Source: a virus. From it: a DNA stretch of 64,000 nt. Numbering within the stretch: position 1 is the first letter of the stretch; every line of letters starts with the position of its first letter. The stretch is from positions 121,928 to 185,927 of IMG/VR virus record IMGVR_UViG_3300030104_006883; one strand, 5' to 3'. Positions 1-64,000 of the stretch are shown in pieces. The notes beneath the pieces are model-generated. The model made no database searches. It saw only the letters and a list, made by a program, of their open reading frames with translations, and was not told where the DNA came from. Made by a program: the position numbers and the translations under genes.

Positions 1-735
1 GTCACGGCGATGACCAAGAAGCTCAAGGCCAAGTGGACCCCAGAGCTAGGTCAGGACCTCAATGCTTATCACAACCTTGATGCAGAGGTTGAGCTTACTT
101 CGGTTCTCTCCGAGCATATTGCTCTAGAGATCGATCGTGAGATCCTTGAGGATCTTGTTAAGGGCTCGACGGCTGGTACACTGTACTGGTCACGCCGTCC
201 TGGTAAGTTCGTTAACCGCGAGACAGGCGCAGGAATTAGTTCTTCAGCAAATGAGGAGCTTCTCGGTGCAGACTTCACGGGTACGGTATCTGAGTGGTAC
301 GAGACACTCATTGAGACAATCAATGACGTCTCCGCTAGAATCCACAGAAAGACTCTCCGTGGTGGCGCGAACTTCGTGGTGGTATCACCTGAAGTCGCTA
401 ACCTCATGGAGTTCACTTCTGGATTCCGCGCTTCTGTTACTCATGATGAGGACAGAGGAACCGCAGGTGCTGTAAGAGTAGGTAGCCTTAGCAAGAAGTT
501 CGATGTCTATGTCGATCCTTACTTCCCACGTAACGTGGTTCTAGTAGGTCGCAAGGGATCAAGCTTCCTTGAGAGTGGCTATGTATATGCCCCGTATGTA
601 CCTCTACAGGTCACACCGACCATCTTTGGTACGGAAGATTTCGTACCACGTAAGGGTGTCATGACCCGTTACGCCAAGAAGATGGTGCGTCCTGATATGT
701 ACGGTCTTGTCATCGTAGAAGACCTAATCGGGTAA
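1..735 (+). CDS. Major capsid protein, T4 gp23-like (C-terminal part, runs off the window start)
   Basis: KLKAKWTPELGQDLNAYH, EIDREIL, SGYVYAPYVPLQ, PRKGVMTRYA motifs typical of the gp23 family; frame is open from base 1. Confidence 0.93.
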   Translation, partial: VTAMTKKLKAKWTPELGQDLNAYHNLDAEVELTSVLSEHIALEIDREILEDLVKGSTAGTLYWSRRPGKFVNRETGAGISSSANEELLGADFTGTVSEWYETLIETINDVSARIHRKTLRGGANFVVVSPEVANLMEFTSGFRASVTHDEDRGTAGAVRVGSLSKKFDVYVDPYFPRNVVLVGRKGSSFLESGYVYAPYVPLQVTPTIFGTEDFVPRKGVMTRYAKKMVRPDMYGLVIVEDLIG

Positions 736-757
736 TTTTAGAGCTACTATAGCTTAG

Positions 758-790
758 AAAAAGGTCTCCACGAAAGTGGAGGCCTTTTTT
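758..790 (+). terminator. Rho-independent terminator after capsid gene
   Basis: AGGTCTCCAC-GAAA-GTGGAGGCCT stem-loop followed by T6. Confidence 0.9.
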
Positions 791-851
791 GTTTCTAAGT
801 CCGAAATGCACATATGGACACTATTTACTCATAGCGCAGGAGACAACATGC

Positions 852-2183
852 ATGGCAATGCCCACCCTATCACCAAAACAAAATCCAAGCCCTGTGGTTT
901 TGACCTCCACTGGCTCAACTGCTGAGTCGAGTGAAAACGAGTGGGACAATTCCGCTGGCAATTCTACAAACTACGCGTTTGGTATTTATTTAACCAACCA
1001 ATACGGTGCTTCCAATAACGATTTTATTTCCGGCGCATCGGATCAAGTAGCCTACACTTATAAGAAGCTAGGCGGAGATGTATTAGATATTGAGTTAACT
1101 GTTGGAAATATTTATACTGCTTATGAAGAGGCAGTTTTAGAGTATTCTTATATTGTCAACATACACCAAGCCAAAAATGTCTTGGGCGACTTGATGGGCA
1201 ACAGAACTGGGTCGTTTGACCAAGATGGCGAAATGAAAACTGGAGAACTCTCTTCGAGTCTTGGAGGGGACAGAGTAGAGCTAAAGATGCCAAGATTTAC
1301 CTTTGAGTATTCTAGGAGAGCTTCTGATGGAGTTTCTGAAGCTGTTGGTATCGGAGGGGCTTTGCCGGAATATTCCGCGTCGTTCGATTCGGTTAATGAT
1401 AAACAAGATTATGATTTACAATCAATAATTTACTCTGCCTCAATTGATGGAACCACCGCTGGGAGCCTATTTACAGGATCCATAGGCAAAAATAAAATTA
1501 CAATTAAAAAAGTATTCTATAAAACTCCCCACGCTATGTGGAGGTTCTATGGCTATTATGGTGGTTTGAACGCAGTAGGAAACATGTCAACGTATGGAAT
1601 GTTTTCTGACGATTCAACGTTTGAAGTAATTCCTGCATGGCAAAATAAAGCACAAGCAATGGCCTATGAAGATGCCATTTATACTAGAAATTCTCATTAT
1701 TCTTATGAAATAAAAAACAATACTTTAAGACTTTTCCCTTCACCAACGTCGATGTCCCCGGACAAGTTCTGGGTCCAGTTCACAGTAAAAACAGATGCTT
1801 GGGTAGAAGAGTCTGACAAGGAAGGCGGCGCTGATGGTGTTAATAATATGAACACGCTGCCATTTGCTAATATACCATATGCAAGCATTAACAGCATCGG
1901 TAAGCAATGGATTAGAAGATTTGCATTAGCGACTGCAAAAGAAATGCTAGCACAGGTGAGAGGAAAGTTTGGTAATACGATACCAATTCCAGGGGACAAT
2001 GTTAACCTAAACGCAACTGAGCTTTTGTCCCAAGCAAAGGATGAGCAACAGGCACTGAGAGAAGAACTGAAGACAGTTCTTGATGAGCTAACTTATGCGA
2101 AGCTTTCCGAGAGAGACGCCACTATACAGGGGAATGTCAACAACACTATGAAGGTGGTGCCGTCTGGCATTTATACAGGGTAG
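852..2183 (+). CDS. Neck/head-completion protein (gp13-like)
   Basis: Position after MCP; KLGGDVLDIEL and WIRRFALATAKEMLAQVRGKF motifs; start moved to ATG 852 (AGGAG upstream). Confidence 0.65.
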   Translation: MAMPTLSPKQNPSPVVLTSTGSTAESSENEWDNSAGNSTNYAFGIYLTNQYGASNNDFISGASDQVAYTYKKLGGDVLDIELTVGNIYTAYEEAVLEYSYIVNIHQAKNVLGDLMGNRTGSFDQDGEMKTGELSSSLGGDRVELKMPRFTFEYSRRASDGVSEAVGIGGALPEYSASFDSVNDKQDYDLQSIIYSASIDGTTAGSLFTGSIGKNKITIKKVFYKTPHAMWRFYGYYGGLNAVGNMSTYGMFSDDSTFEVIPAWQNKAQAMAYEDAIYTRNSHYSYEIKNNTLRLFPSPTSMSPDKFWVQFTVKTDAWVEESDKEGGADGVNNMNTLPFANIPYASINSIGKQWIRRFALATAKEMLAQVRGKFGNTIPIPGDNVNLNATELLSQAKDEQQALREELKTVLDELTYAKLSERDATIQGNVNNTMKVVPSGIYTG

Positions 2184-2193
2184 GGGGAGTTAG

Positions 2194-2673
2194 ATGTCTA
2201 AATGGAAGCAGCCAGATAGTCCCCCGCCTCCCTTATTTGCTGGGAAAAAAGAACGAGATCTTGTAAAGCAAGTTAATGACGAGCTAATTGAAAGAGTCAT
2301 AGGACAGCAAATAGTTTATTATCCAATTAGTTTAGAAAAAACTGACTTTCACCCTGTCTATGGAGAAGCGATAAAAAAATCTTTTTTGCCTCCGGTAAGG
2401 GTTTATGCGCTAGTTGAGTATGGAGGGAACCAAAGTAATTCAGATGTCTTTGGTATAGATAAGACTTCTACAATAACTGTTTCATTTCACAAAAGAAGAC
2501 TCTTAGAAGAACAAGACTTATATGTAAGAGAAGGTGACTTTGTGCTATATGGAGAACAATATTACGAAATCACAACGATAACCTGGCAAAGACAGCTATT
2601 TGGCCAGATTGACCATAGATTTGAGATTATTGCTAGTTGTACGAGAGCCAGAGAGGGACTATTCAATGTCTGA
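2194..2673 (+). CDS. Neck/head-closure protein (gp14-like)
   Basis: Synteny; 'VIGQQIVYY...YGEAIKK..LPPVRVYALV' pattern of myophage neck proteins. Confidence 0.6.
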   Translation: MSKWKQPDSPPPPLFAGKKERDLVKQVNDELIERVIGQQIVYYPISLEKTDFHPVYGEAIKKSFLPPVRVYALVEYGGNQSNSDVFGIDKTSTITVSFHKRRLLEEQDLYVREGDFVLYGEQYYEITTITWQRQLFGQIDHRFEIIASCTRAREGLFNV

Positions 2674-3568
2674 TCCTAAGAACGAACATAAAAGTAAACT
2701 TGATTATAGCTTTACGGGACTAGAAGACACTTCAAAGGTGCAAGAAAAGATTTTAGAGCCCTCAACTTTAGAAACTATAGATGAATCTCTATATGATTTT
2801 GTCAACGAGCTTGACATCTTTGCTACGACAAACCGAGGGTTTAGCAAAGTCCCAGTAATTTGGACATCAGCGGAGAGAGCTTTTCATATTAAAGAGTCGC
2901 CGGAGCTACACGACTTAAACGGAAATATAATTCTTCCTGTTATTTCGATTGTTAGAGGTAATATAACTAAAGATCCTGCAAATCGCGGAGGAATATATGC
3001 GAATGCACTCCCACAGAACAAAGAAGGCGGCACTATAACAATAGCAAGAAGGATCAAGCAGGATAAGACTTCGAACTTTGCGAATGCAGACGCCAAGAGA
3101 CTACACGATCAAAGTACTTTCAAGAGAAAAAATGAAAAAGTTGTATACGAGACAATAACGATGCCATTGCCGGTATATGTTGATGTAGAATACTCAATTT
3201 ATGTTAGAACAGAGTACCAACAACAGATGAACGAGATAACAACACCATTTTTGAATGTCGGCAGAGGCCTAAATTATTTCAGCTTGGGAGCGAATGGTCA
3301 CAGGTTTGAAGGCTTTATAGATCCTACACATAATTTTGAAACAAACGCTTTAGACGTAGCTGATCAGGAAAAAACTTTTTTGACTACTATAAATTTAAAG
3401 GTAAGAGGCTATCTTGTAGGGAATGACAAGAACCAGGCACCGCCAAAACTTGTTAAAACGCAAAACGCTGTTGAGGTTCGACTACCGAAAGAGCATGTTA
3501 TTTTTGGAGACATACCGGAAACTACAGACAAGGCCTTTTATAGGGAACAATCCTTAAAAACGAAATAG
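2666..3568 (+). CDS. Tail terminator/completion protein (gp15-like)
   Basis: Between neck and sheath; 'VPVIWTSAER', 'IILPVISI', 'QQQMNEI' motifs; start moved to ATG 2666. Confidence 0.55.
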   Translation: MSDPKNEHKSKLDYSFTGLEDTSKVQEKILEPSTLETIDESLYDFVNELDIFATTNRGFSKVPVIWTSAERAFHIKESPELHDLNGNIILPVISIVRGNITKDPANRGGIYANALPQNKEGGTITIARRIKQDKTSNFANADAKRLHDQSTFKRKNEKVVYETITMPLPVYVDVEYSIYVRTEYQQQMNEITTPFLNVGRGLNYFSLGANGHRFEGFIDPTHNFETNALDVADQEKTFLTTINLKVRGYLVGNDKNQAPPKLVKTQNAVEVRLPKEHVIFGDIPETTDKAFYREQSLKTK

Positions 3569-3646
3569 CCCCAATTTTATTCTTTTCGTCGCTCCATTTA
3601 CTATTTAATAGAGAATAACCATTTTATTTCATGGGAGAACATTAAC

Positions 3647-6600
3647 ATGTCGGTTAAGAAGTTTAAATTTGTTTCACCTGGAGTTTTCATCAATGAGATC
3701 GATAACTCCCAAAGACCAAACGAGCCAACAGGAAGAGGCCCACTTATCATCGGTAGAACCGAAAGAGGCCCATCAATGGTGCCGTATCAAGTAAATTCTT
3801 TTGCAGAATTTGTAACTGTATTCGGCAATCCAATCTCTGGCAAAACAAACACAGATAGTTGGAGAGATGGCAATTACGGCGCTCCAACATACGCTGCATA
3901 TGCGGCACAAGCTTGGTTGACAAATAATTCCCCCGTGACAATAGTCAGGCTTCTTGGTGATGAGAATTCCAAAGGCACTGGAACCGGAGACGCATTGGCA
4001 GGGTGGAACACAGCGAACGAAATTAAGGCCGCTGGAGCTTCTAACGTTATCGCAGGCGGCGGAGCCTATGGCCTTTGGCTTGTTGATAGCGGTTCCAATA
4101 TCGAGGATGGCACAGGCGGGTCCTCGAACTTCATGTTCGGCGCGGGCGTTACTGGAACACTAGGGGCGATTTTTTATACCAACACCGGTTGCCCACAGCT
4201 AAGCGGGTCGACCGCTGGATACAATATAGCTCCATCTGATGGCATACCTGATGTAACAGGCTCTGCAATTTGGGTCAAGTCTACAGCCGATAAGACCTTT
4301 AAGCTTGTTATGATGGATGGATCTACGGATGTGGCGGCTGCGGCTACTGAAACCGTTACATTTAATTTCGATAGAACTTCAAGCAAGTATATTAGAAAGG
4401 TTTTAAATACAAATCCGGTATTGACAAACTCCGATGTTTCTTCAGACACGAAGAACTTTTGGCTTGGTGAGACTTTCGAAAGAGAAGTATACAATAGATG
4501 CTCTGGCTCCACACAATGGGGAGTTATTTTGCCAATGGCCCAATTCGGAACAGCCAGTAACCAGTGGCAGGAGCATAACTATGGAATGAGAAGATCTAAG
4601 ACTGGCTGGTTTATTTCCCAGGACGTGAGAACGACTCCGGGGTCCGCTGTGGAAACTAGCAATGTCTTGAGCCCCGTGTATAGTCCAGAAAGCATGCAAA
4701 AGCTTTTCAAAATTCATTCATTGGGGTGGGGCGAGTGGAACCAGAACAATCTTAAGATCTCTATCGAGAATGTGTCGGCACCTACCAATAATTCAGACCC
4801 TTATGGTCACTTTAGTGTGAGAGTTAGAAAGATAGAAGACAATGATGGTGCTTTGAAGACTGTCGAGCTATACGACAACTGCAATCTTAATCCTAATTCT
4901 GAAAACTACATCGCCAAGATGATCGGCGATAGGTACATCGAGTGGGATGAAGACACAAAGCGATACACAGAGTATGGGAATTATGATAATAATTCGCAAT
5001 TTATCAGAGTCGAAATGAATACTGATGTTGACGACGGAACAACGGACGCCTCGTATCTACCGTTTGGTGTTTATGGGCACCCAAGGTTTGCACCTTGGCG
5101 GTTTGTGTCTGGAACGACAGGCCCTATTAAGTTAGCCTCTGCGGCGACCTCTGGATCTGTTGACTATGCCAACACATATATCTCATCCTTTGTAGGCGGA
5201 GTAACTTCGTTCATCCCAGGAGGTCAGTATCGCAATGATGCAAACAATTCGGATGCTTGGATTGGCGTTGCTCCGTCAGCTTCTAATAACGTTGCACAAG
5301 CAGGGGCGCACGCTCCCTTTGTATTCCCCGCTGTCCCACTAAGGTCTGGGTCGTTAGATGGAAACATCCAGAGCCCAAGACAGGCATACTTCGGTGCAGA
5401 TGTGCTTAGAAAAGAGGGTGGAGTCTTTTATCTTGACTTTGAAAAATCAACAAGAGATATTCTTAGGGCGCTCCCTGACAGCCATAAAGACAGTGACACT
5501 GTGGCAAACCAGCTTGAGTGGTCTTGGGTATTCTCCCTGGATGATGTAAGTGGTACTTTTGGCAATAGTGTATCCTACTCCTCTGGTAGCCGCGCGACAG
5601 GGCGCTCAATAACTGCGGGCTCTGGTTCGTGGCAAGATGTTTTGACCGCAGGGTTCAACAAGTTCACTACTGTGCTCTATGGAGGTTTTGACGGTCTTAG
5701 AATTGATGAATCGGACCCGTTTAGAAACACGTTTACTACTGACGGGACGGAAACAACTAATTATGCTTACAACTCTATTAAGAGAGCTATTGACTCCGCG
5801 AAAGACCCAGAGGTAGTCGATTACAACATCGCACTTGCTCCTGGCGTCACTACTAGCGGATTGACTGACCACTTAATCAATATTTGCGAAGATCGAGGCG
5901 ACGCACTAGCAATCGTAGATTTGGCAGGAGGTTATGTACCTAGTTCCGAGAATACCACGGCACAGTCAGGAAGATTGGGCAGCGTCAATACAACAATTAC
6001 CAATCTAAATAACCGTGGCATTAACTCTAGTTACGGGTGTGCATACTACCCCTGGGTACAGGCTAGGGACACGCTAAACAACGCTACTGTTTGGGTACCA
6101 CCATCTGTTGCCGCATTGGGCGCTATGTCCAACAGTGAAAGAAAGCAAGATCTTTGGTTTGCTCCTGCTGGGTTTAACAGAGGCGGTCTCTCCAAGGGAG
6201 ACGGAGGCATCCCGGTAGTGGGCGTAGCTGAAAAGCTCACTGCTGAAAACCGCGACAAGCTTTACGATGCAAACATCAATCCTATCGCTTCTTTCCCAAA
6301 TGAAGGTATCGTTATCTTCGGACAGAAGACTCTTCAAGTAACGCCTTCGGCTCTTGACAGAGTAAATGTTAGAAGATTGATGATCTTTGTTAAGAAGAGC
6401 ATTTCCCAGATGGCGAATCAGGTTCTGTTCGACCAGAACACGATCACGACGTGGAATAGGTTCACAGGAAAGGTTAATCCGTTCCTAGCGAGCATTAAGG
6501 CTAGATTTGGTCTAGATGATTTCAAGGTTGTCCTCGATAATACGACGACTACACCAGACCTAGTTGACAGAAACATTATTTATGCGAAGATCTTCTTAAA

Positions 6601-6673
6601 GCCAACAAAGGCTGTAGAGTACATCGCTATTGACTTCACAATTACTAATAGTGGAGCGTCTTTCGAGGACTAA
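3647..6673 (+). CDS. Tail sheath protein
   Basis: N-terminal FVSPGVFINEID and C-terminal WFAPAGFNRG, INPIASFP, GQKTLQ, LDRVNVRRL, IFLKPTKAVEYI motifs. Confidence 0.95.
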   Translation: MSVKKFKFVSPGVFINEIDNSQRPNEPTGRGPLIIGRTERGPSMVPYQVNSFAEFVTVFGNPISGKTNTDSWRDGNYGAPTYAAYAAQAWLTNNSPVTIVRLLGDENSKGTGTGDALAGWNTANEIKAAGASNVIAGGGAYGLWLVDSGSNIEDGTGGSSNFMFGAGVTGTLGAIFYTNTGCPQLSGSTAGYNIAPSDGIPDVTGSAIWVKSTADKTFKLVMMDGSTDVAAAATETVTFNFDRTSSKYIRKVLNTNPVLTNSDVSSDTKNFWLGETFEREVYNRCSGSTQWGVILPMAQFGTASNQWQEHNYGMRRSKTGWFISQDVRTTPGSAVETSNVLSPVYSPESMQKLFKIHSLGWGEWNQNNLKISIENVSAPTNNSDPYGHFSVRVRKIEDNDGALKTVELYDNCNLNPNSENYIAKMIGDRYIEWDEDTKRYTEYGNYDNNSQFIRVEMNTDVDDGTTDASYLPFGVYGHPRFAPWRFVSGTTGPIKLASAATSGSVDYANTYISSFVGGVTSFIPGGQYRNDANNSDAWIGVAPSASNNVAQAGAHAPFVFPAVPLRSGSLDGNIQSPRQAYFGADVLRKEGGVFYLDFEKSTRDILRALPDSHKDSDTVANQLEWSWVFSLDDVSGTFGNSVSYSSGSRATGRSITAGSGSWQDVLTAGFNKFTTVLYGGFDGLRIDESDPFRNTFTTDGTETTNYAYNSIKRAIDSAKDPEVVDYNIALAPGVTTSGLTDHLINICEDRGDALAIVDLAGGYVPSSENTTAQSGRLGSVNTTITNLNNRGINSSYGCAYYPWVQARDTLNNATVWVPPSVAALGAMSNSERKQDLWFAPAGFNRGGLSKGDGGIPVVGVAEKLTAENRDKLYDANINPIASFPNEGIVIFGQKTLQVTPSALDRVNVRRLMIFVKKSISQMANQVLFDQNTITTWNRFTGKVNPFLASIKARFGLDDFKVVLDNTTTTPDLVDRNIIYAKIFLKPTKAVEYIAIDFTITNSGASFED

Positions 6674-6718
6674 AAATAAAACAAATATCTATTTAAATTA
6701 TAGAGGAGAACTAAAAAC

Positions 6719-7258
6719 ATGGGGTCAACTTCATTCTGGTCTGATCAAAGTATTGAGCCAAAGAGAAAATCAAGATTTATTTTATCACTAGGGGGGATCG
6801 AGCATTGGATTGTAAAGTCAGGTGCAAAGCCTAGCTTCGATATCAATGTAACGGAGCATACTTATCTTAATCATAAGTTCTACTACCCCGGAACAGTTAC
6901 CTGGAATGAGATTGAAGTTACACTTGTTGATCCGCTAAGACCGGATTCAACAGCTACTATGTATCAGGTTCTTCTCTCGTCGGGCTATATCCCGCCTACG
7001 AGCCAGGGAGAAGCAGAGTCAGGCACGGTCTCTAAGAAGAATTCTACTGCCGCCATGAACAATGTAACCATTTCCCATCTTGGACCGGGCGGAATAGATG
7101 ATATTCTAGACACATGGACACTAAATAATGCGTTTGTCTCTAGAGTTAACTGGGGTGACTTAAGTTACGAAGATGATAGTCTTGTTGACATCGTTCTCGG
7201 ATTAAGATATGATTTCGCTACATACGAGACAACAAGTACCCCTTCAAGCGGTATTTAA
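6719..7258 (+). CDS. Tail tube protein (gp19-like)
   Basis: Follows sheath; EPKRKSRF, YPGTVTW, WTLNNAF, GDLSYE, LRYDFA motifs. Confidence 0.88.
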   Translation: MGSTSFWSDQSIEPKRKSRFILSLGGIEHWIVKSGAKPSFDINVTEHTYLNHKFYYPGTVTWNEIEVTLVDPLRPDSTATMYQVLLSSGYIPPTSQGEAESGTVSKKNSTAAMNNVTISHLGPGGIDDILDTWTLNNAFVSRVNWGDLSYEDDSLVDIVLGLRYDFATYETTSTPSSGI

Positions 7259-7284
7259 AGAACTAATAACATAGTGAGGTAAAT

Positions 7285-8127
7285 ATGAGTTCAAGCAGGA
7301 ACGAGGCCCGCATGGGAGTCCCAGAGGACGCCCCACAGCCTCAGACTCAGCAAGGAGATCCTCTCTCTTTTGCTGTTCCTACCGAGTTAGTGGAGATCCC
7401 ATCTAAGGGTAAATTTTACCCAGAGGGCCACCCGCTGCATAATGTTGAGACGGTGGAGATGCGCTTCATGACGGCGAAGGAAGAAGATATTCTTACTTCT
7501 CAATCGTTAATCAAGAAAGGCGTTGTTATCGATAGGCTCCTACAGAGTCTTTTGATAGATAAAAGAATTACACTTGATACCCTTTTGGTAGGGGACAAGA
7601 ACGCTTTAGTAATTGCTGCTAGAGCGAGCGGCTATGGTAATGAGTATGAGACGAAAGTACCTTGTCCTTCTTGCGGCTCCACTGTCGAGTATTCTTTTGA
7701 TCTTGACGAAGTTGAAGTAAAAGAGATCTTTTCAGACGACGATCTAGGGATCAGCTTTACGGGCGCGAATACTTTTAGTATACAACTACCAAAGACTGGA
7801 GCCACCGTTGAAGTTCGCCCTATGACTGGCGCAGATGAAAGATTTATCGCCCAGCAGGCGGAAAGAAGAAAGAAGAATAAGCTAGCAGACAACGCTTTAA
7901 CTACGCAGCTAAAGCGAATGATAGTAGCAATCAACGGCGACGCAGACTCTGCAACTATTAATAAATTCGTTGATAGTATGCCTGCTTTCGACTCTAGACA
8001 TCTAAGAGGCGCTTATACGAAAATTGTTCCTGATATTGACATGCAACAGGAATTTACTTGCTCTGAATGTGGCCATGAGCAAATTATGGAGGTGCCGCTC
8101 ACAGCGGACTTCTTTTGGCCTCGATAA
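7285..8127 (+). CDS. Tail assembly chaperone / baseplate hub assembly protein (gp26-like) with two CxxC motifs
   Basis: LPSKG-like 'IPSKGKFY', MTAKEEDILT, CPSC and CSEC; located between tube and tape measure. Confidence 0.75.
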   Translation: MSSSRNEARMGVPEDAPQPQTQQGDPLSFAVPTELVEIPSKGKFYPEGHPLHNVETVEMRFMTAKEEDILTSQSLIKKGVVIDRLLQSLLIDKRITLDTLLVGDKNALVIAARASGYGNEYETKVPCPSCGSTVEYSFDLDEVEVKEIFSDDDLGISFTGANTFSIQLPKTGATVEVRPMTGADERFIAQQAERRKKNKLADNALTTQLKRMIVAINGDADSATINKFVDSMPAFDSRHLRGAYTKIVPDIDMQQEFTCSECGHEQIMEVPLTADFFWPR

Positions 8128-8302
8128 CATATATATAGAAAACGTATATGAGCAGATATTTTTCTTAAAATACCATGGCAATTGGTCTTTCATGGAGGCA
8201 TATAACCTCCCCATCAAGATCCGCGCTTGGTTTTTGCACAGGCTATCGCAACAGATAGATAAAGAGAACAAAGCGATGGAAAAAGCTACAAAGGGTAAAT
8301 AA
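8114..8302 (+). CDS. Frameshift extension of the tail chaperone (GT-like C-terminal part)
   Basis: Open +1 frame without a good own start; reachable by TTT-to-TTT +1 slip at 8113-8116; encodes YEQIFFLKYHG..FMEAYNLPI. Confidence 0.6.
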   Translation, partial: FGLDNIYIENVYEQIFFLKYHGNWSFMEAYNLPIKIRAWFLHRLSQQIDKENKAMEKATKGK

Positions 8303-8338
8303 TCTGTTATAAACTATTTACTTAGAAGGAGCTTTGTA

Positions 8339-8659
8339 ATGGAAGAAAAGGTATTCGATCTAGGCGCAGCAAAAAGAACTTCGGAGCTAAATGAAGGCTT
8401 CTTGGAGACTTTTGGCTATTTTGCTGAAATGGGCCTAAAAAGACTATTCGGATACGATCTTGGTATACCTTTAAAAGTAAAGGGCACCCCTTCGGAAATT
8501 AAAGCTTTCAGCAGCGCTCTAAACAGCGAAAAGAAATATATGGAGGCCTACAAAAAGCATGGCCTTACTGATTCTAGAACATTAAACAATAAGACTCTTC
8601 TTGATAAAGCGGTGGCTAAATTCCAGAAAGCCACCGGCCTGAAGTGGCCTTTTAAATAG
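8339..8659 (+). CDS. Hypothetical virion-associated protein
   Basis: ORF with SD and ACTATTTA motif, between chaperone and tape measure. Confidence 0.5.
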   Translation: MEEKVFDLGAAKRTSELNEGFLETFGYFAEMGLKRLFGYDLGIPLKVKGTPSEIKAFSSALNSEKKYMEAYKKHGLTDSRTLNNKTLLDKAVAKFQKATGLKWPFK

Positions 8660-8670
8660 GAGGCTAGCTC

Positions 8671-10668
8671 GTGGCAGAAGAAGATGAGATAAGAATTGAA
8701 AATATAAGTAGAATCAAAGAAGAAACAGAGGCTCGGAAGGCTCTTCTCGATGTGACTCAACAGGAACAGGCTGAGATCGCAAAGCAGATAGCTACGCTCA
8801 AGGCAAAGAACGAACTCAGCGACGCAGAGCAGGACACCCTACAAAAGCTTTTACAGGTAAGAAAAGATAATATAGAGATCATGGTAAAGACTCGCGCAGA
8901 GCTTGACAAGGCCAGCGAGAAATACCAGGAAGTCACTAATAAAATAAAAGAACTACAAGATGTCGGTAAAACTGCTGCGGATAATATAAAAGACCTCGGA
9001 AGAGCTTTCGGAATACCTAAGAATTTTGAAAAAGGGCTTGTTGGCTCTATCATAAAGCTGGGTATGATGAACAGCAAAACAGAGGAAGGTCAAAAGGCGA
9101 TGCAAGGCTTTAAAAAGAGCTTTGAGGGCACTTTTAGCAAGGCCAATATCTTGATGGCAGCTACAGGGTTTATATTAACCGCTGTGCAAGATGCCGCAAT
9201 GTTCCTATTTAAGAGCTTAAAAGACGTTGTGATCGCCTTCGATGAGATGAGGGCTTCTGTTAACAAAAACATTTTATCTGGGCAAGAATACGCTCAAATA
9301 GCTAAAGAAACATCAGCAGCCAATCTCTACCTCGGAGTTACAGCAGAAGTTGCAGCCGAAAGTGTGTCTGCTATCGCTCAAAACCTAGATTTAGCAAGCG
9401 ATAGAAACAAGATGTTCGCCCAGGAGTTAACACTCACTGTTTCCAAGATGCACATTTTAGGCGCGGACGCCAAGCAAACCACCCAGGCCTTATCATTCTT
9501 CCAAAGAGGCCTTAAATTAAATGCAACAGCCGCGAAGGCTATGACAATGGAAGTCTTCCAACTTTCCCAGGGTCTAAAAACGAATCTTGGAGAGGCGTTC
9601 GATCAATTAAATACAGCGATGCCTACGCTAGCGGCTCATGGAGACGACATGATGAAGGTGTTCGAGGGATTAGCGATTCAATCGAGAGCCTCTGGGGCAT
9701 CTATGCAGACTCTTCTGAGTGTGGCTGGCAAATTTGATGAATTCCGAACAGGTGCGGAGGCAGCGGCAGCTTTAAACAGCATTATGGGAGGAGCGCTGCT
9801 CAACTCTACAGAGCTTGTGAGAATGAGCGAGGAAGAGAGATTAAAAACAATCGTAAGCACAATCCAGGCGCAAGGGGTTGCCTTTAAAGACATGGATCGA
9901 TATGAGAAAAAGTTAATTGCTAGCAAGCTGGGTATCACTGACATGGCAGAGGCAAACAAACTATTTGGAATGAGCATGTCAGAATATGACGAATATAGAA
10001 ATCAAGTAGATGCAGCAGAAAAGTCACAACAAGCGCTGGCTGACGCGGTTCTAAAAGCGACGCCAATAATCCAACAACTACAGCAGCTTGTGATGGATTT
10101 CGTAGTGGCATATGGTGATGATATCGAAGCCTTATTAAGAGGTACTTTGGATTTAGCAAAGAGCTTTATGGAATGGAAGAAGTCAGGGGAGTGGCTCTCA
10201 CCCTGGGGGGCCGCAGTTGTAGGTATCCTTGGTTCGGTAACAGCCGCTCTGGGGCTCTTTGTCGCAATGGTTGTTAAATTAGCAGCAGTTGCTCTTCCAT
10301 TAAAACCTATACTTGCAGGCTTGGGCGCGGCTGTCGCGCCTCTAGCTGCTGGTATGGGCCTCGCGGGCGGCACAGCCACAGCCACAGCCGCTGCTGGCGC
10401 AGGCGCTGCTGCGGGGGGAGCAGGATTGTTGGTTGCTGGCAAGGTACTGGCGGTTCTTGCTGGAGTGGCGGCACTTGGCTATGCGGGTTATAAGCTCTTT
10501 GAGGGTAACGATAGAGCAACACCAGCACCAGCCCAGGCCCAGCGAGCATCTCAGGGAGATTTTGTAATAGACAATGCAACCCTGAACCTCACTTTTAGTG
10601 CAGAAGAAACAGTGAAAATATCAAAGACACTTACAAGCGTTGGATTAAAAGCCAACGGGATGACATAG
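8671..10668 (+). CDS. Tape measure protein
   Basis: Ala/Leu-rich helical 665 aa with N-terminal coiled coil and hydrophobic Gly/Ala-rich segments; canonical position. Confidence 0.8.
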   Translation: MAEEDEIRIENISRIKEETEARKALLDVTQQEQAEIAKQIATLKAKNELSDAEQDTLQKLLQVRKDNIEIMVKTRAELDKASEKYQEVTNKIKELQDVGKTAADNIKDLGRAFGIPKNFEKGLVGSIIKLGMMNSKTEEGQKAMQGFKKSFEGTFSKANILMAATGFILTAVQDAAMFLFKSLKDVVIAFDEMRASVNKNILSGQEYAQIAKETSAANLYLGVTAEVAAESVSAIAQNLDLASDRNKMFAQELTLTVSKMHILGADAKQTTQALSFFQRGLKLNATAAKAMTMEVFQLSQGLKTNLGEAFDQLNTAMPTLAAHGDDMMKVFEGLAIQSRASGASMQTLLSVAGKFDEFRTGAEAAAALNSIMGGALLNSTELVRMSEEERLKTIVSTIQAQGVAFKDMDRYEKKLIASKLGITDMAEANKLFGMSMSEYDEYRNQVDAAEKSQQALADAVLKATPIIQQLQQLVMDFVVAYGDDIEALLRGTLDLAKSFMEWKKSGEWLSPWGAAVVGILGSVTAALGLFVAMVVKLAAVALPLKPILAGLGAAVAPLAAGMGLAGGTATATAAAGAGAAAGGAGLLVAGKVLAVLAGVAALGYAGYKLFEGNDRATPAPAQAQRASQGDFVIDNATLNLTFSAEETVKISKTLTSVGLKANGMT

Positions 10669-10678
10669 GGGACAACAA

Positions 10679-11530
10679 ATGGCAGCAGGAGACAGCCTAC
10701 AATGGTTCGATAAGGGAGCCGATGCTAGTGATAATTTAGGTAACAAAGGACAATTTATAGAGTTTTATCAAGTTCCTAGTATGGAGGCTGTACGCTTTAA
10801 GGCCTTTGTAACCCAATATGAAGATGCATATAACAGCACCTGGCAGAGGACTCCTGTCTTTGGCAAGATGGACCCAATACATACGTTTCAGCACACACAG
10901 AGGGTGATAAACCTTTCGTGGGAGGTACTTGCGGGTTCCCTTGAAGAGGCAGTAGAGAACCAGAGAAAACTGTCTATGCTCGTACAAATGTTATACCCAT
11001 CATATGAGGGTTCAGAGAACGGGGGGAAAAGAGTAAAAACAGCCCCTATATTTAAAGTAAAATTTATGAACTTGATAACTGACTCTTCGGTATCCTCGGA
11101 ATCATCTATGGCAGAGACAAGTGGCCTTGTATGTACGATTGATGGTTTTAGACACTCTCCCGTAATGGAGAGCGGACACTTTGTATCAAATGGTGGCTTG
11201 TTTCCAAAAAATTTCCAACTACAATGCAGCATGCATGTCCTACATACTCATGAGCTTGGATGGAATGGAGCAGGAGACTTTGAAGAAACAAATTTCCCAT
11301 ATGGCTCCGATGATAGAGCTTTGGCGGTGGGCTCGGTGGCACAAGGAGATGAGGTTGTACGTAACGAGGACGGCACTTTTGAAGCGAAAATATCATCTTT
11401 GCCAAAATCGATTAGAAGAGGACAAGGAACTAATAATCGGTTCTTAAAGCCATCAGCATGGGAAGAGATGCAAGGATTACCGGCAGAGGTGCCGGTTAGT
11501 GATTTTAGTCCGTCTAAACAGAAGAAATAA
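10679..11530 (+). CDS. Baseplate/tail tube initiator protein
   Basis: Follows tape measure; 'FKAFVTQYED..GKMDPI.TFQ.TQR.I.L.W' pattern. Confidence 0.55.
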   Translation: MAAGDSLQWFDKGADASDNLGNKGQFIEFYQVPSMEAVRFKAFVTQYEDAYNSTWQRTPVFGKMDPIHTFQHTQRVINLSWEVLAGSLEEAVENQRKLSMLVQMLYPSYEGSENGGKRVKTAPIFKVKFMNLITDSSVSSESSMAETSGLVCTIDGFRHSPVMESGHFVSNGGLFPKNFQLQCSMHVLHTHELGWNGAGDFEETNFPYGSDDRALAVGSVAQGDEVVRNEDGTFEAKISSLPKSIRRGQGTNNRFLKPSAWEEMQGLPAEVPVSDFSPSKQKK

Positions 11531-11543
11531 GGTGTGTTAAAAA

Positions 11544-11882
11544 ATGGGCGTAAGATACGATAATAGAGCAACTATAAAAATATTAAAAGATTACTATAAG
11601 TCTGCTTTGCAAAGGAGAAATCTTAAAGATTTAACAATCTTTAAGACGCCTGTATTAAATTATCCAACTGCTGAGCAGGCCGACCATTTAAACTTGATAA
11701 GACACACTTGGTCAACTGGAGACAGGTTTTATAAACTGGCCTACAAGCACTATGGCGACCAAGAGCTTTGGTGGGTAATTGCGTTTTTTAATCAAAAGCC
11801 TACCGAGTCCCATTTAAGCTTGGGAGACACTGTTTTGGTGCCTCTTAACTTAGAACTAATGCTAGAAATATTGGGAGTATAA
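11544..11882 (+). CDS. LysM-like baseplate wedge protein (gp53-like)
   Basis: GDRFYKLAYKHYGDQELWWVIAFFN motif. Confidence 0.8.
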   Translation: MGVRYDNRATIKILKDYYKSALQRRNLKDLTIFKTPVLNYPTAEQADHLNLIRHTWSTGDRFYKLAYKHYGDQELWWVIAFFNQKPTESHLSLGDTVLVPLNLELMLEILGV

Positions 11883-11883
11883 C

Positions 11884-14800
11884 ATGGGAGGAAGCGCACC
11901 AGGAGGCCCAGCAAAGCCTATTGTAGATGATCAGCAAGTTCTCGATGCCTTGGCTCAGGTTGGAGTAAAGTATCAAACCAGCAATGTACCTGGGCTAACC
12001 CAAGACCAGAGAAACGAGATCCTTGACAAGGTAAAAAGCTATAAAAAGATAAAAGAAATATTAGAAAGAAGTCTCAATAGAGATGCTGCTCGATTAAGGG
12101 CATTTCTCAAGAACTATTCAGGATTTAGAGGCAGACCAGTTGTCAGTGCCGCGCCAGCACAAGGGTCATACTTCCAAAAGTTTGCTTTATTTTTTACCAC
12201 TTCTGAAGATGAAGATGCTGTAAACCATCTTGATGATGCTAAGCCGACTGTCCGCGCAGGAGGCCCTAAGACTAGCGTCGAATATTTTTTTGAAAAACTT
12301 ACTAACGAGGCTCAATATAGACAGGAACTTATTGATCTAGTTGGCTTTAACCCAATTTACAATAAGAACTCAAATCCTGATGGCTGGATCGGCCCTGAAC
12401 TAATCACAACTCATGATGAAATGGTACGTGCTTTGGGCCAGGTCCACGAAATGGGCGACAACTTTGTCGATAGCAGAGAGAACCCAGATTTTGGAAAAGT
12501 AGAATATTTTAAAATATTAGACAGAGAACTTTTAGTAGGACAAAACAGCGGCGGTGCCAAAACCTATCGATCTGTAATTTTAAACTTTCTTCGGTGGGTA
12601 GAAGGAGAAAACAAAAAACAAGATTCAATCAAAGAAGACATAGAGTCAATCATAGGAATAGAGTCCGGCACTACCAGTGGCCTGGAGCTTAAGGAAACAG
12701 AATCTGAAGAGCAGCCAATTACCGAGGTTGTGGAGAGAGAAAGAAGATTCCAAGATCAATGTTTTTTGACTAGTAATTTTAATAAAATATTTGAAAGTAC
12801 GGGCACGACAAGTTATGAGCATTTTATATCTCTTCAGGGAGAGCCGTTCGTAGCGACCAACAACATGACTTTTCACAAAGGGCAAAAGGCTTTCGCAGAT
12901 CTTACATCGTTAGAAATGTCCATGCTCTTTCCCAAGATCAAGCTTTCTAAAGTTTTCTATACAAAAAAAGACGGGAAATTTCAAACTTTAGCATCAGTTC
13001 CCTTTAAGTTTGGCACTTTTAATGACTTCAAGGACCCCTCGATGCTGACTATGAGCAGGAGAGCCAGGGGAGACGACGCAGGCATAGAGTCGTTTTCTTT
13101 TTCTTTCGAAGGGCAGGATTACGCAACAGCGGACAAGATAATAGTTTGCAATGCGACATATTTTTTCAGGTCTATGTCTGATTTTATATCTGATTTTAAG
13201 CATGGAGATAGAATTTTTAGTTATTCGGATTTAGCGGCATACCCTGCCGGAAGAGAAGAGTTTGCTATTAAAGCAGAAGTTGGATGGCAAACTCCGGACG
13301 ACTTGTCTACGCTCGTTGGTTCTAGTCGGGCAGATAAGATAAAAAAGGCGGCGGCGTCCGCAAAATTAGCTATCTTCTTGGAGGTGACTAGCTTTAATTA
13401 CGAGATTAATGAGGACGGCTCTTTAAAGGTATTTGCAGAGTACATGGGCTGGATAAACAATATGCTGTCTGGCCTTAAATTTGATATATTTTTAAATCCT
13501 GATACCGGCGGTGAAATTGATGATCTAAAGCTCGCTACGGCGGAACACTTGGTCACTATCTTAAAGGACCCGTTTGAGCGTGATAGAAAGTTATCTGACG
13601 TTATAGATAACGTAGCGACAGATGTAAATCTTGGCGTTAGCATTGGTGAAGACCCAAGGAGAGTTTTTGTTAATGATATAGGCAGAGTCGCGCAGAGCAT
13701 TGGTTCTAAACAAGATGTACAAAGCACGCTATTGAAATATGTTGACCAAGGCACCGGGATCGACAAGAATATAACTCTTTCACAATATGTGATTAACACG
13801 TCTCCTAATCCAGATAAAGATGCCAATCCTGCTAAAAGGCAAGAAACGCTACAGAAATTTTTGGATGAATCAAGAAGAAACGTAAAAAAAATACAAGAAG
13901 AGGGACTGCTCATAAACCACGATGGTCTTTTAGAAGAGGTATTTGAAGAAGGTCTTGTTTACAGAGTTGATATTCCAGAGGAATCCCTCTCTGATTACCA
14001 AACTAAAGATTTAAATAAGAGACTGTCTCCTTCGATAAGAAAAACATCACAAATTATGGAAAAAAAGGATGTCTTTACTGTTGAAACGCTAGATACTAGC
14101 GCTCAAGGCAAGATTGGCGAAAACTTAATATCCGCCACAAATCGTGCGTTTAGAAACAGAGCCGCAAGGACGAATGACGCTAGAGACTTTCCGGCAGCGG
14201 GTGGCCCTAATGGACGCTTCTCCGGCAGTGGTGGATATAAAATATATTTTGTAACTTTTGGAAATATTTTAAACACGGTAATGAAGAGAGTGTACAGCCC
14301 AAGAAACAAAGACAAGAATGCGTATATAAAGAAATTTAATATGATTGTTGGTTCTGCTAGCACGGAAACGGGTCCGTTCTCTGTAAGAAAGCCCGCTAAT
14401 AAACACAAAAAAGATAACGCTAAAAAAGCAGAAAAGACAGACGAAGCATCGATCGCTGATATTCCGGTTTCTTTAGATCTTTTTACCTATTGGTATCTTA
14501 CTGAAATTATGGAAAGCGGACACGTTACTTATGATATCGGCAAGTTTGTACAAAATATGCTTGATAAATTGATTCTTCCGGCCCTCGGCGCTGATTGTCA
14601 AGAGGACACGGAGGTTTCGGACCTTTATACTGTAAAGGGACAGGTTTACAACAGCACTGGCAAAATTATGAATAAAGTAGAAGGTAGGGCTTTAGAGAGA
14701 GGAGACAGGCTCGACGGAACCGACATTTTTGCAAAGAACACACGTTCTTATACTCTAAAAAACATTAATTCTTACTACTACATCTACATGGATTCAAGGA

Positions 14801-15249
14801 CAGCGCTGAAAGGCTTTAAGAAATTTGAACAACAAAAAGAGGACGGAAGAATTATGACTCTAGGCACAGGCTACAACAAGGGCTTAACAAGAAGCATTAA
14901 GTTTAAAGGGAACGATATACAATACTTCCAAGAGGCCGCAGATGCAGCGCTTAGGGACAAATCTGGCAATAACCGTGCGAGAAGGATGTTAAAGTTCCAC
15001 AACGCCGATATTGATTTATTTGGAAATACTATTTTTTATCCCGGCATGGTTGTTTATATCGCTCCCAATTTCCCTGGAATTCGAACACCGTTTGGGAACC
15101 CTGTAAGGCCGGTAGTCACGGCTACCAACATCGCCAACAGCCTTGGAATCGGCGGCTATTACGTAATTACGAAAGTTAGAAGCAGTATAGACTCATCCGG
15201 TGGGTTCCAAACTAGTATAGAAGCTAATTATGAAGCGGGGGCACAATAA
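11884..15249 (+). CDS. Large putative baseplate hub/tail protein
   Basis: 1121 aa after LysM gene; C-terminal 'LFGNTIFYPG...LGIGGYYVITKV' pattern like hub proteins. Confidence 0.45.
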   Translation: MGGSAPGGPAKPIVDDQQVLDALAQVGVKYQTSNVPGLTQDQRNEILDKVKSYKKIKEILERSLNRDAARLRAFLKNYSGFRGRPVVSAAPAQGSYFQKFALFFTTSEDEDAVNHLDDAKPTVRAGGPKTSVEYFFEKLTNEAQYRQELIDLVGFNPIYNKNSNPDGWIGPELITTHDEMVRALGQVHEMGDNFVDSRENPDFGKVEYFKILDRELLVGQNSGGAKTYRSVILNFLRWVEGENKKQDSIKEDIESIIGIESGTTSGLELKETESEEQPITEVVERERRFQDQCFLTSNFNKIFESTGTTSYEHFISLQGEPFVATNNMTFHKGQKAFADLTSLEMSMLFPKIKLSKVFYTKKDGKFQTLASVPFKFGTFNDFKDPSMLTMSRRARGDDAGIESFSFSFEGQDYATADKIIVCNATYFFRSMSDFISDFKHGDRIFSYSDLAAYPAGREEFAIKAEVGWQTPDDLSTLVGSSRADKIKKAAASAKLAIFLEVTSFNYEINEDGSLKVFAEYMGWINNMLSGLKFDIFLNPDTGGEIDDLKLATAEHLVTILKDPFERDRKLSDVIDNVATDVNLGVSIGEDPRRVFVNDIGRVAQSIGSKQDVQSTLLKYVDQGTGIDKNITLSQYVINTSPNPDKDANPAKRQETLQKFLDESRRNVKKIQEEGLLINHDGLLEEVFEEGLVYRVDIPEESLSDYQTKDLNKRLSPSIRKTSQIMEKKDVFTVETLDTSAQGKIGENLISATNRAFRNRAARTNDARDFPAAGGPNGRFSGSGGYKIYFVTFGNILNTVMKRVYSPRNKDKNAYIKKFNMIVGSASTETGPFSVRKPANKHKKDNAKKAEKTDEASIADIPVSLDLFTYWYLTEIMESGHVTYDIGKFVQNMLDKLILPALGADCQEDTEVSDLYTVKGQVYNSTGKIMNKVEGRALERGDRLDGTDIFAKNTRSYTLKNINSYYYIYMDSRTALKGFKKFEQQKEDGRIMTLGTGYNKGLTRSIKFKGNDIQYFQEAADAALRDKSGNNRARRMLKFHNADIDLFGNTIFYPGMVVYIAPNFPGIRTPFGNPVRPVVTATNIANSLGIGGYYVITKVRSSIDSSGGFQTSIEANYEAGAQ

Positions 15250-16483
15250 ATTGGTTGATATAACATCGAAACTTTACAGAGGGGGCATGAAAGCAGGGAC
15301 AGCTTTTTTCTCTAGACAGAATGAAGAGTTAGAATATCTTTTTAATCGCAACATCACCAATGTTGGATCTACTAGGGGAGTGATCGGTCTTTACGGACTT
15401 GTAGACATGCAGTTTAATACGGTCAATATGGCGGGAACCTATCAAGACGGTGTAGACAGCGGTCGGCTTATTATAGCAAACACCAGCGCGAGCCCAATCT
15501 TTGTCACTAATTTTGTTCACGATGCTTTTGACGCCATGGCAACTTATTATAATGTTGCCAAGCAACACAATAAAATAAGAGCAAATGCAGGCTTTCTTGT
15601 TGATATGAAAATCAAGAGAGGATATGAGAGCATTAATAACTCTCACGAGGCATATATGCAGACTTATTTCCAAGCTTTCACAGATTATCTAAACTCTAGA
15701 GGGCTGGTGGAAAAGATTAGGAACTTTAAAGAGTTTATGCATCATTTCGAGAATTTTATTTATCAAGTCGTCACAGAGAACCCGGTTACTAGAACCGGAT
15801 TCACAAGAAGCATTTATTCTAATATTTTGAATGGTGGTTTGGCCATTGAAATAGAGAATATTAGTAAGTCTAGAGAAAATCTAAAGGTTACTGATTTTTA
15901 TGAAAATCCAAATTTTGATAATTATTCAAAAATAGCAAATCATTTTGGCTTTGTCGTTGATCGAGACGTTCCTTGGAGGCTACTTGCAAACATATCTTCA
16001 CCGAGAATGCAACTTTTTATGCAACAACACGGAGTGACAAAGATGGGACTGTTTGACCAGTATTATGTTAAAACTTCCACATTAGATGTTGATATTTTAA
16101 TAAAACACGCGGCAACATTTTACAACACATACGTGGCGAGAGAACCTGAGACCACACGCCCTGAATTGGTTTTTAATCAAAATTGTCCAACAAAAGGCTC
16201 CTATCTTGGTTCTATATCCACCGGAACTTTAAAAATTAAAAAATTAGCTAGAACCACTGTTAGCAAGGAAGGCGCTATAGCAGACTACGGCGTAAAGCAC
16301 TGGGTAAAGCTGTACTTCAAGCTGAGATTGGCGGAGGAAAAGATAGATATCTCTACGGCGCAAGCTAACTCTCTGTTACAATCAATTTACTCTCGAAGTA
16401 TAAAAAATAATTCTATTGACTTAGCGCTCGGCGTATTTTATAGTGATTTGGAGATAAAGAGAAGAATTACTGTAGAGTTATAG
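15230..16483 (+). CDS. Hypothetical protein (end of structural module)
   Basis: 417-aa ORF, no recognised motif. Confidence 0.5.
   Translation: MKRGHNKLVDITSKLYRGGMKAGTAFFSRQNEELEYLFNRNITNVGSTRGVIGLYGLVDMQFNTVNMAGTYQDGVDSGRLIIANTSASPIFVTNFVHDAFDAMATYYNVAKQHNKIRANAGFLVDMKIKRGYESINNSHEAYMQTYFQAFTDYLNSRGLVEKIRNFKEFMHHFENFIYQVVTENPVTRTGFTRSIYSNILNGGLAIEIENISKSRENLKVTDFYENPNFDNYSKIANHFGFVVDRDVPWRLLANISSPRMQLFMQQHGVTKMGLFDQYYVKTSTLDVDILIKHAATFYNTYVAREPETTRPELVFNQNCPTKGSYLGSISTGTLKIKKLARTTVSKEGAIADYGVKHWVKLYFKLRLAEEKIDISTAQANSLLQSIYSRSIKNNSIDLALGVFYSDLEIKRRITVEL
16416..16444 (+). promoter_or_regulatory. Sigma70-like promoter opening the replication module
   Basis: TTGACT-N17-TATAGT. Confidence 0.7.
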
Positions 16484-17668
16484 ATGTTATTTCAAACGCT
16501 TGACGATAAAAATCAGTGTGTTGCTGTATATGCAAACGGTGAGCTTGACTTCAATGACATTCCGAAGGGGATGACTAGAACCTGGGGATATGTGCCTTAT
16601 ATTCCTGGTGAGATAGAATATGCAAGCCTATATTGTGTCGGATCTTCTTTAACTGACGTGTGCCCTGTTCACATGAGAGAGGGCTGGGCTAAAATAAATA
16701 AAAAACTTAAGGCCTTCCAAAGGTCTTTTCGGACTGCGAAAGTTGATATGAATGAACTGTGTTTTTTTGACCTAGTTCAAGAGCGGTTTTTACTAGAGTA
16801 TTGCGATATGAAGAATCAGATAACGGAGCACGTTTTAAATACGCACCATAAGCCAGACAATTATGATTTTTTGGTTGAACTCTCTTCTATAATACATGAC
16901 GTAAAATATAGGAAGCTAAACATAGACGTGGGTGGAATTAGAGACATATTTGCAAAGCCCAAAACCAGGAACTTCCTCAAGAAGATTAATTCTTTTAGTC
17001 CATACATATCTTACGATATCGCCGGTACAAGAACCGGACGGCTTACGACTAAGAAAGGATCTTTCCCAATCCTGACTTTGGACAAGGACTTTAGAGCAGT
17101 TATTAAACCAAATAATGATCTTTTTATTGAATTGGACTTCAACGCTGCGGAACTGAGAACAGTTTTAGCACTTTCTGGAGTAGAACAGCCTGACAAAGAT
17201 ATACATGAGTGGATAGGCAACAATATTTTTGCATCCACAGAGGGCAGAGAGGAAATAAAAAAGAAGGTTTTTGCATGGCTGTACAACCCGCTGGCGAAGA
17301 ACGATAAGTTAGAATCCGTTTTTAAGAGAAAGGACATTACGAAAAGCCACTTCAACGGCAAAGAGGTCAAGACGCCCTTTGGAAGGACAATTGAAGTAGA
17401 CGAGCGCCGCGCTTTCAACTACATTGTACAAAGCACGACTAGCGACATGTTTTTGCGCTCGATGATAAAAGTCTTTAATCTGCTAAAAGATCGAAAGTCA
17501 CACATAGCGTTTTCAGTGCACGACTCTCTGGTAATTGATTTTGATATGGAAGATAAGGATTTGCTCAGCGAGATGGTGAATGTTTTTTCTGAGACTGACT
17601 TGGCTAAATTTAAGGTAAACATGAGTATAGGCAAGGACTACGGCTCAATGAGAACAAAGAGGTTATAA
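16484..17668 (+). CDS. Minimal family-A DNA polymerase (polymerase domain only)
   Basis: TGRL, motif A ELDFNAAELR, motif B R...K...F...Y, motif C VHDS; only 394 aa. Confidence 0.8.
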   Translation: MLFQTLDDKNQCVAVYANGELDFNDIPKGMTRTWGYVPYIPGEIEYASLYCVGSSLTDVCPVHMREGWAKINKKLKAFQRSFRTAKVDMNELCFFDLVQERFLLEYCDMKNQITEHVLNTHHKPDNYDFLVELSSIIHDVKYRKLNIDVGGIRDIFAKPKTRNFLKKINSFSPYISYDIAGTRTGRLTTKKGSFPILTLDKDFRAVIKPNNDLFIELDFNAAELRTVLALSGVEQPDKDIHEWIGNNIFASTEGREEIKKKVFAWLYNPLAKNDKLESVFKRKDITKSHFNGKEVKTPFGRTIEVDERRAFNYIVQSTTSDMFLRSMIKVFNLLKDRKSHIAFSVHDSLVIDFDMEDKDLLSEMVNVFSETDLAKFKVNMSIGKDYGSMRTKRL

Positions 17669-18513
17669 TGGAAACTATTATTGGATTAGGAGACGCAGGG
17701 TGCGCTGTCGCCGACTGTTTTAAATCGTATCCGCAATACGAAGTTTATAAAATAAATTCTGAAAAGAAAAAAGAACCTAACTACCTGTATATAACTCCGC
17801 AAAAATCTCACGAAGATTACGAGAACAAAACTAGGCTGAGAAAGGCTTTTTTCGAAAAGATCTCTGGTCCTATTTTACTAATTTTAGGAGGATCGGGAGA
17901 CATATCGGGTGCCTCTCTTAGGATTTTAGAAAAACTAAAAAATAATCCACTTTATGTTCTTTATATTAAGCCCGATGATAGTCTGCTTTCCGATATCAAA
18001 CAGAAGCAGCACAAAGTGGTCTTCAATGTCTTACAGCAGTATGCCAGGTCGGCACTTTTGGAAAAAATGTACATTGTTGAAAACTCTAAGGTTGAGGCGG
18101 CTCTCGGTGAACTGCCGGTTATTGGGTATCATGATAAAATAAACCAAATGGTAGTTTCTACTATGCACATGCTGAATGTTTGTTATAACACAGATGCGGT
18201 TATAAATACTTTCTCTGACCCTCTTGATGTCTGTAGGATATCGACTTTCGGGATAACAGACCCGGAGACGGGGGAGGATAAGCTTTTTTATGATTTAGAA
18301 TATCCTCGCGAGATCTGTCTCTACTACGCTATTAATAAAGAAAAACTAGAGACAGACGGCTCTTTACTGCGTAAAATAACAACGTCTGTTAAAGAAAAAA
18401 ATGGCGAAAAAACCAGAACAGCGTTTGGAATCTATCCTACTGAATACGAAAGAGATTATGCCTATTGCGTCATGCATTCGTCTCATATACAAGAACAAAA
18501 AATTGATTTTTAA
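17668..18513 (+). CDS. Divergent tubulin/FtsZ-family protein
   Basis: N-terminal IIGLGDAG, degenerate signature loop LGGSGDISG, 'IVENSK' and 'KINQ' at expected spacing. Confidence 0.65.
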   Translation: METIIGLGDAGCAVADCFKSYPQYEVYKINSEKKKEPNYLYITPQKSHEDYENKTRLRKAFFEKISGPILLILGGSGDISGASLRILEKLKNNPLYVLYIKPDDSLLSDIKQKQHKVVFNVLQQYARSALLEKMYIVENSKVEAALGELPVIGYHDKINQMVVSTMHMLNVCYNTDAVINTFSDPLDVCRISTFGITDPETGEDKLFYDLEYPREICLYYAINKEKLETDGSLLRKITTSVKEKNGEKTRTAFGIYPTEYERDYAYCVMHSSHIQEQKIDF

Positions 18514-18514
18514 C

Positions 18515-18543
18515 TTTACAAACGTTTTTGTGTGAGTTATAGT
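18515..18543 (+). promoter_or_regulatory. Sigma70-like promoter of SSB gene
   Basis: TTTACA-N17-TATAGT. Confidence 0.7.
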
Positions 18544-18613
18544 TGGCTCACAAATGAGATGGTTGGAAAATTTGCTGACCATACTCTATCCCATTGACTA
18601 AAAGGAGTTTATC

Positions 18614-19366
18614 ATGGGTATTGATATGTCTAAGATGAAAGAGAAGCTAGCGTCCTTGAATCGCAAGGGCAACGAGAAGAATAACTTTTGGCGTCCAAAG
18701 GATGGCGAGCAGACCATTCGCATTGTTCCTACCGCAGACGGAGACCCGTTCAAGGAATTTTGGTTCCATTATAACCTTGGGAACAACACGCCGTTCCTGA
18801 GTCCAAAGAAGAACTTCGGTGATTCTTGTCCTCTCGATGATTTTGTAAGAACTCTTTACAAGCAGGGCGATCCTGATAGCGTAAAGATGGCGAAGAGCCT
18901 TAGTGCACGCCAGCGGTTCTTTGCACCAGTTCTCGTGCGAGGAGAGGAGGAGCAGGGAGTGAGGATGTGGGGTTTCGGTCGTACAGCCTACCAGGAACTT
19001 CTGAACCTTGTCCTAAATCCTGATTACGGGGATATTACGGATGTAGACAGTGGCACGGACCTTGTTATTACTTATGGCAAGCCCGCAGGAGCACAGTTCC
19101 CTCAAACCACCATCACTCCACGTAGGCATACGTCTCCGATGGTGGAGGACAGTGACGAGGCAGGCAAGCTTCTTGAGGCCATTCCGGATATCGATTCGCT
19201 CTTTGAGCGTCCGAGCCCGGAGGATGTCGGCAAGATGCTCCATGACTACATGACCAGTATCGATGAAGAGGTGTCGGATGCGGGCGCGGATAACACGTCC
19301 CAGGCTAGTTTGACGAGCGAAGACAACTCTGTCGATAGTGCTTTTAATGAGTTGATGAACTCTTAA
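18614..19366 (+). CDS. Single-stranded DNA-binding protein (gp32-like)
   Basis: FWRPKDG..IRIVP, CPLDD, acidic C-terminal tail; upstream of RecA. Confidence 0.8.
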   Translation: MGIDMSKMKEKLASLNRKGNEKNNFWRPKDGEQTIRIVPTADGDPFKEFWFHYNLGNNTPFLSPKKNFGDSCPLDDFVRTLYKQGDPDSVKMAKSLSARQRFFAPVLVRGEEEQGVRMWGFGRTAYQELLNLVLNPDYGDITDVDSGTDLVITYGKPAGAQFPQTTITPRRHTSPMVEDSDEAGKLLEAIPDIDSLFERPSPEDVGKMLHDYMTSIDEEVSDAGADNTSQASLTSEDNSVDSAFNELMNS

Positions 19367-19452
19367 GCGCTACCGCGACGTGGGGTGTTTAGTCGGCCCC
19401 CCTCCACTCTACACTCCACGTCGCCTTTTAACACTATAATTAGGATTTTATA

Positions 19453-20577
19453 ATGGCAAGAAGCAGTAAAAAAGCATCCACAAATAATTTAGGTCGGTTA
19501 AGCATGGAAGAGATGCGAAAGATTATTAACCGTAAAGCAGGATATGATTTAGCCTATAATTTAACTGAGGACAATCCAACAGAAGTGAGGGGGTGGATCC
19601 CCACTGGGTCTCGTTGGCTCGATTCTATTATTTGTAAAGGGAAGCTCGCTGGAATACCAATTGGGAAGATAACGGAGATTGCGGGCTTAGAGTCCACAGG
19701 AAAATCCTACCTTGCGGCACAGATTGCCGCAAACGCACAAAAGCAGGACATTGATGTCATTTATTTCGATTCAGAGTCAGCGATCGATCCTGACTTTCTT
19801 GCTAAGGCCGGTTGCGACCTGGATCGCGTTTTGTATATCCAAGCGGAAAGCGTAGAGTTTGTTCTTGAGACAATAGAAGAGTTGCTTGGTAGCAATCAAA
19901 ATAAAATGCTCTTTGTTTGGGACAGCTTGGCTCTGACGCCAGCGATCACTGATATTGAGGGAGACTTTAACCCTCTTTCTTCAATGGCTGTTAAGCCCAG
20001 AATTTTATCCAAGGGCATGGCAAAGTTGACTATTCCTCTGGCCAACGCGGAGGCAACCTTGCTTGTCCTTAACCAGCTAAAGACCAATATTACGTCCAAT
20101 GTCGCGGAGGCGATGACAACGCCTTATTTTACGCCCGGTGGAAAGGCGATGCATTACGCATATGATTTGCGCATTTGGCTTACTGGACGTAAGTCTAAAG
20201 CTTCGTTTGTTAAAGACGAAAATGGCTTTAGAATTGGTTCGGAAGTCAAAGCGAAGCTAGAAAAGTCTAAGTTTGGAACACAGGCGAGGGAGTGCACTTT
20301 CAAGATCTTATGGGGCGATGACGTCAGGGTCCAAGATGAGGAAAGTTGGCTGGAGGCGATAAAGTCTTCTGAGCACTTTACTTCAAGAGGCCCTTGGTAT
20401 GCTATCTCCTATAAAGACGGAACTGAAGAAAAGTTTCAAGGTTCTAGTTGGAGTGAAAAGCTTAAAAATGAAAAATTCAAGGATCGTATTTTAGAGATTA
20501 TGGAAGAAGAGATTATATTTAAGTTTCACAATAGAACCGGGGACGCCTCAGATTTTTATAATGTAGATGCAGAGTAA
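19453..20577 (+). CDS. recA: RecA/UvsX-like recombinase
   Basis: IPTGS..LD, GKITEIAGLESTGKS Walker A, DSESAID, VWDSL, NQL, TPGGKA. Confidence 0.95.
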   Translation: MARSSKKASTNNLGRLSMEEMRKIINRKAGYDLAYNLTEDNPTEVRGWIPTGSRWLDSIICKGKLAGIPIGKITEIAGLESTGKSYLAAQIAANAQKQDIDVIYFDSESAIDPDFLAKAGCDLDRVLYIQAESVEFVLETIEELLGSNQNKMLFVWDSLALTPAITDIEGDFNPLSSMAVKPRILSKGMAKLTIPLANAEATLLVLNQLKTNITSNVAEAMTTPYFTPGGKAMHYAYDLRIWLTGRKSKASFVKDENGFRIGSEVKAKLEKSKFGTQARECTFKILWGDDVRVQDEESWLEAIKSSEHFTSRGPWYAISYKDGTEEKFQGSSWSEKLKNEKFKDRILEIMEEEIIFKFHNRTGDASDFYNVDAE

Positions 20578-20624
20578 TGGGTTCTAAAATAACTTCGAAC
20601 TATTTATACAAAGAGGATAAATAT

Positions 20625-20957
20625 ATGGTTTTAAAGGATAAAATCAAAGAAGTTATTTTAGAGGCATTGCAGCACGATGTTTATAAAGCGGAAGTCTCTG
20701 TAAAATCTGATAAAGAAAGAAATATTACTGAGATTCTTGACGAAATGCGAGCATTATGTGGAGTCACAATTGTTAACTCGTTTCCGTCAAAAAGCCTCAG
20801 CGAAAAATCGGAGCTAACAGTATGCACTATAAAATTCTTTTTAACAAATCCGAGCTTAAAGCTTCACATGAACAAGCTCGCTTTAGCTGCGAAGAAGATA
20901 GATGGCGTTCTGGCGTTCAGGGTGCTAAAAATTGATAAGCTCCAAGAAAAAGATTAA
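20625..20957 (+). CDS. Hypothetical protein with ACTATTTA upstream
   Basis: ATG 20625 with GAGG SD. Confidence 0.55.
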   Translation: MVLKDKIKEVILEALQHDVYKAEVSVKSDKERNITEILDEMRALCGVTIVNSFPSKSLSEKSELTVCTIKFFLTNPSLKLHMNKLALAAKKIDGVLAFRVLKIDKLQEKD

Positions 20958-21909
20958 AAGAGTACTTTTCATAGATGCTCTGAACTCTTATTACCGAGCT
21001 TATATAGTAGACCCTTCTTTGTCTACAAATGGACAGCCGATTGGAGGCCTTAAGGGCTTTCTTAAAATATTACAAAAGCTGTGCCGGGATATAAAGCCGG
21101 ACAGAATAGTTGTTTGTTGGGATGGAGCGGGCGGTTCAAGGCGCAGAAAGAGCGTTAATAAGAACTATAAAGAGGGTCGCAACCCTATTCGATTGAACAG
21201 AACAATACGAAACCTGACGGAAAACCAAGAATTACAAAACAAGATTTGGCAACAGACACGCCTAGTAGAATATTTGAGTTATATGCCGGTGGCACAACTT
21301 ATGTTTGAGAGCATAGAGGCAGATGATCTGATCGCTTTTGCTTGTCAACTACAGGACTATGCCGGTTGGCAAAAGGTTATAGTGTCAAGTGATAAAGACT
21401 TCATACAAGTTTTGGACAAAGAGACAGTTTTATACCGACCAACGCAAGAAGAGGTTCTAAACGTTAATCGCGTTGTTGATGAATACGGAATTCATCCGAA
21501 CAACTTTGCGCTAGCTAGGGCCATAGCGGGGGATAAGAATGACAATCTTCCGGGCGTCAAGGGAGTTGGCTTGGCGACGGTAAAGAAAAGATTTCCCTTT
21601 ATGAAAGAAAAAGAGGAGGCCTCAATAGCAAGGGTTCTCCATCATTGTCAAGAAAATATTGATGGTGTCAAAGCATTCTCTTCCATATTAGGAGAAGAGA
21701 AGCTTGTTAGAGAAAACTATAAGTTGATGCAACTAAGTTCGCCTAATATCAGCGTGAACACAAAGATGAAGATAAGATCTATTATTGAAAAGGACGAATT
21801 GTTTCTTAATAAAACAGAAATAATTAAGATGATGACTCTTGATGGCTTTGGAGAGAGCAGTTGGTCGGATCTTTTTCAAAGATTCAATAAGATATTGATT
21901 GACAAATAA
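20932..21909 (+). CDS. 5'-3' exonuclease / flap endonuclease (Pol I N-terminal, RNase H-like)
   Basis: LFIDALN, VCWDG, YKEGR, EADDLIA, SSDKDF, H3TH AGDKNDNLPGVKGVG. Confidence 0.92.
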   Translation: MISSKKKIKRVLFIDALNSYYRAYIVDPSLSTNGQPIGGLKGFLKILQKLCRDIKPDRIVVCWDGAGGSRRRKSVNKNYKEGRNPIRLNRTIRNLTENQELQNKIWQQTRLVEYLSYMPVAQLMFESIEADDLIAFACQLQDYAGWQKVIVSSDKDFIQVLDKETVLYRPTQEEVLNVNRVVDEYGIHPNNFALARAIAGDKNDNLPGVKGVGLATVKKRFPFMKEKEEASIARVLHHCQENIDGVKAFSSILGEEKLVRENYKLMQLSSPNISVNTKMKIRSIIEKDELFLNKTEIIKMMTLDGFGESSWSDLFQRFNKILIDK

Positions 21910-21949
21910 CTTCATTTCTTATATATTACTACAAAAGCAGGAGGGGAAG

Positions 21950-23305
21950 TTGCAAGAAGACTTTTCTCTATATGGAAAAAACTTTCAAGAGAAGCTTGTA
22001 CAACTAATTCTAGAAGATCGGGCTTTCTCTGAGCAGATTCAAGAGGTTTTGGATGTCAAGTTTTTTGAATCTAAGTATCTACAAGTATTTACGAGCCTTG
22101 TTTTCGAATATAGAGAAAAGTATAAGGTACACCCCAGTGGCGAGATTCTTGACTCTATATTAAGAACTGAATTGGAGGACCACGCTGACCTTGTAAAGAA
22201 GCAAGTTCGTGATTTTTTCACAAGAGTCAGGACCAAAGATATTGAAGACTCTGAGTATGTTAAGGACACCTCACTAGATTTTTGCAAGAAGCAAAAACTA
22301 AAAGAGGCTATGATGGTCTCTGTGGGGTTGTTGGATAGCTCCTCATTCGAAGAGATTAAAAAAGTTATAGACGAGGCGGTCAAACTTGGGGTTGACAACG
22401 ACCACGGGCATGATTACAAGAAGGATTTTGAGCTTCGGTATCTGTTTAAGGCCAGGAACCCGGTTAGTAGTGGGTGGGCTAGGATTGATAAAATAACCAA
22501 GGGAGGGTTGGGAAAAGGAGAGTTGGGAGTAGTTGTTGCTCCGACTGGCGCTGGAAAATCTCATGCACTTGTGCACTTGGGGGCAAGTGCTCTTATATCC
22601 GGTAAGACAGTGGCGCATTATACTCTGGAACTATCGGAAGAGGTAGTAGGCCAGAGGTACGACAGTTGTATAACTAGATACCCGCTCTCTGGCCTGAACG
22701 CTTTCAAGGACAAAATTAAGGAAACTTGTTTAGAGGTCAAGGGAGATTTATTTATTAAAGAATATCCTACGAAATCTGCAACCGTAAATACTGTTAGGGC
22801 ATCATTAGATAAGTTATTGAAAAGAGACAAGAAAGTCGATTTAATCATAATAGACTACGCCGATATTCTGAAAGCGACGACAAATTTTAAAGAGAAAAGG
22901 AACCAATTAGAGTCTATTTATGAAGAACTGCGAGCAATCGCAAAAGAATATGAATGTCCAGTTTGGACAGCATCTCAAACGAACAGGACTGGTTTGAATC
23001 AAGCAGTAATTACTATGGAAGCAATATCTGAAGCTTTTAACAAATGTTTTGTGGCCGACTTCATCTGCACGGTCTCAAGAACAAAGGAAGATAAGGTCGC
23101 CAACACCGGAAAGATGTACGTCGCAAAAAACCGTAACGGCCCTGACGGAATTGTGTTTCCGTTACTTTTTGATACATCAAACGTAAAAATTGAAGTTTTA
23201 GAACCTACGGACGAGACCATCGAGGAGATGGAGGTTAACGAGGTCAAGAGACAGCAAAAAGAGATGAAAAAAATATACAAACAATGGGAGGAGAATAAGA
23301 AATAA
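21950..23305 (+). CDS. Replicative DnaB/gp41-like helicase
   Basis: VVAPTGAGKS Walker A, IIIDYADI, VWTASQTNR, KNRNG; likely TTG start 21950 after GGAGGGG; TTGACA-N17-TATATT promoter at 21899-21927. Confidence 0.93.
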   Translation: MQEDFSLYGKNFQEKLVQLILEDRAFSEQIQEVLDVKFFESKYLQVFTSLVFEYREKYKVHPSGEILDSILRTELEDHADLVKKQVRDFFTRVRTKDIEDSEYVKDTSLDFCKKQKLKEAMMVSVGLLDSSSFEEIKKVIDEAVKLGVDNDHGHDYKKDFELRYLFKARNPVSSGWARIDKITKGGLGKGELGVVVAPTGAGKSHALVHLGASALISGKTVAHYTLELSEEVVGQRYDSCITRYPLSGLNAFKDKIKETCLEVKGDLFIKEYPTKSATVNTVRASLDKLLKRDKKVDLIIIDYADILKATTNFKEKRNQLESIYEELRAIAKEYECPVWTASQTNRTGLNQAVITMEAISEAFNKCFVADFICTVSRTKEDKVANTGKMYVAKNRNGPDGIVFPLLFDTSNVKIEVLEPTDETIEEMEVNEVKRQQKEMKKIYKQWEENKK

Positions 23306-25722
23306 TGTTTGATAAGCAAGTAGTAGAAGAGGCAACTCTAAAATATTTTAAAGGTGATGAACTGGCCACAAATGTCTGGATGACAAAATACTGTCTGAAA
23401 GACAAGTCGGGCAATTTGTTAGAAAAAACCCCTGCGGACATGCACAGGAGACTGGCAAAAGAGTTTGCGAGGGTAGAGAACAAATTTAATGGCCTTCGCG
23501 CTATGTCGGAGGAGCAAGTATATGAGGTTCTTGAAAACTTTGATTATATTGTACCCCAGGGGTCCCCAATGATGGGTATAGGTAACAATCATGTAAACGT
23601 CTCTTTGTCTAATTGCGTTGTGGTTGGGCCACCCCAGGATAATATTTCCTCCATTGTTGATGCGGGAAAGGATCTTGCTAACTTATTCAAGCGCAGGTGT
23701 GGAGTGGGGCTGGACTTGTCCTATTTGCGCCCTGAGAACGCTGCCGTTAATAATTCTGCTGGAACCACAAGCGGAGCATGGAGCTTTGCGGATTTTTACT
23801 CCTACGTTTGCCGCATGATTGGACAGAATGGTCGTCGAGGAGCTTTGATGCTTAGCATGGACATAAGGCACCCTGACATTGAAAAATTTATCACAATGAA
23901 GCAAGACTTAACAAAAGTTACTGGAGCTAATGTATCTGTGAAGATAAGTGATGAGTTTATGAAGGCGGTGGAAAACAATGAGTCGTTTACCTTAAGATTC
24001 CCGGTTGATTCTGAGGAGCCCACCATAACAAAAGAAGTGGAGGCTTCCGAGTTGTGGCAACTAGTGGTTGAATCCGCTACTGCTACGGCAGAACCTGGGC
24101 TGCTTATGTGGGACAATATCTTAAAATATTTGCCTGCGAATGAATACGAGCAATTTAAAACAGAGTGTGTGAATCCTTGTGCTGAATTGCCCTTGTCGGC
24201 TTATGATAGCTGTAGGTTGATTTCTATCAATCTAAAGAATTTTGTAAAGAGGCCATTTACAGATAAGGCGGCGTTTGATTTTGCTAAATTTTCACGCACT
24301 GTCTCCTCTGCTATGAGGCTTTCGGACGACCTTGTGGAACTAGAGCTAGAAAAGCTCGAAAACATCAGGACGGTGGCAGACATGGCTGATGAAAAGGCAC
24401 TGTGGCAAAAGCTGTATGACACTTGCTCTAATGGTCGTCGTACTGGTCTCGGAACGCACGGTTTAGCCGATGCTCTGGCATGCTTAAGCTTGGCCTACGA
24501 TTCGGATGAGGCACTGAAGGTTATCGATAAAATTTATAAAACTTTAAAGGTGTCTGCTTATGAAGAGAGTGTAGAACTTGCTATCGAGAGAGGCGCTTTC
24601 CCGGTGTTCTCGTGGGACACTGAAAAGGAGAATGCGTTTATAAAGTCATTGCCTGCGGCGCTGAGAAAGAAAATTGAAAAACATGGTAGAAGAAATATAT
24701 CTATTTTGACGAATGCTCCTACCGGCTCTGTTTCTATAATGAGTCAAACAAGTTCGGGACTGGAGCCGGTTTTCAGAAACTCCTACACCAGAAGAAGAAA
24801 GCTCGATCACAGTGAGAACGTGACTGCTGACTTTGTTGATGACTTGGGAGACAGGTGGAAAGAATTCAAAGTATACCACCATAATGTACAACAATATATG
24901 AATGAAACCACATCAAAACAGGTGCCATCATTTTTTACGGAAAGTCATGAAATTGATTGGACTAGAAGAATAGAAATACAATCATTTATTCAAAGACACA
25001 TTGATCACTCAATTAGTTCTACGATAAATTTGCCGAAAGGTACCTCTCCGGAGATTGTTGCTGAATTGTATTTCGAAGCTTGGAGAAAGGGCCTAAAGGG
25101 CGTCACGGTTTATGTTGATGGCTCTAGAAGTGGTGTGTTAATTACTGACGATCCGGGGACCGAAGAACAAATGGGTTTCCCTCAAATTGATGCCCCTAAG
25201 AGGCCGATTGAGTTGGAATGTGAAATTCATCGGCCAACGATTAAGGGTGAAGAATGGACTGTCCTAGTAGGACTTATGGATGGCAAGCCATATGAGATTA
25301 TGGGAGGGCTATCGACTTTTGTTGAGATACCAAAGAAATACACCCATGGAACTATCATTAAACATCCAAGAAAAAGCACCAATAGCGTGTATGACCTTAA
25401 GTTTGGGGATAACGGAGATGAGGTTATTATAAAAAATATTGTAAAAGTCTTCGACAATCCAAACCACTCGGTATTCACTAGGATGATATCTCTTGCTTTG
25501 CGACACGGTTCTGGTGTACAATATGTAGTTGAACAATTGAACAAGGATAGAGACAGCGACATGTTTAGTTTTTCTAAAGTCACTGCGAGAGTTCTAAAAA
25601 AATATATTGAAGATGGAGCCAAGGCGTCCGATAAAGACTGCCCAGAGTGCGGATCTGACGGCCTTGTTTATATAGAGGGGTGCGCTACCTGCACCTCTTG
25701 TGGCTATGCTAAATGCGGATAG
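23305..25722 (+). CDS. nrdJ: Class II (adenosylcobalamin) ribonucleotide reductase
   Basis: SNCVV, RRCGVG, NPCAELPL, RRTGLG, APTGSVS, GVTVY, C-terminal CxxC zinc ribbon; no small subunit gene nearby. Confidence 0.9.
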   Translation: MFDKQVVEEATLKYFKGDELATNVWMTKYCLKDKSGNLLEKTPADMHRRLAKEFARVENKFNGLRAMSEEQVYEVLENFDYIVPQGSPMMGIGNNHVNVSLSNCVVVGPPQDNISSIVDAGKDLANLFKRRCGVGLDLSYLRPENAAVNNSAGTTSGAWSFADFYSYVCRMIGQNGRRGALMLSMDIRHPDIEKFITMKQDLTKVTGANVSVKISDEFMKAVENNESFTLRFPVDSEEPTITKEVEASELWQLVVESATATAEPGLLMWDNILKYLPANEYEQFKTECVNPCAELPLSAYDSCRLISINLKNFVKRPFTDKAAFDFAKFSRTVSSAMRLSDDLVELELEKLENIRTVADMADEKALWQKLYDTCSNGRRTGLGTHGLADALACLSLAYDSDEALKVIDKIYKTLKVSAYEESVELAIERGAFPVFSWDTEKENAFIKSLPAALRKKIEKHGRRNISILTNAPTGSVSIMSQTSSGLEPVFRNSYTRRRKLDHSENVTADFVDDLGDRWKEFKVYHHNVQQYMNETTSKQVPSFFTESHEIDWTRRIEIQSFIQRHIDHSISSTINLPKGTSPEIVAELYFEAWRKGLKGVTVYVDGSRSGVLITDDPGTEEQMGFPQIDAPKRPIELECEIHRPTIKGEEWTVLVGLMDGKPYEIMGGLSTFVEIPKKYTHGTIIKHPRKSTNSVYDLKFGDNGDEVIIKNIVKVFDNPNHSVFTRMISLALRHGSGVQYVVEQLNKDRDSDMFSFSKVTARVLKKYIEDGAKASDKDCPECGSDGLVYIEGCATCTSCGYAKCG

Positions 25723-25728
25723 GAGATT

Positions 25729-26013
25729 ATGATGAGCTACAAGCCTGTTAATAGAATGATAATGCTGGAAGTCGAGAAGCCTGCTGAAGAGGAGACAACG
25801 GTGCTACTCCCAGAGGGGTACAAGCCGCCAGTTCAGTACGGATTTGCCAAAGTTTTGGGAACTGCTCAAGACTGCAAGAACGACTTTTCTGTGGGCGATG
25901 AGATTATATTTGAAAACTCTATGTTGCAAACTATAAGTGTTGATGGTGATGAAATTAATCTTCTTTTGGAGAATTATGTTCTAGCGATTACTAATGTCGA
26001 GGAAGGCATATAG
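25729..26013 (+). CDS. groES: Co-chaperonin GroES-like
   Basis: KPVNRMIML..VLLP..VLGTA..VGDEIIF..YVLAI, 94 aa. Confidence 0.75.
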   Translation: MMSYKPVNRMIMLEVEKPAEEETTVLLPEGYKPPVQYGFAKVLGTAQDCKNDFSVGDEIIFENSMLQTISVDGDEINLLLENYVLAITNVEEGI

Positions 26014-26027
26014 GTATAGGCAAAAAT

Positions 26028-26621
26028 ATGATTTATTTAGTTGTAAGTGTCCTTGCGGCGGCACTGTCTCAAGATGGTGATACTTGCCAGAAACAGTACC
26101 CAAAGTATGAAGATATAGTTTATCTTGCTGCGACGGATTGTAAGTATGCCAAGGAAGAAAATATAGACTTTGATTTGCTTTGGGACTTGGTTGAGATTGA
26201 GAAAAAGTATGAAGTTCCCACTGAACTAAGAGGAATGGTCTTGGCCGCTGCTTGTATGGAGTCTGGGTACAACCCAAAGGCGAAAGGCGACAGAAAATTT
26301 AGCAAAAGCGGCAAAAGGCCGATGGCGATAGGCATCTTGCAACAGTGGCCTATTTATGAAAAAGTCTACGGAACGGACAGGACCGACCCAATATCATGTG
26401 CTGATTCATGGCTAAAACACATTGTTAAAAAACTAAAAAAGGTAGATAGGCAGTGCAAGTATAAGAGCACCAAGAAGAGATGGGTTGCTGCTTGGGTAAC
26501 TGGAATTCGATATCCTAAAAAAGGCGGAAGGTGCCGAGAGAGACCGAAGCACTTGAGGCTCTTAAACAAATGGCACAGAAAAGCTAAAAAGATGGCTTGT
26601 GAGGAGATCTTTGGCTGCTAG
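26028..26621 (+). CDS. Secreted lytic transglycosylase (SLT-like)
   Basis: N-terminal hydrophobic signal, 'AAACMESGYNP' catalytic Glu motif, 'GILQ'. Confidence 0.65.
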   Translation: MIYLVVSVLAAALSQDGDTCQKQYPKYEDIVYLAATDCKYAKEENIDFDLLWDLVEIEKKYEVPTELRGMVLAAACMESGYNPKAKGDRKFSKSGKRPMAIGILQQWPIYEKVYGTDRTDPISCADSWLKHIVKKLKKVDRQCKYKSTKKRWVAAWVTGIRYPKKGGRCRERPKHLRLLNKWHRKAKKMACEEIFGC

Positions 26622-27405
26622 TCTTGAAAACCATATTTATAAGTGGGATGAGGTCGTAATTGGAAACAATTTGGCCTCTTTTGTTTACACTAGAAACAAT
26701 GACTCTAAACTTATATTGAGTGGATTAAAAGATGTCTTCAAGTACGATCTTTTTACGAATAAGCAAGTATTGAAGAACATAGAGCATCCCACTATGGTTG
26801 CGAATAAGAAGACTCTCATAGATCAATTATTGTTTGATTTAGTTCTGCAAGGTAAGTGTCCGATTAGCGAGAAGGTAAATTCAATTCGCGTGAACGCGGA
26901 AGAAAACTTATTAAGTGTTTTTATCTCGGATACGGTTAAGATAACTATAAAATATAACAGCCTGAGAATTTTTGATGATTCTTTAGTCACTGGACTGCCG
27001 TTTGAAACTTCTAAGAGGACAGCGTATTACGTGGTATATGATTGGTTTCTTTCAAATATTAACAGAGACACACACTTCTTGGAATTGTATGACATCGACA
27101 GCCCCTTGGCGCATAGAGTTATTATCAGAAAAATACCACAAAACGTTGTTATATCACAGTCGTCCCTGACAGCAGAGCAGCTTAATAATTTTAATTTTTC
27201 TGATACAATGTGTAGATTCAAAACAGACAAGATGCTTAAGGACAGCGATTTAAGAGGGCCAAGAAATGGTTTTTATAAAAACAGCCCAAGCAAGCCAAGG
27301 TACAGACCTATTAAGCTTGACTTTATGAGAAGAGAGGTAATGCCGCAGGTGGAAAGAGAGTTTGTAAAATATGGAAATATAACTTTCGACAATGAGGAGC
27401 TATAA
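26599..27405 (+). CDS. Hypothetical protein, degenerate dinucleotide-binding (Rossmann-like) N-terminus
   Basis: WDEVVIGNNLASF resembles YDVVVIGxGxAG without the glycines. Confidence 0.4.
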   Translation: MRRSLAASLENHIYKWDEVVIGNNLASFVYTRNNDSKLILSGLKDVFKYDLFTNKQVLKNIEHPTMVANKKTLIDQLLFDLVLQGKCPISEKVNSIRVNAEENLLSVFISDTVKITIKYNSLRIFDDSLVTGLPFETSKRTAYYVVYDWFLSNINRDTHFLELYDIDSPLAHRVIIRKIPQNVVISQSSLTAEQLNNFNFSDTMCRFKTDKMLKDSDLRGPRNGFYKNSPSKPRYRPIKLDFMRREVMPQVEREFVKYGNITFDNEEL

Positions 27406-28274
27406 TGGAGCCTGGATATCATCTAGCCGGGATAATACCTGTGGCTGGTCAAAAATTAGATTTTAATATGCCTTGGCATGATTGTTTAATGCCAATTGCT
27501 AAAAATTATTTAGCTGTAGAGAGGGCAGTGATTGACTGTGGCTATGCGGGATGTGAAACAATATTTGTAATTTGTCATAATGACATGATGCCCTTGATAA
27601 AGGATCGCCTGGGAGACTACATAGAAGATCCCGTTTATGCGTATAGGAATTTTGAAGTCTTTCCTCACGAGTCTAGAATAAGGATACCGATATATTATGT
27701 CGCTATTCATCCTCACGACAGAGATAAGAGAGACAGTCAGGCTTGGAGCATACTATACGGAGCCAAAGTGGCGAACGAGATGATTGGGAGGCTCAGCAGT
27801 TGGCTCGTCCCGAACAAGTTTTTTGTTTCGTTTGCTCACGGGGTGCATGATCCAGAGGTGTTGAGAGAAAATAGAAGGGAAATTTCACGTCCGAAAAATT
27901 TTTCTCTCTCTTGGCAAGGTAAAACAGTTGCAGATGATGAATACTTGCCTTTTACTTTTAACTATGATGATTGCTTGGCACTTATTGATAAGGTTAGAAA
28001 AGAAGGAACTTCTCGATATCTCAACAGAGAGTGGGGCGATAAAAAAATTCTACTCCCACCGGAAGAACAGTACTCGGCGAGATTTTTTAGCTTGAGTGAT
28101 GTTTTTGGAGATTTAGCCTTAGAAGCTATAAAAGAGGCTAAGTATTATTTTAATATAGACAATTGGGATGATTACTGTTACTATATTGCAAATAAACCGG
28201 AAGGCCTACTTAGGCCCAACAAAAGGGTATTAAACCCTCGTTCGCTAAAAGGTATAGGAGTTGAGAGTGAGTGA
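27405..28274 (+). CDS. Sugar-phosphate nucleotidyltransferase-like protein
   Basis: AGIIPVAG..DCLMPI..AGCETIFVI N-terminal GT-A/NTP-transferase pattern. Confidence 0.6.
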   Translation: MEPGYHLAGIIPVAGQKLDFNMPWHDCLMPIAKNYLAVERAVIDCGYAGCETIFVICHNDMMPLIKDRLGDYIEDPVYAYRNFEVFPHESRIRIPIYYVAIHPHDRDKRDSQAWSILYGAKVANEMIGRLSSWLVPNKFFVSFAHGVHDPEVLRENRREISRPKNFSLSWQGKTVADDEYLPFTFNYDDCLALIDKVRKEGTSRYLNREWGDKKILLPPEEQYSARFFSLSDVFGDLALEAIKEAKYYFNIDNWDDYCYYIANKPEGLLRPNKRVLNPRSLKGIGVESE

Positions 28275-29133
28275 TATTCTAAATTACATTGGGGAAACGC
28301 CTTTAATAAAGCTAGCACCCAAGCTCTACGCAAAGCTAGAAACGTACAGCCCAACGGGCTCTATAAAAGATAGAATGGCAAGCTATGTTCTCCGCAAAGC
28401 CGAGGAGAGGGGCGAGATAAAGCCGGGGGACACTATTGTAGAGGCCTCTTCGGGCAATACCGGGATTTCCTTCTCGATGCTAGGCTCCGTTAAGGGGTAC
28501 AAGGTTATAATCATACTGCCTTGCAATATGAGCGAAGAAAGAAAGCAAATGATGAGATTGTTTGGAGCGGAAATAATAGAGGTGGGGGAGAGCGACTTTG
28601 AAGGTGCGATTGCACTAAGAGACAAGATGGTGGAGGAGAATAGCGGCTATTTTTCTCCTAAACAATTTTCTAACCCTGACAACGTAGAATGCCACGAATG
28701 GACTACTGGTATGGAAATTAAAAGACAACTGATTGGTCTAGGAGAGGAAAAAATTGCCGCGATAGTATCTGGTGCTGGGACTGGGGGAACTATAATGGGA
28801 ACAAAGAGGGCTATGGAAAAGTTTGTTGACCAAGAAGCTCCTAAATTTGTGATGGTGATGCCTGCTGAAGGCAAGGTGCATGGAATACAGGGTATTGGAG
28901 ACGGTGGAGATTACCTCGTAAATCGAGATGAGATAGACGAGACGATTGATATTTCAACTGAGGATGCCATTGAAAGCGCGAAAAAATTGGCGAGAGAGCA
29001 GGGGCTCTTTGTTGGTATTAGCGCGGGAGCCAATGTTCTGGCGGCTGAGCGATGGATGCAGCAGAATGAGTATGATGGTTGTGTGGTCACGTTCTTGTGT
29101 GACCGTGGCGAAAGATATTTGAGCGTTCTATAA
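28261..29133 (+). CDS. cysK: Cysteine synthase (PLP-dependent)
   Basis: IGETPL, YAKLE, GSIKDR (PLP Lys), SSGNTG, GAGTGGT, IQGIG, GISAGA, CDRGERYLS. Confidence 0.95.
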   Translation: MRVSDILNYIGETPLIKLAPKLYAKLETYSPTGSIKDRMASYVLRKAEERGEIKPGDTIVEASSGNTGISFSMLGSVKGYKVIIILPCNMSEERKQMMRLFGAEIIEVGESDFEGAIALRDKMVEENSGYFSPKQFSNPDNVECHEWTTGMEIKRQLIGLGEEKIAAIVSGAGTGGTIMGTKRAMEKFVDQEAPKFVMVMPAEGKVHGIQGIGDGGDYLVNRDEIDETIDISTEDAIESAKKLAREQGLFVGISAGANVLAAERWMQQNEYDGCVVTFLCDRGERYLSVL

Positions 29134-29345
29134 TGGAATGGTGGAATCGTTTACACATCCTAACAAAAATTGCTTTTATCTGTCTTATACTCGGTAAGAT
29201 ACATTTTATACCGGCGACGCTTTCTATATTTGCAGCCTATGAGTATGCAACATTTTTTTTGGTAGTATATACGATATTTATACTCGCGGCAGCAATCCTT
29301 TCGTTAGTGAGAATTAGACAAATAATTAAGGAGAGTAAAGCATGA
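29133..29345 (+). CDS. Small two-TM membrane protein
   Basis: Two hydrophobic stretches, basic C-terminus. Confidence 0.55.
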   Translation: MEWWNRLHILTKIAFICLILGKIHFIPATLSIFAAYEYATFFLVVYTIFILAAAILSLVRIRQIIKESKA

Positions 29346-29830
29346 TGAGCACAAGAAAAGGGTGGATTGACATGTGCGTAGAAACAGTCAAAAAGCACTT
29401 CTTTACGGAAGAGAGAAAATGCCAAGGATTTCGATGCCCTGCTTGTGACAGGAGAGTGAAGTATGAAGATAGGCCTTTGAACAAGACCATGGCGATGGGA
29501 CTTAAATGGCTCGATGAAACAGGCGGCGGTGATTACGTTCACATTGCTCGCAATGTTCCCAACCATTTAAATGGAAAGAAGCTGACTACGCTAAAACATT
29601 GGGGTCTTGTAGAGCGAGGAGAGCCTGGCTATTGGCGTCCTACTAGACTAGGATACGAATTTTTAAAAGGCACTACTCCGGTTTCATTAAAGGCTAGACT
29701 TTTTAATGATAAATGTGAGGGATTGTTCGGAGATAAGGTATACATAGGAGACCTTGTGGAAGGCTTCAAATATAGCGATGTTACAAAACCAGCAGACACA
29801 ACGGCCAGACTTATAAGGAAAAAACAATGA
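29342..29830 (+). CDS. Hypothetical protein (CxxC plus winged-helix-like)
   Basis: CPAC; 'LKHWGLVE..GYWRPTRLG' wing pattern. Confidence 0.5.
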   Translation: MMSTRKGWIDMCVETVKKHFFTEERKCQGFRCPACDRRVKYEDRPLNKTMAMGLKWLDETGGGDYVHIARNVPNHLNGKKLTTLKHWGLVERGEPGYWRPTRLGYEFLKGTTPVSLKARLFNDKCEGLFGDKVYIGDLVEGFKYSDVTKPADTTARLIRKKQ

Positions 29831-32800
29831 CACAAAGAAGCAAATCATCAATTCCTTTTGTAGGATTGCACGCGCACAGCGTGGTCGGGTCTCCATTCGA
29901 TGCTCTTGGTTATCCACAGGAGCATATGGACTTTGCTTATGAGAATGGCTGCGATGCCCTGGCTCTCACAGATCATGGAAACGCCAATGGCATGTCCTAC
30001 CAAATCCTTCATGCTAGAAAAATGAAGCAACAGGGAAAGAATTTTAAGCCTATTTTTGGTGTAGAAGCCTATTTCTTACCATCGATAGATGATTGGAGAG
30101 AAGCCTATGAAAAGGCGAAAGAGGATAAGAAAGAGGCCAAGAAACTAAAGAACTCGGACAATATGTCCATTGAAAATGAAATGGATTCAAAGGCAAAAGC
30201 CAACATAATAAAGAAAAAGAACCATCTCATTTTGCTCGCACAGAACCAGAAGGGACTGAACAATATTTTCTCTCTTATTTCTAAATCCTATGAGGGGGAC
30301 AATAGATATCGGTATCCTCGTGTAGACTATAAATTATTGGAGAAATATAATGACGGTATTATTGCTTCGTCTGCTTGCCTTGGTGGCGTGTATGCAGGCA
30401 ACTATTGGGATAATCGTGACGACGGCCCTGATGCTGTTCTAGCATCCATGCGCGAAACAACTGAGAAGATGCAATCTATCTTTGGGGATAGGTGGTACGG
30501 GGAGCTTCAGTGGTTTTCTGCGCCAGAGCAACACGAGCTAAATAAATTTATCATACAGGTGGCCGAAGAGTATGGAATGGAGCTTATTTCCACGGCAGAT
30601 AGTCACTACCCTAATCCTGACGCTTGGAAAGATAGGGAACTTTATAAGCGTCTTGGATTTTTGGGGAGAGCCCAGAAGCCTGAGTGGCTGACAGATGAGC
30701 TTCCTGTTGACGTAGACGAATTTGGCATGGAACTGTATCCAAAGAACGGCGACCAGATGTGGGAAGAGTACAAGAAGTACTCTTCAATGTGCGATGTTGA
30801 ATATGATGATGATCTAATATTAAAATCAATTACCAACACACATAAGATAGCTTTTGAAAGGATCGAGGACTTTATGCCAGACAGCACTGTTAGGCTTCCT
30901 GAATTTGTTGTCCCGCCGGACAATACTGCAACTGGCGCTCTTACTAAACTCGCCATAGACGGCCTTAAGAAAATGAATCTACACGTCAAGCCAGACTATG
31001 TTGAGAGGCTTAAGGAAGAAATAAAGATTATTGATGAGAGGGGGTTTAGCAAGTATTTCCTTACCATGAAGGCAATCGCGGATAGAGCTAATGAAGTGAT
31101 GCTTTCCGGGCCAGGAAGAGGTAGTGCGGCGGGCTCTCTTTTGTCGTATGTCTTGGGTATTACCCAGATAGACCCGATAAAGTACGACCTGCTGTTTTCT
31201 AGATTTATGAGAAGAGACGCCAAGGACTACCCTGATATCGACTATGATGTAAGTGATAGAATGAAACTAACAAACCTATTGGTCGATGAGTGGGGCGCAA
31301 ACACTGTCGTGCCTATTTCTAATTACAATACTTTACAACTTCGGTCTCTGATTAAAGATGTATCTAAGTTCTATAATGTGCCCTTCACGGAAGTCAACCC
31401 CGTTACATCTAAAATGATTCAAGAGGCGACTCCTGCGGCGAAAAAGAAGCACGGAATCAAGTCCGGTGTTTATGTTCCTACTTTTGAAGAGACCATGGAA
31501 TATTCCTCCACACTACAAAAGTATTTACAAAAATATCCATTTATTAAAACACATATTGAGGCAATTTACGGCTCTGTAAGGTCGATTAGTCGACATGCTG
31601 GGGGAGTTGTGATCGGAGAACAGCTAGACAAGTATATGCCCTTGATTACAAACAAGGGAGTGACTCAAACACCATGGTCGGAGGGCCAAAACGTCAGGCA
31701 TTTGGAACCCCTCGGATTCATTAAATTTGATTTCTTGGGACTGAGCACGTTGAGGATGATTGAAGTCGCTATCGAGCACATACTCGAAAGACATCATGGA
31801 ATAAAAAATCCAACATTCGATGACATTAAGAAATATTATGACCAAAATCTTCATCCTGACGCGATTGATTTGAATGATAAGAATGTTTATAGAAACATCT
31901 TTCACAAAGGCAATTTTGCGGGCATCTTCCAGTTTACACAAGAGGGCGCGCAGGAATTTTGTGTCCGGGCTAGACCGAAAAATATTATTGATATTTCTGC
32001 GATTACCTCAATCTACAGGCCTGGGCCTCTTGGCGCTAATGTTGACAAATCATACGTTGAAGCTAAAGAAAACCCCGGATCGATACACTACGTCCACCCT
32101 TTGCTGAAAGAGGTGACGCAGGAGACTTACGGCTTCCTTATTTTTCAGGAACAGATTGCTTTGCTGGCTCACAAATTGGGCAAAAACGTGTCTCTGGACG
32201 AAGGCAATGCACTTAGAAAGCTTTTGACCAAGAAAGGAACGGGGAAGGGAGACTCTCAAAAGATAGAAATAGAACAGAAGTTTATTGATGGATGCAGAGA
32301 TAAAGGAATTGATAGAACTAGCGCAGAAAAGCTTTGGGCTAACTTTGAATACTTCTCTGGTTACGGCTTCAATAAGAGCCATGCAGTATCCTATTCGGTT
32401 TTGAGTTATCAATGTGCTTGGCTATTGAATTATTATCCTTCTGAGTGGGTAGCTGCGTTTCTAGACAGAGAACCGGAAGGCAGAAAAGAACAAGCGATTA
32501 ATATTGCTAAGAAGATGGGATATGAGATCCAGCCGATCGATATTAATCTCTCTACTATGAAATGGACAATCGGAGATGACGATAAGACCCTTATCCAGCC
32601 GTTTAACTCTGTCAAGGGCCTTGGTGATGCCGCAATTAAACAAATCATTGACAACAGACCATTTCACACTGCGGAAGACCTTCTGTTTAATGAAGACATC
32701 TCTTATTCTAAATTAAATAAAAAAGCTCTGGATGTTCTTTGTCGGTGTGGAGCACTGGACCTTCTCATAGATGAAAGATTTAGCGGAACTAAGCATTTTT

Positions 32801-33255
32801 GGGGAGCCGTTGCGTGTGAGAGACCTAAAAATAGAAAAAAGTTTTTAAACAACATTGAGGCGTTTGCAGAACAAGGAGACTTTAGTGACGAAGAGAAGAT
32901 TCGCCACATATCTGATTTAACAGGAGTTTTCCCGTTTGACATTGTTGTAAATAAAGACGTGCAGAGAAAGTTGGGAGAATATTGTGTGCCACCACTAGGT
33001 GAGTGGGACAATGATTTGGGGGTTGCTTGGTTCATTCCCAGAGAAATTGTAAAGAAAAAAACAAAGAACGGAAAAGACTATTGGGTTGTTAGAGCAATTG
33101 ACCCTACGTCAACAATTACTAGTATAAAATGCTGGGGTGTGCGGAAAGGGGATGAATTGCACATAAATAGACCCTACATGGCGAAGCTGGACTATGACGA
33201 GCAATGGGGCTTTTCTACAAGATCTATTAGGCACAACTTTAAATTACTCGGATAG
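29827..33255 (+). CDS. dnaE: DNA polymerase III alpha subunit
   Basis: PHP LHAHS/ALTDHG, GRGSAAGSL, YPDIDYD, SRHAGGVV, IKFDFLGL, YGFNKSHA. Confidence 0.97.
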   Translation: MTQRSKSSIPFVGLHAHSVVGSPFDALGYPQEHMDFAYENGCDALALTDHGNANGMSYQILHARKMKQQGKNFKPIFGVEAYFLPSIDDWREAYEKAKEDKKEAKKLKNSDNMSIENEMDSKAKANIIKKKNHLILLAQNQKGLNNIFSLISKSYEGDNRYRYPRVDYKLLEKYNDGIIASSACLGGVYAGNYWDNRDDGPDAVLASMRETTEKMQSIFGDRWYGELQWFSAPEQHELNKFIIQVAEEYGMELISTADSHYPNPDAWKDRELYKRLGFLGRAQKPEWLTDELPVDVDEFGMELYPKNGDQMWEEYKKYSSMCDVEYDDDLILKSITNTHKIAFERIEDFMPDSTVRLPEFVVPPDNTATGALTKLAIDGLKKMNLHVKPDYVERLKEEIKIIDERGFSKYFLTMKAIADRANEVMLSGPGRGSAAGSLLSYVLGITQIDPIKYDLLFSRFMRRDAKDYPDIDYDVSDRMKLTNLLVDEWGANTVVPISNYNTLQLRSLIKDVSKFYNVPFTEVNPVTSKMIQEATPAAKKKHGIKSGVYVPTFEETMEYSSTLQKYLQKYPFIKTHIEAIYGSVRSISRHAGGVVIGEQLDKYMPLITNKGVTQTPWSEGQNVRHLEPLGFIKFDFLGLSTLRMIEVAIEHILERHHGIKNPTFDDIKKYYDQNLHPDAIDLNDKNVYRNIFHKGNFAGIFQFTQEGAQEFCVRARPKNIIDISAITSIYRPGPLGANVDKSYVEAKENPGSIHYVHPLLKEVTQETYGFLIFQEQIALLAHKLGKNVSLDEGNALRKLLTKKGTGKGDSQKIEIEQKFIDGCRDKGIDRTSAEKLWANFEYFSGYGFNKSHAVSYSVLSYQCAWLLNYYPSEWVAAFLDREPEGRKEQAINIAKKMGYEIQPIDINLSTMKWTIGDDDKTLIQPFNSVKGLGDAAIKQIIDNRPFHTAEDLLFNEDISYSKLNKKALDVLCRCGALDLLIDERFSGTKHFWGAVACERPKNRKKFLNNIEAFAEQGDFSDEEKIRHISDLTGVFPFDIVVNKDVQRKLGEYCVPPLGEWDNDLGVAWFIPREIVKKKTKNGKDYWVVRAIDPTSTITSIKCWGVRKGDELHINRPYMAKLDYDEQWGFSTRSIRHNFKLLG

Positions 33256-33311
33256 TGCTTTATAATAATTCTAACTATTTAAAATGAAAGAGAGTACCAA
33301 GAGAGCAATAC

Positions 33312-34445
33312 ATGGGTAGTTTCGGTAAGTTTAACGCTGGTGTTAAGTCCGGCCTAAAATCTGGTAAGTTGGGACATATGAAAGACGTGAACACGCTCGC
33401 GTCTTATAATTTAGGTCTCCTTAGATATGACGAAGACACGGAAGGTTGGACAGCGACCGCTGGTGATGTGGAAATTCGTGGCAATACCTTTATGACCGGC
33501 GCTCATAGAATTTTGGGCGATCTTCACGTAACCGGGACTGCTTATTTACAAAATACTGTAATAAAACATAAAACCCAATTCAGTTCTTCTGGAGCAAGCG
33601 TCTTTGGTGATGATTATACCGACTCACACCAATTTACTGGATCGATTTTTTGTAGCCAAAATATGTCCGGTACTTTGTCTTTGAGCGCAAATTCTCTTAC
33701 AGCCTCCTATCTTAAAATCACAGGGTCTACAACACTCGGCAACTATACTTATGTTTGGCCAAGCGCTTCGGGTGACGCTAATCAAGTGCTCACTGTTGAT
33801 GGCAATGGAAACCTTGAATGGGCGGCAGTAGGTGATGGTACCGATGACTTCACTAATAATGGCGATGAGCATGTTGGGAACAGGACTATTGGGAACATAA
33901 CAAACTATACTCTTGGCATCTTAACAAATAATAAACAAAGAATACATCTTACTGGCGAAGGTCAAGGTGGTTTCGTTGGGGTTGGAGTTTCTGGTAGCGA
34001 AGTAACAAACATGTTGACGCTACCCAATATTCCAAATGTTTCCGGATCTGGTAAGGCTGGTAGTTGGAGAACCTACAGTTCTCGTCGGTATAAGAAAGAT
34101 ATAGAAACAATACAATCGCCTATCCAAACTGTCATGAGGCTCAGAGGGGTGACATTTAGGTGGAAGAACGGCGATGTTAATGATATGGGCTTTATTGCTG
34201 AAGAGGTGGGCGCGATTCTTCCGGAGATAGTAGAGTACGAATCAAACGGTGTCGATGCTGAGAGTATGGAATACTCGAAAGTAGGTCCGCTTTTGGTAGA
34301 AGTTGTTAAAGAACAACAAAAAATGATTAAGGGTCTTGATTTAGCACTCGTAGATCTCAGATACGACTTTGAGTACTACAAATTACCCTGGTGGAAGAAG
34401 TTGTTCTTATGGATGAAGAAAAAGATTAAAAAAGATTCTGAATAA
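33312..34445 (+). CDS. Tail fibre/spike protein with C-terminal S74 intramolecular chaperone
   Basis: Gly/Thr/Ser-rich beta repeats; SSRRYKKDI..LRGVTFRW..GFIAEEV..YSKVGPLLVE. Confidence 0.8.
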   Translation: MGSFGKFNAGVKSGLKSGKLGHMKDVNTLASYNLGLLRYDEDTEGWTATAGDVEIRGNTFMTGAHRILGDLHVTGTAYLQNTVIKHKTQFSSSGASVFGDDYTDSHQFTGSIFCSQNMSGTLSLSANSLTASYLKITGSTTLGNYTYVWPSASGDANQVLTVDGNGNLEWAAVGDGTDDFTNNGDEHVGNRTIGNITNYTLGILTNNKQRIHLTGEGQGGFVGVGVSGSEVTNMLTLPNIPNVSGSGKAGSWRTYSSRRYKKDIETIQSPIQTVMRLRGVTFRWKNGDVNDMGFIAEEVGAILPEIVEYESNGVDAESMEYSKVGPLLVEVVKEQQKMIKGLDLALVDLRYDFEYYKLPWWKKLFLWMKKKIKKDSE

Positions 34446-34582
34446 TTGTCACGGCTTATAAAAAAACGTTATAAGCAGTGGAATTGTCCCCGCCTTTAGA
34501 GGGCCAAATAGACTATTTATCTTATGCCTGGGACTCCCAGGCCAATTAAACAATAAATAATCAAATATAGGGGGATTTATTT

Positions 34583-36985
34583 ATGTCTAGTATTCAATTA
34601 TCCGGATCAGGACTTAGAACAGGGGCTAGTACCGTTAAAGTTCTTGAGTTCGGAACAGAAGGAACCGTTAAGGTCGCTGCCGACCTTCAAACAACTGGTT
34701 CTGCAAAATTCACGAAGATCTCGGGATCTTCTACATTAGAGATGGTCGGCGCTGCTTACTTCGGTAGCACTGTCGCAGCTACTGGCTCTATTACCGCTGG
34801 TAGCTCGTTCATCATTGGCTCTGCCGATCTTAACGAGACTGATCTTGAAAAACTCGATGGTATCACCAATGGTACTGTCGCTGCCAACAAGGCTCTTGTC
34901 GTTGATGGTAGTAAGGACTTGGATGGCGTTAATGACCTTACGCTTGAAGGCTCTTTGATCATTGGCAATGCTTCCATGAGCGAAACTGACCTTGAGAAGC
35001 TTGATGGTATCACTAATGGTGCCGGTGCCGCTAACAAGGCTCTTGTCCTTGATGGTAACGCTGATGTGGCTTCTGGCTTGCGCAACGTTACTGCTACAGG
35101 AGCAATCACTGCTGGCACTTCGTTCATCATCGGTTCTGCCGATCTTAACGAAGCTGACCTTGAAAAGCTTGACGGCATCACCAATGGTGCTGGTGCCGCT
35201 AACAAGGCTCTTGTCCTTGATGGTAACGCCGACGTAGCCTCTGGCTTGCGTAGCGTAACTGGCTCTGGCGATGCTTACTTCGCTAATGGCGTCTTCTCGG
35301 GCGACCTTCGTTTGGACGATGACCTTACCGTAGGTGACGCCATCAACGCTGGTGGTAGAATCACTGGTGGGACTCTCACTGATGGAACGGCAACACTAAC
35401 TGGTGGTAGATTCGCTGCTCTGGCTGATCTAACAGCTTCTTACGCCAAGATCGGAGTTCTTGACGTTGTGACAATCAACAGCAAGACCACTACGGTTGAG
35501 AACGTTGAAGTTTCAGCTTCGTTGATGATCCTTTCTGATGGTGCAGCCACCGCCAATGAGGCAGATGGATCAGGTATGTATATCAGTGGCGCAAATGCAC
35601 ACTTTGCCTGGAACAACAGCATGTCGGCACTAAGCTCAAGTCACCAAATGTTCGTCAACGGAAACGTAGCGCTTGGTTCTGGCAACTCGTTTGTTATCGG
35701 TTCTGCCGATCTTAACGAAGCTGACCTTGAAAAGCTCGATGGTATCACCGATGGTACTGTCGCTGCCAACAAGGCAGTTGTTGTTGACTCCAACAAGGAT
35801 GCCTCTGGCTACCGCAACGTTACTGCCGCAGGAGCAATCACTGCCGGTACTTCGTTCATCATCGGCTCTGCCGATCTTAACGAAGCTGACCTTGAAAAGC
35901 TTGACGGCATCACCAATGGTACTGTCGCTGCTAGCAAGGCAGTTGTTGTCGACTCTGACAAGGATGCCTCTGGTTTCCGTAACGTTACTGCCACAGGAGC
36001 AGTCACTGCTGGTACTTCGTTCATCATCGGTTCTGCCGATCTTAACGAAGCCGACCTTGAAAAGCTTGACGGCATCACCAATGGTACTGTCGCTGCTAGC
36101 AAGGCAGTTGTCGTTGATGGTAATAAGGACTTCTCTGGCTTCCGCAACATGAGCGGTAGTGGAGAGCTACAGCTAGTTGGCGCTGTTACAGCCCAGGGCA
36201 ACATCACAACATCTGGTAGTTTTGTTATCGGCAACGCTTCCATGAGCGAAGCTGACCTTGAGAAGCTCGATGGCATTACCGATGGTACTGCTGCTGCTAA
36301 TAAAGCAATGGTCCTAGACTCTAATGCTGACATTACCGGCGGTCGTAACCTTACGCTTTCTGGTGAGCTTGATGCAGCATCAGGCGACTTCTCTGGTAAC
36401 ATTGACGTTGATGGCACAGCCAACCTTGACGATGTTGACATTGACGGTAATACCCAGGCTGACGGCACTTTGACTGTCGGTGTAAATGGTACTGGTTACG
36501 ATGTTAAGTTCTATGGCGATCAAGCCGGTTCTTACTTGATGTGGGATGAGTCATCGAACTCGTTGAACATGATTAATTCACACATGTCTGGAGCTTCGGC
36601 AACCTTCCACGGCGCTCTCTACTCCGAGAGCGATGCAGCCAACAACATCTCTATCCTGGTCCCAGAGACGCACTCGATCAAAGCCGGTCAGTTCGTCACC
36701 TTCTCGGACGCAACTCTCAAGAAGAACGTCAAGCAACTTGACGGAGCTATCGAGAAAGTTATGTCGATGAGAGGCGTTTCTTATGAAATGAAGAAGGACG
36801 ATAGAGGCAGAGCAGAGGTAGGCTTTATCGCTCAAGAGATGAAGCAAGTCGTACCAGAGGTTGTCTACGGAGACGAAGACGGAAATCATGGTATTGATTA
36901 CGGTAAGCTAACTTCGATTTTGGTAGAGGCAGTTAAGGCTCAGCAAACACAGATTGATGAGTTGAAAGCTTTGCTAAAGAAATAA
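34583..36985 (+). CDS. Long tail fibre protein with internal repeats and S74 chaperone
   Basis: Seven DLEKLDGIT repeats; SDATLKKNV..GFIAQE..IDYGKLTSILVEAVK. Confidence 0.85.
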   Translation: MSSIQLSGSGLRTGASTVKVLEFGTEGTVKVAADLQTTGSAKFTKISGSSTLEMVGAAYFGSTVAATGSITAGSSFIIGSADLNETDLEKLDGITNGTVAANKALVVDGSKDLDGVNDLTLEGSLIIGNASMSETDLEKLDGITNGAGAANKALVLDGNADVASGLRNVTATGAITAGTSFIIGSADLNEADLEKLDGITNGAGAANKALVLDGNADVASGLRSVTGSGDAYFANGVFSGDLRLDDDLTVGDAINAGGRITGGTLTDGTATLTGGRFAALADLTASYAKIGVLDVVTINSKTTTVENVEVSASLMILSDGAATANEADGSGMYISGANAHFAWNNSMSALSSSHQMFVNGNVALGSGNSFVIGSADLNEADLEKLDGITDGTVAANKAVVVDSNKDASGYRNVTAAGAITAGTSFIIGSADLNEADLEKLDGITNGTVAASKAVVVDSDKDASGFRNVTATGAVTAGTSFIIGSADLNEADLEKLDGITNGTVAASKAVVVDGNKDFSGFRNMSGSGELQLVGAVTAQGNITTSGSFVIGNASMSEADLEKLDGITDGTAAANKAMVLDSNADITGGRNLTLSGELDAASGDFSGNIDVDGTANLDDVDIDGNTQADGTLTVGVNGTGYDVKFYGDQAGSYLMWDESSNSLNMINSHMSGASATFHGALYSESDAANNISILVPETHSIKAGQFVTFSDATLKKNVKQLDGAIEKVMSMRGVSYEMKKDDRGRAEVGFIAQEMKQVVPEVVYGDEDGNHGIDYGKLTSILVEAVKAQQTQIDELKALLKK
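34800..36350 (+). repeat. Seven ~55-aa (165-168 bp) intragenic repeats in two blocks (3+4)
   Basis: Near-identical units at 35686, 35851, 36016 (165-bp period); consensus SFIIGSADLNEADLEKLDGITNGTVAASKAVVVD. Confidence 0.95.
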
Positions 36986-37034
36986 AGTAATTTTTATTAC
37001 TTAGTGTTTGACACTTAGTGTTGCACACAGTGAG

Positions 37035-37072
37035 CCGGGGGAGGATTTTTCCTCCCCCGGCCTCATGCTTTT
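37035..37072 (+). terminator. Terminator after tail fibre genes
   Basis: CCGGGGGAGGA/TCCTCCCCCGG stem, T-tract downstream. Confidence 0.75.
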
Positions 37073-37131
37073 TATTGTTGACAAGTAAAAAAAACAATGT
37101 TACTTTAAAGCTCCAAATCAAAGGAGCATCA

Positions 37132-37587
37132 ATGATTATTGAGTTTTGTAAGGTCCGACCCACTGCTGTGAATCCCAAGAGGGCCAACCCATCTGACGCA
37201 GGACTGGATGTTTTTTATTGTCCCGAAGACAAGAAAAAATCAATAACTATAAGACCAGGCCAGAACGCTATTTTGCCGACTGGTTTAAAGTTCGGACTTC
37301 CTCATGGATACATGTTGCAAGTAATGAATAGATCTAGTCTTGCTGCCAAAAGAAACCTTATTGTGGGAGCACACTGTATAGATGCGGGATATGATGGTGA
37401 AGTTTTTATTGATTTACACAATATCGGATTGATTGAGAGCGTTATAAAGCCCGGAGATAAGATAGCACAATTAACCCTGGTTCCGGTGGTACACGCCAGA
37501 GTAATTGAGACTAGCGATGACTTATATGCAGACAGCATCGCGATAACAGAAAGGGGCGACGGAGCCCTGGGGAGTACTGGAACATGA
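37132..37587 (+). CDS. dut: Trimeric dUTPase
   Basis: DAGLDV, NRSS, IDAGYDGE, IAQL, RGDGALGSTG; ATG 37132 after AAGGAG; TTGACA-N17-TACTTT at 37078-37106. Confidence 0.95.
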   Translation: MIIEFCKVRPTAVNPKRANPSDAGLDVFYCPEDKKKSITIRPGQNAILPTGLKFGLPHGYMLQVMNRSSLAAKRNLIVGAHCIDAGYDGEVFIDLHNIGLIESVIKPGDKIAQLTLVPVVHARVIETSDDLYADSIAITERGDGALGSTGT

Positions 37588-37856
37588 GCACAGCTAATTT
37601 AGACGAAATGGATAGAAGGGGCATGTTCCCAGGCATTAAGAAAGAGATGGTGAACCACCCTACTCATTATAAGCCCGATGGATCAAAATATGAAGCCATC
37701 GACGTTATAGAGGACTGGAACTTAGGGTTTAATGACGGCAACGCTGTTAAATATATTTGCCGACATAGGTTTAAAGAAAGCGCGATACAGGACATAGAAA
37801 AGGCAATTTGGTACCTTCAGAGGCACTTAGAAAATCTCAAAAAGGAGACAAGGTGA
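37584..37856 (+). CDS. DUF3310-family protein
   Basis: VNHPTHY, EAIDVIE, GNAVKYICR, DIEKAIWYL. Confidence 0.88.
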   Translation: MSTANLDEMDRRGMFPGIKKEMVNHPTHYKPDGSKYEAIDVIEDWNLGFNDGNAVKYICRHRFKESAIQDIEKAIWYLQRHLENLKKETR

Positions 37857-38866
37857 AAGAAGCATTATCGTTCGACGATGTGTTGCTAGCCCCGCAGTAT
37901 AGTGACATTAAAAGCAGAACAGAAGTAGATATATCGAGTGATCTCGATAGCGATTTGAGGTTCGAACTCCCAGTTATCTCTAGCCCCATGGATACAATTA
38001 CAGGGCACGAGATGGCCACCAGCATCGGACAGGCTGGCGGGCTGGGTATTGTTCATAGATATAACACCGTGCAAGAACAGTGTGAAATCTTGGGCAATGT
38101 AGAGACTAAATTTAAAGCAGCCGCGATTGGTATGACCGGAGACTATGTGGAGAGAGCCAAACATCTGGTTCATGAAGGCGGCGCAAGAATTCTTTGTGTT
38201 GACGTCGCGCATGGGCACCACGTCATGATGGAAAAGTGTCTGAAGAACCTAAAGGATGACTTTGGCAACACTGTCCATATTATGGCAGGCAACGTCGCAA
38301 CACTAGAAGCATTTGATGCCCTTGCTAGATGGGGGGCAGACTCTATTAGGGTCGGTATTGGCGGCGGGAGCATTTGTTCGACAAGACTTGTAAGCGGACA
38401 CGGTGTTCCAACCTTCCAAAGCATTGTCGATTGTGCTAGAACAGAGCATGATGTGAGTATAATAGCAGATGGAGGCATTAAGACTACCGGAGATATGGTC
38501 AAGGCCATCGCCGCAGGCGCAGACTTTGTTATGATTGGCTCTATGCTAGCGGGAACCGCAGAAACCCCTGGGCAAATATTCAAGAGCGGTGAAGGTAAAA
38601 AATACAAAGTTTATAGGGGCATGGCCTCCTCAGAGGCACAAAATAAATGGAGAGGCAAATCCTCCACTCCCGAAGGCGTTTCCACGACAGTGCCTTACAA
38701 AGGAAAAGTATCTGACATACTGAGAGACGTAAAGGGTGGGATAAAGAGCGGCTTTTCTTATTCTGGCGCGAGAAGCCTCCAAGAATTTCAGACGCGAGTG
38801 TCCTTTATCAGGCAAACCTCTGCGGGCCAGCATGAAAGCTTCACTCATATATTGACGAGGAAGTAA
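37853..38866 (+). CDS. IMP dehydrogenase / GMP reductase family protein, no CBS domains
   Basis: LSFDDVLL, SSPMDT, DVAHGH, GIGGGSIC, IIADGGI, YRGM, VPYKG; GTG start 37853. Confidence 0.9.
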   Translation: MKEALSFDDVLLAPQYSDIKSRTEVDISSDLDSDLRFELPVISSPMDTITGHEMATSIGQAGGLGIVHRYNTVQEQCEILGNVETKFKAAAIGMTGDYVERAKHLVHEGGARILCVDVAHGHHVMMEKCLKNLKDDFGNTVHIMAGNVATLEAFDALARWGADSIRVGIGGGSICSTRLVSGHGVPTFQSIVDCARTEHDVSIIADGGIKTTGDMVKAIAAGADFVMIGSMLAGTAETPGQIFKSGEGKKYKVYRGMASSEAQNKWRGKSSTPEGVSTTVPYKGKVSDILRDVKGGIKSGFSYSGARSLQEFQTRVSFIRQTSAGQHESFTHILTRK

Positions 38867-38867
38867 C

Positions 38868-39296
38868 ATGAGTAACGAAAAAAAGCACTCAAATAGGACT
38901 CGAAAAGGGGATGAGAGGGATTGGGTAAGAAGCCGTATGAGTCCCGATTCTAGAATTAGAGATGCCACAGTACCTGATCCCGAGGAGCGAAAGAAAATAA
39001 TGTTTTATGACACGGCGAAAAGACGCACTGATCTTAATATTAAATTAAAATATGACAATATTAAGCAGTCTGAGTTTTTTAGAATAATGATATCTGGTTA
39101 TCTGGAATCAGATCCAGACGTACTTTCTTATATTGAGAAATATAAAGAAAAGATGGAAATACACAATTCTCACAAGAGGCGTAAAACTAAACAATTAAGA
39201 AGTGAAGAACAAAAAACAAAAAAGAATTACTCTTTGGATGAAAACGAAGTTGACGATATCTTTGATATTATAGCAGAGGAGCATCCAGACCTATGA
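38868..39296 (+). CDS. Hypothetical basic protein
   Basis: 142-aa ORF coupled to the sigma-4 gene. Confidence 0.5.
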   Translation: MSNEKKHSNRTRKGDERDWVRSRMSPDSRIRDATVPDPEERKKIMFYDTAKRRTDLNIKLKYDNIKQSEFFRIMISGYLESDPDVLSYIEKYKEKMEIHNSHKRRKTKQLRSEEQKTKKNYSLDENEVDDIFDIIAEEHPDL

Positions 39297-39532
39297 AGTG
39301 TTTAGAGAAGTGCAAAGAATATAATATTTCATGCCCTGTTAAGGACTGTAGGCTTTGGATAGAATACGAGTCTGAGTATAATTGTACTCTAGAGGCGATT
39401 GAAAGGTGCGTTGACGTGGAAAAGAGACCATTAACATTACAAGAAGTTGGAAGACGGCTAAGGCTCAGTTTTGTCCGGATAAAACAGATAGAAACTACTG
39501 CTATGGCCAAAGTAGCTTCCATGTTAGAATAA
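39293..39532 (+). CDS. Stand-alone sigma70 region-4 HTH protein with Cys-rich N-terminus
   Basis: TLQEVGRRLRLSFVRIKQIETTAMAKV resembles RpoD 4.2 TLEEVG...RERIRQIE.KAL.KL. Confidence 0.75.
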   Translation: MKCLEKCKEYNISCPVKDCRLWIEYESEYNCTLEAIERCVDVEKRPLTLQEVGRRLRLSFVRIKQIETTAMAKVASMLE

Positions 39533-39602
39533 TATTTAGAATTTAGGTAGTTATAGTACTATTTACTTGTGCAAGTCTTTAACACACACTAGGAGTACCA
39601 AA

Positions 39603-40271
39603 ATGAAGAAGACATTAAACGAATCAACTATTCGCAAGTTTATGAAGCTGGCTAACATCGAAGCCCTTTCTGAAAACTTTGTGGACAATAACATAGAAGA
39701 GGCTCACTGCTCCAAGAGAGACGATGAAGATGCCATGGAAGAGGCAATCGAAGAATCGGATGAAACTCTTGAAGAGGCAGAAGAGACCCTTGAGGAGACC
39801 GAGGAAACATCTGAGGGTATGGGTCATGCTTATGGACGTGACGATGAGGACGCCATGGAAGAGGGCGCTCACGAGGACGCTCCATCCGACGAGATGTCCG
39901 ATGTTTCACCGGATACAGTAGAGGCCATTGTGGACGCAATCGCGGACGCACTTGAGTCAGTAACAGGCGTTGAAATTAATGTCGATTCTGCCGGAGGAGG
40001 TGAAGAGGCAGCAATGGACGCAGAGGGCGACCTGGAGCCGACTGGCGGTGAAGAGCTTGAGCCGACTGATGGTGATGAAGAGCTTGAGGCGGCTGAAGAC
40101 GCCCTTGAGCTTAGCGAAGAGGAAGAGCTTGAAGAGGCCATGGATGAGGTTGAAGAAGCTCTAAGTGCTGCTGATGTTTCTTTGGAAGAGGATCTTAACG
40201 AAGACGAATTTCTAAATGAAGTAACGAAGCGCGTGGCTAAGCGTCTCCTCGCATTAAGCAAGAACGGTTAA
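39603..40271 (+). CDS. Highly acidic protein, probable head scaffold/internal protein
   Basis: Very Glu/Asp-rich, repeated LEE/LNE motifs, ACTATTTA upstream. Confidence 0.5.
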   Translation: MKKTLNESTIRKFMKLANIEALSENFVDNNIEEAHCSKRDDEDAMEEAIEESDETLEEAEETLEETEETSEGMGHAYGRDDEDAMEEGAHEDAPSDEMSDVSPDTVEAIVDAIADALESVTGVEINVDSAGGGEEAAMDAEGDLEPTGGEELEPTDGDEELEAAEDALELSEEEELEEAMDEVEEALSAADVSLEEDLNEDEFLNEVTKRVAKRLLALSKNG

Positions 40272-40299
40272 TTAGCCACACTAGTGTGTAATTGGAAAG

Positions 40300-40328
40300 A
40301 AGGGGGAGGCTTAGGTCTCCCTTCTTCT
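40300..40328 (+). terminator. Probable terminator
   Basis: GAAGGGGGAGGC-TTAG-GTCTCCCTTC hairpin followed by T-rich run. Confidence 0.55.
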
Positions 40329-40729
40329 TATAAGGCAGGAAAAGTGTTAGCAGAAAACCAAGTAGTTGATAGTGCATTGTGGTTCTTTTTAGGATGTGCC
40401 TCTTATCGCGTTATCAGTTCGTTGGTACTTTCTGCTAGATCGCTTCTGCTGATGGAGCAGACAATCTTGAACTGCTTGAATGTGCTATCATATTGTGATG
40501 ATATGTATGGAACATTTTCAAAAATGAAGCACGGATTAATAAGAAAAAACCGACCAAGCGAGCAAGAGTATGACGAAATGGATTCTGATAATGCTCTTCG
40601 CGATACTTGGAGATACATGGCGATTTACAGCATAATTAATTCTTGTCCCGCAACACTACGTGGCGCAATAAAATTTAATGACTGGGACAGCGCCATGAAA
40701 TACCTAAATAAAATAGAAAAGGGGAATAA

Positions 40730-41377
40730 ATGAGTTCCGATAAAGACGATCTCAAAGACCAAGAGGCGGCTGAGCAACTGATTGCGTCGCTTTTAGGGAA
40801 AGGTCCAATTACTGAAGAGGTTAAGCTCAGGGTGGCCACCTTATATGGAGATATAACTCAGGATAAATGTAGCGACGCTATATATAATCTATTATATCTA
40901 AAAGAATCAGGCAAACAGACCATACAAGACCCCAATGATGCCAAAGTAATCTATCAAGCCCATGAGCCGGTGGATTTCTATATTTCTACATGGGGAGGCT
41001 CTGTGGTGGATATGTTCGCAGTCTATGATGTTATGAAGATGATACAACATGAGTGTGACATTCGTACTTTTGGATTTGGCAAAGTAATGTCGGCGGGAGT
41101 TGTCCTGCTTGCTGCTGGGGCCAAAGGGCAAAGATTCGTTGGATCTAATTGTAGACTTATGATCCATGGAGTGTCTTCGGGCCAACAGGGCAATTTGGAT
41201 GAATTAAAAAATGAACTAGAAGAAGCGAAGTGGGCTCAAAAGCAGTATATAAAGGCTCTTGCTAAGGACTCAAAAATGAGTCAAAAGCAAATTAGAGAGC
41301 TTTTTAGTCAAAACAAGAATATATATTTTAACGCAGAACAGGCGATAGAGTATGGAATTGCTGATTACGTCATATAG
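40730..41377 (+). CDS. clpP: ClpP-like protease subunit
   Basis: YISTWGGSV, VMSAG (catalytic Ser), RLMIHG (His), YFNAEQAIEYGIADYV. Confidence 0.9.
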   Translation: MSSDKDDLKDQEAAEQLIASLLGKGPITEEVKLRVATLYGDITQDKCSDAIYNLLYLKESGKQTIQDPNDAKVIYQAHEPVDFYISTWGGSVVDMFAVYDVMKMIQHECDIRTFGFGKVMSAGVVLLAAGAKGQRFVGSNCRLMIHGVSSGQQGNLDELKNELEEAKWAQKQYIKALAKDSKMSQKQIRELFSQNKNIYFNAEQAIEYGIADYVI

Positions 41378-41395
41378 TGGGAGGCACGAATAGTT

Positions 41396-42271
41396 TTGTT
41401 TGGTAAAATTTCCTATAATAAAAGAAGTTCTAAGAAATATGGTTGGCTCCCTACATGGTTTGGCATGGATAGTTTTTGTCCGAAATTAATTGAAAGGATC
41501 AAGCTTTTTCAAGTTGAATGGGATCTAAAGCCGGACGGACTAGTCGGACCACAGACCTACAGAAGATTGTTTACGGCTAAGGAGGCCAAGAACAAATCCG
41601 AAAACTCAATCATATGTAACGGGATGCAGGTGCCGATAAATTGGGATAAAATTAAAATTGATATGATGAACTCCGATTGTTACAAGAGACCTAGCAAGGC
41701 TAGGTATCCTAATATGATCGTAACTCATTGGGATGTATGTCTTTCGGCAGACTCCTGCAAGAGAGTTCTAGAGAAAAGAAATATCTCCACGCACTTCTGT
41801 ATTGACAACGACGGCACAATAGTTCAACTAGTTGACTGTAACGATATTGCTTGGCATGCTGGTATTCGCGCCGTTAACAATAACTCCATTGGAGTAGATT
41901 TTAGCAACGCGTATTACACCAGGTATCAAAAGATATATGTTAAAAGAGGCTTTGGCGAAAGACCTATTTTAGAGAATAGTGTGGTTCATGGAAGGAAACT
42001 GTCTCCTCATCTTGGTTACTACCCGGTGCAAATTGAAGCGTACAAGGCACTGCTGGAAGCGCTGATGAGCCACTACAAAATACCCGCAGACTTTCCTCGC
42101 GAAAGGTTCGAAGAGCTAAACACGACGGTTGATAAAGATGCCGCAAGGGGAAGGTTTGAAGGTGTCGTATGTCACTATCATCTAACTAAAAGAAAGATTG
42201 ACACAGCGGGACTGAAGCTCGATGAAATTATTAATGATTTAAAAGAGTATCCTGTTGGCTCTAAGGACTAA
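41396..42271 (+). CDS. Endolysin: PG-binding domain plus N-acetylmuramoyl-L-alanine amidase (Amidase_2)
   Basis: FQ..DGLVGPQT; IVTHW, STHFCID, AWHAG, NNNSIGV, CHYHL..KID. Confidence 0.85.
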   Translation: MFGKISYNKRSSKKYGWLPTWFGMDSFCPKLIERIKLFQVEWDLKPDGLVGPQTYRRLFTAKEAKNKSENSIICNGMQVPINWDKIKIDMMNSDCYKRPSKARYPNMIVTHWDVCLSADSCKRVLEKRNISTHFCIDNDGTIVQLVDCNDIAWHAGIRAVNNNSIGVDFSNAYYTRYQKIYVKRGFGERPILENSVVHGRKLSPHLGYYPVQIEAYKALLEALMSHYKIPADFPRERFEELNTTVDKDAARGRFEGVVCHYHLTKRKIDTAGLKLDEIINDLKEYPVGSKD

Positions 42272-42291
42272 TTATATTGGGAGTTTACAAC

Positions 42292-42627
42292 ATGAAAATT
42301 ACAAAACAACAACTTAGGCAGATTATTAAGGAAGAAGCAAGCCTGCTAGAGGCAGAGGGAAGTGCAGAGGAACTGATAAAGAGGCTTGTGAAGGTGCACA
42401 AGGATGTGGCCTCTGGAGAGGGTTCGGTCGGCGACGCGGAAGCTGAGAGGCAACTACGTGATCTTGCCGCGCGAGACGACGGGTTTAAATCTAAAGATAT
42501 TGCGACAATAGCCAAAAGTATATTGGCAATCATGCCAGAAGTAGGAAGGCCTGATAAGTCGGGACAACTGTCTGGCTTCTTAGGTCAAAGGATTGGATAT
42601 CTGTATTCCGCTCTTAGGAGATCTTAA
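42292..42627 (+). CDS. Putative internal head protein (MKITKQQLRQIIKEE leader)
   Basis: Leader shared with the next two ORFs. Confidence 0.5.
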   Translation: MKITKQQLRQIIKEEASLLEAEGSAEELIKRLVKVHKDVASGEGSVGDAEAERQLRDLAARDDGFKSKDIATIAKSILAIMPEVGRPDKSGQLSGFLGQRIGYLYSALRRS

Positions 42628-42630
42628 CGA

Positions 42631-42906
42631 ATGAATATCCCTAAACCAAGATTAAAACAAATTATTAAGGAAGAGCTTTCTAGCGTCATTGCCGAAAATA
42701 AAATTAGACAGATTGTTGACGATCGCGCTCTCGACGCAACAGACGAAGAAGGGATTAGTTTTTTTAGATCTTTGGTGAGAGCAACGGGTAAATACCTGGC
42801 CCCAAGAGAGCAAGAGATAGTTGATCAATTAGAAGATGCCGTTGTAAACATATTAACAAAAGCAGCAGAAAACACATATACGGGTAAATTCCCTGGAGTA
42901 AATTAA
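42631..42906 (+). CDS. Putative internal head protein (MNIPKPRLKQIIKEE leader)
   Basis: Shared leader. Confidence 0.5.
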   Translation: MNIPKPRLKQIIKEELSSVIAENKIRQIVDDRALDATDEEGISFFRSLVRATGKYLAPREQEIVDQLEDAVVNILTKAAENTYTGKFPGVN

Positions 42907-42907
42907 A

Positions 42908-43480
42908 ATGAAAATTGCAAAGTCAAAGTTAAAAGAAATAATAAAAGAAGAAATAGCAAAAAGTTTTGATGAAGGTGTCGAAGCGATAGACCCGCAAGTG
43001 ATGAGGGCGGCAAGAGATGAGGACAAGAGAGCCTTCTTCAGCGACACTCTTGAGGATCTGCAAACGGTGGGCGCGGCTATGCTCGGCTACAGAATGGTGG
43101 ATCACAAAAACCCTGCTAAGGTGAAGACTGCAACTAAGATGGCAGATCCAAAAGATATCTTATTGCTAGGCGTCACCCCCGAACACATCTACTTCAAGAC
43201 AATGGATGATATATACTATCGTATGCCAAGACCAGGCGCTGCTCTGGAGGAAGAGCTTGGTGACGATCTCGGAGTAGACGAAATCCCACATGAGTTCGTA
43301 CTAGACAAGTTGGTAGACGCTGCCTCCAAGTACACCGCTATGACGGCCAGAAATATGTTACGCGCCGCTCGTGTACAGTCTCCTGAGTGGCCTGATATAG
43401 AGTCAATGATCGAAGAACCTCTCATGGATGCTCTTACTGATCTTGCAAAAGTAATCCACTTAAAACAAAACGAAGAATAA
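42908..43480 (+). CDS. Putative internal head protein (MKIAKSKLKEIIKEE leader)
   Basis: Shared leader. Confidence 0.5.
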   Translation: MKIAKSKLKEIIKEEIAKSFDEGVEAIDPQVMRAARDEDKRAFFSDTLEDLQTVGAAMLGYRMVDHKNPAKVKTATKMADPKDILLLGVTPEHIYFKTMDDIYYRMPRPGAALEEELGDDLGVDEIPHEFVLDKLVDAASKYTAMTARNMLRAARVQSPEWPDIESMIEEPLMDALTDLAKVIHLKQNEE

Positions 43481-43543
43481 CACTTGACAACTAAAATACA
43501 GTTGTTATATAGTACTCTCAACTAGTCTAAAAGCGAGGTAAGC

Positions 43544-45115
43544 GTGACTAAACACTATTCTTCAGGGAGAGCCCTGCATGAAAAACTTCTTGAGGGTATC
43601 AACGATCTTGCTGATAACGTTGCTTCTACCCTGGGACCAAGAGGGCGGAATGTAATCCTACACAAAGAGGGCCATAGCCCTATAGTTACCAAGGATGGAG
43701 TTACCGTCGCAAACTTTATTAATTTTGATGACCCTATCAAGAATGTGGGTGCCGAGATAATCAAGCAAGCAGCAAGCAATACAAATGTTAGTGCTGGCGA
43801 CGGCACAACTACTTCCACTGTATTATCTCGTGCTATTTTAGAGCAGGCACAAAAATATTTAGTTGCTGGTTCCTCACCTGTGGAGTTGAAGAGAGGAATG
43901 GACAAGACTGTAGAAGCCATAGTCGGCAACATTAAGGGCTTATCAAAGCCTGTTGAGACACAGGAGGATATCAAGCACATTGCGACGATCTCCGCCAACA
44001 ATGACAAATCTATTGGTGAGCTAATAACCATGGCGATCGACCAGGCAGGAAAAGATGGAGCCATAACTGTTGAGGATGGTAAGTCGATTGAAACAACACT
44101 AGACGTGGTTGAAGGGTTTAGGTTCGACTCTGGCTATTTTTCTAAATCGTTTATAACCAACCAGCGAAAGGGCGCTATCAAATATGATAACCCTATGATG
44201 TTAATTACGGATTATAAGATCGATAGCGTGGATGTTATTTATCCTGTTTTGGAACTAGCAGCGCGAGACGGTCGTCCGCTTGTTATCGTCGCCGAGGAGG
44301 TAGAGGGGCAAGCTCTAGCGGCTTTAATCATGAACTCTACAAGAGGAACCATGAGGGTGGCGGCTGTCAAGGCCCCTTACTATGGTGAAGAACGTAGAAA
44401 TACACTAAAAGACCTTAGTGTTTCTATTGGAGCTACGTTTATCTCCAGAGAATCAGGGATAAAGCTGGCCGATGTAAAACTAGACAATCTTGGAACTTGC
44501 GATAAGATAGAAGTTATTAAAAACCACACCACAGTAGTGGGGGGCAATGGGGACGTTGACGCAATAGATGAAAAGATTGAGTCCCTAAAGGAAGAAATAA
44601 AACAAACTGCGGATATGCAGGAGTGCGAAAAGATTCAAGAAAGAATCACGCGCCTTGCCAGCGGAGTAGCGATTATACGTGTGGGCGGAGCCACTGAGGT
44701 CGAGATGATAGAAAAGAAGCACCGAATAGAGGATGCACTTGAGGCGGTCAGATCTGCACAAGAGGAGGGTATGGTTAGTGGAGGAGGTGTCACACTTCTC
44801 AGAGCAGCGCAAGATATAGATTATGTTGAGTATGATAATGAAGATCAGGCGCTAGGAAAACAAATTATACTTAGCGCGATTGAGTCTCCCTTGAGGCAAA
44901 TGGCCATTAACTGTGGCCTGTCCCCGGACTTGATTGTTGAGAAAGTTCTTGCATCTGAGGACGGGTCGGGTTATAATTTTGTGACGAATGAAATAGCGGA
45001 CATGTTTGAGGAAGGGGTCATAGACCCAGCAAAGGTTACAAGAACTGCTCTTCAAAATGCTACGTCTGTTTCATCTACGTTAATAACAACTAATTATGCT
45101 GTAATAGAAAACTAA
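43544..45115 (+). CDS. groEL: Chaperonin GroEL
   Basis: TLGPRGRNV, VTKDGVTVA, AGDGTTT, EGFRFDSGY, GGGV, VIDPAKVTR; lacks GGM tail. Confidence 0.97.
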   Translation: MTKHYSSGRALHEKLLEGINDLADNVASTLGPRGRNVILHKEGHSPIVTKDGVTVANFINFDDPIKNVGAEIIKQAASNTNVSAGDGTTTSTVLSRAILEQAQKYLVAGSSPVELKRGMDKTVEAIVGNIKGLSKPVETQEDIKHIATISANNDKSIGELITMAIDQAGKDGAITVEDGKSIETTLDVVEGFRFDSGYFSKSFITNQRKGAIKYDNPMMLITDYKIDSVDVIYPVLELAARDGRPLVIVAEEVEGQALAALIMNSTRGTMRVAAVKAPYYGEERRNTLKDLSVSIGATFISRESGIKLADVKLDNLGTCDKIEVIKNHTTVVGGNGDVDAIDEKIESLKEEIKQTADMQECEKIQERITRLASGVAIIRVGGATEVEMIEKKHRIEDALEAVRSAQEEGMVSGGGVTLLRAAQDIDYVEYDNEDQALGKQIILSAIESPLRQMAINCGLSPDLIVEKVLASEDGSGYNFVTNEIADMFEEGVIDPAKVTRTALQNATSVSSTLITTNYAVIEN

Positions 45116-45142
45116 ACTATTTACAGATATGAGGAAAATATT

Positions 45143-45430
45143 TTGGACGGACTAGACGTAAATCAAATCCATAGAGACTTGGTTGATTTAAACAGCAAGA
45201 TACAGCGTATGGTAGATGTTATCGAGGTGGTAAAAGACCGACAAGAAGAAATGGCCGACGACATAAACAAGATTAAAAATGCTGTGTACAATCCTGATGA
45301 GGGTATATACGCAAGATTGCGCGAGCTTGAAAGTTGGAAGCAGACCACATCAAAGATTATGTGGATCTTTGCGACTTCTTTAATAGGACTTACGACCGCT
45401 GCACTCTTGAGCGATGTTATGAGAGGATAA
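45143..45430 (+). CDS. Coiled-coil protein with C-terminal TM (holin/XhlA-like?)
   Basis: Heptad pattern then single TM; ACTATTTA upstream. Confidence 0.4.
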   Translation: MDGLDVNQIHRDLVDLNSKIQRMVDVIEVVKDRQEEMADDINKIKNAVYNPDEGIYARLRELESWKQTTSKIMWIFATSLIGLTTAALLSDVMRG

Positions 45431-45431
45431 T

Positions 45432-46626
45432 TTGAAAATTAAAATTGAAAGAACCGTTAATGTAGACGAAGCTCCGGAAGAAGCCAAGAGGTCTATGGTC
45501 CTGGCAATTGACCAAGCAGTAAACGTTCATAATTTAGTGAAAAATCTTTCAAAAAAAGCCGATGAAGAACCCTTGAATGCCTATGCAGTCAACCAGGAAA
45601 TACACGCAATAAGAGAGTGTTTGTTTGAAATGGATTTGATGCTTTCGGACGCTTCTAATATATTAATAACATATCAAGCGGCAACAGCACAGGAAGCTGC
45701 TAGCATAAAGCAGATATCAGAAAACGAGGAATAGATTGTTGAATTTAAAAAATGGAGATTTAGTGCATGTACCATCATCTACCACCCTGACTCTTAAAGG
45801 TGGTGACTATTCTACTTCTTTTATGAGACTTAGGGAGCCAAAAAAACTACTGGTAGCAGAAGCCCATGAGAGAAAGGTCGGCGTACTGTATGATGGACTA
45901 GTCTGGTACGTGGATAAGAAAGATGTTTATTCGTTGGGAGATAAAAATGAATAATTTAATTTTGCTAACTGAAGTGTTTGAAACTAGCGGAGAGATGAAG
46001 TACACAAAGCTCGCTAAGTATTCCAAAACAGAAAGACAGCCAAGGTTTTCGATCAGAAACATCTATGTAAACCCTAGTCATGTAACGCTTATTAAGCAGG
46101 ACGACTTGTCAAAAGAAAGGCTTCTAAAAGGGGAGTTTCCAGAGGGGTTAGACGACAGGCAGGAGTTTACAAAAGTTCAAATAGGCTGCAATTCTTCTTA
46201 TGGATCTCTAAATTTAACCGTAATAGGTTCCGTAGGTATGATTGCCGAAAAACTAAACGGGGCATAAAAATTAAACAGCAGGTAAAAACTTTTTCTATGG
46301 AATTGAAAGATCTCCAAGATCTTGAGGTCAGCACAAGAAAAGAAGTTTATATAGCGTTGCAGAACATGCAACACTTTTGTATCGAAGAACCTCATAATAT
46401 TCATTTGCTCTCTTTATTAACTGAATCATACTCTTTGAGGTCTAAGTTGTTGTTAGAACTTGTAGCAATATTGGAGGAGGCCGAAGGGATTGAGGAAAAG
46501 GATGGCAAAACCGTAGTCCCTCTCCAAGAGAAGACCTTAATGTTTTTACAAACGGCGATTATCGCCAAAATACATGTTGATAAAGACTTGAGGGCGATTA
46601 GTAAAATTTCAATTCAAGAAGTTTAA
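45432..46626 (+). CDS. Four small hypothetical genes (45432-45734, 45736-45954 SH3-like, ~45947-46267, 46297-46626)
   Basis: Consecutive + strand ORFs with SD sites; 45736 begins LKNGDLVHV. Confidence 0.5.
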
Positions 46627-46627
46627 A

Positions 46628-46963
46628 ATGTTTTATGGAATACTATTCTTTATTGTGGGGAACGTAATCGCGTGGTTCCAGTTTAACTCGCAGTTTGTTT
46701 GGCCTTGGTGGAAAGATAGGCCCCTGACAGCCCAGCTTATATTTGCAATACCGATGGGAATGTGTTTCTGGCATGCTGCCAAACATATCGTTGAAGATTC
46801 AGGCGAGCTTTGGACTTCCAAGCTTGTGGGGTTTAGCGTCAGCAATTTAATATTTCCGATCCTTACTTATATATTTATGAAAGAAAGTATGTTTACCATT
46901 AAGACCATGAGTTGTCTTTTTCTTGGAGCAATAATTGTCTTCATACAAATTTATTTTAAATAA
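46628..46963 (+). CDS. Four-TM small membrane protein (DMT/EamA half-transporter-like)
   Basis: Four hydrophobic helices in 111 aa; 'PILTYIFMKE' pattern. Confidence 0.5.
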   Translation: MFYGILFFIVGNVIAWFQFNSQFVWPWWKDRPLTAQLIFAIPMGMCFWHAAKHIVEDSGELWTSKLVGFSVSNLIFPILTYIFMKESMFTIKTMSCLFLGAIIVFIQIYFK

Positions 46964-47033
46964 CCCTTGATTTATCTTTTTTTGTCACTATTGTTGTTTC
47001 GCCTGGTGGCATATTGTTAAAAAGGAGAATGAC

Positions 47034-47450
47034 ATGGGTAAAATTAGTACATATAATCATCCAGCAACTGTTTTTGATTCTATAGTTGATGGGTTTTTGA
47101 CTTCTGGGTTCGTTGATGACTTTATTGGTCGCTCGGCAAGGGCGATTGCGACTCCCAAAACGCAGACGATTGAGAACAAAGATGCATATATTATCTCTCT
47201 CGCTGCTCCGGGCGTGAGCAAAGAAGATTTCAATGTTACTCTTGCTGGGCGAATTATCACTTTAGAATACAAAAAGGGCGAAAAGGGAAGTGAATTTTTT
47301 AACTTCTCTTCATTCAAAAAGACGTGGACAGCACCAAAAGGAGTTGAATCAAAAGGGATAAGTGCAGAATATGTGGATGGGATTCTTAATATAATTGTTA
47401 AGAAGCCTGATATAGTTGACGAAGAATCCGAAGTAATAACAATTAATTAA
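47034..47450 (+). CDS. Small heat-shock protein Hsp20
   Basis: YIISLAAPGVSKEDFNV, SAEYVDGILNI alpha-crystallin motifs. Confidence 0.92.
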   Translation: MGKISTYNHPATVFDSIVDGFLTSGFVDDFIGRSARAIATPKTQTIENKDAYIISLAAPGVSKEDFNVTLAGRIITLEYKKGEKGSEFFNFSSFKKTWTAPKGVESKGISAEYVDGILNIIVKKPDIVDEESEVITIN

Positions 47451-47474
47451 GTTGTTTTGTTTACCTTTGCTTAG

Positions 47475-47510
47475 AAAGAGAAATGTTTTTTAAACATTTC
47501 TCTTTTTTTT
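47475..47510. terminator. Bidirectional-type terminator after Hsp20
   Basis: AAAGAGAAATGTTT/AAACATTTCTCTTT stem followed by T-run. Confidence 0.8.
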
Positions 47511-47551
47511 ATTGCATTAGCGAGATATAAATCATATTTATTATTGAGTAG

Positions 47552-48208
47552 TTGTACAACTCTTTGTACGACGGGAGTAGTCTATCGATGTCCACCGGGG
47601 TGAAGGCAAAATATCTATCAGTATTTTTGTTTATCAACCTTGTAGTATATTTTCTGATACAGAGACATGTGACTCAAAACGATTACGACCTAATGACACA
47701 GATTGACCATGCGATACCCTTCATGCCGCAGTATATATGGCTATATCATAGTATAGTCCCTGTGATAGGCGCTTCTATGATATTGATGGTAAAATCTAAA
47801 AGAATATTTTTTACCACTCTTTGGTCTTTTATACTTGCGACGGTCGTTCTTAACTTCTTTTATCTTTATTTTCCATCATTTTATCCGCGTGGAGAGTTCG
47901 ACCCGACAACTATATCTGAGGTTGTGGTTGAGATCACTAGAAAAATTGATGGAGCGAACAATACGTTCCCAAGTGGACACGTCTGTTTTGCATGGCTCAT
48001 GTACTGGGGTGTTTATTTTTCCGAGGCAGCGAGGAACTTGAGGGGGTTGAGGTCGCTTTTTTGCCTATGGGCGATAGGGATTTCTATGTCTACTCTAGTT
48101 CTCAAACAACACTATATTGTTGATGTGGCATCTGGCTTTGCCCTTGCAACTATTAGCTTTTTTATGGTAAAGTCTTTTGTGGAGACACGTAGATTGTTCG
48201 AAGACTAG
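47552..48208 (+). CDS. PAP2-family membrane phosphatase/phosphotransferase (AUR1-like)
   Basis: Multiple TMs, FPSFYPR, TFPSGHV, LVLKQHYIVDV. Confidence 0.8.
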   Translation: MYNSLYDGSSLSMSTGVKAKYLSVFLFINLVVYFLIQRHVTQNDYDLMTQIDHAIPFMPQYIWLYHSIVPVIGASMILMVKSKRIFFTTLWSFILATVVLNFFYLYFPSFYPRGEFDPTTISEVVVEITRKIDGANNTFPSGHVCFAWLMYWGVYFSEAARNLRGLRSLFCLWAIGISMSTLVLKQHYIVDVASGFALATISFFMVKSFVETRRLFED

Positions 48209-48316
48209 CTATTTATATAAAGCACAATGGAAGAAAAAGAAATTAGACTCTGCTTGGAGATGAGTGCCCTTGTGATAACGTTGTTTCTTTGCGTGGCTAT
48301 ACTTGAGAACTGTTAA

Positions 48317-48790
48317 ATGAATTTGGAATTAATAAAAGAAACTAGCAAGCTGAAAAAAACTTGCAGCAAAGTCGTTGATTTCGAGGAGGCTGAGAGTTTA
48401 GCAAAAGAAATGCTGTTATTTTTAAAAGATAGGCATACTGGAGTTGGCTTGGCCGCTAACCAAGTTGGATATGATATGCAGGTTTGCGTTATCAACGTCG
48501 CGGGTCCAATAATCCTGATAAACCCAAAAATTACTAGTGCATTTAAGAAAATTGTATTTAATGAGGGATGTTTGTCTTTTCCTGGGGATATTGTTACAAC
48601 ACAGAGGTATGCCAATATAGCCGTCACTGCGGACAACCACCCTAAAACATTGTATTTTTCCGAAGATAATTTGTTAGAAAGTGTGTGCGTCCAACACGAA
48701 ATTGATCATTTGAATGGGATAACAATGTACGATAGAAAAATAGACCTTGACAAAAACAAAGATTCTATTTATGATGAGGGAGTCTTTTAG
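48317..48790 (+). CDS. def: Peptide deformylase
   Basis: GVGLAANQVG, EGCLSF, QHEIDHLNG. Confidence 0.95.
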   Translation: MNLELIKETSKLKKTCSKVVDFEEAESLAKEMLLFLKDRHTGVGLAANQVGYDMQVCVINVAGPIILINPKITSAFKKIVFNEGCLSFPGDIVTTQRYANIAVTADNHPKTLYFSEDNLLESVCVQHEIDHLNGITMYDRKIDLDKNKDSIYDEGVF

Positions 48791-48804
48791 CTAAGGAGGG
48801 CGTT

Positions 48805-48957
48805 ATGGCTAAGAACAAGAGTGCAAAGACAGCGAGTGACCCAAAAAAGACTAGTATAGGCCGAGGGCCAAACCGGAAGTGGGGCAACAAAGGTGGAGGC
48901 AAAGACGGCTCTACTATTTCAAAGACATACAAAAAACGTTACAGAGGCCAAGGGTAA
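48805..48957 (+). CDS. 50-aa basic peptide ending KKRYRGQG (not in ORF track)
   Basis: AAGGAGG SD, TTGACA-N17-TATGAT promoter at 48747-48775; translated by hand. Confidence 0.7.
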   Translation: MAKNKSAKTASDPKKTSIGRGPNRKWGNKGGGKDGSTISKTYKKRYRGQG

Positions 48958-50085
48958 TGCCAGACGAACGACCGCATATAAGGATACCGCTTCCACCACC
49001 TGAGTGGGAAAGGTATATAGAGGAAGAGCGGAAAAGAAAGAAGTGGGAAGATGGAGGAAAAACATCTCCGACAGGAAGTACTACTGGAAGCGTTATTATT
49101 ATTCAAATATGATTTTATTTTTTAAAAACTTTATTACCCGCTTAAAACTGATGAACTCAGTTTTTAGGGGCAGGCCAAAGGACGCCTTGTTGTTGGCTGA
49201 TACGCTTGTTGATGAGAAAGTGAAAGAAGAGAACAAGAGAGTTTATCCATTTTGCTCGATCACACAAAACAACAATTCTCTAGAAGAAAAATACTTTCGA
49301 AACAAGCAGGATGCAGAGAACAGCATGAATAAAAATTTGGCAGAATCGAAATGTTCATGGATGTTTGAAAGGAGGGTGTGATGCCACATATGCACGTATT
49401 AAGTCTTAAAGACAAATATCATAGAGATTTACTTATTGGAGAAAGTTGCGTCGCCATTATTGAAGGCCGCGCAGAGAATGCAGTTATAGTGGCTGCAAAG
49501 ATGTCACAGTGTTTAGTGAAGACCGAAAAGGGAGAAAAACACGTAGTACCCTGGTCTAAAATAATCAATGTAAAAAGGTCTTACTGATGGGAAGCGCCTC
49601 TAGAAAATTAAAAAGAAACCAGGAAAAAAAAGCCAAGAAAGATCTACAAAAAAAACTCGGCATGTTTGAAAAACTAGGAGACGAGTGTTTAGTTTGTAGC
49701 GCACCTTTCGATAAAAAATCCAAACAACAAGTTAAGGAATGGTTTGTGGTGGTCAGGAAAGAGCAGGGGGTTGTTAATTTATATTGCCCCCCTTGTTGGA
49801 AAAAAGGCCAGAAAATGATAGCCGATATTGCAAAGGATATTTCGGAGGGGAAAAATGGGATCTAAGGACACGATCTCCGCAGGAAAGGAACACCACCTGT
49901 TTCAGGATCGAAGAGATGGAGAGAGTATATTTCTTGAGGTAGAGAATATTGATTTCGAGGTAGACCCTGATCGAGTGGCCGTAAAAATACCACTTGACAT
50001 TTGGAATCAAATGGTAGATGATTACCGCATCAAACACAGCCGACCCTTCTTAGACGAAGATGGGCAGTTGGAATTAGATTTCTAA
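48957..50085 (+). CDS. Run of small hypothetical genes (48957-49112, ~49109-49381, 49378-49587, 49587-49865, ~49855-50085)
   Basis: Overlapping stop/start ORFs; 49587 has CxxC...CxxC. Confidence 0.5.
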
Positions 50086-50097
50086 TAGGAATATAAA

Positions 50098-50793
50098 GTG
50101 CAAATTGATTTATACGACGATGGTATCGGCAAAGTTGAACTTGTCCAAAGCATGGGCACTGATCTTACAATAGTCAATAGTGCTCGCGTTTCGTTTGGCA
50201 AGGAAAAAGAAAAACTTGACGATAAAGACAAGAAGCTTATAAAGTATCTAGTGGAGCATCGCCATACGTCGACTTTCGAACACAACCTCGCCACCTTCAG
50301 ATTTAAGGTGCCGTTGTTCATACGATCGCAGCATCATAGACACAGAACCTGGTCATATAATGAGATAAGTAGAAGGTACACTAGTTTTGATCTGGAGTTT
50401 TATCAGCCGAGCACGTTTAGAGCCCAACATAGCTCTAATCGACAGGCAAGTACAAGTGAGTTGGTTTGTCCCTTGATCAATATCTCCGGTTCACAGAGCC
50501 CACAGCCTGCGGACAAGCTACTGAGAGAGCACCATGAAAGGTCATTAGATCTATACAATAAAATGTTAGAAGCTGGCATATGCAGAGAACAGGCCAGAGG
50601 GCTGTTGCCACAAAATTTATATACGGAATATTACGGAACCACTAATCTGTCTAATCTGTTAAAATTTATTGACTTGCGCTTACATGAGGGTGCACAATGG
50701 GAGATACAGAGGGTGGCGGAGGCTTGCTTGGAGATAGCGACAGAACTGTGGCCCGTCTCAGTACAATCGTACAGAGACAACAAAGGAATATGA
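50098..50793 (+). CDS. thyX: Flavin-dependent thymidylate synthase
   Basis: IVNSARVS, HTSTFEH, QHHRHRTWSYNEISRRY, EQARGLLP. Confidence 0.95.
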   Translation: MQIDLYDDGIGKVELVQSMGTDLTIVNSARVSFGKEKEKLDDKDKKLIKYLVEHRHTSTFEHNLATFRFKVPLFIRSQHHRHRTWSYNEISRRYTSFDLEFYQPSTFRAQHSSNRQASTSELVCPLINISGSQSPQPADKLLREHHERSLDLYNKMLEAGICREQARGLLPQNLYTEYYGTTNLSNLLKFIDLRLHEGAQWEIQRVAEACLEIATELWPVSVQSYRDNKGI

Positions 50794-50827
50794 GAATACT
50801 CGCATATCATTATATAAGGAGAATAAA

Positions 50828-51817
50828 ATGATCGCAGATGTAATTGTCGACCTCCAGTATGGAGACTGTGGTAAAGGTAAAATTACTCATCACTTGTGTA
50901 AAGACAACCATTATACACACGTCCTGCGATATAATGGAGGATGCAACGCGGGTCATACTATATATCACAAGGGTAAGCGATTTATCACTCACCACATACC
51001 GGCGGGAGTGTTCTTCGGTGTGAAGTCAATTATTGGCTCCGGGTGCGTGGTGAACGTGGAACAATTTTTTAATGAGTTGGAGGAGCTAAACAATGGAGGA
51101 ATCGACACGCAAGGCTTGGTATACATTGCCGCTAACGCTCATGTTATCACTAATGAGCATTTGGAAGAAGAGACGAGAGAGCAAAAAATTGGCACCACCA
51201 AGAGGGGTAACGGACCTGCGTACAGAGACAAATACGCACGGACTGGAGTTCAGGCTAAGGATGTTCCCGAGCTAGAGCCTTTCTTAATAGATCTTTACGA
51301 AGAGTTTCACGAAAACGACGCTTCTCCTATTATTTTATGTGAAGGCGCTCAGGGATTTGGCCTTGATATTGATCATGGAGACTACCCGTATGTGACTTCA
51401 AGCCACTGTACAACCGCAGGGGCGCTGTTAAACGCCATTCCACCGTCCTGGGTTAGAGACGTTTGGGGCGTTGCCAAAATATATGAAACCTATGTTGGCA
51501 GTAAGCAATTTGAACCAGACGAGCCTGTCTTCTCTAGGCTTCGAGAGATAGGGGAAGAGTATGGTGCGACAACGGGTCGACCACGACAATGTAATTGGGC
51601 CGACATGTCGTTGATTGAGAGGGCTAGCAAGATCAATGGTGTGACAAAGTTGGTTTTTAATAAAGTTGATATTCTTAGAGAACTTGGAGAGTGGAACCTA
51701 ATTATTAATGGAGAGGCTGTTAACTTTGAAGACGAGGAGAGCACAAGAAACTATATCTTGAAGCGTCTACAAAACAACATGGAGATTTATTTTTCTGACT
51801 CGCCGCACAGGATATAA
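50828..51817 (+). CDS. purA: Adenylosuccinate synthetase (short form)
   Basis: QYGDCGKGK (Asp retained), GGCNAGHT, EGAQG, YPYVTSS, GATTGRPR. Confidence 0.92.
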   Translation: MIADVIVDLQYGDCGKGKITHHLCKDNHYTHVLRYNGGCNAGHTIYHKGKRFITHHIPAGVFFGVKSIIGSGCVVNVEQFFNELEELNNGGIDTQGLVYIAANAHVITNEHLEEETREQKIGTTKRGNGPAYRDKYARTGVQAKDVPELEPFLIDLYEEFHENDASPIILCEGAQGFGLDIDHGDYPYVTSSHCTTAGALLNAIPPSWVRDVWGVAKIYETYVGSKQFEPDEPVFSRLREIGEEYGATTGRPRQCNWADMSLIERASKINGVTKLVFNKVDILRELGEWNLIINGEAVNFEDEESTRNYILKRLQNNMEIYFSDSPHRI

Positions 51818-52107
51818 GGAGGTCGCAATGAGCAAGAGGGGGGATGAAAGAAGAAAAAAGCTCATTCAAGAAGCAGAGGGCAAGATAGACCAAATAAAAA
51901 ATGGCCACGCTTTTCATGTGGATAAAGAAGTTATCAGAGTTTTAAAGCTGTTGATACTTGAATTGAAAACTGCAAATATGGAAAGCTCTTCCTTCAAAAA
52001 ATTATTGGTAGAGAGCAGGTTGACCGCCGCTAAAAATAAAAATAAGATTGAAGTTCTAGATTATGAAAATAAAAAACTTTTAAAAGAATTAGAGGCGATG
52101 AGGACCA

Positions 52108-52344
52108 TTGAAAGAAGAAATAAAAAAAGGTGACTTAGTTCTTTGGAGGAGTGACGATCAGTTCGACCTAGTTGCAGGTCCGCCTCGCGACAACGCAGAA
52201 CAACTGGGTATCGTAGTCGAGACTAGAATGCTAGAGAATGCCAAGGGAGAGCTTGCAATAAGAGGAGTCTTGGTGAGATGGCCGGAATATGACACTGACT
52301 TTTGGACTCCAGTTGAGATGTTACAGGTTATAAGTGAATCATGA
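52108..52344 (+). CDS. 'VGDLV' SH3/KOW-like family protein
   Basis: IKKGDLVLW..GIVV..VRW; upstream gene stops inside its GGT-GAC. Confidence 0.65.
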   Translation: MKEEIKKGDLVLWRSDDQFDLVAGPPRDNAEQLGIVVETRMLENAKGELAIRGVLVRWPEYDTDFWTPVEMLQVISES

Positions 52345-52399
52345 TAAAGTGGAACAAACGTTTTCGTGCTACTAATTAAGTTTCATGGAGGCGTAGCAG

Positions 52400-52576
52400 A
52401 TGCATTTCACAGCAATAGAAATAGAGAAATATGAGAGAGGAGACTTGTCTTTTGAAAAGACAGTGGACTTGTTCCAAAGGATAGTCGATTCTGGGATGTT
52501 GTGGAGATTTGACAACGGGATACACGTTGACATCAACAAGCTAATTGACAGAGGCTATGTTTTAGCTAGATATTGA
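52400..52576 (+). CDS. 58-aa hypothetical protein (not in ORF track)
   Basis: GGAGG SD; MHFTAIEIEKYERGDLSFEKTVDLFQRIVDSGMLW. Confidence 0.65.
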   Translation: MHFTAIEIEKYERGDLSFEKTVDLFQRIVDSGMLWRFDNGIHVDINKLIDRGYVLARY

Positions 52577-52605
52577 AAATTGTTTTTTGGTCTATTTATT
52601 TATAG

Positions 52606-53152
52606 ATGAACCTTTATTATATTTATCAAGACGAAAATACTGGTGAAGGCACCTATCATGCTGCTGTTGTCGCCGCTGAAACCAAAGAAGAGGCTCGCTC
52701 AATTCATCCGGCTGGGAACTGGGACAGGGTGGACATGTGGTGTTATTCGGAGGAAGAGGTAGGTGTAAGGCTAATAGGCAAGGCAGCAAAGCCGGTCGCA
52801 AGCGGTGTCGTTTTGGCAAGCAATTCTTAATTTGGAATAATGGTATATTTTTTACTATTTAAAATAAATTGGTTTCCTTGCGCTTTTGAAAATGCAAGTG
52901 GTACGATGGGAAGGCGGACCCCCATCATTTTTTTACAAACCCTATTGTGGGGCTATTATTCGACGTGTAGTCAAAGGGGAATACATGGTAAAGGTTTATG
53001 AACCTAACAAGTCTGAGAAGGCTATTGATGTTATATTAACTGAATTGTATCTTTTACGAAGTGCAATTGAGAATGAAAAAAAAGATAAGTTAGAGGCGCG
53101 TATAAAAAAAATTCGTGCAATGCTGATTAAAATAAAAGATGACCTTGACTAG
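52606..53152 (+). CDS. Two hypothetical genes (52606-52830, 52886-53152), each preceded by a CTATTTA motif
   Basis: ORF track plus motif. Confidence 0.5.
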
Positions 53153-53168
53153 TCAATAACAAGATTAA

Positions 53169-53720
53169 ATGTCCCTGCATGGTATTTACTACATGGGGAA
53201 GAAATATAAATGTTCTTATTGTTTAGAGAAGGGCCACAATGTAAGAGGATGTGCCTCGTACAAGAATGACATAATTATAGCGGCCAGCAGAACGTTGGAG
53301 TTGAGAAAAGAACTTGTGGTGGCATGCGAAAGACAAGGGTTTGGTGTCGGGTGCATAGTTTCAGTGAACATGCGCTTGTGGGACAACAATTTGCATGAAT
53401 ATATAAACGTTGATACCATCGGAACTGTTGAGGAGATATATTGGAAATATCTCTTCTGGAAAAACCTTTCCGGAGATCGAAGTATAAACGGTGCGGTAAA
53501 GATTTCTTTCACGCATCCGAGCGCTGACGCGAGAGTTTATGTGACAACGGCCCTGCCCCCCAGCATCCAGAAAGAGATGAGGATTGACAGCACATTTGCT
53601 AAAAGGTCCATATTGAAAATAGTAGGCAAGTCAGACCATTTGTCGCTACCGGAATCTTTTTTAGACTTTGAGGAGATCAAGAAAGAAGTAGAAAGAAGAC
53701 ACAGGTTCAACGTGGAATAA
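53169..53720 (+). CDS. CCHC zinc-knuckle protein with SH3-like C-terminal part
   Basis: CSYCLEKGHNVRGC = CX2CX4HX4C; FGVGCIVSV. Confidence 0.7.
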   Translation: MSLHGIYYMGKKYKCSYCLEKGHNVRGCASYKNDIIIAASRTLELRKELVVACERQGFGVGCIVSVNMRLWDNNLHEYINVDTIGTVEEIYWKYLFWKNLSGDRSINGAVKISFTHPSADARVYVTTALPPSIQKEMRIDSTFAKRSILKIVGKSDHLSLPESFLDFEEIKKEVERRHRFNVE

Positions 53721-54016
53721 TTTTCTTGATTTTTCCAAAAAAGGAATTATTATTGTTACAGGAGGAAACGTATGTTTGATTTTGTAGACGATCCGTTTTC
53801 GGATTCTGTTGATCACGGTTCATTTAAAAATTTATATTTGGAAGATTATGAGCACATGCTAGAGAAGGCTGAAGCGGCTAATGAAATCGCTGCGGAGTAT
53901 CGCATGGCAGGACACCATCTCGCTGCCGAGGAGCAAACAAAAAAGGCCGTTGCCTTTAGAAATTGTGCCGAAAGTATTTTGGCGGTTGCTGCCACCATAC
54001 CTATGGCTGACGCGTA

Positions 54017-54217
54017 ATGATAAAGAAGGGTTCTTTAGTTAGGGTATCCTATTATTATCACGAGCATGTTACTCTAGGAATCGTTGTAGGTGACACGACC
54101 GAGGACTATTCAACTAGTGAGCCTCGCTGCCTTGTCCACTGGTTCTACAATGGAGAAACTAAAGAAATGTTAGAGAAGTACGTCGCTGTTGTTTCGGAGC
54201 CACCAGATGATAATTAA
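54017..54217 (+). CDS. 'VGDLV' SH3/KOW-like family protein
   Basis: MIKKGSLVRV..GIVV..LVHW. Confidence 0.65.
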   Translation: MIKKGSLVRVSYYYHEHVTLGIVVGDTTEDYSTSEPRCLVHWFYNGETKEMLEKYVAVVSEPPDDN

Positions 54218-54418
54218 GCACTTTCATGAACACGAATTGCTGAGCGCCTACAAAGCAGGCTCTAGTTCCGATAAAAAATATTATCAAAAATTAAAAAAGA
54301 AAAGACGACAAGAAAAGCTTGATCTTGGACCCGCTGCGATTATAAACATAGCAGGCCAAAAAAAAGAGGAACTGTTTATCTACGACAGGTTTGGCAAGAA
54401 GAAAAAGTTTTAGGAGAC

Positions 54419-54937
54419 TTGATTATGAATATCTTTGCGATTGAGAAAGATAACAGCGGACAGATTGATTGGATAAAATCGGCAGAATCTCAGGACAACT
54501 ACAGAGTTGTTAAAATGATTTTGGAATCTTGTCAGATACTATCAACTGTTCTTAATGAGCAGGGAGTGCAAGCACCATATAAATCATTTAATCCTAAGCA
54601 TCCATCTTGTCTCTGGGCTGCGGAGTCTAGCGACAACTTTGAGAATCTAGTGATGCACTGTTACGCTTTGATTGGGGAATATTCGGAGCGCTTTGGTAAA
54701 GATCATAAGTGCATTAGCGTATTGGAGAAGATTGTTTTACTCTATGACCCGAGCAGGTTCCCGACTCAAGATGCGACACCGCTCAAGATGGCGATGCCGG
54801 ATGAATTTAAGAGCGATGATATTGTCGAATCGTATAGAAAATATTATGCGAGCAAGACGAGAATGAGGTACCCATCTGATAAAGTGCCCAAGTGGTTTAT
54901 TACTTATCGCGGCAATGAACCATTTGTTGTAGTTTAA
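54419..54937 (+). CDS. Pyrimidine-dimer DNA glycosylase (DenV/PDG-like)
   Basis: MNIF, VVKMILESCQIL, HPSCLWA, AMPDEFK..VESYRKYY. Confidence 0.75.
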   Translation: MIMNIFAIEKDNSGQIDWIKSAESQDNYRVVKMILESCQILSTVLNEQGVQAPYKSFNPKHPSCLWAAESSDNFENLVMHCYALIGEYSERFGKDHKCISVLEKIVLLYDPSRFPTQDATPLKMAMPDEFKSDDIVESYRKYYASKTRMRYPSDKVPKWFITYRGNEPFVVV

Positions 54938-54973
54938 GCTTTACTAAATTATAAAAGGTGTTATAATATAGGT

Positions 54974-55264
54974 ATGACTGGATCACTTATAAGCTACAGA
55001 TGCGGAGGAAGTTTCTCCATGGGGGTGGTGATTGACTCATTTATCTTGGACATACCTGGATATAAGGGGTTGATGGCTGACGGGGACACTATAATTTCTG
55101 TTGGTTGGCTTACCGACAAGAGCGAAAAGAATCGTCGCCCAAAGCCGCTTTACCTGATGCAGATGGGGGACAGAAATAAGCTTGAGGAAGCACGAAATAG
55201 GATGAACAGAAATCGTAAGTTTTGGTACAACCTAAAGTGGTTTAACATGGAAAATATTGTGTAA
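54974..55264 (+). CDS. SH3-like family protein, apparently leaderless
   Basis: MTGSLISY..GVVI..VGW; ATG 6 nt after TATAAT. Confidence 0.55.
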   Translation: MTGSLISYRCGGSFSMGVVIDSFILDIPGYKGLMADGDTIISVGWLTDKSEKNRRPKPLYLMQMGDRNKLEEARNRMNRNRKFWYNLKWFNMENIV

Positions 55265-55285
55265 AAGGAGTCGGCGCTATGCCTA

Positions 55286-55642
55286 GTGTATTACGAAGCT
55301 CGTGAAAGAGCATTGAGCAACGGAAGAGTTTATCATCTGGTCGCGATACTGAAGCGCGGAAGAAAAGTTGTTAAGATTGGTGAAAATACGTGCAAAACTC
55401 ATCCAAGGTTCAAAAGAACATATCCTGATGGAACCACCGGCAGTCACATGCACGCGGAAATGAATGTCCTCCGCTTTGCCAAACCAGGGGACACCATCGA
55501 AGTCATGAGATTTTTAAAGACCGGAGGGATGGCGATGGCCAAGCCCTGTGAGCACTGTATGAAGCACATTCGACGGGCCGGTATAAAAAAAGTTCGTTAT
55601 ACGAACGAAGAGGGCGATTGGGAAACTATGAGGATTGAATAG
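55286..55642 (+). CDS. Zinc-dependent cytidine/dCMP deaminase-fold protein
   Basis: HAE and KPCEHC motifs, GIKKVRY. Confidence 0.85.
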   Translation: MYYEARERALSNGRVYHLVAILKRGRKVVKIGENTCKTHPRFKRTYPDGTTGSHMHAEMNVLRFAKPGDTIEVMRFLKTGGMAMAKPCEHCMKHIRRAGIKKVRYTNEEGDWETMRIE

Positions 55643-55728
55643 TGCTTATTCATGATAGAAAAACTTATGAAGAGTTTAGAGATGTGATTATAAACTTATT
55701 GACTTTATTCCGGAGGAGGTTTTAGGCC

Positions 55729-55947
55729 GTGAAAACTAAAAGACCCGAAAAGGGAGATTTAATAATTACTCGCAAGGGGGAATTTGGTATTCTCGTAGAA
55801 AGGGACCAGCACCAAGGTTCTTACTTCTGGAGAGTTGCTTTTACTGGAAAACAGCCCTGGAATTATGGGCATGAGTATGGGTGGCTAGAGACAAACATCC
55901 TAAACCGTGCTTATGGCAAACTTTGGAGGGCAAATGCTGGAGTCTGA
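55729..55947 (+). CDS. 'VGDLV' family protein
   Basis: EKGDLII..GILV..VAF. Confidence 0.6.
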   Translation: MKTKRPEKGDLIITRKGEFGILVERDQHQGSYFWRVAFTGKQPWNYGHEYGWLETNILNRAYGKLWRANAGV

Positions 55948-56105
55948 GATGGCGCTCAAGGCACCTTATTTTGAGCTATGGATGCTGCTAGAGCTTTGTC
56001 ATGTTATGACATTTTCTCTTATATTCTCTATAGTTGCAAATTATTTTATTTCTTCTCTTGACTCAAGAAAAGTCCGTGATTATAATCGAGCAAAGGAGAA
56101 GAGCG

Positions 56106-56300
56106 GTGAAAAAAGGTGATTTGATTTTATTTTGCGATCCTACGGGATCTTCGCCACCGGAGCCTGGTATCGTGATAGATGTAGACACGGAACCCCTCGA
56201 AGGCGACCCTAACTGCCTCGGATTGGTTTATGTAAATTTTGAAGACGGTGACTTTTGGGTAGACATGGACGATTGTAAAATTTTGAACGAGGAGTGGTAA
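56106..56300 (+). CDS. 'VGDLV' family protein
   Basis: GTG start, MKKGDLILF..GIVI..VNF; TTGACT-N17-TATAAT at 56058-56086. Confidence 0.65.
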   Translation: MKKGDLILFCDPTGSSPPEPGIVIDVDTEPLEGDPNCLGLVYVNFEDGDFWVDMDDCKILNEEW

Positions 56301-56301
56301 A

Positions 56302-56502
56302 ATTAAGAAAGGAGACTTGGTAGTTTTGTCTGCCTACGCCAGAGGCCTAAAGTGGCTTAGCGGCTCCTACGCAGGAAAAATAGGAGTTGTTGCCGGTATT
56401 GGCGAGTGTTCTTTTAAAAATAACGCCATGGAATACTGGGTAATTTTTACTGATGGCGAGGAAGAAAGATTTCTAAGAAAAGAGCTAAAAATAGCAAAAT
56501 AA
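56302..56502 (+). CDS. 'VGDLV' family protein with non-canonical start
   Basis: IKKGDLVVL..GVV..VIF..ELKI; ATT at 56302 lies 7 nt after GGAG. Confidence 0.5.
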   Translation: MKKGDLVVLSAYARGLKWLSGSYAGKIGVVAGIGECSFKNNAMEYWVIFTDGEEERFLRKELKIAK

Positions 56503-56530
56503 TTTTATTTTTTGAAAAGGGGGTTATAAC

Positions 56531-56800
56531 ATGGGTGTGGTTAAAGAATATTATAATTTGAGAGTCGGGGACATGTTTGAGACAAACTCTGGATTTGGCT
56601 TGATAACCAAGGTAACTTCTAAAAAATATTATTACAAAGTTGTTTCGAGCGAGCAAGCAATCAAAGGAGATTCTTACCCTATCGATAAGGATCGCTTCTG
56701 GGATATTTTTGTGGATGAAGATAAAGAAAAGGTGACAATCCACTATTCTCCTGATATGAAGTACAGAAGAAAAAAACTAATTTATGAAGTGCAAAATTAA
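56531..56800 (+). CDS. 'VGDLV' family protein
   Basis: LRVGDMF..GLITKV. Confidence 0.55.
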   Translation: MGVVKEYYNLRVGDMFETNSGFGLITKVTSKKYYYKVVSSEQAIKGDSYPIDKDRFWDIFVDEDKEKVTIHYSPDMKYRRKKLIYEVQN

Positions 56801-57113
56801 AAAATGTAAAAATGAACGTGCCCCTGGGAGGGCTACCTGTTATACGTGCAAGAATTTAATTTATAGGTACGGGATAACCGGCCCGGAGAGATCCCAGATA
56901 TTGAAAGAGCAAAACAACTCTTGTCGTATTTGTAGTAGAAAAATAAAATTTACTGGTAAGAATGACGGCATAGCCTCCCTAGATCACTGCCACAAAACGG
57001 GAAAGGTTAGGGGAGTGCTCTGTGGAAAGTGTAATACTTGGGTTGGGTATTATGAAAACAATAAGATTGATTTAGAGATAGTTAAAAATTATATTGGAGG
57101 TGAAGATGAATAA
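56784..57113 (+). CDS. Endonuclease VII-type HNH nuclease
   Basis: CRIC..LDHCHKTGKVRGVLCGKCN. Confidence 0.88.
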   Translation: MKCKIKKCKNERAPGRATCYTCKNLIYRYGITGPERSQILKEQNNSCRICSRKIKFTGKNDGIASLDHCHKTGKVRGVLCGKCNTWVGYYENNKIDLEIVKNYIGGEDE

Positions 57114-57213
57114 GTTTACTAGCGCCGAGCGTGACGGGGAGTTTATTTTTAAAGTCTTGTCTTGCGGCGGCATTTTGTCTGTAGTTTGTTATCTATTTTT
57201 GATTTGATTATGC

Positions 57214-57289
57214 GCGCCCATAGCTCAACCGGAAGAGCAACAGCCTTCTAAGCTGTAGGTTGGAGGTTCGAGTCCTCCTGGGCGTACCA
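57214..57289 (+). tRNA. tRNA-Arg(TCT)
   Basis: Cloverleaf; ACAGC-cttctaa-GCTGT arm; GGTTCGAGTCC; encoded CCA. Confidence 0.95.
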
Positions 57290-57322
57290 TTTTCTTTACT
57301 TTTGAAGAGAGGGGATTATCAT

Positions 57323-57574
<252 letters not shown>

Positions 57575-57619
57575 TACCGATTCGTCTTTCTCCTACTATT
57601 TATAGGAGGGGGATATAAT

Positions 57620-58402
57620 GTGGCAGGCTCAAGTTTTGGCGACAACACGAGTATTTCGGGTAGTTTAATTGTATCGGGCACTATCGCTCTCGGAGACGGC
57701 GACGATAATGTTTCTTTAGACGGAACTACTCTTGCCATAGACTCTTCCAATAACCGCGTTGGGATAGGCACGAGCAGCCCGGTCTACAAATTGCATGTCA
57801 ATGCATCGGCGGCAGATACTACAAGTCAAATAACGTCCTATTTCCGATCGGCAGACACAGATTACTCTAGGATTGCGGTTGACTCGACAAGCAACGCGGA
57901 TACACAAATATCTTTTATGAACAATGGTTCTACAAAGTGGAGCATCGGCAACGAAGCTGCGGCTGATTCTTTTCACGTCACAACCGGCTTTGGACCTTTC
58001 GACACAGACAACCCGCTAGTGATATCCAGCGACGGAGATACAACTTTAGCTGGCAACACTTCATTAGACGGTGGTTACGTTCTTGGTAATGAATCATTAA
58101 CTGCTTCTGACACCGGAGGCAACGCAAGCGTAACAAAGACGCTCAGCCTTTTGACCAACATGGGGGGCAACCTAGCTTTAACTTTGGGAAACGCAGCCAA
58201 CACTGGACAAGTAAAAAAATTATTATGCACCGGATACAATGGATCGAATTCTTTAGTTGTTACGGTTAACAGTGCGTCTTGGACAGGTGGATCATCCGGT
58301 ACAATAACTTTTTCTACTGCTGCGAGCTTTGTTCATCTGGTTTGGGCAAATTCTGTGTGGTGGGTTCTCGGAGCCTCCGCGTCGGGTGTTTCTTTTGGAT
58401 AA
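57620..58402 (+). CDS. Tail-fibre-like/virion beta-repeat protein inside the tRNA array
   Basis: NRVGIGTSSPVYKLHV motif, WSIGN, Gly/Ser/Thr-rich; ACTATTTA and AGGAGG upstream. Confidence 0.7.
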   Translation: MAGSSFGDNTSISGSLIVSGTIALGDGDDNVSLDGTTLAIDSSNNRVGIGTSSPVYKLHVNASAADTTSQITSYFRSADTDYSRIAVDSTSNADTQISFMNNGSTKWSIGNEAAADSFHVTTGFGPFDTDNPLVISSDGDTTLAGNTSLDGGYVLGNESLTASDTGGNASVTKTLSLLTNMGGNLALTLGNAANTGQVKKLLCTGYNGSNSLVVTVNSASWTGGSSGTITFSTAASFVHLVWANSVWWVLGASASGVSFG

Positions 58403-58450
58403 ATAAAAGCTTTACTTTTTCAAATTAGTGTTTATAGTGTATTCGTAAAT

Positions 58451-58536
58451 GGCCTTGTGGCGGAATTGGTAGACGCAGCAGACTCAAAATCTGCCGTCCT
58501 TTGGGCGTGAGGGTTCGAGTCCCTCCGAGGCCACCA
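58451..58536 (+). tRNA. tRNA-Leu(CAA)
   Basis: GCAGA-ctcaaaa-TCTGC arm, long variable arm, CCA. Confidence 0.95.
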
Positions 58537-58541
58537 TATAC

Positions 58542-58618
58542 GGACCTTTAGCTCAGTTGGTTAGAGCCCCCCGCTCATAACGGGGTAGTCCTCGGTTCGA
58601 GTCCGAGAGGGTCCACCA
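58542..58618 (+). tRNA. tRNA with CAT anticodon, most likely Ile2 (lysidine)
   Basis: GGACCTTTAGCTCAGTTGGTTAGAGC 5' end like Firmicute tRNA-Ile2; CCCCG-ctcataa-CGGGG; CCA; not initiator (G1-C72 paired). Confidence 0.85.
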
Positions 58619-58661
58619 AAATATAACTTGATATTTTTCTTTAGGGGGTTAAAATATTAAC

Positions 58662-58910
58662 ATGGAAAACAAAAAGAAATATCAAGTTGGTGATTTGGTG
58701 ATTTGCAGGTTCCAACCGGGAGCCCAGAATTATGATTCTAGGCACGGGTTTATCCCCATGCATCATACTATTAAAGATGAAATTGGTATTGTTGTGGGCC
58801 ACAGAGAGAGCGGGCTTAAAGGTGGTTCCGCTGACTACCGTGTAAATTTCCCGCAGTTTAGCGGATATGTCCATATTCTCGCGGCGTCTGCGCTGGAGCC
58901 CATGGAATGA
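58662..58910 (+). CDS. 'VGDLV' family protein, apparently leaderless
   Basis: YQVGDLVIC..GIVV..VNF..ALEPM; ATG 6 nt after TAAAAT. Confidence 0.7.
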   Translation: MENKKKYQVGDLVICRFQPGAQNYDSRHGFIPMHHTIKDEIGIVVGHRESGLKGGSADYRVNFPQFSGYVHILAASALEPME

Positions 58911-59119
58911 AAGTCGGCGATTTGCTTGTTTATTATGATATCAATGGCAAAGAAATCTCTGGGATTGTAGTGAAAGGGTCACATTACAGCGAAACCACTG
59001 AGTCGCAAGCAGTAAGGGCGCTCTGGTCCGATGACGGATTGATAACTGATGAACCCATAGACATCATTCTTAGTGACGATCTAGAGTATAGTTATATTAA
59101 GCTTGTTTCGGAAGCTTAG
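58907..59119 (+). CDS. 'VGDLV' family protein
   Basis: MKVGDLLVY..GIVV..ALW..IKLV. Confidence 0.75.
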   Translation: MKVGDLLVYYDINGKEISGIVVKGSHYSETTESQAVRALWSDDGLITDEPIDIILSDDLEYSYIKLVSEA

Positions 59120-59183
59120 TGTAGTTAAAAATTTACTCCCTTAGACATGTTATTACTACTTATTCAAAAGCCAAGGAGGCAAA

Positions 59184-59420
59184 ATGACGCGGAAAGATTT
59201 CCAGCTAATCGCTGACGTAGTTGCTACGGTTGATGACATGAACGCTCGTAACGAGTTGGCACTTAACTTTGTAACTAAACTTTATGACACAAATGAAAAA
59301 TTTGATAGTGTTCGTTTTTTGAAAGCGTGCCAGGTTAATATCAAAAACAATCGTAAGAGAGTAGAAAAAAAGGATCGATTTGATGATTCTTATGCAAAAG
59401 AAAGTTTTATAGCGCCGTAA
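59184..59420 (+). CDS. Hypothetical protein
   Basis: MTRKDFQLIAD..NEKFDSVRFLKAC; AAGGAGG SD. Confidence 0.7.
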   Translation: MTRKDFQLIADVVATVDDMNARNELALNFVTKLYDTNEKFDSVRFLKACQVNIKNNRKRVEKKDRFDDSYAKESFIAP

Positions 59421-59446
59421 CGGTTCTTATAATATAGTCAAGACAA

Positions 59447-59522
59447 TGCACAGTAGCTCAGTTGGTAGAGCAGACGGCTGTTAACCGTCCGGTCACAGGT
59501 TCGAGCCCTGTCTGTGCAGCCA
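59447..59522 (+). tRNA. tRNA-Asn(GTT)
   Basis: TGCACAG/CTGTGCA acceptor; GACGG-ctgttaa-CCGTC; CCA. Confidence 0.95.
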
Positions 59523-59700
59523 AACAAAGAGAGGAAACCTTGAGAAGCACTAGCATGGCAAAGACTGTTTTAAATGCTCTGGAAGATGCTCAAAGAGATG
59601 AGTATCGGTTTGAAGATTTAGAAGACTTGTCTGTGTTCATAACCCAAAGGGTTGCGGACCATATCAATAGGGCGCTAAAAGAGATGCTGGACATTGACCG

Positions 59701-59883
59701 ATGAAAGTCGGTAGTTTGGTGAAAACTAGAGGAGTCTGGGGATCTCGCGAGCACGCGATTATAGTCGATATTCATAAACGAATAGGAGGACACCACTCCT
59801 ACGATATTGTTTTTATTAGAGATGGATTTAAAAAGTATAACCTCGAACGATCTGAATTTGAATTAGTTAGTGGAGTAGATTAA
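59701..59883 (+). CDS. 'VGDLV' family protein
   Basis: MKVGSLVKT..AIIV..IVF..FELV. Confidence 0.75.
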   Translation: MKVGSLVKTRGVWGSREHAIIVDIHKRIGGHHSYDIVFIRDGFKKYNLERSEFELVSGVD

Positions 59884-59884
59884 T

Positions 59885-60271
59885 ATGGGATACCGATCAA
59901 ATGTAGTTTTGGCGATGAGTGAACCTATCAAGCCTTATTTTTTAACCTTGATGGCGACGAACCCCAAAGCAAAGAAGTTTATTGAAGAAGCTGATGTGTT
60001 CGCTTCTTCAAAGATTGAAGAGGGCGATTTTGTAGTCGCCTGGAACGGTGTAAAGTGGTATCCATCTTATGATGAGGTGGAGGCTATTATTAATTTTGTC
60101 TTCGACCTGGAGAACCATGACCTTAGTGACTACGGCGCTAAGAATGGAGACATACAGTGGGAGGAGGAATTGTTTAAGTTCATTCGTATTGGTGAGGACC
60201 ATGGCGATGTGGATGTCATTGGTACCGGATTCTGGGATTTAATGCCAGTCACCAAAATTGGTTGGCCTTAA
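59885..60271 (+). CDS. Hypothetical phage protein
   Basis: MGYRSNV..KWYPSY..FIRIGED pattern. Confidence 0.6.
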   Translation: MGYRSNVVLAMSEPIKPYFLTLMATNPKAKKFIEEADVFASSKIEEGDFVVAWNGVKWYPSYDEVEAIINFVFDLENHDLSDYGAKNGDIQWEEELFKFIRIGEDHGDVDVIGTGFWDLMPVTKIGWP

Positions 60272-60308
60272 AATTTGACCTATTGCACTTTGTAGTTATA
60301 ATTGTGAC

Positions 60309-60524
60309 ATGATGAAAGTTGGCGATTTAGTAAAAATGAAGTATGCCATGTGGTGGCGTCTGCGCGGAGAGAGAGCCGCCAGCAGAAAATACACCGAAAA
60401 AGTTGGTGTGGTGACGTCGGCTGACCATAATGCAATTAAAGTGCTTTTGGTTGGCGAAGACCGCGCCAGGGTCGGTTTGAAAGAAGAGTGGGAGATTGTA
60501 AATGAAAGTCGGCGATCTTGTTAG
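60309..60524 (+). CDS. 'VGDLV' family protein, apparently leaderless
   Basis: MMKVGDLVKM; ends WEIVNESRRSC. Confidence 0.75.
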   Translation: MMKVGDLVKMKYAMWWRLRGERAASRKYTEKVGVVTSADHNAIKVLLVGEDRARVGLKEEWEIVNESRRSC

Positions 60525-60684
60525 GGTTAAGCGGGACTATCAAAACACAGAGGCCGCAGGAGTGCTGGCGCTAATTGTTAAAAGATCCGGCAACTCAGTC
60601 ATAGTGCAGGCACTAGGCAACCTAGATAAACCTCATTATGAGCATCGATGGTGGTTTAATCCTGAACATCTGGAGGTTATTTGA
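60502..60684 (+). CDS. 'VGDLV' family protein
   Basis: MKVGDLVRV..HLEVI. Confidence 0.75.
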   Translation: MKVGDLVRVKRDYQNTEAAGVLALIVKRSGNSVIVQALGNLDKPHYEHRWWFNPEHLEVI

Positions 60685-60839
60685 TGTGGGTTTTTTATTC
60701 AGAGTTATCCGAAGTCGCTTATCAGTCTCCGAGTGATGCGGCAATATTTCTATTTATGTATTGTGCGATGGCAGCGTGTGTTTTGCTCCCCCCTTACATG
60801 GAGACGGTTAGAAACGAAAGTCATCGACCCGACCGATGA
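60684..60839 (+). CDS. 51-aa single-TM peptide (not in ORF track)
   Basis: TGATG coupling, GGAGG SD; AAIFLFMYCAMAACVLLP hydrophobic stretch. Confidence 0.5.
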   Translation: MWVFYSELSEVAYQSPSDAAIFLFMYCAMAACVLLPPYMETVRNESHRPDR

Positions 60840-60908
60840 ATTGGATGATTATAAAAAGTTTTACTTTTGCTGTGTTGTTGTTACAATGCCAATGAAAGCA
60901 AACAGTAT

Positions 60909-60985
60909 GCGCCCGTAGCTCAGTAGGTTAGAGCGCCATTCTTATAAAGTGGTTGTCGTGGGTTCAAGTCCCATCGGGCGCACCA
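60909..60985 (+). tRNA. tRNA-Ile(TAT)
   Basis: GCGCCCG/CGGGCGC acceptor; CCATT-cttataa-AGTGG arm; CCA. Confidence 0.9.
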
Positions 60986-61007
60986 AATATTTTACTTAGG
61001 AGCCATT

Positions 61008-61190
61008 GTGAATTTTTATGCTTATTCTCCGGGGGACTTACTCTCCCGTGACCGTAACTTGGCACTTGTAGTGGACGGAGGAACCGTGAATACCTTTACA
61101 GTTCAATGGGTCACTGGCTCGAATACGGGCAAACGGATCACTTATCAATACGGTGAGCGGCCCGCATTTAAGATGCTGAACCCATCATGA
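61008..61190 (+). CDS. 'VGDLV' family protein
   Basis: YSPGDLLS..ALVV..VQW. Confidence 0.65.
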   Translation: MNFYAYSPGDLLSRDRNLALVVDGGTVNTFTVQWVTGSNTGKRITYQYGERPAFKMLNPS

Positions 61191-61363
61191 AGGTTGGCTC
61201 GCTCGTTTATAATATTTTCGATGAGAGAAAGATTGACCAACGAGAGATTGGTATTATAATGGATGTGAGAACAGTGGTAGGAACCGCAAAGGTTCTTTGG
61301 CCTGGACACTCTCCCTCATGGATTAGAAAAGATAACCTGGAGATGGTAGATGCAGCAGAATGA
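61187..61363 (+). CDS. 'VGDLV' family protein (not in ORF track)
   Basis: MKVGSLVYN..GIIM..VLW..WIRKDNLEMVDAAE, 58 aa, translated by hand. Confidence 0.75.
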   Translation: MKVGSLVYNIFDERKIDQREIGIIMDVRTVVGTAKVLWPGHSPSWIRKDNLEMVDAAE

Positions 61364-61865
61364 TATTTTAATGAAGAAGTGGTGTTTTGGAATCGGTCGA
61401 GTCCGAAAGACTGTAGAAACAAACAGCGAGGGAGAGGCAGAGATTGTGCGCTCTTTTCCGCGTTACCGCACCATTGTGATGAAGGTGGCGTCCGCTAAGA
61501 AGCTGCCTGATAATAAGTGGGAGGTGGAAGCAGATAAGTACACGTCTCTAACAAAGCCTCCTAAGCGAGTCAAGATTATTCTTGACCAAAAGCAACACAT
61601 GCAGGCCGGAAAGATTTTTAGTTCTTACGAGGTAGCAGGCGAAAAAAAACCCTTCTACCATGTGCAGACATCTCAAGTCGCCGGAGAGGGGATGCCTCCT
61701 GTTGGCAGTCTGGTCACGCTAAATAAGCGACACGCCATTGTTACGGAGACGGGACAAAATTGTCTCACCGTCTGGATGGATAATAAGTTTCATGAGGTGG
61801 TGGTGAAGCCCGGAAGCGTCCGATGGCATAGCGATAAGATTTTAGCTAACGCTGTGAAATCATAA
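61350..61865 (+). CDS. Hypothetical protein with C-terminal 'VGSLV' SH3-like module
   Basis: PPVGSLVTL..AIVT..VWM. Confidence 0.55.
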   Translation: MQQNDILMKKWCFGIGRVRKTVETNSEGEAEIVRSFPRYRTIVMKVASAKKLPDNKWEVEADKYTSLTKPPKRVKIILDQKQHMQAGKIFSSYEVAGEKKPFYHVQTSQVAGEGMPPVGSLVTLNKRHAIVTETGQNCLTVWMDNKFHEVVVKPGSVRWHSDKILANAVKS

Positions 61866-62042
61866 ATGAAGATTGGTGACTTGGTACAAGTTAGGCTTAG
61901 CTCTCGCAGCGCGAACAAGGGTGACATTGGTATTTTTCTTGCTTTTGACCATCCTTTTGGCGAATGGTGCTACGTGCAAAAATGCGACGGGACAAAACTG
62001 AGAGTCCCTTGGGCACATCTTGATGAGCTAAACGATTATTAA
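61866..62042 (+). CDS. 'VGDLV' family protein (not in ORF track)
   Basis: MKIGDLVQV..GIFL..WCYV..VPWAHLDEL, 58 aa. Confidence 0.75.
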   Translation: MKIGDLVQVRLSSRSANKGDIGIFLAFDHPFGEWCYVQKCDGTKLRVPWAHLDELNDY

Positions 62043-62101
62043 AAGTTTTACTTTAACGGTACCGCGACTACAATGTTGTTGTAATACCCAGGAGGGGAAT
62101 C

Positions 62102-62848
62102 ATGAGTGTTAGGTGTAGCTATTGCTATGAAGTAGGACATAACCGCAGAACGTGCCCTCATCTCAAGAAGGCTTTGAAGAAGGCTGCGGAAGATGGCAAT
62201 CTATACGCGAAGGCCGAACTAAATAAAAAGATTGTTCGGACTTGTGGTTATTGCGCTAGACAAGGACACGATAGGAGGACTTGTAAATATCTCAAGAGAG
62301 ATATAGAGCGCTTGGCGTCTTGTAATCTAGAGATTCGGAAGAGAATCCAAAAAAAGGCTCAAGACCTTAATTTTGGCGTGGGTACTCTTGTCTCTGCTCG
62401 CTTTAGTAGATGGAACGAGGAAGAGCGTGAGTACCAACCCAAGAGCGCGTTTGGAATCATTAAGAAGATTGATTGGGAGACAGTAGACATCCATTCAGAA
62501 TGGGACAGTTCTGGCTCCTCTGCGTGGCCGTCTCCTGTGACTGTTGAATTTTTTGACGTGCCACAAAATCCTGCAAGAAGGTTTGATTTCCCTTTTGAAG
62601 TCAGCTACTTGGGGCCAGAAGAAAGAAAATCATTTCCAGAATGGAGGATGAGGGATGAACTTCTAGTGCATAACGCTGTGGCCGCGCAAGATGAGGGCGA
62701 ATCCTCACTAAATCAACAGTCCTGTCAAGACCTTGCTAAGAAGCTTATTACATACCGAGAATGGAAAGAGAACTACTGTGATAGGACGATTCAACGCACC
62801 CAGCGCTATTTGGGTATCGAGGAAGTTTTGACTTCCCAAGAACAGTGA
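62102..62848 (+). CDS. Double CCHC zinc-knuckle protein with SH3-like domain
   Basis: CSYCYEVGHNRRTC and CGYCARQGHDRRTC; FGVGTLV. Confidence 0.75.
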   Translation: MSVRCSYCYEVGHNRRTCPHLKKALKKAAEDGNLYAKAELNKKIVRTCGYCARQGHDRRTCKYLKRDIERLASCNLEIRKRIQKKAQDLNFGVGTLVSARFSRWNEEEREYQPKSAFGIIKKIDWETVDIHSEWDSSGSSAWPSPVTVEFFDVPQNPARRFDFPFEVSYLGPEERKSFPEWRMRDELLVHNAVAAQDEGESSLNQQSCQDLAKKLITYREWKENYCDRTIQRTQRYLGIEEVLTSQEQ

Positions 62849-62875
62849 TTATAATCCTCACATGAGGAGGTGGAG

Positions 62876-63199
62876 ATGAAATGTAGCTATTGCCAAAGGC
62901 AAGCGAACCATAACAGGAGAACATGCCCGGTAAAGAAGCGGGATGCTAAAATGTTTGAAGTTCATAGATTCCCGCAGAAGTTTTCTGTGGGGTCGTTGGC
63001 AATCGGCTGTCCCGCACCCCCCCGTTGGGCGGGAGAACGCCCCAGAACCGATTGGACAACAGGGCTACTCTTTCATATTCTGTCAGGCCCTCGCTCAGAT
63101 TACCATTCATGGGGAGGGTTGTATGATGTCATATGTTTGAGCGGAAATCACTCGGGTCAAACAAAGCAGGTTTATGGTGACTTCCTCTCCCCAAAGTAA
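62876..63199 (+). CDS. Zinc-knuckle-like protein with SH3-like domain
   Basis: CSYCQRQANHNRRTC (CX2CX5HX4C); FSVGSLAI. Confidence 0.65.
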   Translation: MKCSYCQRQANHNRRTCPVKKRDAKMFEVHRFPQKFSVGSLAIGCPAPPRWAGERPRTDWTTGLLFHILSGPRSDYHSWGGLYDVICLSGNHSGQTKQVYGDFLSPK

Positions 63200-63236
63200 A
63201 ACTTTACTTTTAAGTTTTCGAGGTTATAAACCTAGC

Positions 63237-63410
63237 ATGATAAAAGTCGGTGATTTAGTTAGATGCAAGGTTGTGCGAAGTTCGGAAGACCTTGCGTATG
63301 TTTTAGATGTGCCAAAAGAAGATGGCTCTTGGGTCTATCTAGTGTGGTGTAAAACAGGCTCTAAGACCTCAACTCACACTTCTCTGGTGGAGATGGTAAA
63401 TGCAAGTTAA
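63237..63410 (+). CDS. 'VGDLV' family protein, apparently leaderless
   Basis: MIKVGDLVRC..LVW..LVEMVNAS. Confidence 0.75.
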   Translation: MIKVGDLVRCKVVRSSEDLAYVLDVPKEDGSWVYLVWCKTGSKTSTHTSLVEMVNAS

Positions 63411-63588
63411 AGTAGCTGATTTGGTGAAGCACTCAGAAATCCCCTCACTAGGTGTTGGCCTTGTGACGAAGAGTCTAGGCGTTCACTGCATGGTGCAGTG
63501 GACATACCCAGCCGGTGGCGACCGCAAGAATCCCGGCCCAACACTGGAAAGAAACAGTATGCTGGAGTTTGTCAATGAAAGTCGGTGA
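63400..63588 (+). CDS. 'VGDLV' family protein
   Basis: MQVKVADLVKH..GLV..VQW..LEFVNESR. Confidence 0.75.
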   Translation: MQVKVADLVKHSEIPSLGVGLVTKSLGVHCMVQWTYPAGGDRKNPGPTLERNSMLEFVNESR

Positions 63589-63748
63589 TCTGGTAAGGCA
63601 TACAAGAAACGGAGAACCATTTGGGGAAATCCTAGTGGTAACGGCGCAGAAACTCAGCGAGACAAAAAATGAGTTTGTCAAACTTTCTGGCGGACGGAAT
63701 TCATGGCTACCAGCGGTATGCATGATAGTTGTCAGTGCGGTAGAATAA
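63575..63748 (+). CDS. 'VGDLV' family protein
   Basis: MKVGDLVRH; true start 63575. Confidence 0.75.
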   Translation: MKVGDLVRHTRNGEPFGEILVVTAQKLSETKNEFVKLSGGRNSWLPAVCMIVVSAVE

Positions 63749-63785
63749 ATCTTTACTTTCGCTCTTGCGCGACTATAATGAGGGC

Positions 63786-63965
63786 ATGATGAAAGTCGGT
63801 GATTTGGTAAATTTTACAGAGACGAAGTATCTAGGTACTATTATCTGCATTGATGAAAATCGATGTGAGATTCTCGTTCACGGAGACGTTCCTTTTAAAA
63901 ACCCTACTTGGATGAGCATGAAGATGCTCAAAAGAAACGCGGAGGCTATCAATGAAAGTCGGTGA
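63786..63965 (+). CDS. 'VGDLV' family protein, apparently leaderless
   Basis: MMKVGDLVNF..GTII..AINESR. Confidence 0.75.
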   Translation: MMKVGDLVNFTETKYLGTIICIDENRCEILVHGDVPFKNPTWMSMKMLKRNAEAINESR

Positions 63966-64000
63966 TTTGGTAAGATATAAAAGTGAGACACTAGGTTCCA
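63952..64000 (+). CDS. 'VGDLV' family protein (partial, runs off window)
   Basis: ATG AAA GTC GGT GAT TTG GTA AGA TAT. Confidence 0.7.
   Translation, partial: MKVGDLVRYKSETLGS

What the first reader, a model, noticed from the sequence alone, without database searches (positions are those of the whole stretch)
52108..64000. Array of ~20 diversified 'MKVGDLV' small SH3/KOW-like genes: candidate undescribed early-gene effector repertoire
Seen: about 20 ORFs of 57-97 aa between 52 and 64 kb (52108, 54017, 54974, 55729, 56106, 56302, 56531, 58662, 58907, 59701, 60309, 60502, 61008, 61187, 61866, 63237, 63400, 63575, 63786, 63952; an outlier at 45736) share MK(V/K)G(D/S)LV, then a G-I/V-V/I strand, a V-x-W/F strand and a terminal L-E-x-V strand, with unrelated loops in between; the array continues past the window edge. 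Established: this strand order is what small 5-stranded SH3/KOW/Tudor barrels look like. Inference: one scaffold is being amplified and diversified like a binding-protein library expressed early, for example against host defence proteins, RNA polymerase/NusG partners or ribosomes. The same module is also fused C-terminally in 53169, 61350, 62102 and 62876.
Basis: partly seen in the sequence, partly recalled or inferred. Interest (0 to 1): 0.85.

Follow-up and report, generated by a model that had tools for sequence, protein, structure and literature searches.

The report
Shuffled mini-gene array in marine phage
An uncultured marine phage with a T4-type capsid carries about two dozen tiny genes for one small barrel-shaped protein type, and related phages gain, lose and swap whole genes at the short overlapping stop/start sequence that links many of them; what the proteins bind is still unknown.

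Summary
The gene family is real. Of the 20 listed ORFs, 14 match a family profile strongly. Two are borderline (58662, 63400) and one is marginal (55729). Three are unsupported (54974, 56531, 61008), as is the outlier 45736. The four "fusions" are not family members by sequence; 62102 shows only a weak, low-confidence Tudor/SH3-like fold signal.

The window is the end of a 185,927-bp contig. The array continues at the contig start, giving about 23-25 copies. A confident model (pLDDT 84) is a five-stranded SH3/KOW/Tudor-like barrel. No Pfam, PHROG or NCBIfam family matches.

About 1,600 clusters of relatives exist in metagenomes. Arrays of up to 29 copies occur in at least 117 of the 119 IMG/VR stretches fetched.

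Only the core strands are conserved. Paralogues are at most 39% identical. Loops are under purifying selection (dN/dS 0.19), and there is no reverse transcriptase. So this is neither recent amplification nor hypermutation.

Diversity comes from reassorting old cassettes at a ~35-nt dual-coding junction (Shine-Dalgarno, start and upstream stop). Three events against a 92%-identical relative break there.

The array lies in the genome's sigma-70-promoter-dense region, so early expression is likely. Function is untested.

This scan has already found the same system on other phage DNA. The closest published analogue is PeSL shuffling in T4-type phages.

The parts
52108..52344 (+). family member, 78 aa, TTG start (KKGDLV variant)
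   Evidence: HMM E 6e-13 / 6e-14; dN/dS 0.04 vs relative
54017..54217 (+). family member, 66 aa (KKGSLV variant)
   Evidence: HMM E 5e-13 / 4e-17; dN/dS 0.17
56058..56086 (+). sigma-70-like promoter (TTGACT-17-TATAAT) ahead of 56106
   Evidence: 11 of 12 consensus matches; AAGGAG Shine-Dalgarno and GTG start follow
56106..56300 (+). family member, 64 aa, GTG start
   Evidence: HMM E 5e-7 / 3e-8
56302..56502 (+). family member, 66 aa; motif begins at an ATT codon 6 nt after GAGGAG, no ATG/GTG/TTG upstream in frame
   Evidence: HMM E 1e-7 / 8e-9; sequence; dN/dS 0.11
58662..58910 (+). borderline member, 82 aa (YQVGDLV), long insert
   Evidence: HMM E 7e-5 / 5e-4; dN/dS 0.28
58907..59119 (+). family member, 70 aa; the one modelled
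   Evidence: AF2 pLDDT 84, five strands; HMM E 1e-8; dS 2.1 vs relative = replaced allele
59701..59883 (+). family member, 60 aa
   Evidence: HMM E 7e-10; dN/dS 0.11
60269..60331 (+). promoter-plus-start cassette (stop, TTGACC-16-TATAAT, ATG 7 nt after -10)
   Evidence: repeat family D3, three copies
60309..60524 (+). family member, 71 aa
   Evidence: HMM E 8e-13
60491..60533 (+). dual-coding junction between 60309 and 60502 genes
   Evidence: repeat families D1/D2; alignment A4
60502..60684 (+). family member, 60 aa
   Evidence: HMM E 6e-12
61187..61363 (+). family member, 58 aa
   Evidence: HMM E 2e-11; dN/dS 0.38
61866..62042 (+). family member, 58 aa (MKIGDLV)
   Evidence: HMM E 4e-8; dN/dS 0.05
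63197..63259 (+). promoter-plus-start cassette, second copy
   Evidence: repeat family D3
63237..63410 (+). family member, 57 aa
   Evidence: HMM E 2e-12
63400..63588 (+). borderline member, 62 aa (KVADLV ... NESR)
   Evidence: HMM E 1e-4; dN/dS 0.57
63564..63606 (+). dual-coding junction; crossover site of a one-unit difference from the relative
   Evidence: D1 reference copy; flank switch shown base by base
63575..63748 (+). family member, 57 aa
   Evidence: HMM E 1e-7 / 3e-9
63746..63808 (+). promoter-plus-start cassette, third copy
   Evidence: repeat family D3; TTTACT-16-TATAAT
63786..63965 (+). family member, 59 aa
   Evidence: HMM E 6e-11
63941..63983 (+). dual-coding junction
   Evidence: D1; A4
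63952..64000 (+). start of a further member, cut by the contig end; array continues at contig start (genome 1-2,023)
57214..60985 (+). six tRNA genes interspersed in the array (Arg, Pro, Leu, Met, Asn, Ile)
   Evidence: ARAGORN

Best explanation
This is the hyperplastic, probably early-expressed region of an uncultured marine myovirus with a T4-type (Gp23) capsid. It is filled with about two dozen genes of one previously unnamed family of 55-80-residue proteins that fold as a five-stranded SH3/KOW/Tudor-like barrel.

Shown:
- The genes are real and each is kept by purifying selection.
- Only the barrel core is conserved: strands 1, 2, 3 and 5, that is MKVGDLV, G plus a hydrophobic triplet, VxW and LEVISES.
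- All surface positions and the net charge differ from copy to copy.
- Many neighbouring genes are joined by a ~35-nt junction, CTGGAG-N8-(A/G)TGAAAGTCGGTGATTTGGT. This one sequence encodes the upstream C-terminus (LEVI(N/S)ESR), the Shine-Dalgarno site, the next start codon and the upstream TGA stop.
- Other members are headed by a repeated promoter cassette.
- Related phages differ by whole units. The breakpoints lie inside the junction, and the same cassette is found next to different neighbours in different phages.

Inferred:
- The junction serves both as a translational coupler and as a portable patch of homology for recombination. A pool of old, diverged cassettes is therefore reassorted among marine phages, rather than diversified in place.
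- Host RNA polymerase transcribes the array early from sigma-70-type promoters.
- Each protein acts as a small binder or inhibitor of a different host (or rival-phage) macromolecule during takeover or counter-defence. This last step is the weakest.
For: Family:
- Iterative HMM finds 23 ORFs with no false hits among 2,245 ORFs. The own-genome search gives 25 matches.
- The loose junction motif occurs 15 times on the + strand and 0 times on the - strand, all in the array.

Fold:
- AF2 model with pLDDT 84 and five strands.
- Foldseek top matches are Spt5/NusG KOW, Sm and Tudor.
- VIA-align gives Z 5-6.1 to Tudor, KOW, chromo and SH3-C domains.
- Profile against PDB: NusG KOW at E 4.9e-4.

Genes are real:
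- dN/dS is 0.04-0.57 for members, against more than 1.6 for overlapping spurious ORFs.
- Pooled dN/dS is 0.09 (junction-coded core), 0.16 (other core) and 0.19 (variable positions).

Old cassettes:
- Paralogues are at most 39% identical.
- No member is more than 48% identical to any member in four genomes whose AAA_5 neighbour is about 65% identical.
- There is no reverse transcriptase.

Junction and shuffling:
- Junction alignment A4.
- Against a 91-94%-identical relative: one extra unit there, one extra unit here, and one unit swapped (36% identity between flanks of 97% and 81%). The flank switch lies inside the junction.
- In a pooled set of 1,017 cassettes (897 from 119 IMG/VR stretches plus 120 from this phage group), the neighbour across the junction is unrelated in 74 of 215 comparisons of cassettes at least 75% identical.
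- dS ranges from 0.05 to 2.1 between adjacent genes.

Spread:
- 1,637 clusters at E 1e-3 or better. Of 156 small top hits, 107 start MKVGDLV and 86 end ESR.
- The junction occurs in at least 119 IMG/VR stretches, but only at about chance level in cellular genomes.

Early region:
- 54 promoter-like sites against 26.8 +/- 5.7 expected.
- 23 of the genome's 24 strict sigma-70 patterns lie at 176.8-185.7 kb plus 0.2-8.9 kb.
- The capsid is Gp23-type.
Against: - No expression, binding or phenotype data exist, and the host is unknown.
- Fold matches are only middling (Z about 6, Foldseek E 0.06 or worse), so the fold says little about function.
- No member reaches any Pfam, PHROG, NCBIfam or PADLOC threshold.
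- The members at 52-62 kb are separated by other genes and tRNAs and did not differ in order from the close relative. Junction-mediated turnover is therefore shown only for the chained part (63.4 kb to contig start) and for other phages.
- Recombination is inferred from comparisons, not observed.
- Promoters are consensus matches only.
Confidence: 0.6

Rival explanations
1. The scaffold is being amplified in this genome, and its loops are being actively diversified, like an antibody-type library. The targets would be host defence proteins, RNA polymerase/NusG partners or ribosomes.
For: Many copies with hypervariable loops on a conserved core. The location is rich in early-type promoters. Copy number varies among relatives from 13 to 23.
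Against: No recent duplicates exist apart from the contig-end redundancy, and paralogues are at most 39% identical. Loop dN/dS is 0.19, which is purifying selection. There is no reverse transcriptase for targeted mutagenesis. There is no similarity to PADLOC models.
Confidence: 0.2
2. All members share one KOW-type job. They would dock, like the NusG/Spt5 or uL24 KOW domains or the UvrD/CarD Tudor-like domains, onto the host transcription or translation machinery or onto RNA. The copies would be isoforms that tune the same target.
For: The broad profile hits the NusG KOW domain at E 4.9e-4, followed by Spt5, eS4 and uL24/eL26. Fold matches include RNA-polymerase-binding Tudor-like domains of PcrA/UvrD and CarD at Z 5.5-6.1.
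Against: Only buried core positions are conserved. Every surface column is near maximal entropy, and pI ranges from 4.2 to 9.8. Pfam KOW is not reached: best E 0.22 in 1 of 22 members. Z values of 5-6 are common for small barrels (note).
Confidence: 0.12
3. These are selfish or nearly neutral mini-genes. The junction spreads cassettes by recombination and translational coupling keeps them expressed. They would give the phage little or no benefit.
For: Cassettes move independently of their neighbours. Closely related genomes differ in unit content without obvious consequence.
Against: Purifying selection acts on loops as well as the core. Arrays persist in every complete relative examined. The family is very widespread.
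Confidence: 0.1
4. Chance or an ORF-calling artefact: short open frames that share a start motif but do not encode proteins.
For: The proteins are very short and have no database annotation.
Against: The full-length profile is specific. dN/dS is far below 1, unlike the spurious overlapping frames. The model is confident. There are thousands of relatives.
Confidence: 0.01

Closest known systems
PeSL (promoter-early stem-loop) cassettes in the hyperplastic regions of T4-type phages (Arbiol et al. 2010, PMC2839356)
   Same: Short repeats lie between small non-essential early genes of T4-type phages. Recombination between them causes insertion, deletion and replacement of whole genes. Sigma-70-type promoters sit directly upstream of ORFans. 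Three promoter-plus-start cassettes here (60269, 63197, 63746) have the same layout of stop, AT-rich stretch, -35, -10 and start.
   Different: The main repeat here is not intergenic or regulatory. It lies inside two overlapping coding frames and supplies the Shine-Dalgarno site, the start and the stop. No stem-loop terminator component is present: terminator-like sites number 12 against 11.8 expected. All cassettes encode one protein family instead of unrelated ORFans. Mini-circles were not tested.
KOW motif / domain of NusG, Spt5 and ribosomal proteins uL24, eL26 and eS4 (Pfam PF00467)
   Same: Five-stranded SH3-like barrel. The N-terminal pattern (K/F)VGD-V-hydrophobic ... G-x-(I/V)-V aligns with the NusG KOW domain.
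   Different: These are stand-alone 55-80-aa proteins rather than a domain of a conserved factor. The Pfam threshold is not reached. The surface is hypervariable. They occur as phage-encoded multi-copy arrays.
Tudor / chromo / SH3-C type small barrels (for example PcrA/UvrD C-terminal Tudor, Ube2O SH3-C, Hva1_TUDOR of phages)
   Same: Best structural matches at Z 5.5-6.1 with 52-59 aligned residues. ESM Atlas neighbours include clusters carrying Hva1_TUDOR, Phage_g100 and SH3-C_UBE2O.
   Different: There is no sequence-level membership. There is no conserved aromatic cage or other conserved ligand site: no surface column is conserved.
Integron gene cassettes / diversity-generating retroelements (as functional analogies only)
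   Same: An array of exchangeable units flanked by a common recombination sequence, with variable binding surfaces on a fixed scaffold.
   Different: There is no integrase-type site and no reverse transcriptase. Exchange appears to rest on ordinary homology of about 35 nt. Loops are not hypermutated.

Membership tests
KOW (Pfam PF00467) | Match to the Pfam model above its gathering score | tested here: not met
   Best E 0.22, in 1 of 22 members; none
KOW (Pfam PF00467) | Five-stranded SH3-like barrel whose first two strands carry the G-x-x-V ... G-x-V pattern | tested here: met
   AF2 model; NusG KOW alignment at E 4.9e-4 whole sequence, 0.059 for the domain; Spt5/NusG among fold matches
KOW (Pfam PF00467) | Occurs as a domain of NusG/Spt5 or a ribosomal protein | tested here: not met
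   Stand-alone 57-78-aa ORFs in a phage array
SH3-like small beta-barrel fold (Tudor/chromo/Sm/KOW superfold) | Five antiparallel strands forming a closed small barrel, matching solved members over most of the domain | tested here: met
   pLDDT 84; Z 5.0-6.1, rmsd 2.5-3.1 A, 52-63 aligned residues. Z under 8 is only moderate support
PeSL cassettes of T4-type phages | Repeated sigma-70-type promoter immediately upstream of small early genes | tested here: met
   54 sites against 26.8 expected; D3 cassette in three copies; 23 of 24 strict sites lie in this region. These are consensus matches only
PeSL cassettes of T4-type phages | Stem-loop terminator/attenuator as part of the repeat | tested here: not met
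   Terminator-like sites 12 against 11.8 +/- 3.2 expected; no consistent stem in the D3 copies
PeSL cassettes of T4-type phages | Gene insertion, deletion or replacement between close relatives with breakpoints in the repeat | tested here: met
   Three events against relative L002, with the flank switch inside the junction. The repeat is the coding junction, not a PeSL
PeSL cassettes of T4-type phages | Formation of encapsidated mini-circles | not testable with these tools
   Needs PCR or long reads on phage DNA
Diversity-generating retroelement target | Reverse transcriptase and template/variable repeat pair; excess change in the variable region | tested here: not met
   No RVT_1 in the genome; variable positions have dN/dS 0.19
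MKVGDLV mini-gene family (this report), for the 'fused' ORFs 53169, 61350, 62102, 62876 | Significant match to the family profile | tested here: not met
   HMM E 1 to 260; hhalign probabilities 0.2-15%
MKVGDLV mini-gene family (this report), for the 'fused' ORFs 53169, 61350, 62102, 62876 | Same barrel fold in the proposed module | tested here: inconclusive
   The 62102 model has pLDDT 54. Residues 80-195 match the same Tudor/KOW/SH3 set at Z 3.4-4.9. 53169 is homologous to 62102 over this part (BLASTP 6e-15). 61350 and 62876 were not modelled

The most novel reading that the evidence does not exclude
Marine phages may share a pan-viral pool of well over a thousand distinct KOW/SH3-like binder genes. 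All would be fitted with the same ~35-nt dual-coding 'plug' that lets any cassette be recombined into any array and translated at once by coupling. That would be a phage counterpart of integron cassettes. It would act as a rapidly re-assortable repertoire of early host-takeover or counter-defence proteins, each with its own target.
Probability: 0.3. Interest if true: 0.85.

Novelty: new variant of a known kind. Interest (0 to 1): 0.64.

Why it matters
If the reading holds, a large share of the 'dark' small ORFs in abundant ocean phages belongs to one structured family. The way that family changes can be read directly from the DNA: a universal junction that both couples translation and serves as the crossover site.

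This gives a concrete, testable model for how phage accessory repertoires are reshuffled in nature. It extends the PeSL idea from regulatory repeats to coding overlaps.

It also provides a ready-made natural library of stable 55-80-residue barrels with diverse surfaces. Their targets, whether host takeover factors or defence systems, could be found by standard pull-downs and screens.

Tried and rejected
- Pfam, PHROGs, NCBIfam and PADLOC scans of the members: nothing at threshold.
- GenBank phages: no match to a typical member or to the junction, only chance hits of 17-21 nt. No near-DNA relative of the region apart from tRNA genes.
A DNA pattern of the junction was used instead.
- Cellular genomes: 116 single matches to the junction pattern against roughly 69 expected by chance (my arithmetic). 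None were in arrays, so there is no host clue.
- Sequencing runs: no RNA holder listed.
- Reads laid on 58,000-64,000: only fragmentary metagenome contigs. The joints between junction copies had sides of 20-35 nt and probably come from other phages sharing the junction, so they are not used as evidence.
- Fused modules: hhalign and HMM tests were not significant. The 62102 model is of low confidence.
- Late-promoter motif TATAAATA: 8 on the + strand and 14 on the - strand, with no pattern, so uninformative.
- DGR idea: rejected.
- Complex prediction was not used. No specific binding claim is made and the host is unknown.
- Literature: no paper holds MKVGDLV, and related term sets found nothing relevant.

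Full report
**Where the window lies.** The window is the last 64 kb of a single 185,927-bp viral contig. IMG/VR classes it as linear, and CheckV estimates it as complete. All long ORFs are on the + strand.
- The phage has a tail sheath, DnaE-type polymerase, DnaB, RecA, ribonucleotide reductase and GroEL. It also has a Gp23-type major capsid protein.
- No cultured phage is close. The polymerase is about 31% identical to its best match, and the sheath is 33-41% identical over part of its length.
- Runs that hold the DNA are marine, seawater and estuary metagenomes.

**Is the family real?** An HMM built from nine obvious members was iterated over all 2,245 stop-to-stop ORFs of the genome. It converged on 23 small ORFs and produced no hits outside this gene class. 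A search of the own genome with the 22-member alignment A1 gave 25 matches.
- Strong: 14 ORFs, including the truncated 63952.
- Borderline: 58662 and 63400, at about 1e-4.
- Marginal: 55729.
- No support: 54974, 56531, 61008 and the outlier 45736.
- The window's own members helped build these profiles. However, they were first found by a profile that did not contain them, and independent relatives exist.

**Beyond the window edge.** Close relatives from other marine samples (L002-L005, 91-94% nucleotide identity) are syntenic from thyX/purA through the array to an AAA_5 (MoxR-like) gene and a DUF2201 gene. In them the array is continuous. In this contig it is split between the end (genome 174-186 kb) and the start (1-2 kb).
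- The contig's last 488 bp and first 485 bp are 90% identical, and the relative has a single copy.
- So two or three copies may be an assembly redundancy or a recent block duplication. I cannot tell which.
- Further members lie at genome 7,876, 15,832 and, on the minus strand, 11,691.

**Fold.** The AlphaFold2 model of the 58907 protein, built with A1 as its alignment, has mean pLDDT 84 and five strands.
- Foldseek's best PDB matches are Spt5/NusG KOW, Sm, Tudor and KOW-type ribosomal proteins, at E 0.06-0.4.
- The exhaustive VIA-align search gives Z 5.0-6.1 to the PcrA/UvrD Tudor domain, other Tudor and chromo domains, Ube2O SH3-C, Spt5 KOW and CarD.
- ESM Atlas and BFVD neighbours are unnamed viral clusters, plus Phage_g100 and Hva1_TUDOR.
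- A 144-sequence profile (A3) reaches the NusG KOW domain at E 4.9e-4, followed by Spt5, eS4 and uL24/eL26.
- No member reaches a Pfam, PHROG, NCBIfam or PADLOC threshold.
- I therefore call it a new family with an SH3/KOW-like fold, not a member of Pfam KOW.

**What is conserved.** In A3 only a few elements are conserved: MKVGDLV, a glycine followed by three hydrophobic residues, VxW, a weaker G..W, and LEVISES(R). Every other occupied column has 3.5-4.1 bits of entropy. The pI runs from 4.2 to 9.8 and the length from 53 to 72 aa (5th to 95th percentiles). The conserved parts are the barrel's strands and the surfaces are free to vary.

**Selection.**
- Against the close relative, members have dN/dS 0.04-0.57. 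Spurious overlapping frames have values above 1.6.
- Pooling 19 orthologous pairs gives 0.09 for junction-coded core codons, 0.16 for other core codons and 0.19 for variable positions. Loops are as constrained as the core.
- No reverse transcriptase is present.
- Paralogues inside the genome are at most 39% identical, apart from the contig-end duplicates. The copies are old, not recently amplified or hypermutated.

**The junction.** Alignment of 17 gene starts gives CTGGAG-N8-(A/G)TGAAAGTCGGTGATTTGGTAA (repeat families D1 and D2).
- Read in the upstream frame, it is L-E-(V/I)-(V/I)-(N/S)-E-S-R-stop.
- Read one base later, it is M-K-V-G-D-L-V.
- GGAG lies 8-9 nt before the start codon, and the TGA stop is made from the Gly and Asp codons.
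- An N-to-S change at the upstream C-terminus turns the next gene's ATG into GTG.
- The 14-nt core occurs 11 times in the genome and the loose form 15 times. All are on the + strand and all are in the array.

**Other 5' arrangements.**
- Three members are instead preceded by a 63-nt repeat: stop codon, TT(T/G)AC(T/C), a 16-nt spacer, TATAA(T/A), then ATG 7 nt after the -10 element, with no Shine-Dalgarno site. This would give leaderless or near-leaderless mRNAs (inference).
- One member (56302) has no ATG, GTG or TTG before its motif. It does have an ATT codon 6 nt after GAGGAG.

**Turnover.** With one broad profile, the 20-25-kb array regions fetched hold 23, 22, 15, 14, 13, 18 and 15 members in this genome, in the contig L002, and in five complete ~185-kb relatives. 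In four of those five, the neighbouring AAA_5 protein is about 65% identical, yet no member is more than 48% identical to any member here.

Against the 92%-identical relative there are three unit-level differences:
- an extra unit in the relative between the orthologues of 63400 and 63575;
- an extra unit here at genome 600-751;
- a swapped unit at genome 1,337-1,501 (36% identity between flanks of 97% and 81%).

Base-by-base comparison shows the flanks switching partner inside the junction. Synonymous divergence jumps from about 0.1 to about 2 between adjacent genes (58907 and 59184). This indicates replacement by a diverged allele.

**Spread.**
- The profile finds 1,637 clusters (50% identity) at E 1e-3 or better among 1.84 billion representatives. 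Of 156 small top hits, 107 start MKVGDLV and 86 end ESR.
- An 18-nt junction pattern hits at least 119 IMG/VR stretches on contigs of 5-293 kb. Of these, 117 contain family members, 897 in all. There are up to 29 in 15 kb, and they are co-oriented in the 15 largest arrays.
- In the pooled set of 1,017 cassettes (these 897 plus 120 from this phage group), I compared cassettes at least 75% identical in different stretches. The neighbour across the junction is unrelated in 74 of 215 comparisons.
- Some units here have closer kin in other contigs (up to 75% identity) than any paralogue at home.
- Cellular genomes show only single matches at about chance frequency. GenBank phages show none.

**Timing.**
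- Promoter-like sites are twice as frequent as expected in the region: 54 against 26.8 +/- 5.7.
- A strict sigma-70 pattern occurs 24 times on the + strand of the whole genome. Of these, 23 lie between 176.8 kb and 8.9 kb across the contig ends.
- Six tRNA genes are interspersed.
- This matches the hyperplastic early regions of T4-type phages. There, PeSL repeats mediate the same kind of gene shuffling (PMC2839356). Early expression remains an inference.

**The 'fusions'.**
- 62102 (two CX2CX4HX4C knuckles) and 53169 (one knuckle) are homologous to each other (6e-15). 62870 also has a knuckle.
- None matches the family profile.
- The model of 62102 is poor (pLDDT 54). Its residues 80-195 nevertheless retrieve the same Tudor/KOW/SH3 list at Z 3.4-4.9.
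- The conserved 61350 family (91 relatives) aligns to A3 only at 15% probability.
- Barrels of the same general kind are plausible there. Membership is not shown.

**Function.** Nothing tested here reveals a target. I favour diverse binders or inhibitors acting early on host or competitor molecules. The reasons are the hypervariable surfaces and charges, the per-gene purifying selection, and the early-type location. A single KOW-like target or a selfish-cassette explanation is less likely. The odds are given under the explanations.

**Earlier notes from this scan.** Other first readers and follow-up agents reported the same kind of array on other phage DNA and in this genome's first 2 kb. They pointed to the junction and to the PeSL paper. 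I re-derived the junction, the turnover and the fold here. I added the loop-versus-core selection test, the promoter map and the neighbour-switch count.

Noticed in passing
window 53169-53720, 62102-62848, 62870-63199: Three phage proteins carry retroviral-type CCHC zinc knuckles (CX2CX4HX4C; two in 62102). 62102 and 53169 are paralogues (BLASTP 6e-15). They have only five database relatives and no Pfam family above threshold. A low-confidence model suggests a Tudor/SH3-like middle domain.
   Followed up: partly
window 56290-56320: The 56302 family member has no ATG, GTG or TTG before its conserved motif. An ATT codon sits 6 nt after a GAGGAG Shine-Dalgarno site, and the arrangement is conserved in the relative. 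This is a possible ATT start.
   Followed up: partly
window 60269-60331, 63197-63259, 63746-63808: Three copies of a stop/-35/-10/ATG cassette place the ATG 7 nt after the -10 element, with no Shine-Dalgarno site. These mRNAs may be leaderless.
   Followed up: no
window 63513-64000 and genome 1-485 (L001): The contig's two ends are 90% identical over about 485 bp, while a close relative has one copy. This is either a diverged tandem duplication or two alleles joined by assembly of a circular or terminally redundant genome.
   Followed up: partly
genome 176.8-185.7 kb and 0.2-8.9 kb (window 54.9-63.8 kb and L001): 23 of the 24 strict sigma-70-type promoter patterns on the + strand of the whole 186-kb genome lie in this one ~18-kb stretch. 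Only 1 occurs on the minus strand anywhere.
   Followed up: partly
window 58907-59420: Two adjacent genes (58907 and 59184) have dS of about 2 against the 92%-identical relative, while their neighbours have 0.15-0.4. This looks like a short tract replaced by a diverged allele.
   Followed up: no
window 57620-58402: A 260-aa Ser/Gly/Thr-rich protein with a fibre-like N-terminal repeat pattern sits between tRNA genes in the early-type region. It is very conserved against the relative (98.8% identity).
   Followed up: no
window 61350-61865: This 171-aa protein belongs to a well-conserved, unnamed marine-phage family (91 relatives at 40-97% identity, no Pfam). This contrasts with the fast-turnover mini-genes around it.
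   Followed up: partly
window 50098-51817, 55286-55642, 56784-57113: ThyX, adenylosuccinate synthetase (PurA), a dCMP-deaminase-like protein and an endonuclease VII homologue flank or interrupt the array.
   Followed up: no
protein P0001 and others: The family profile also picks up eukaryotic RING proteins with six MIB/HERC2-type repeats, and long bacterial or phage proteins with 5-8 tandem copies of a similar barrel (P0084, P0105). The scaffold therefore also exists as covalent repeats.
   Followed up: no
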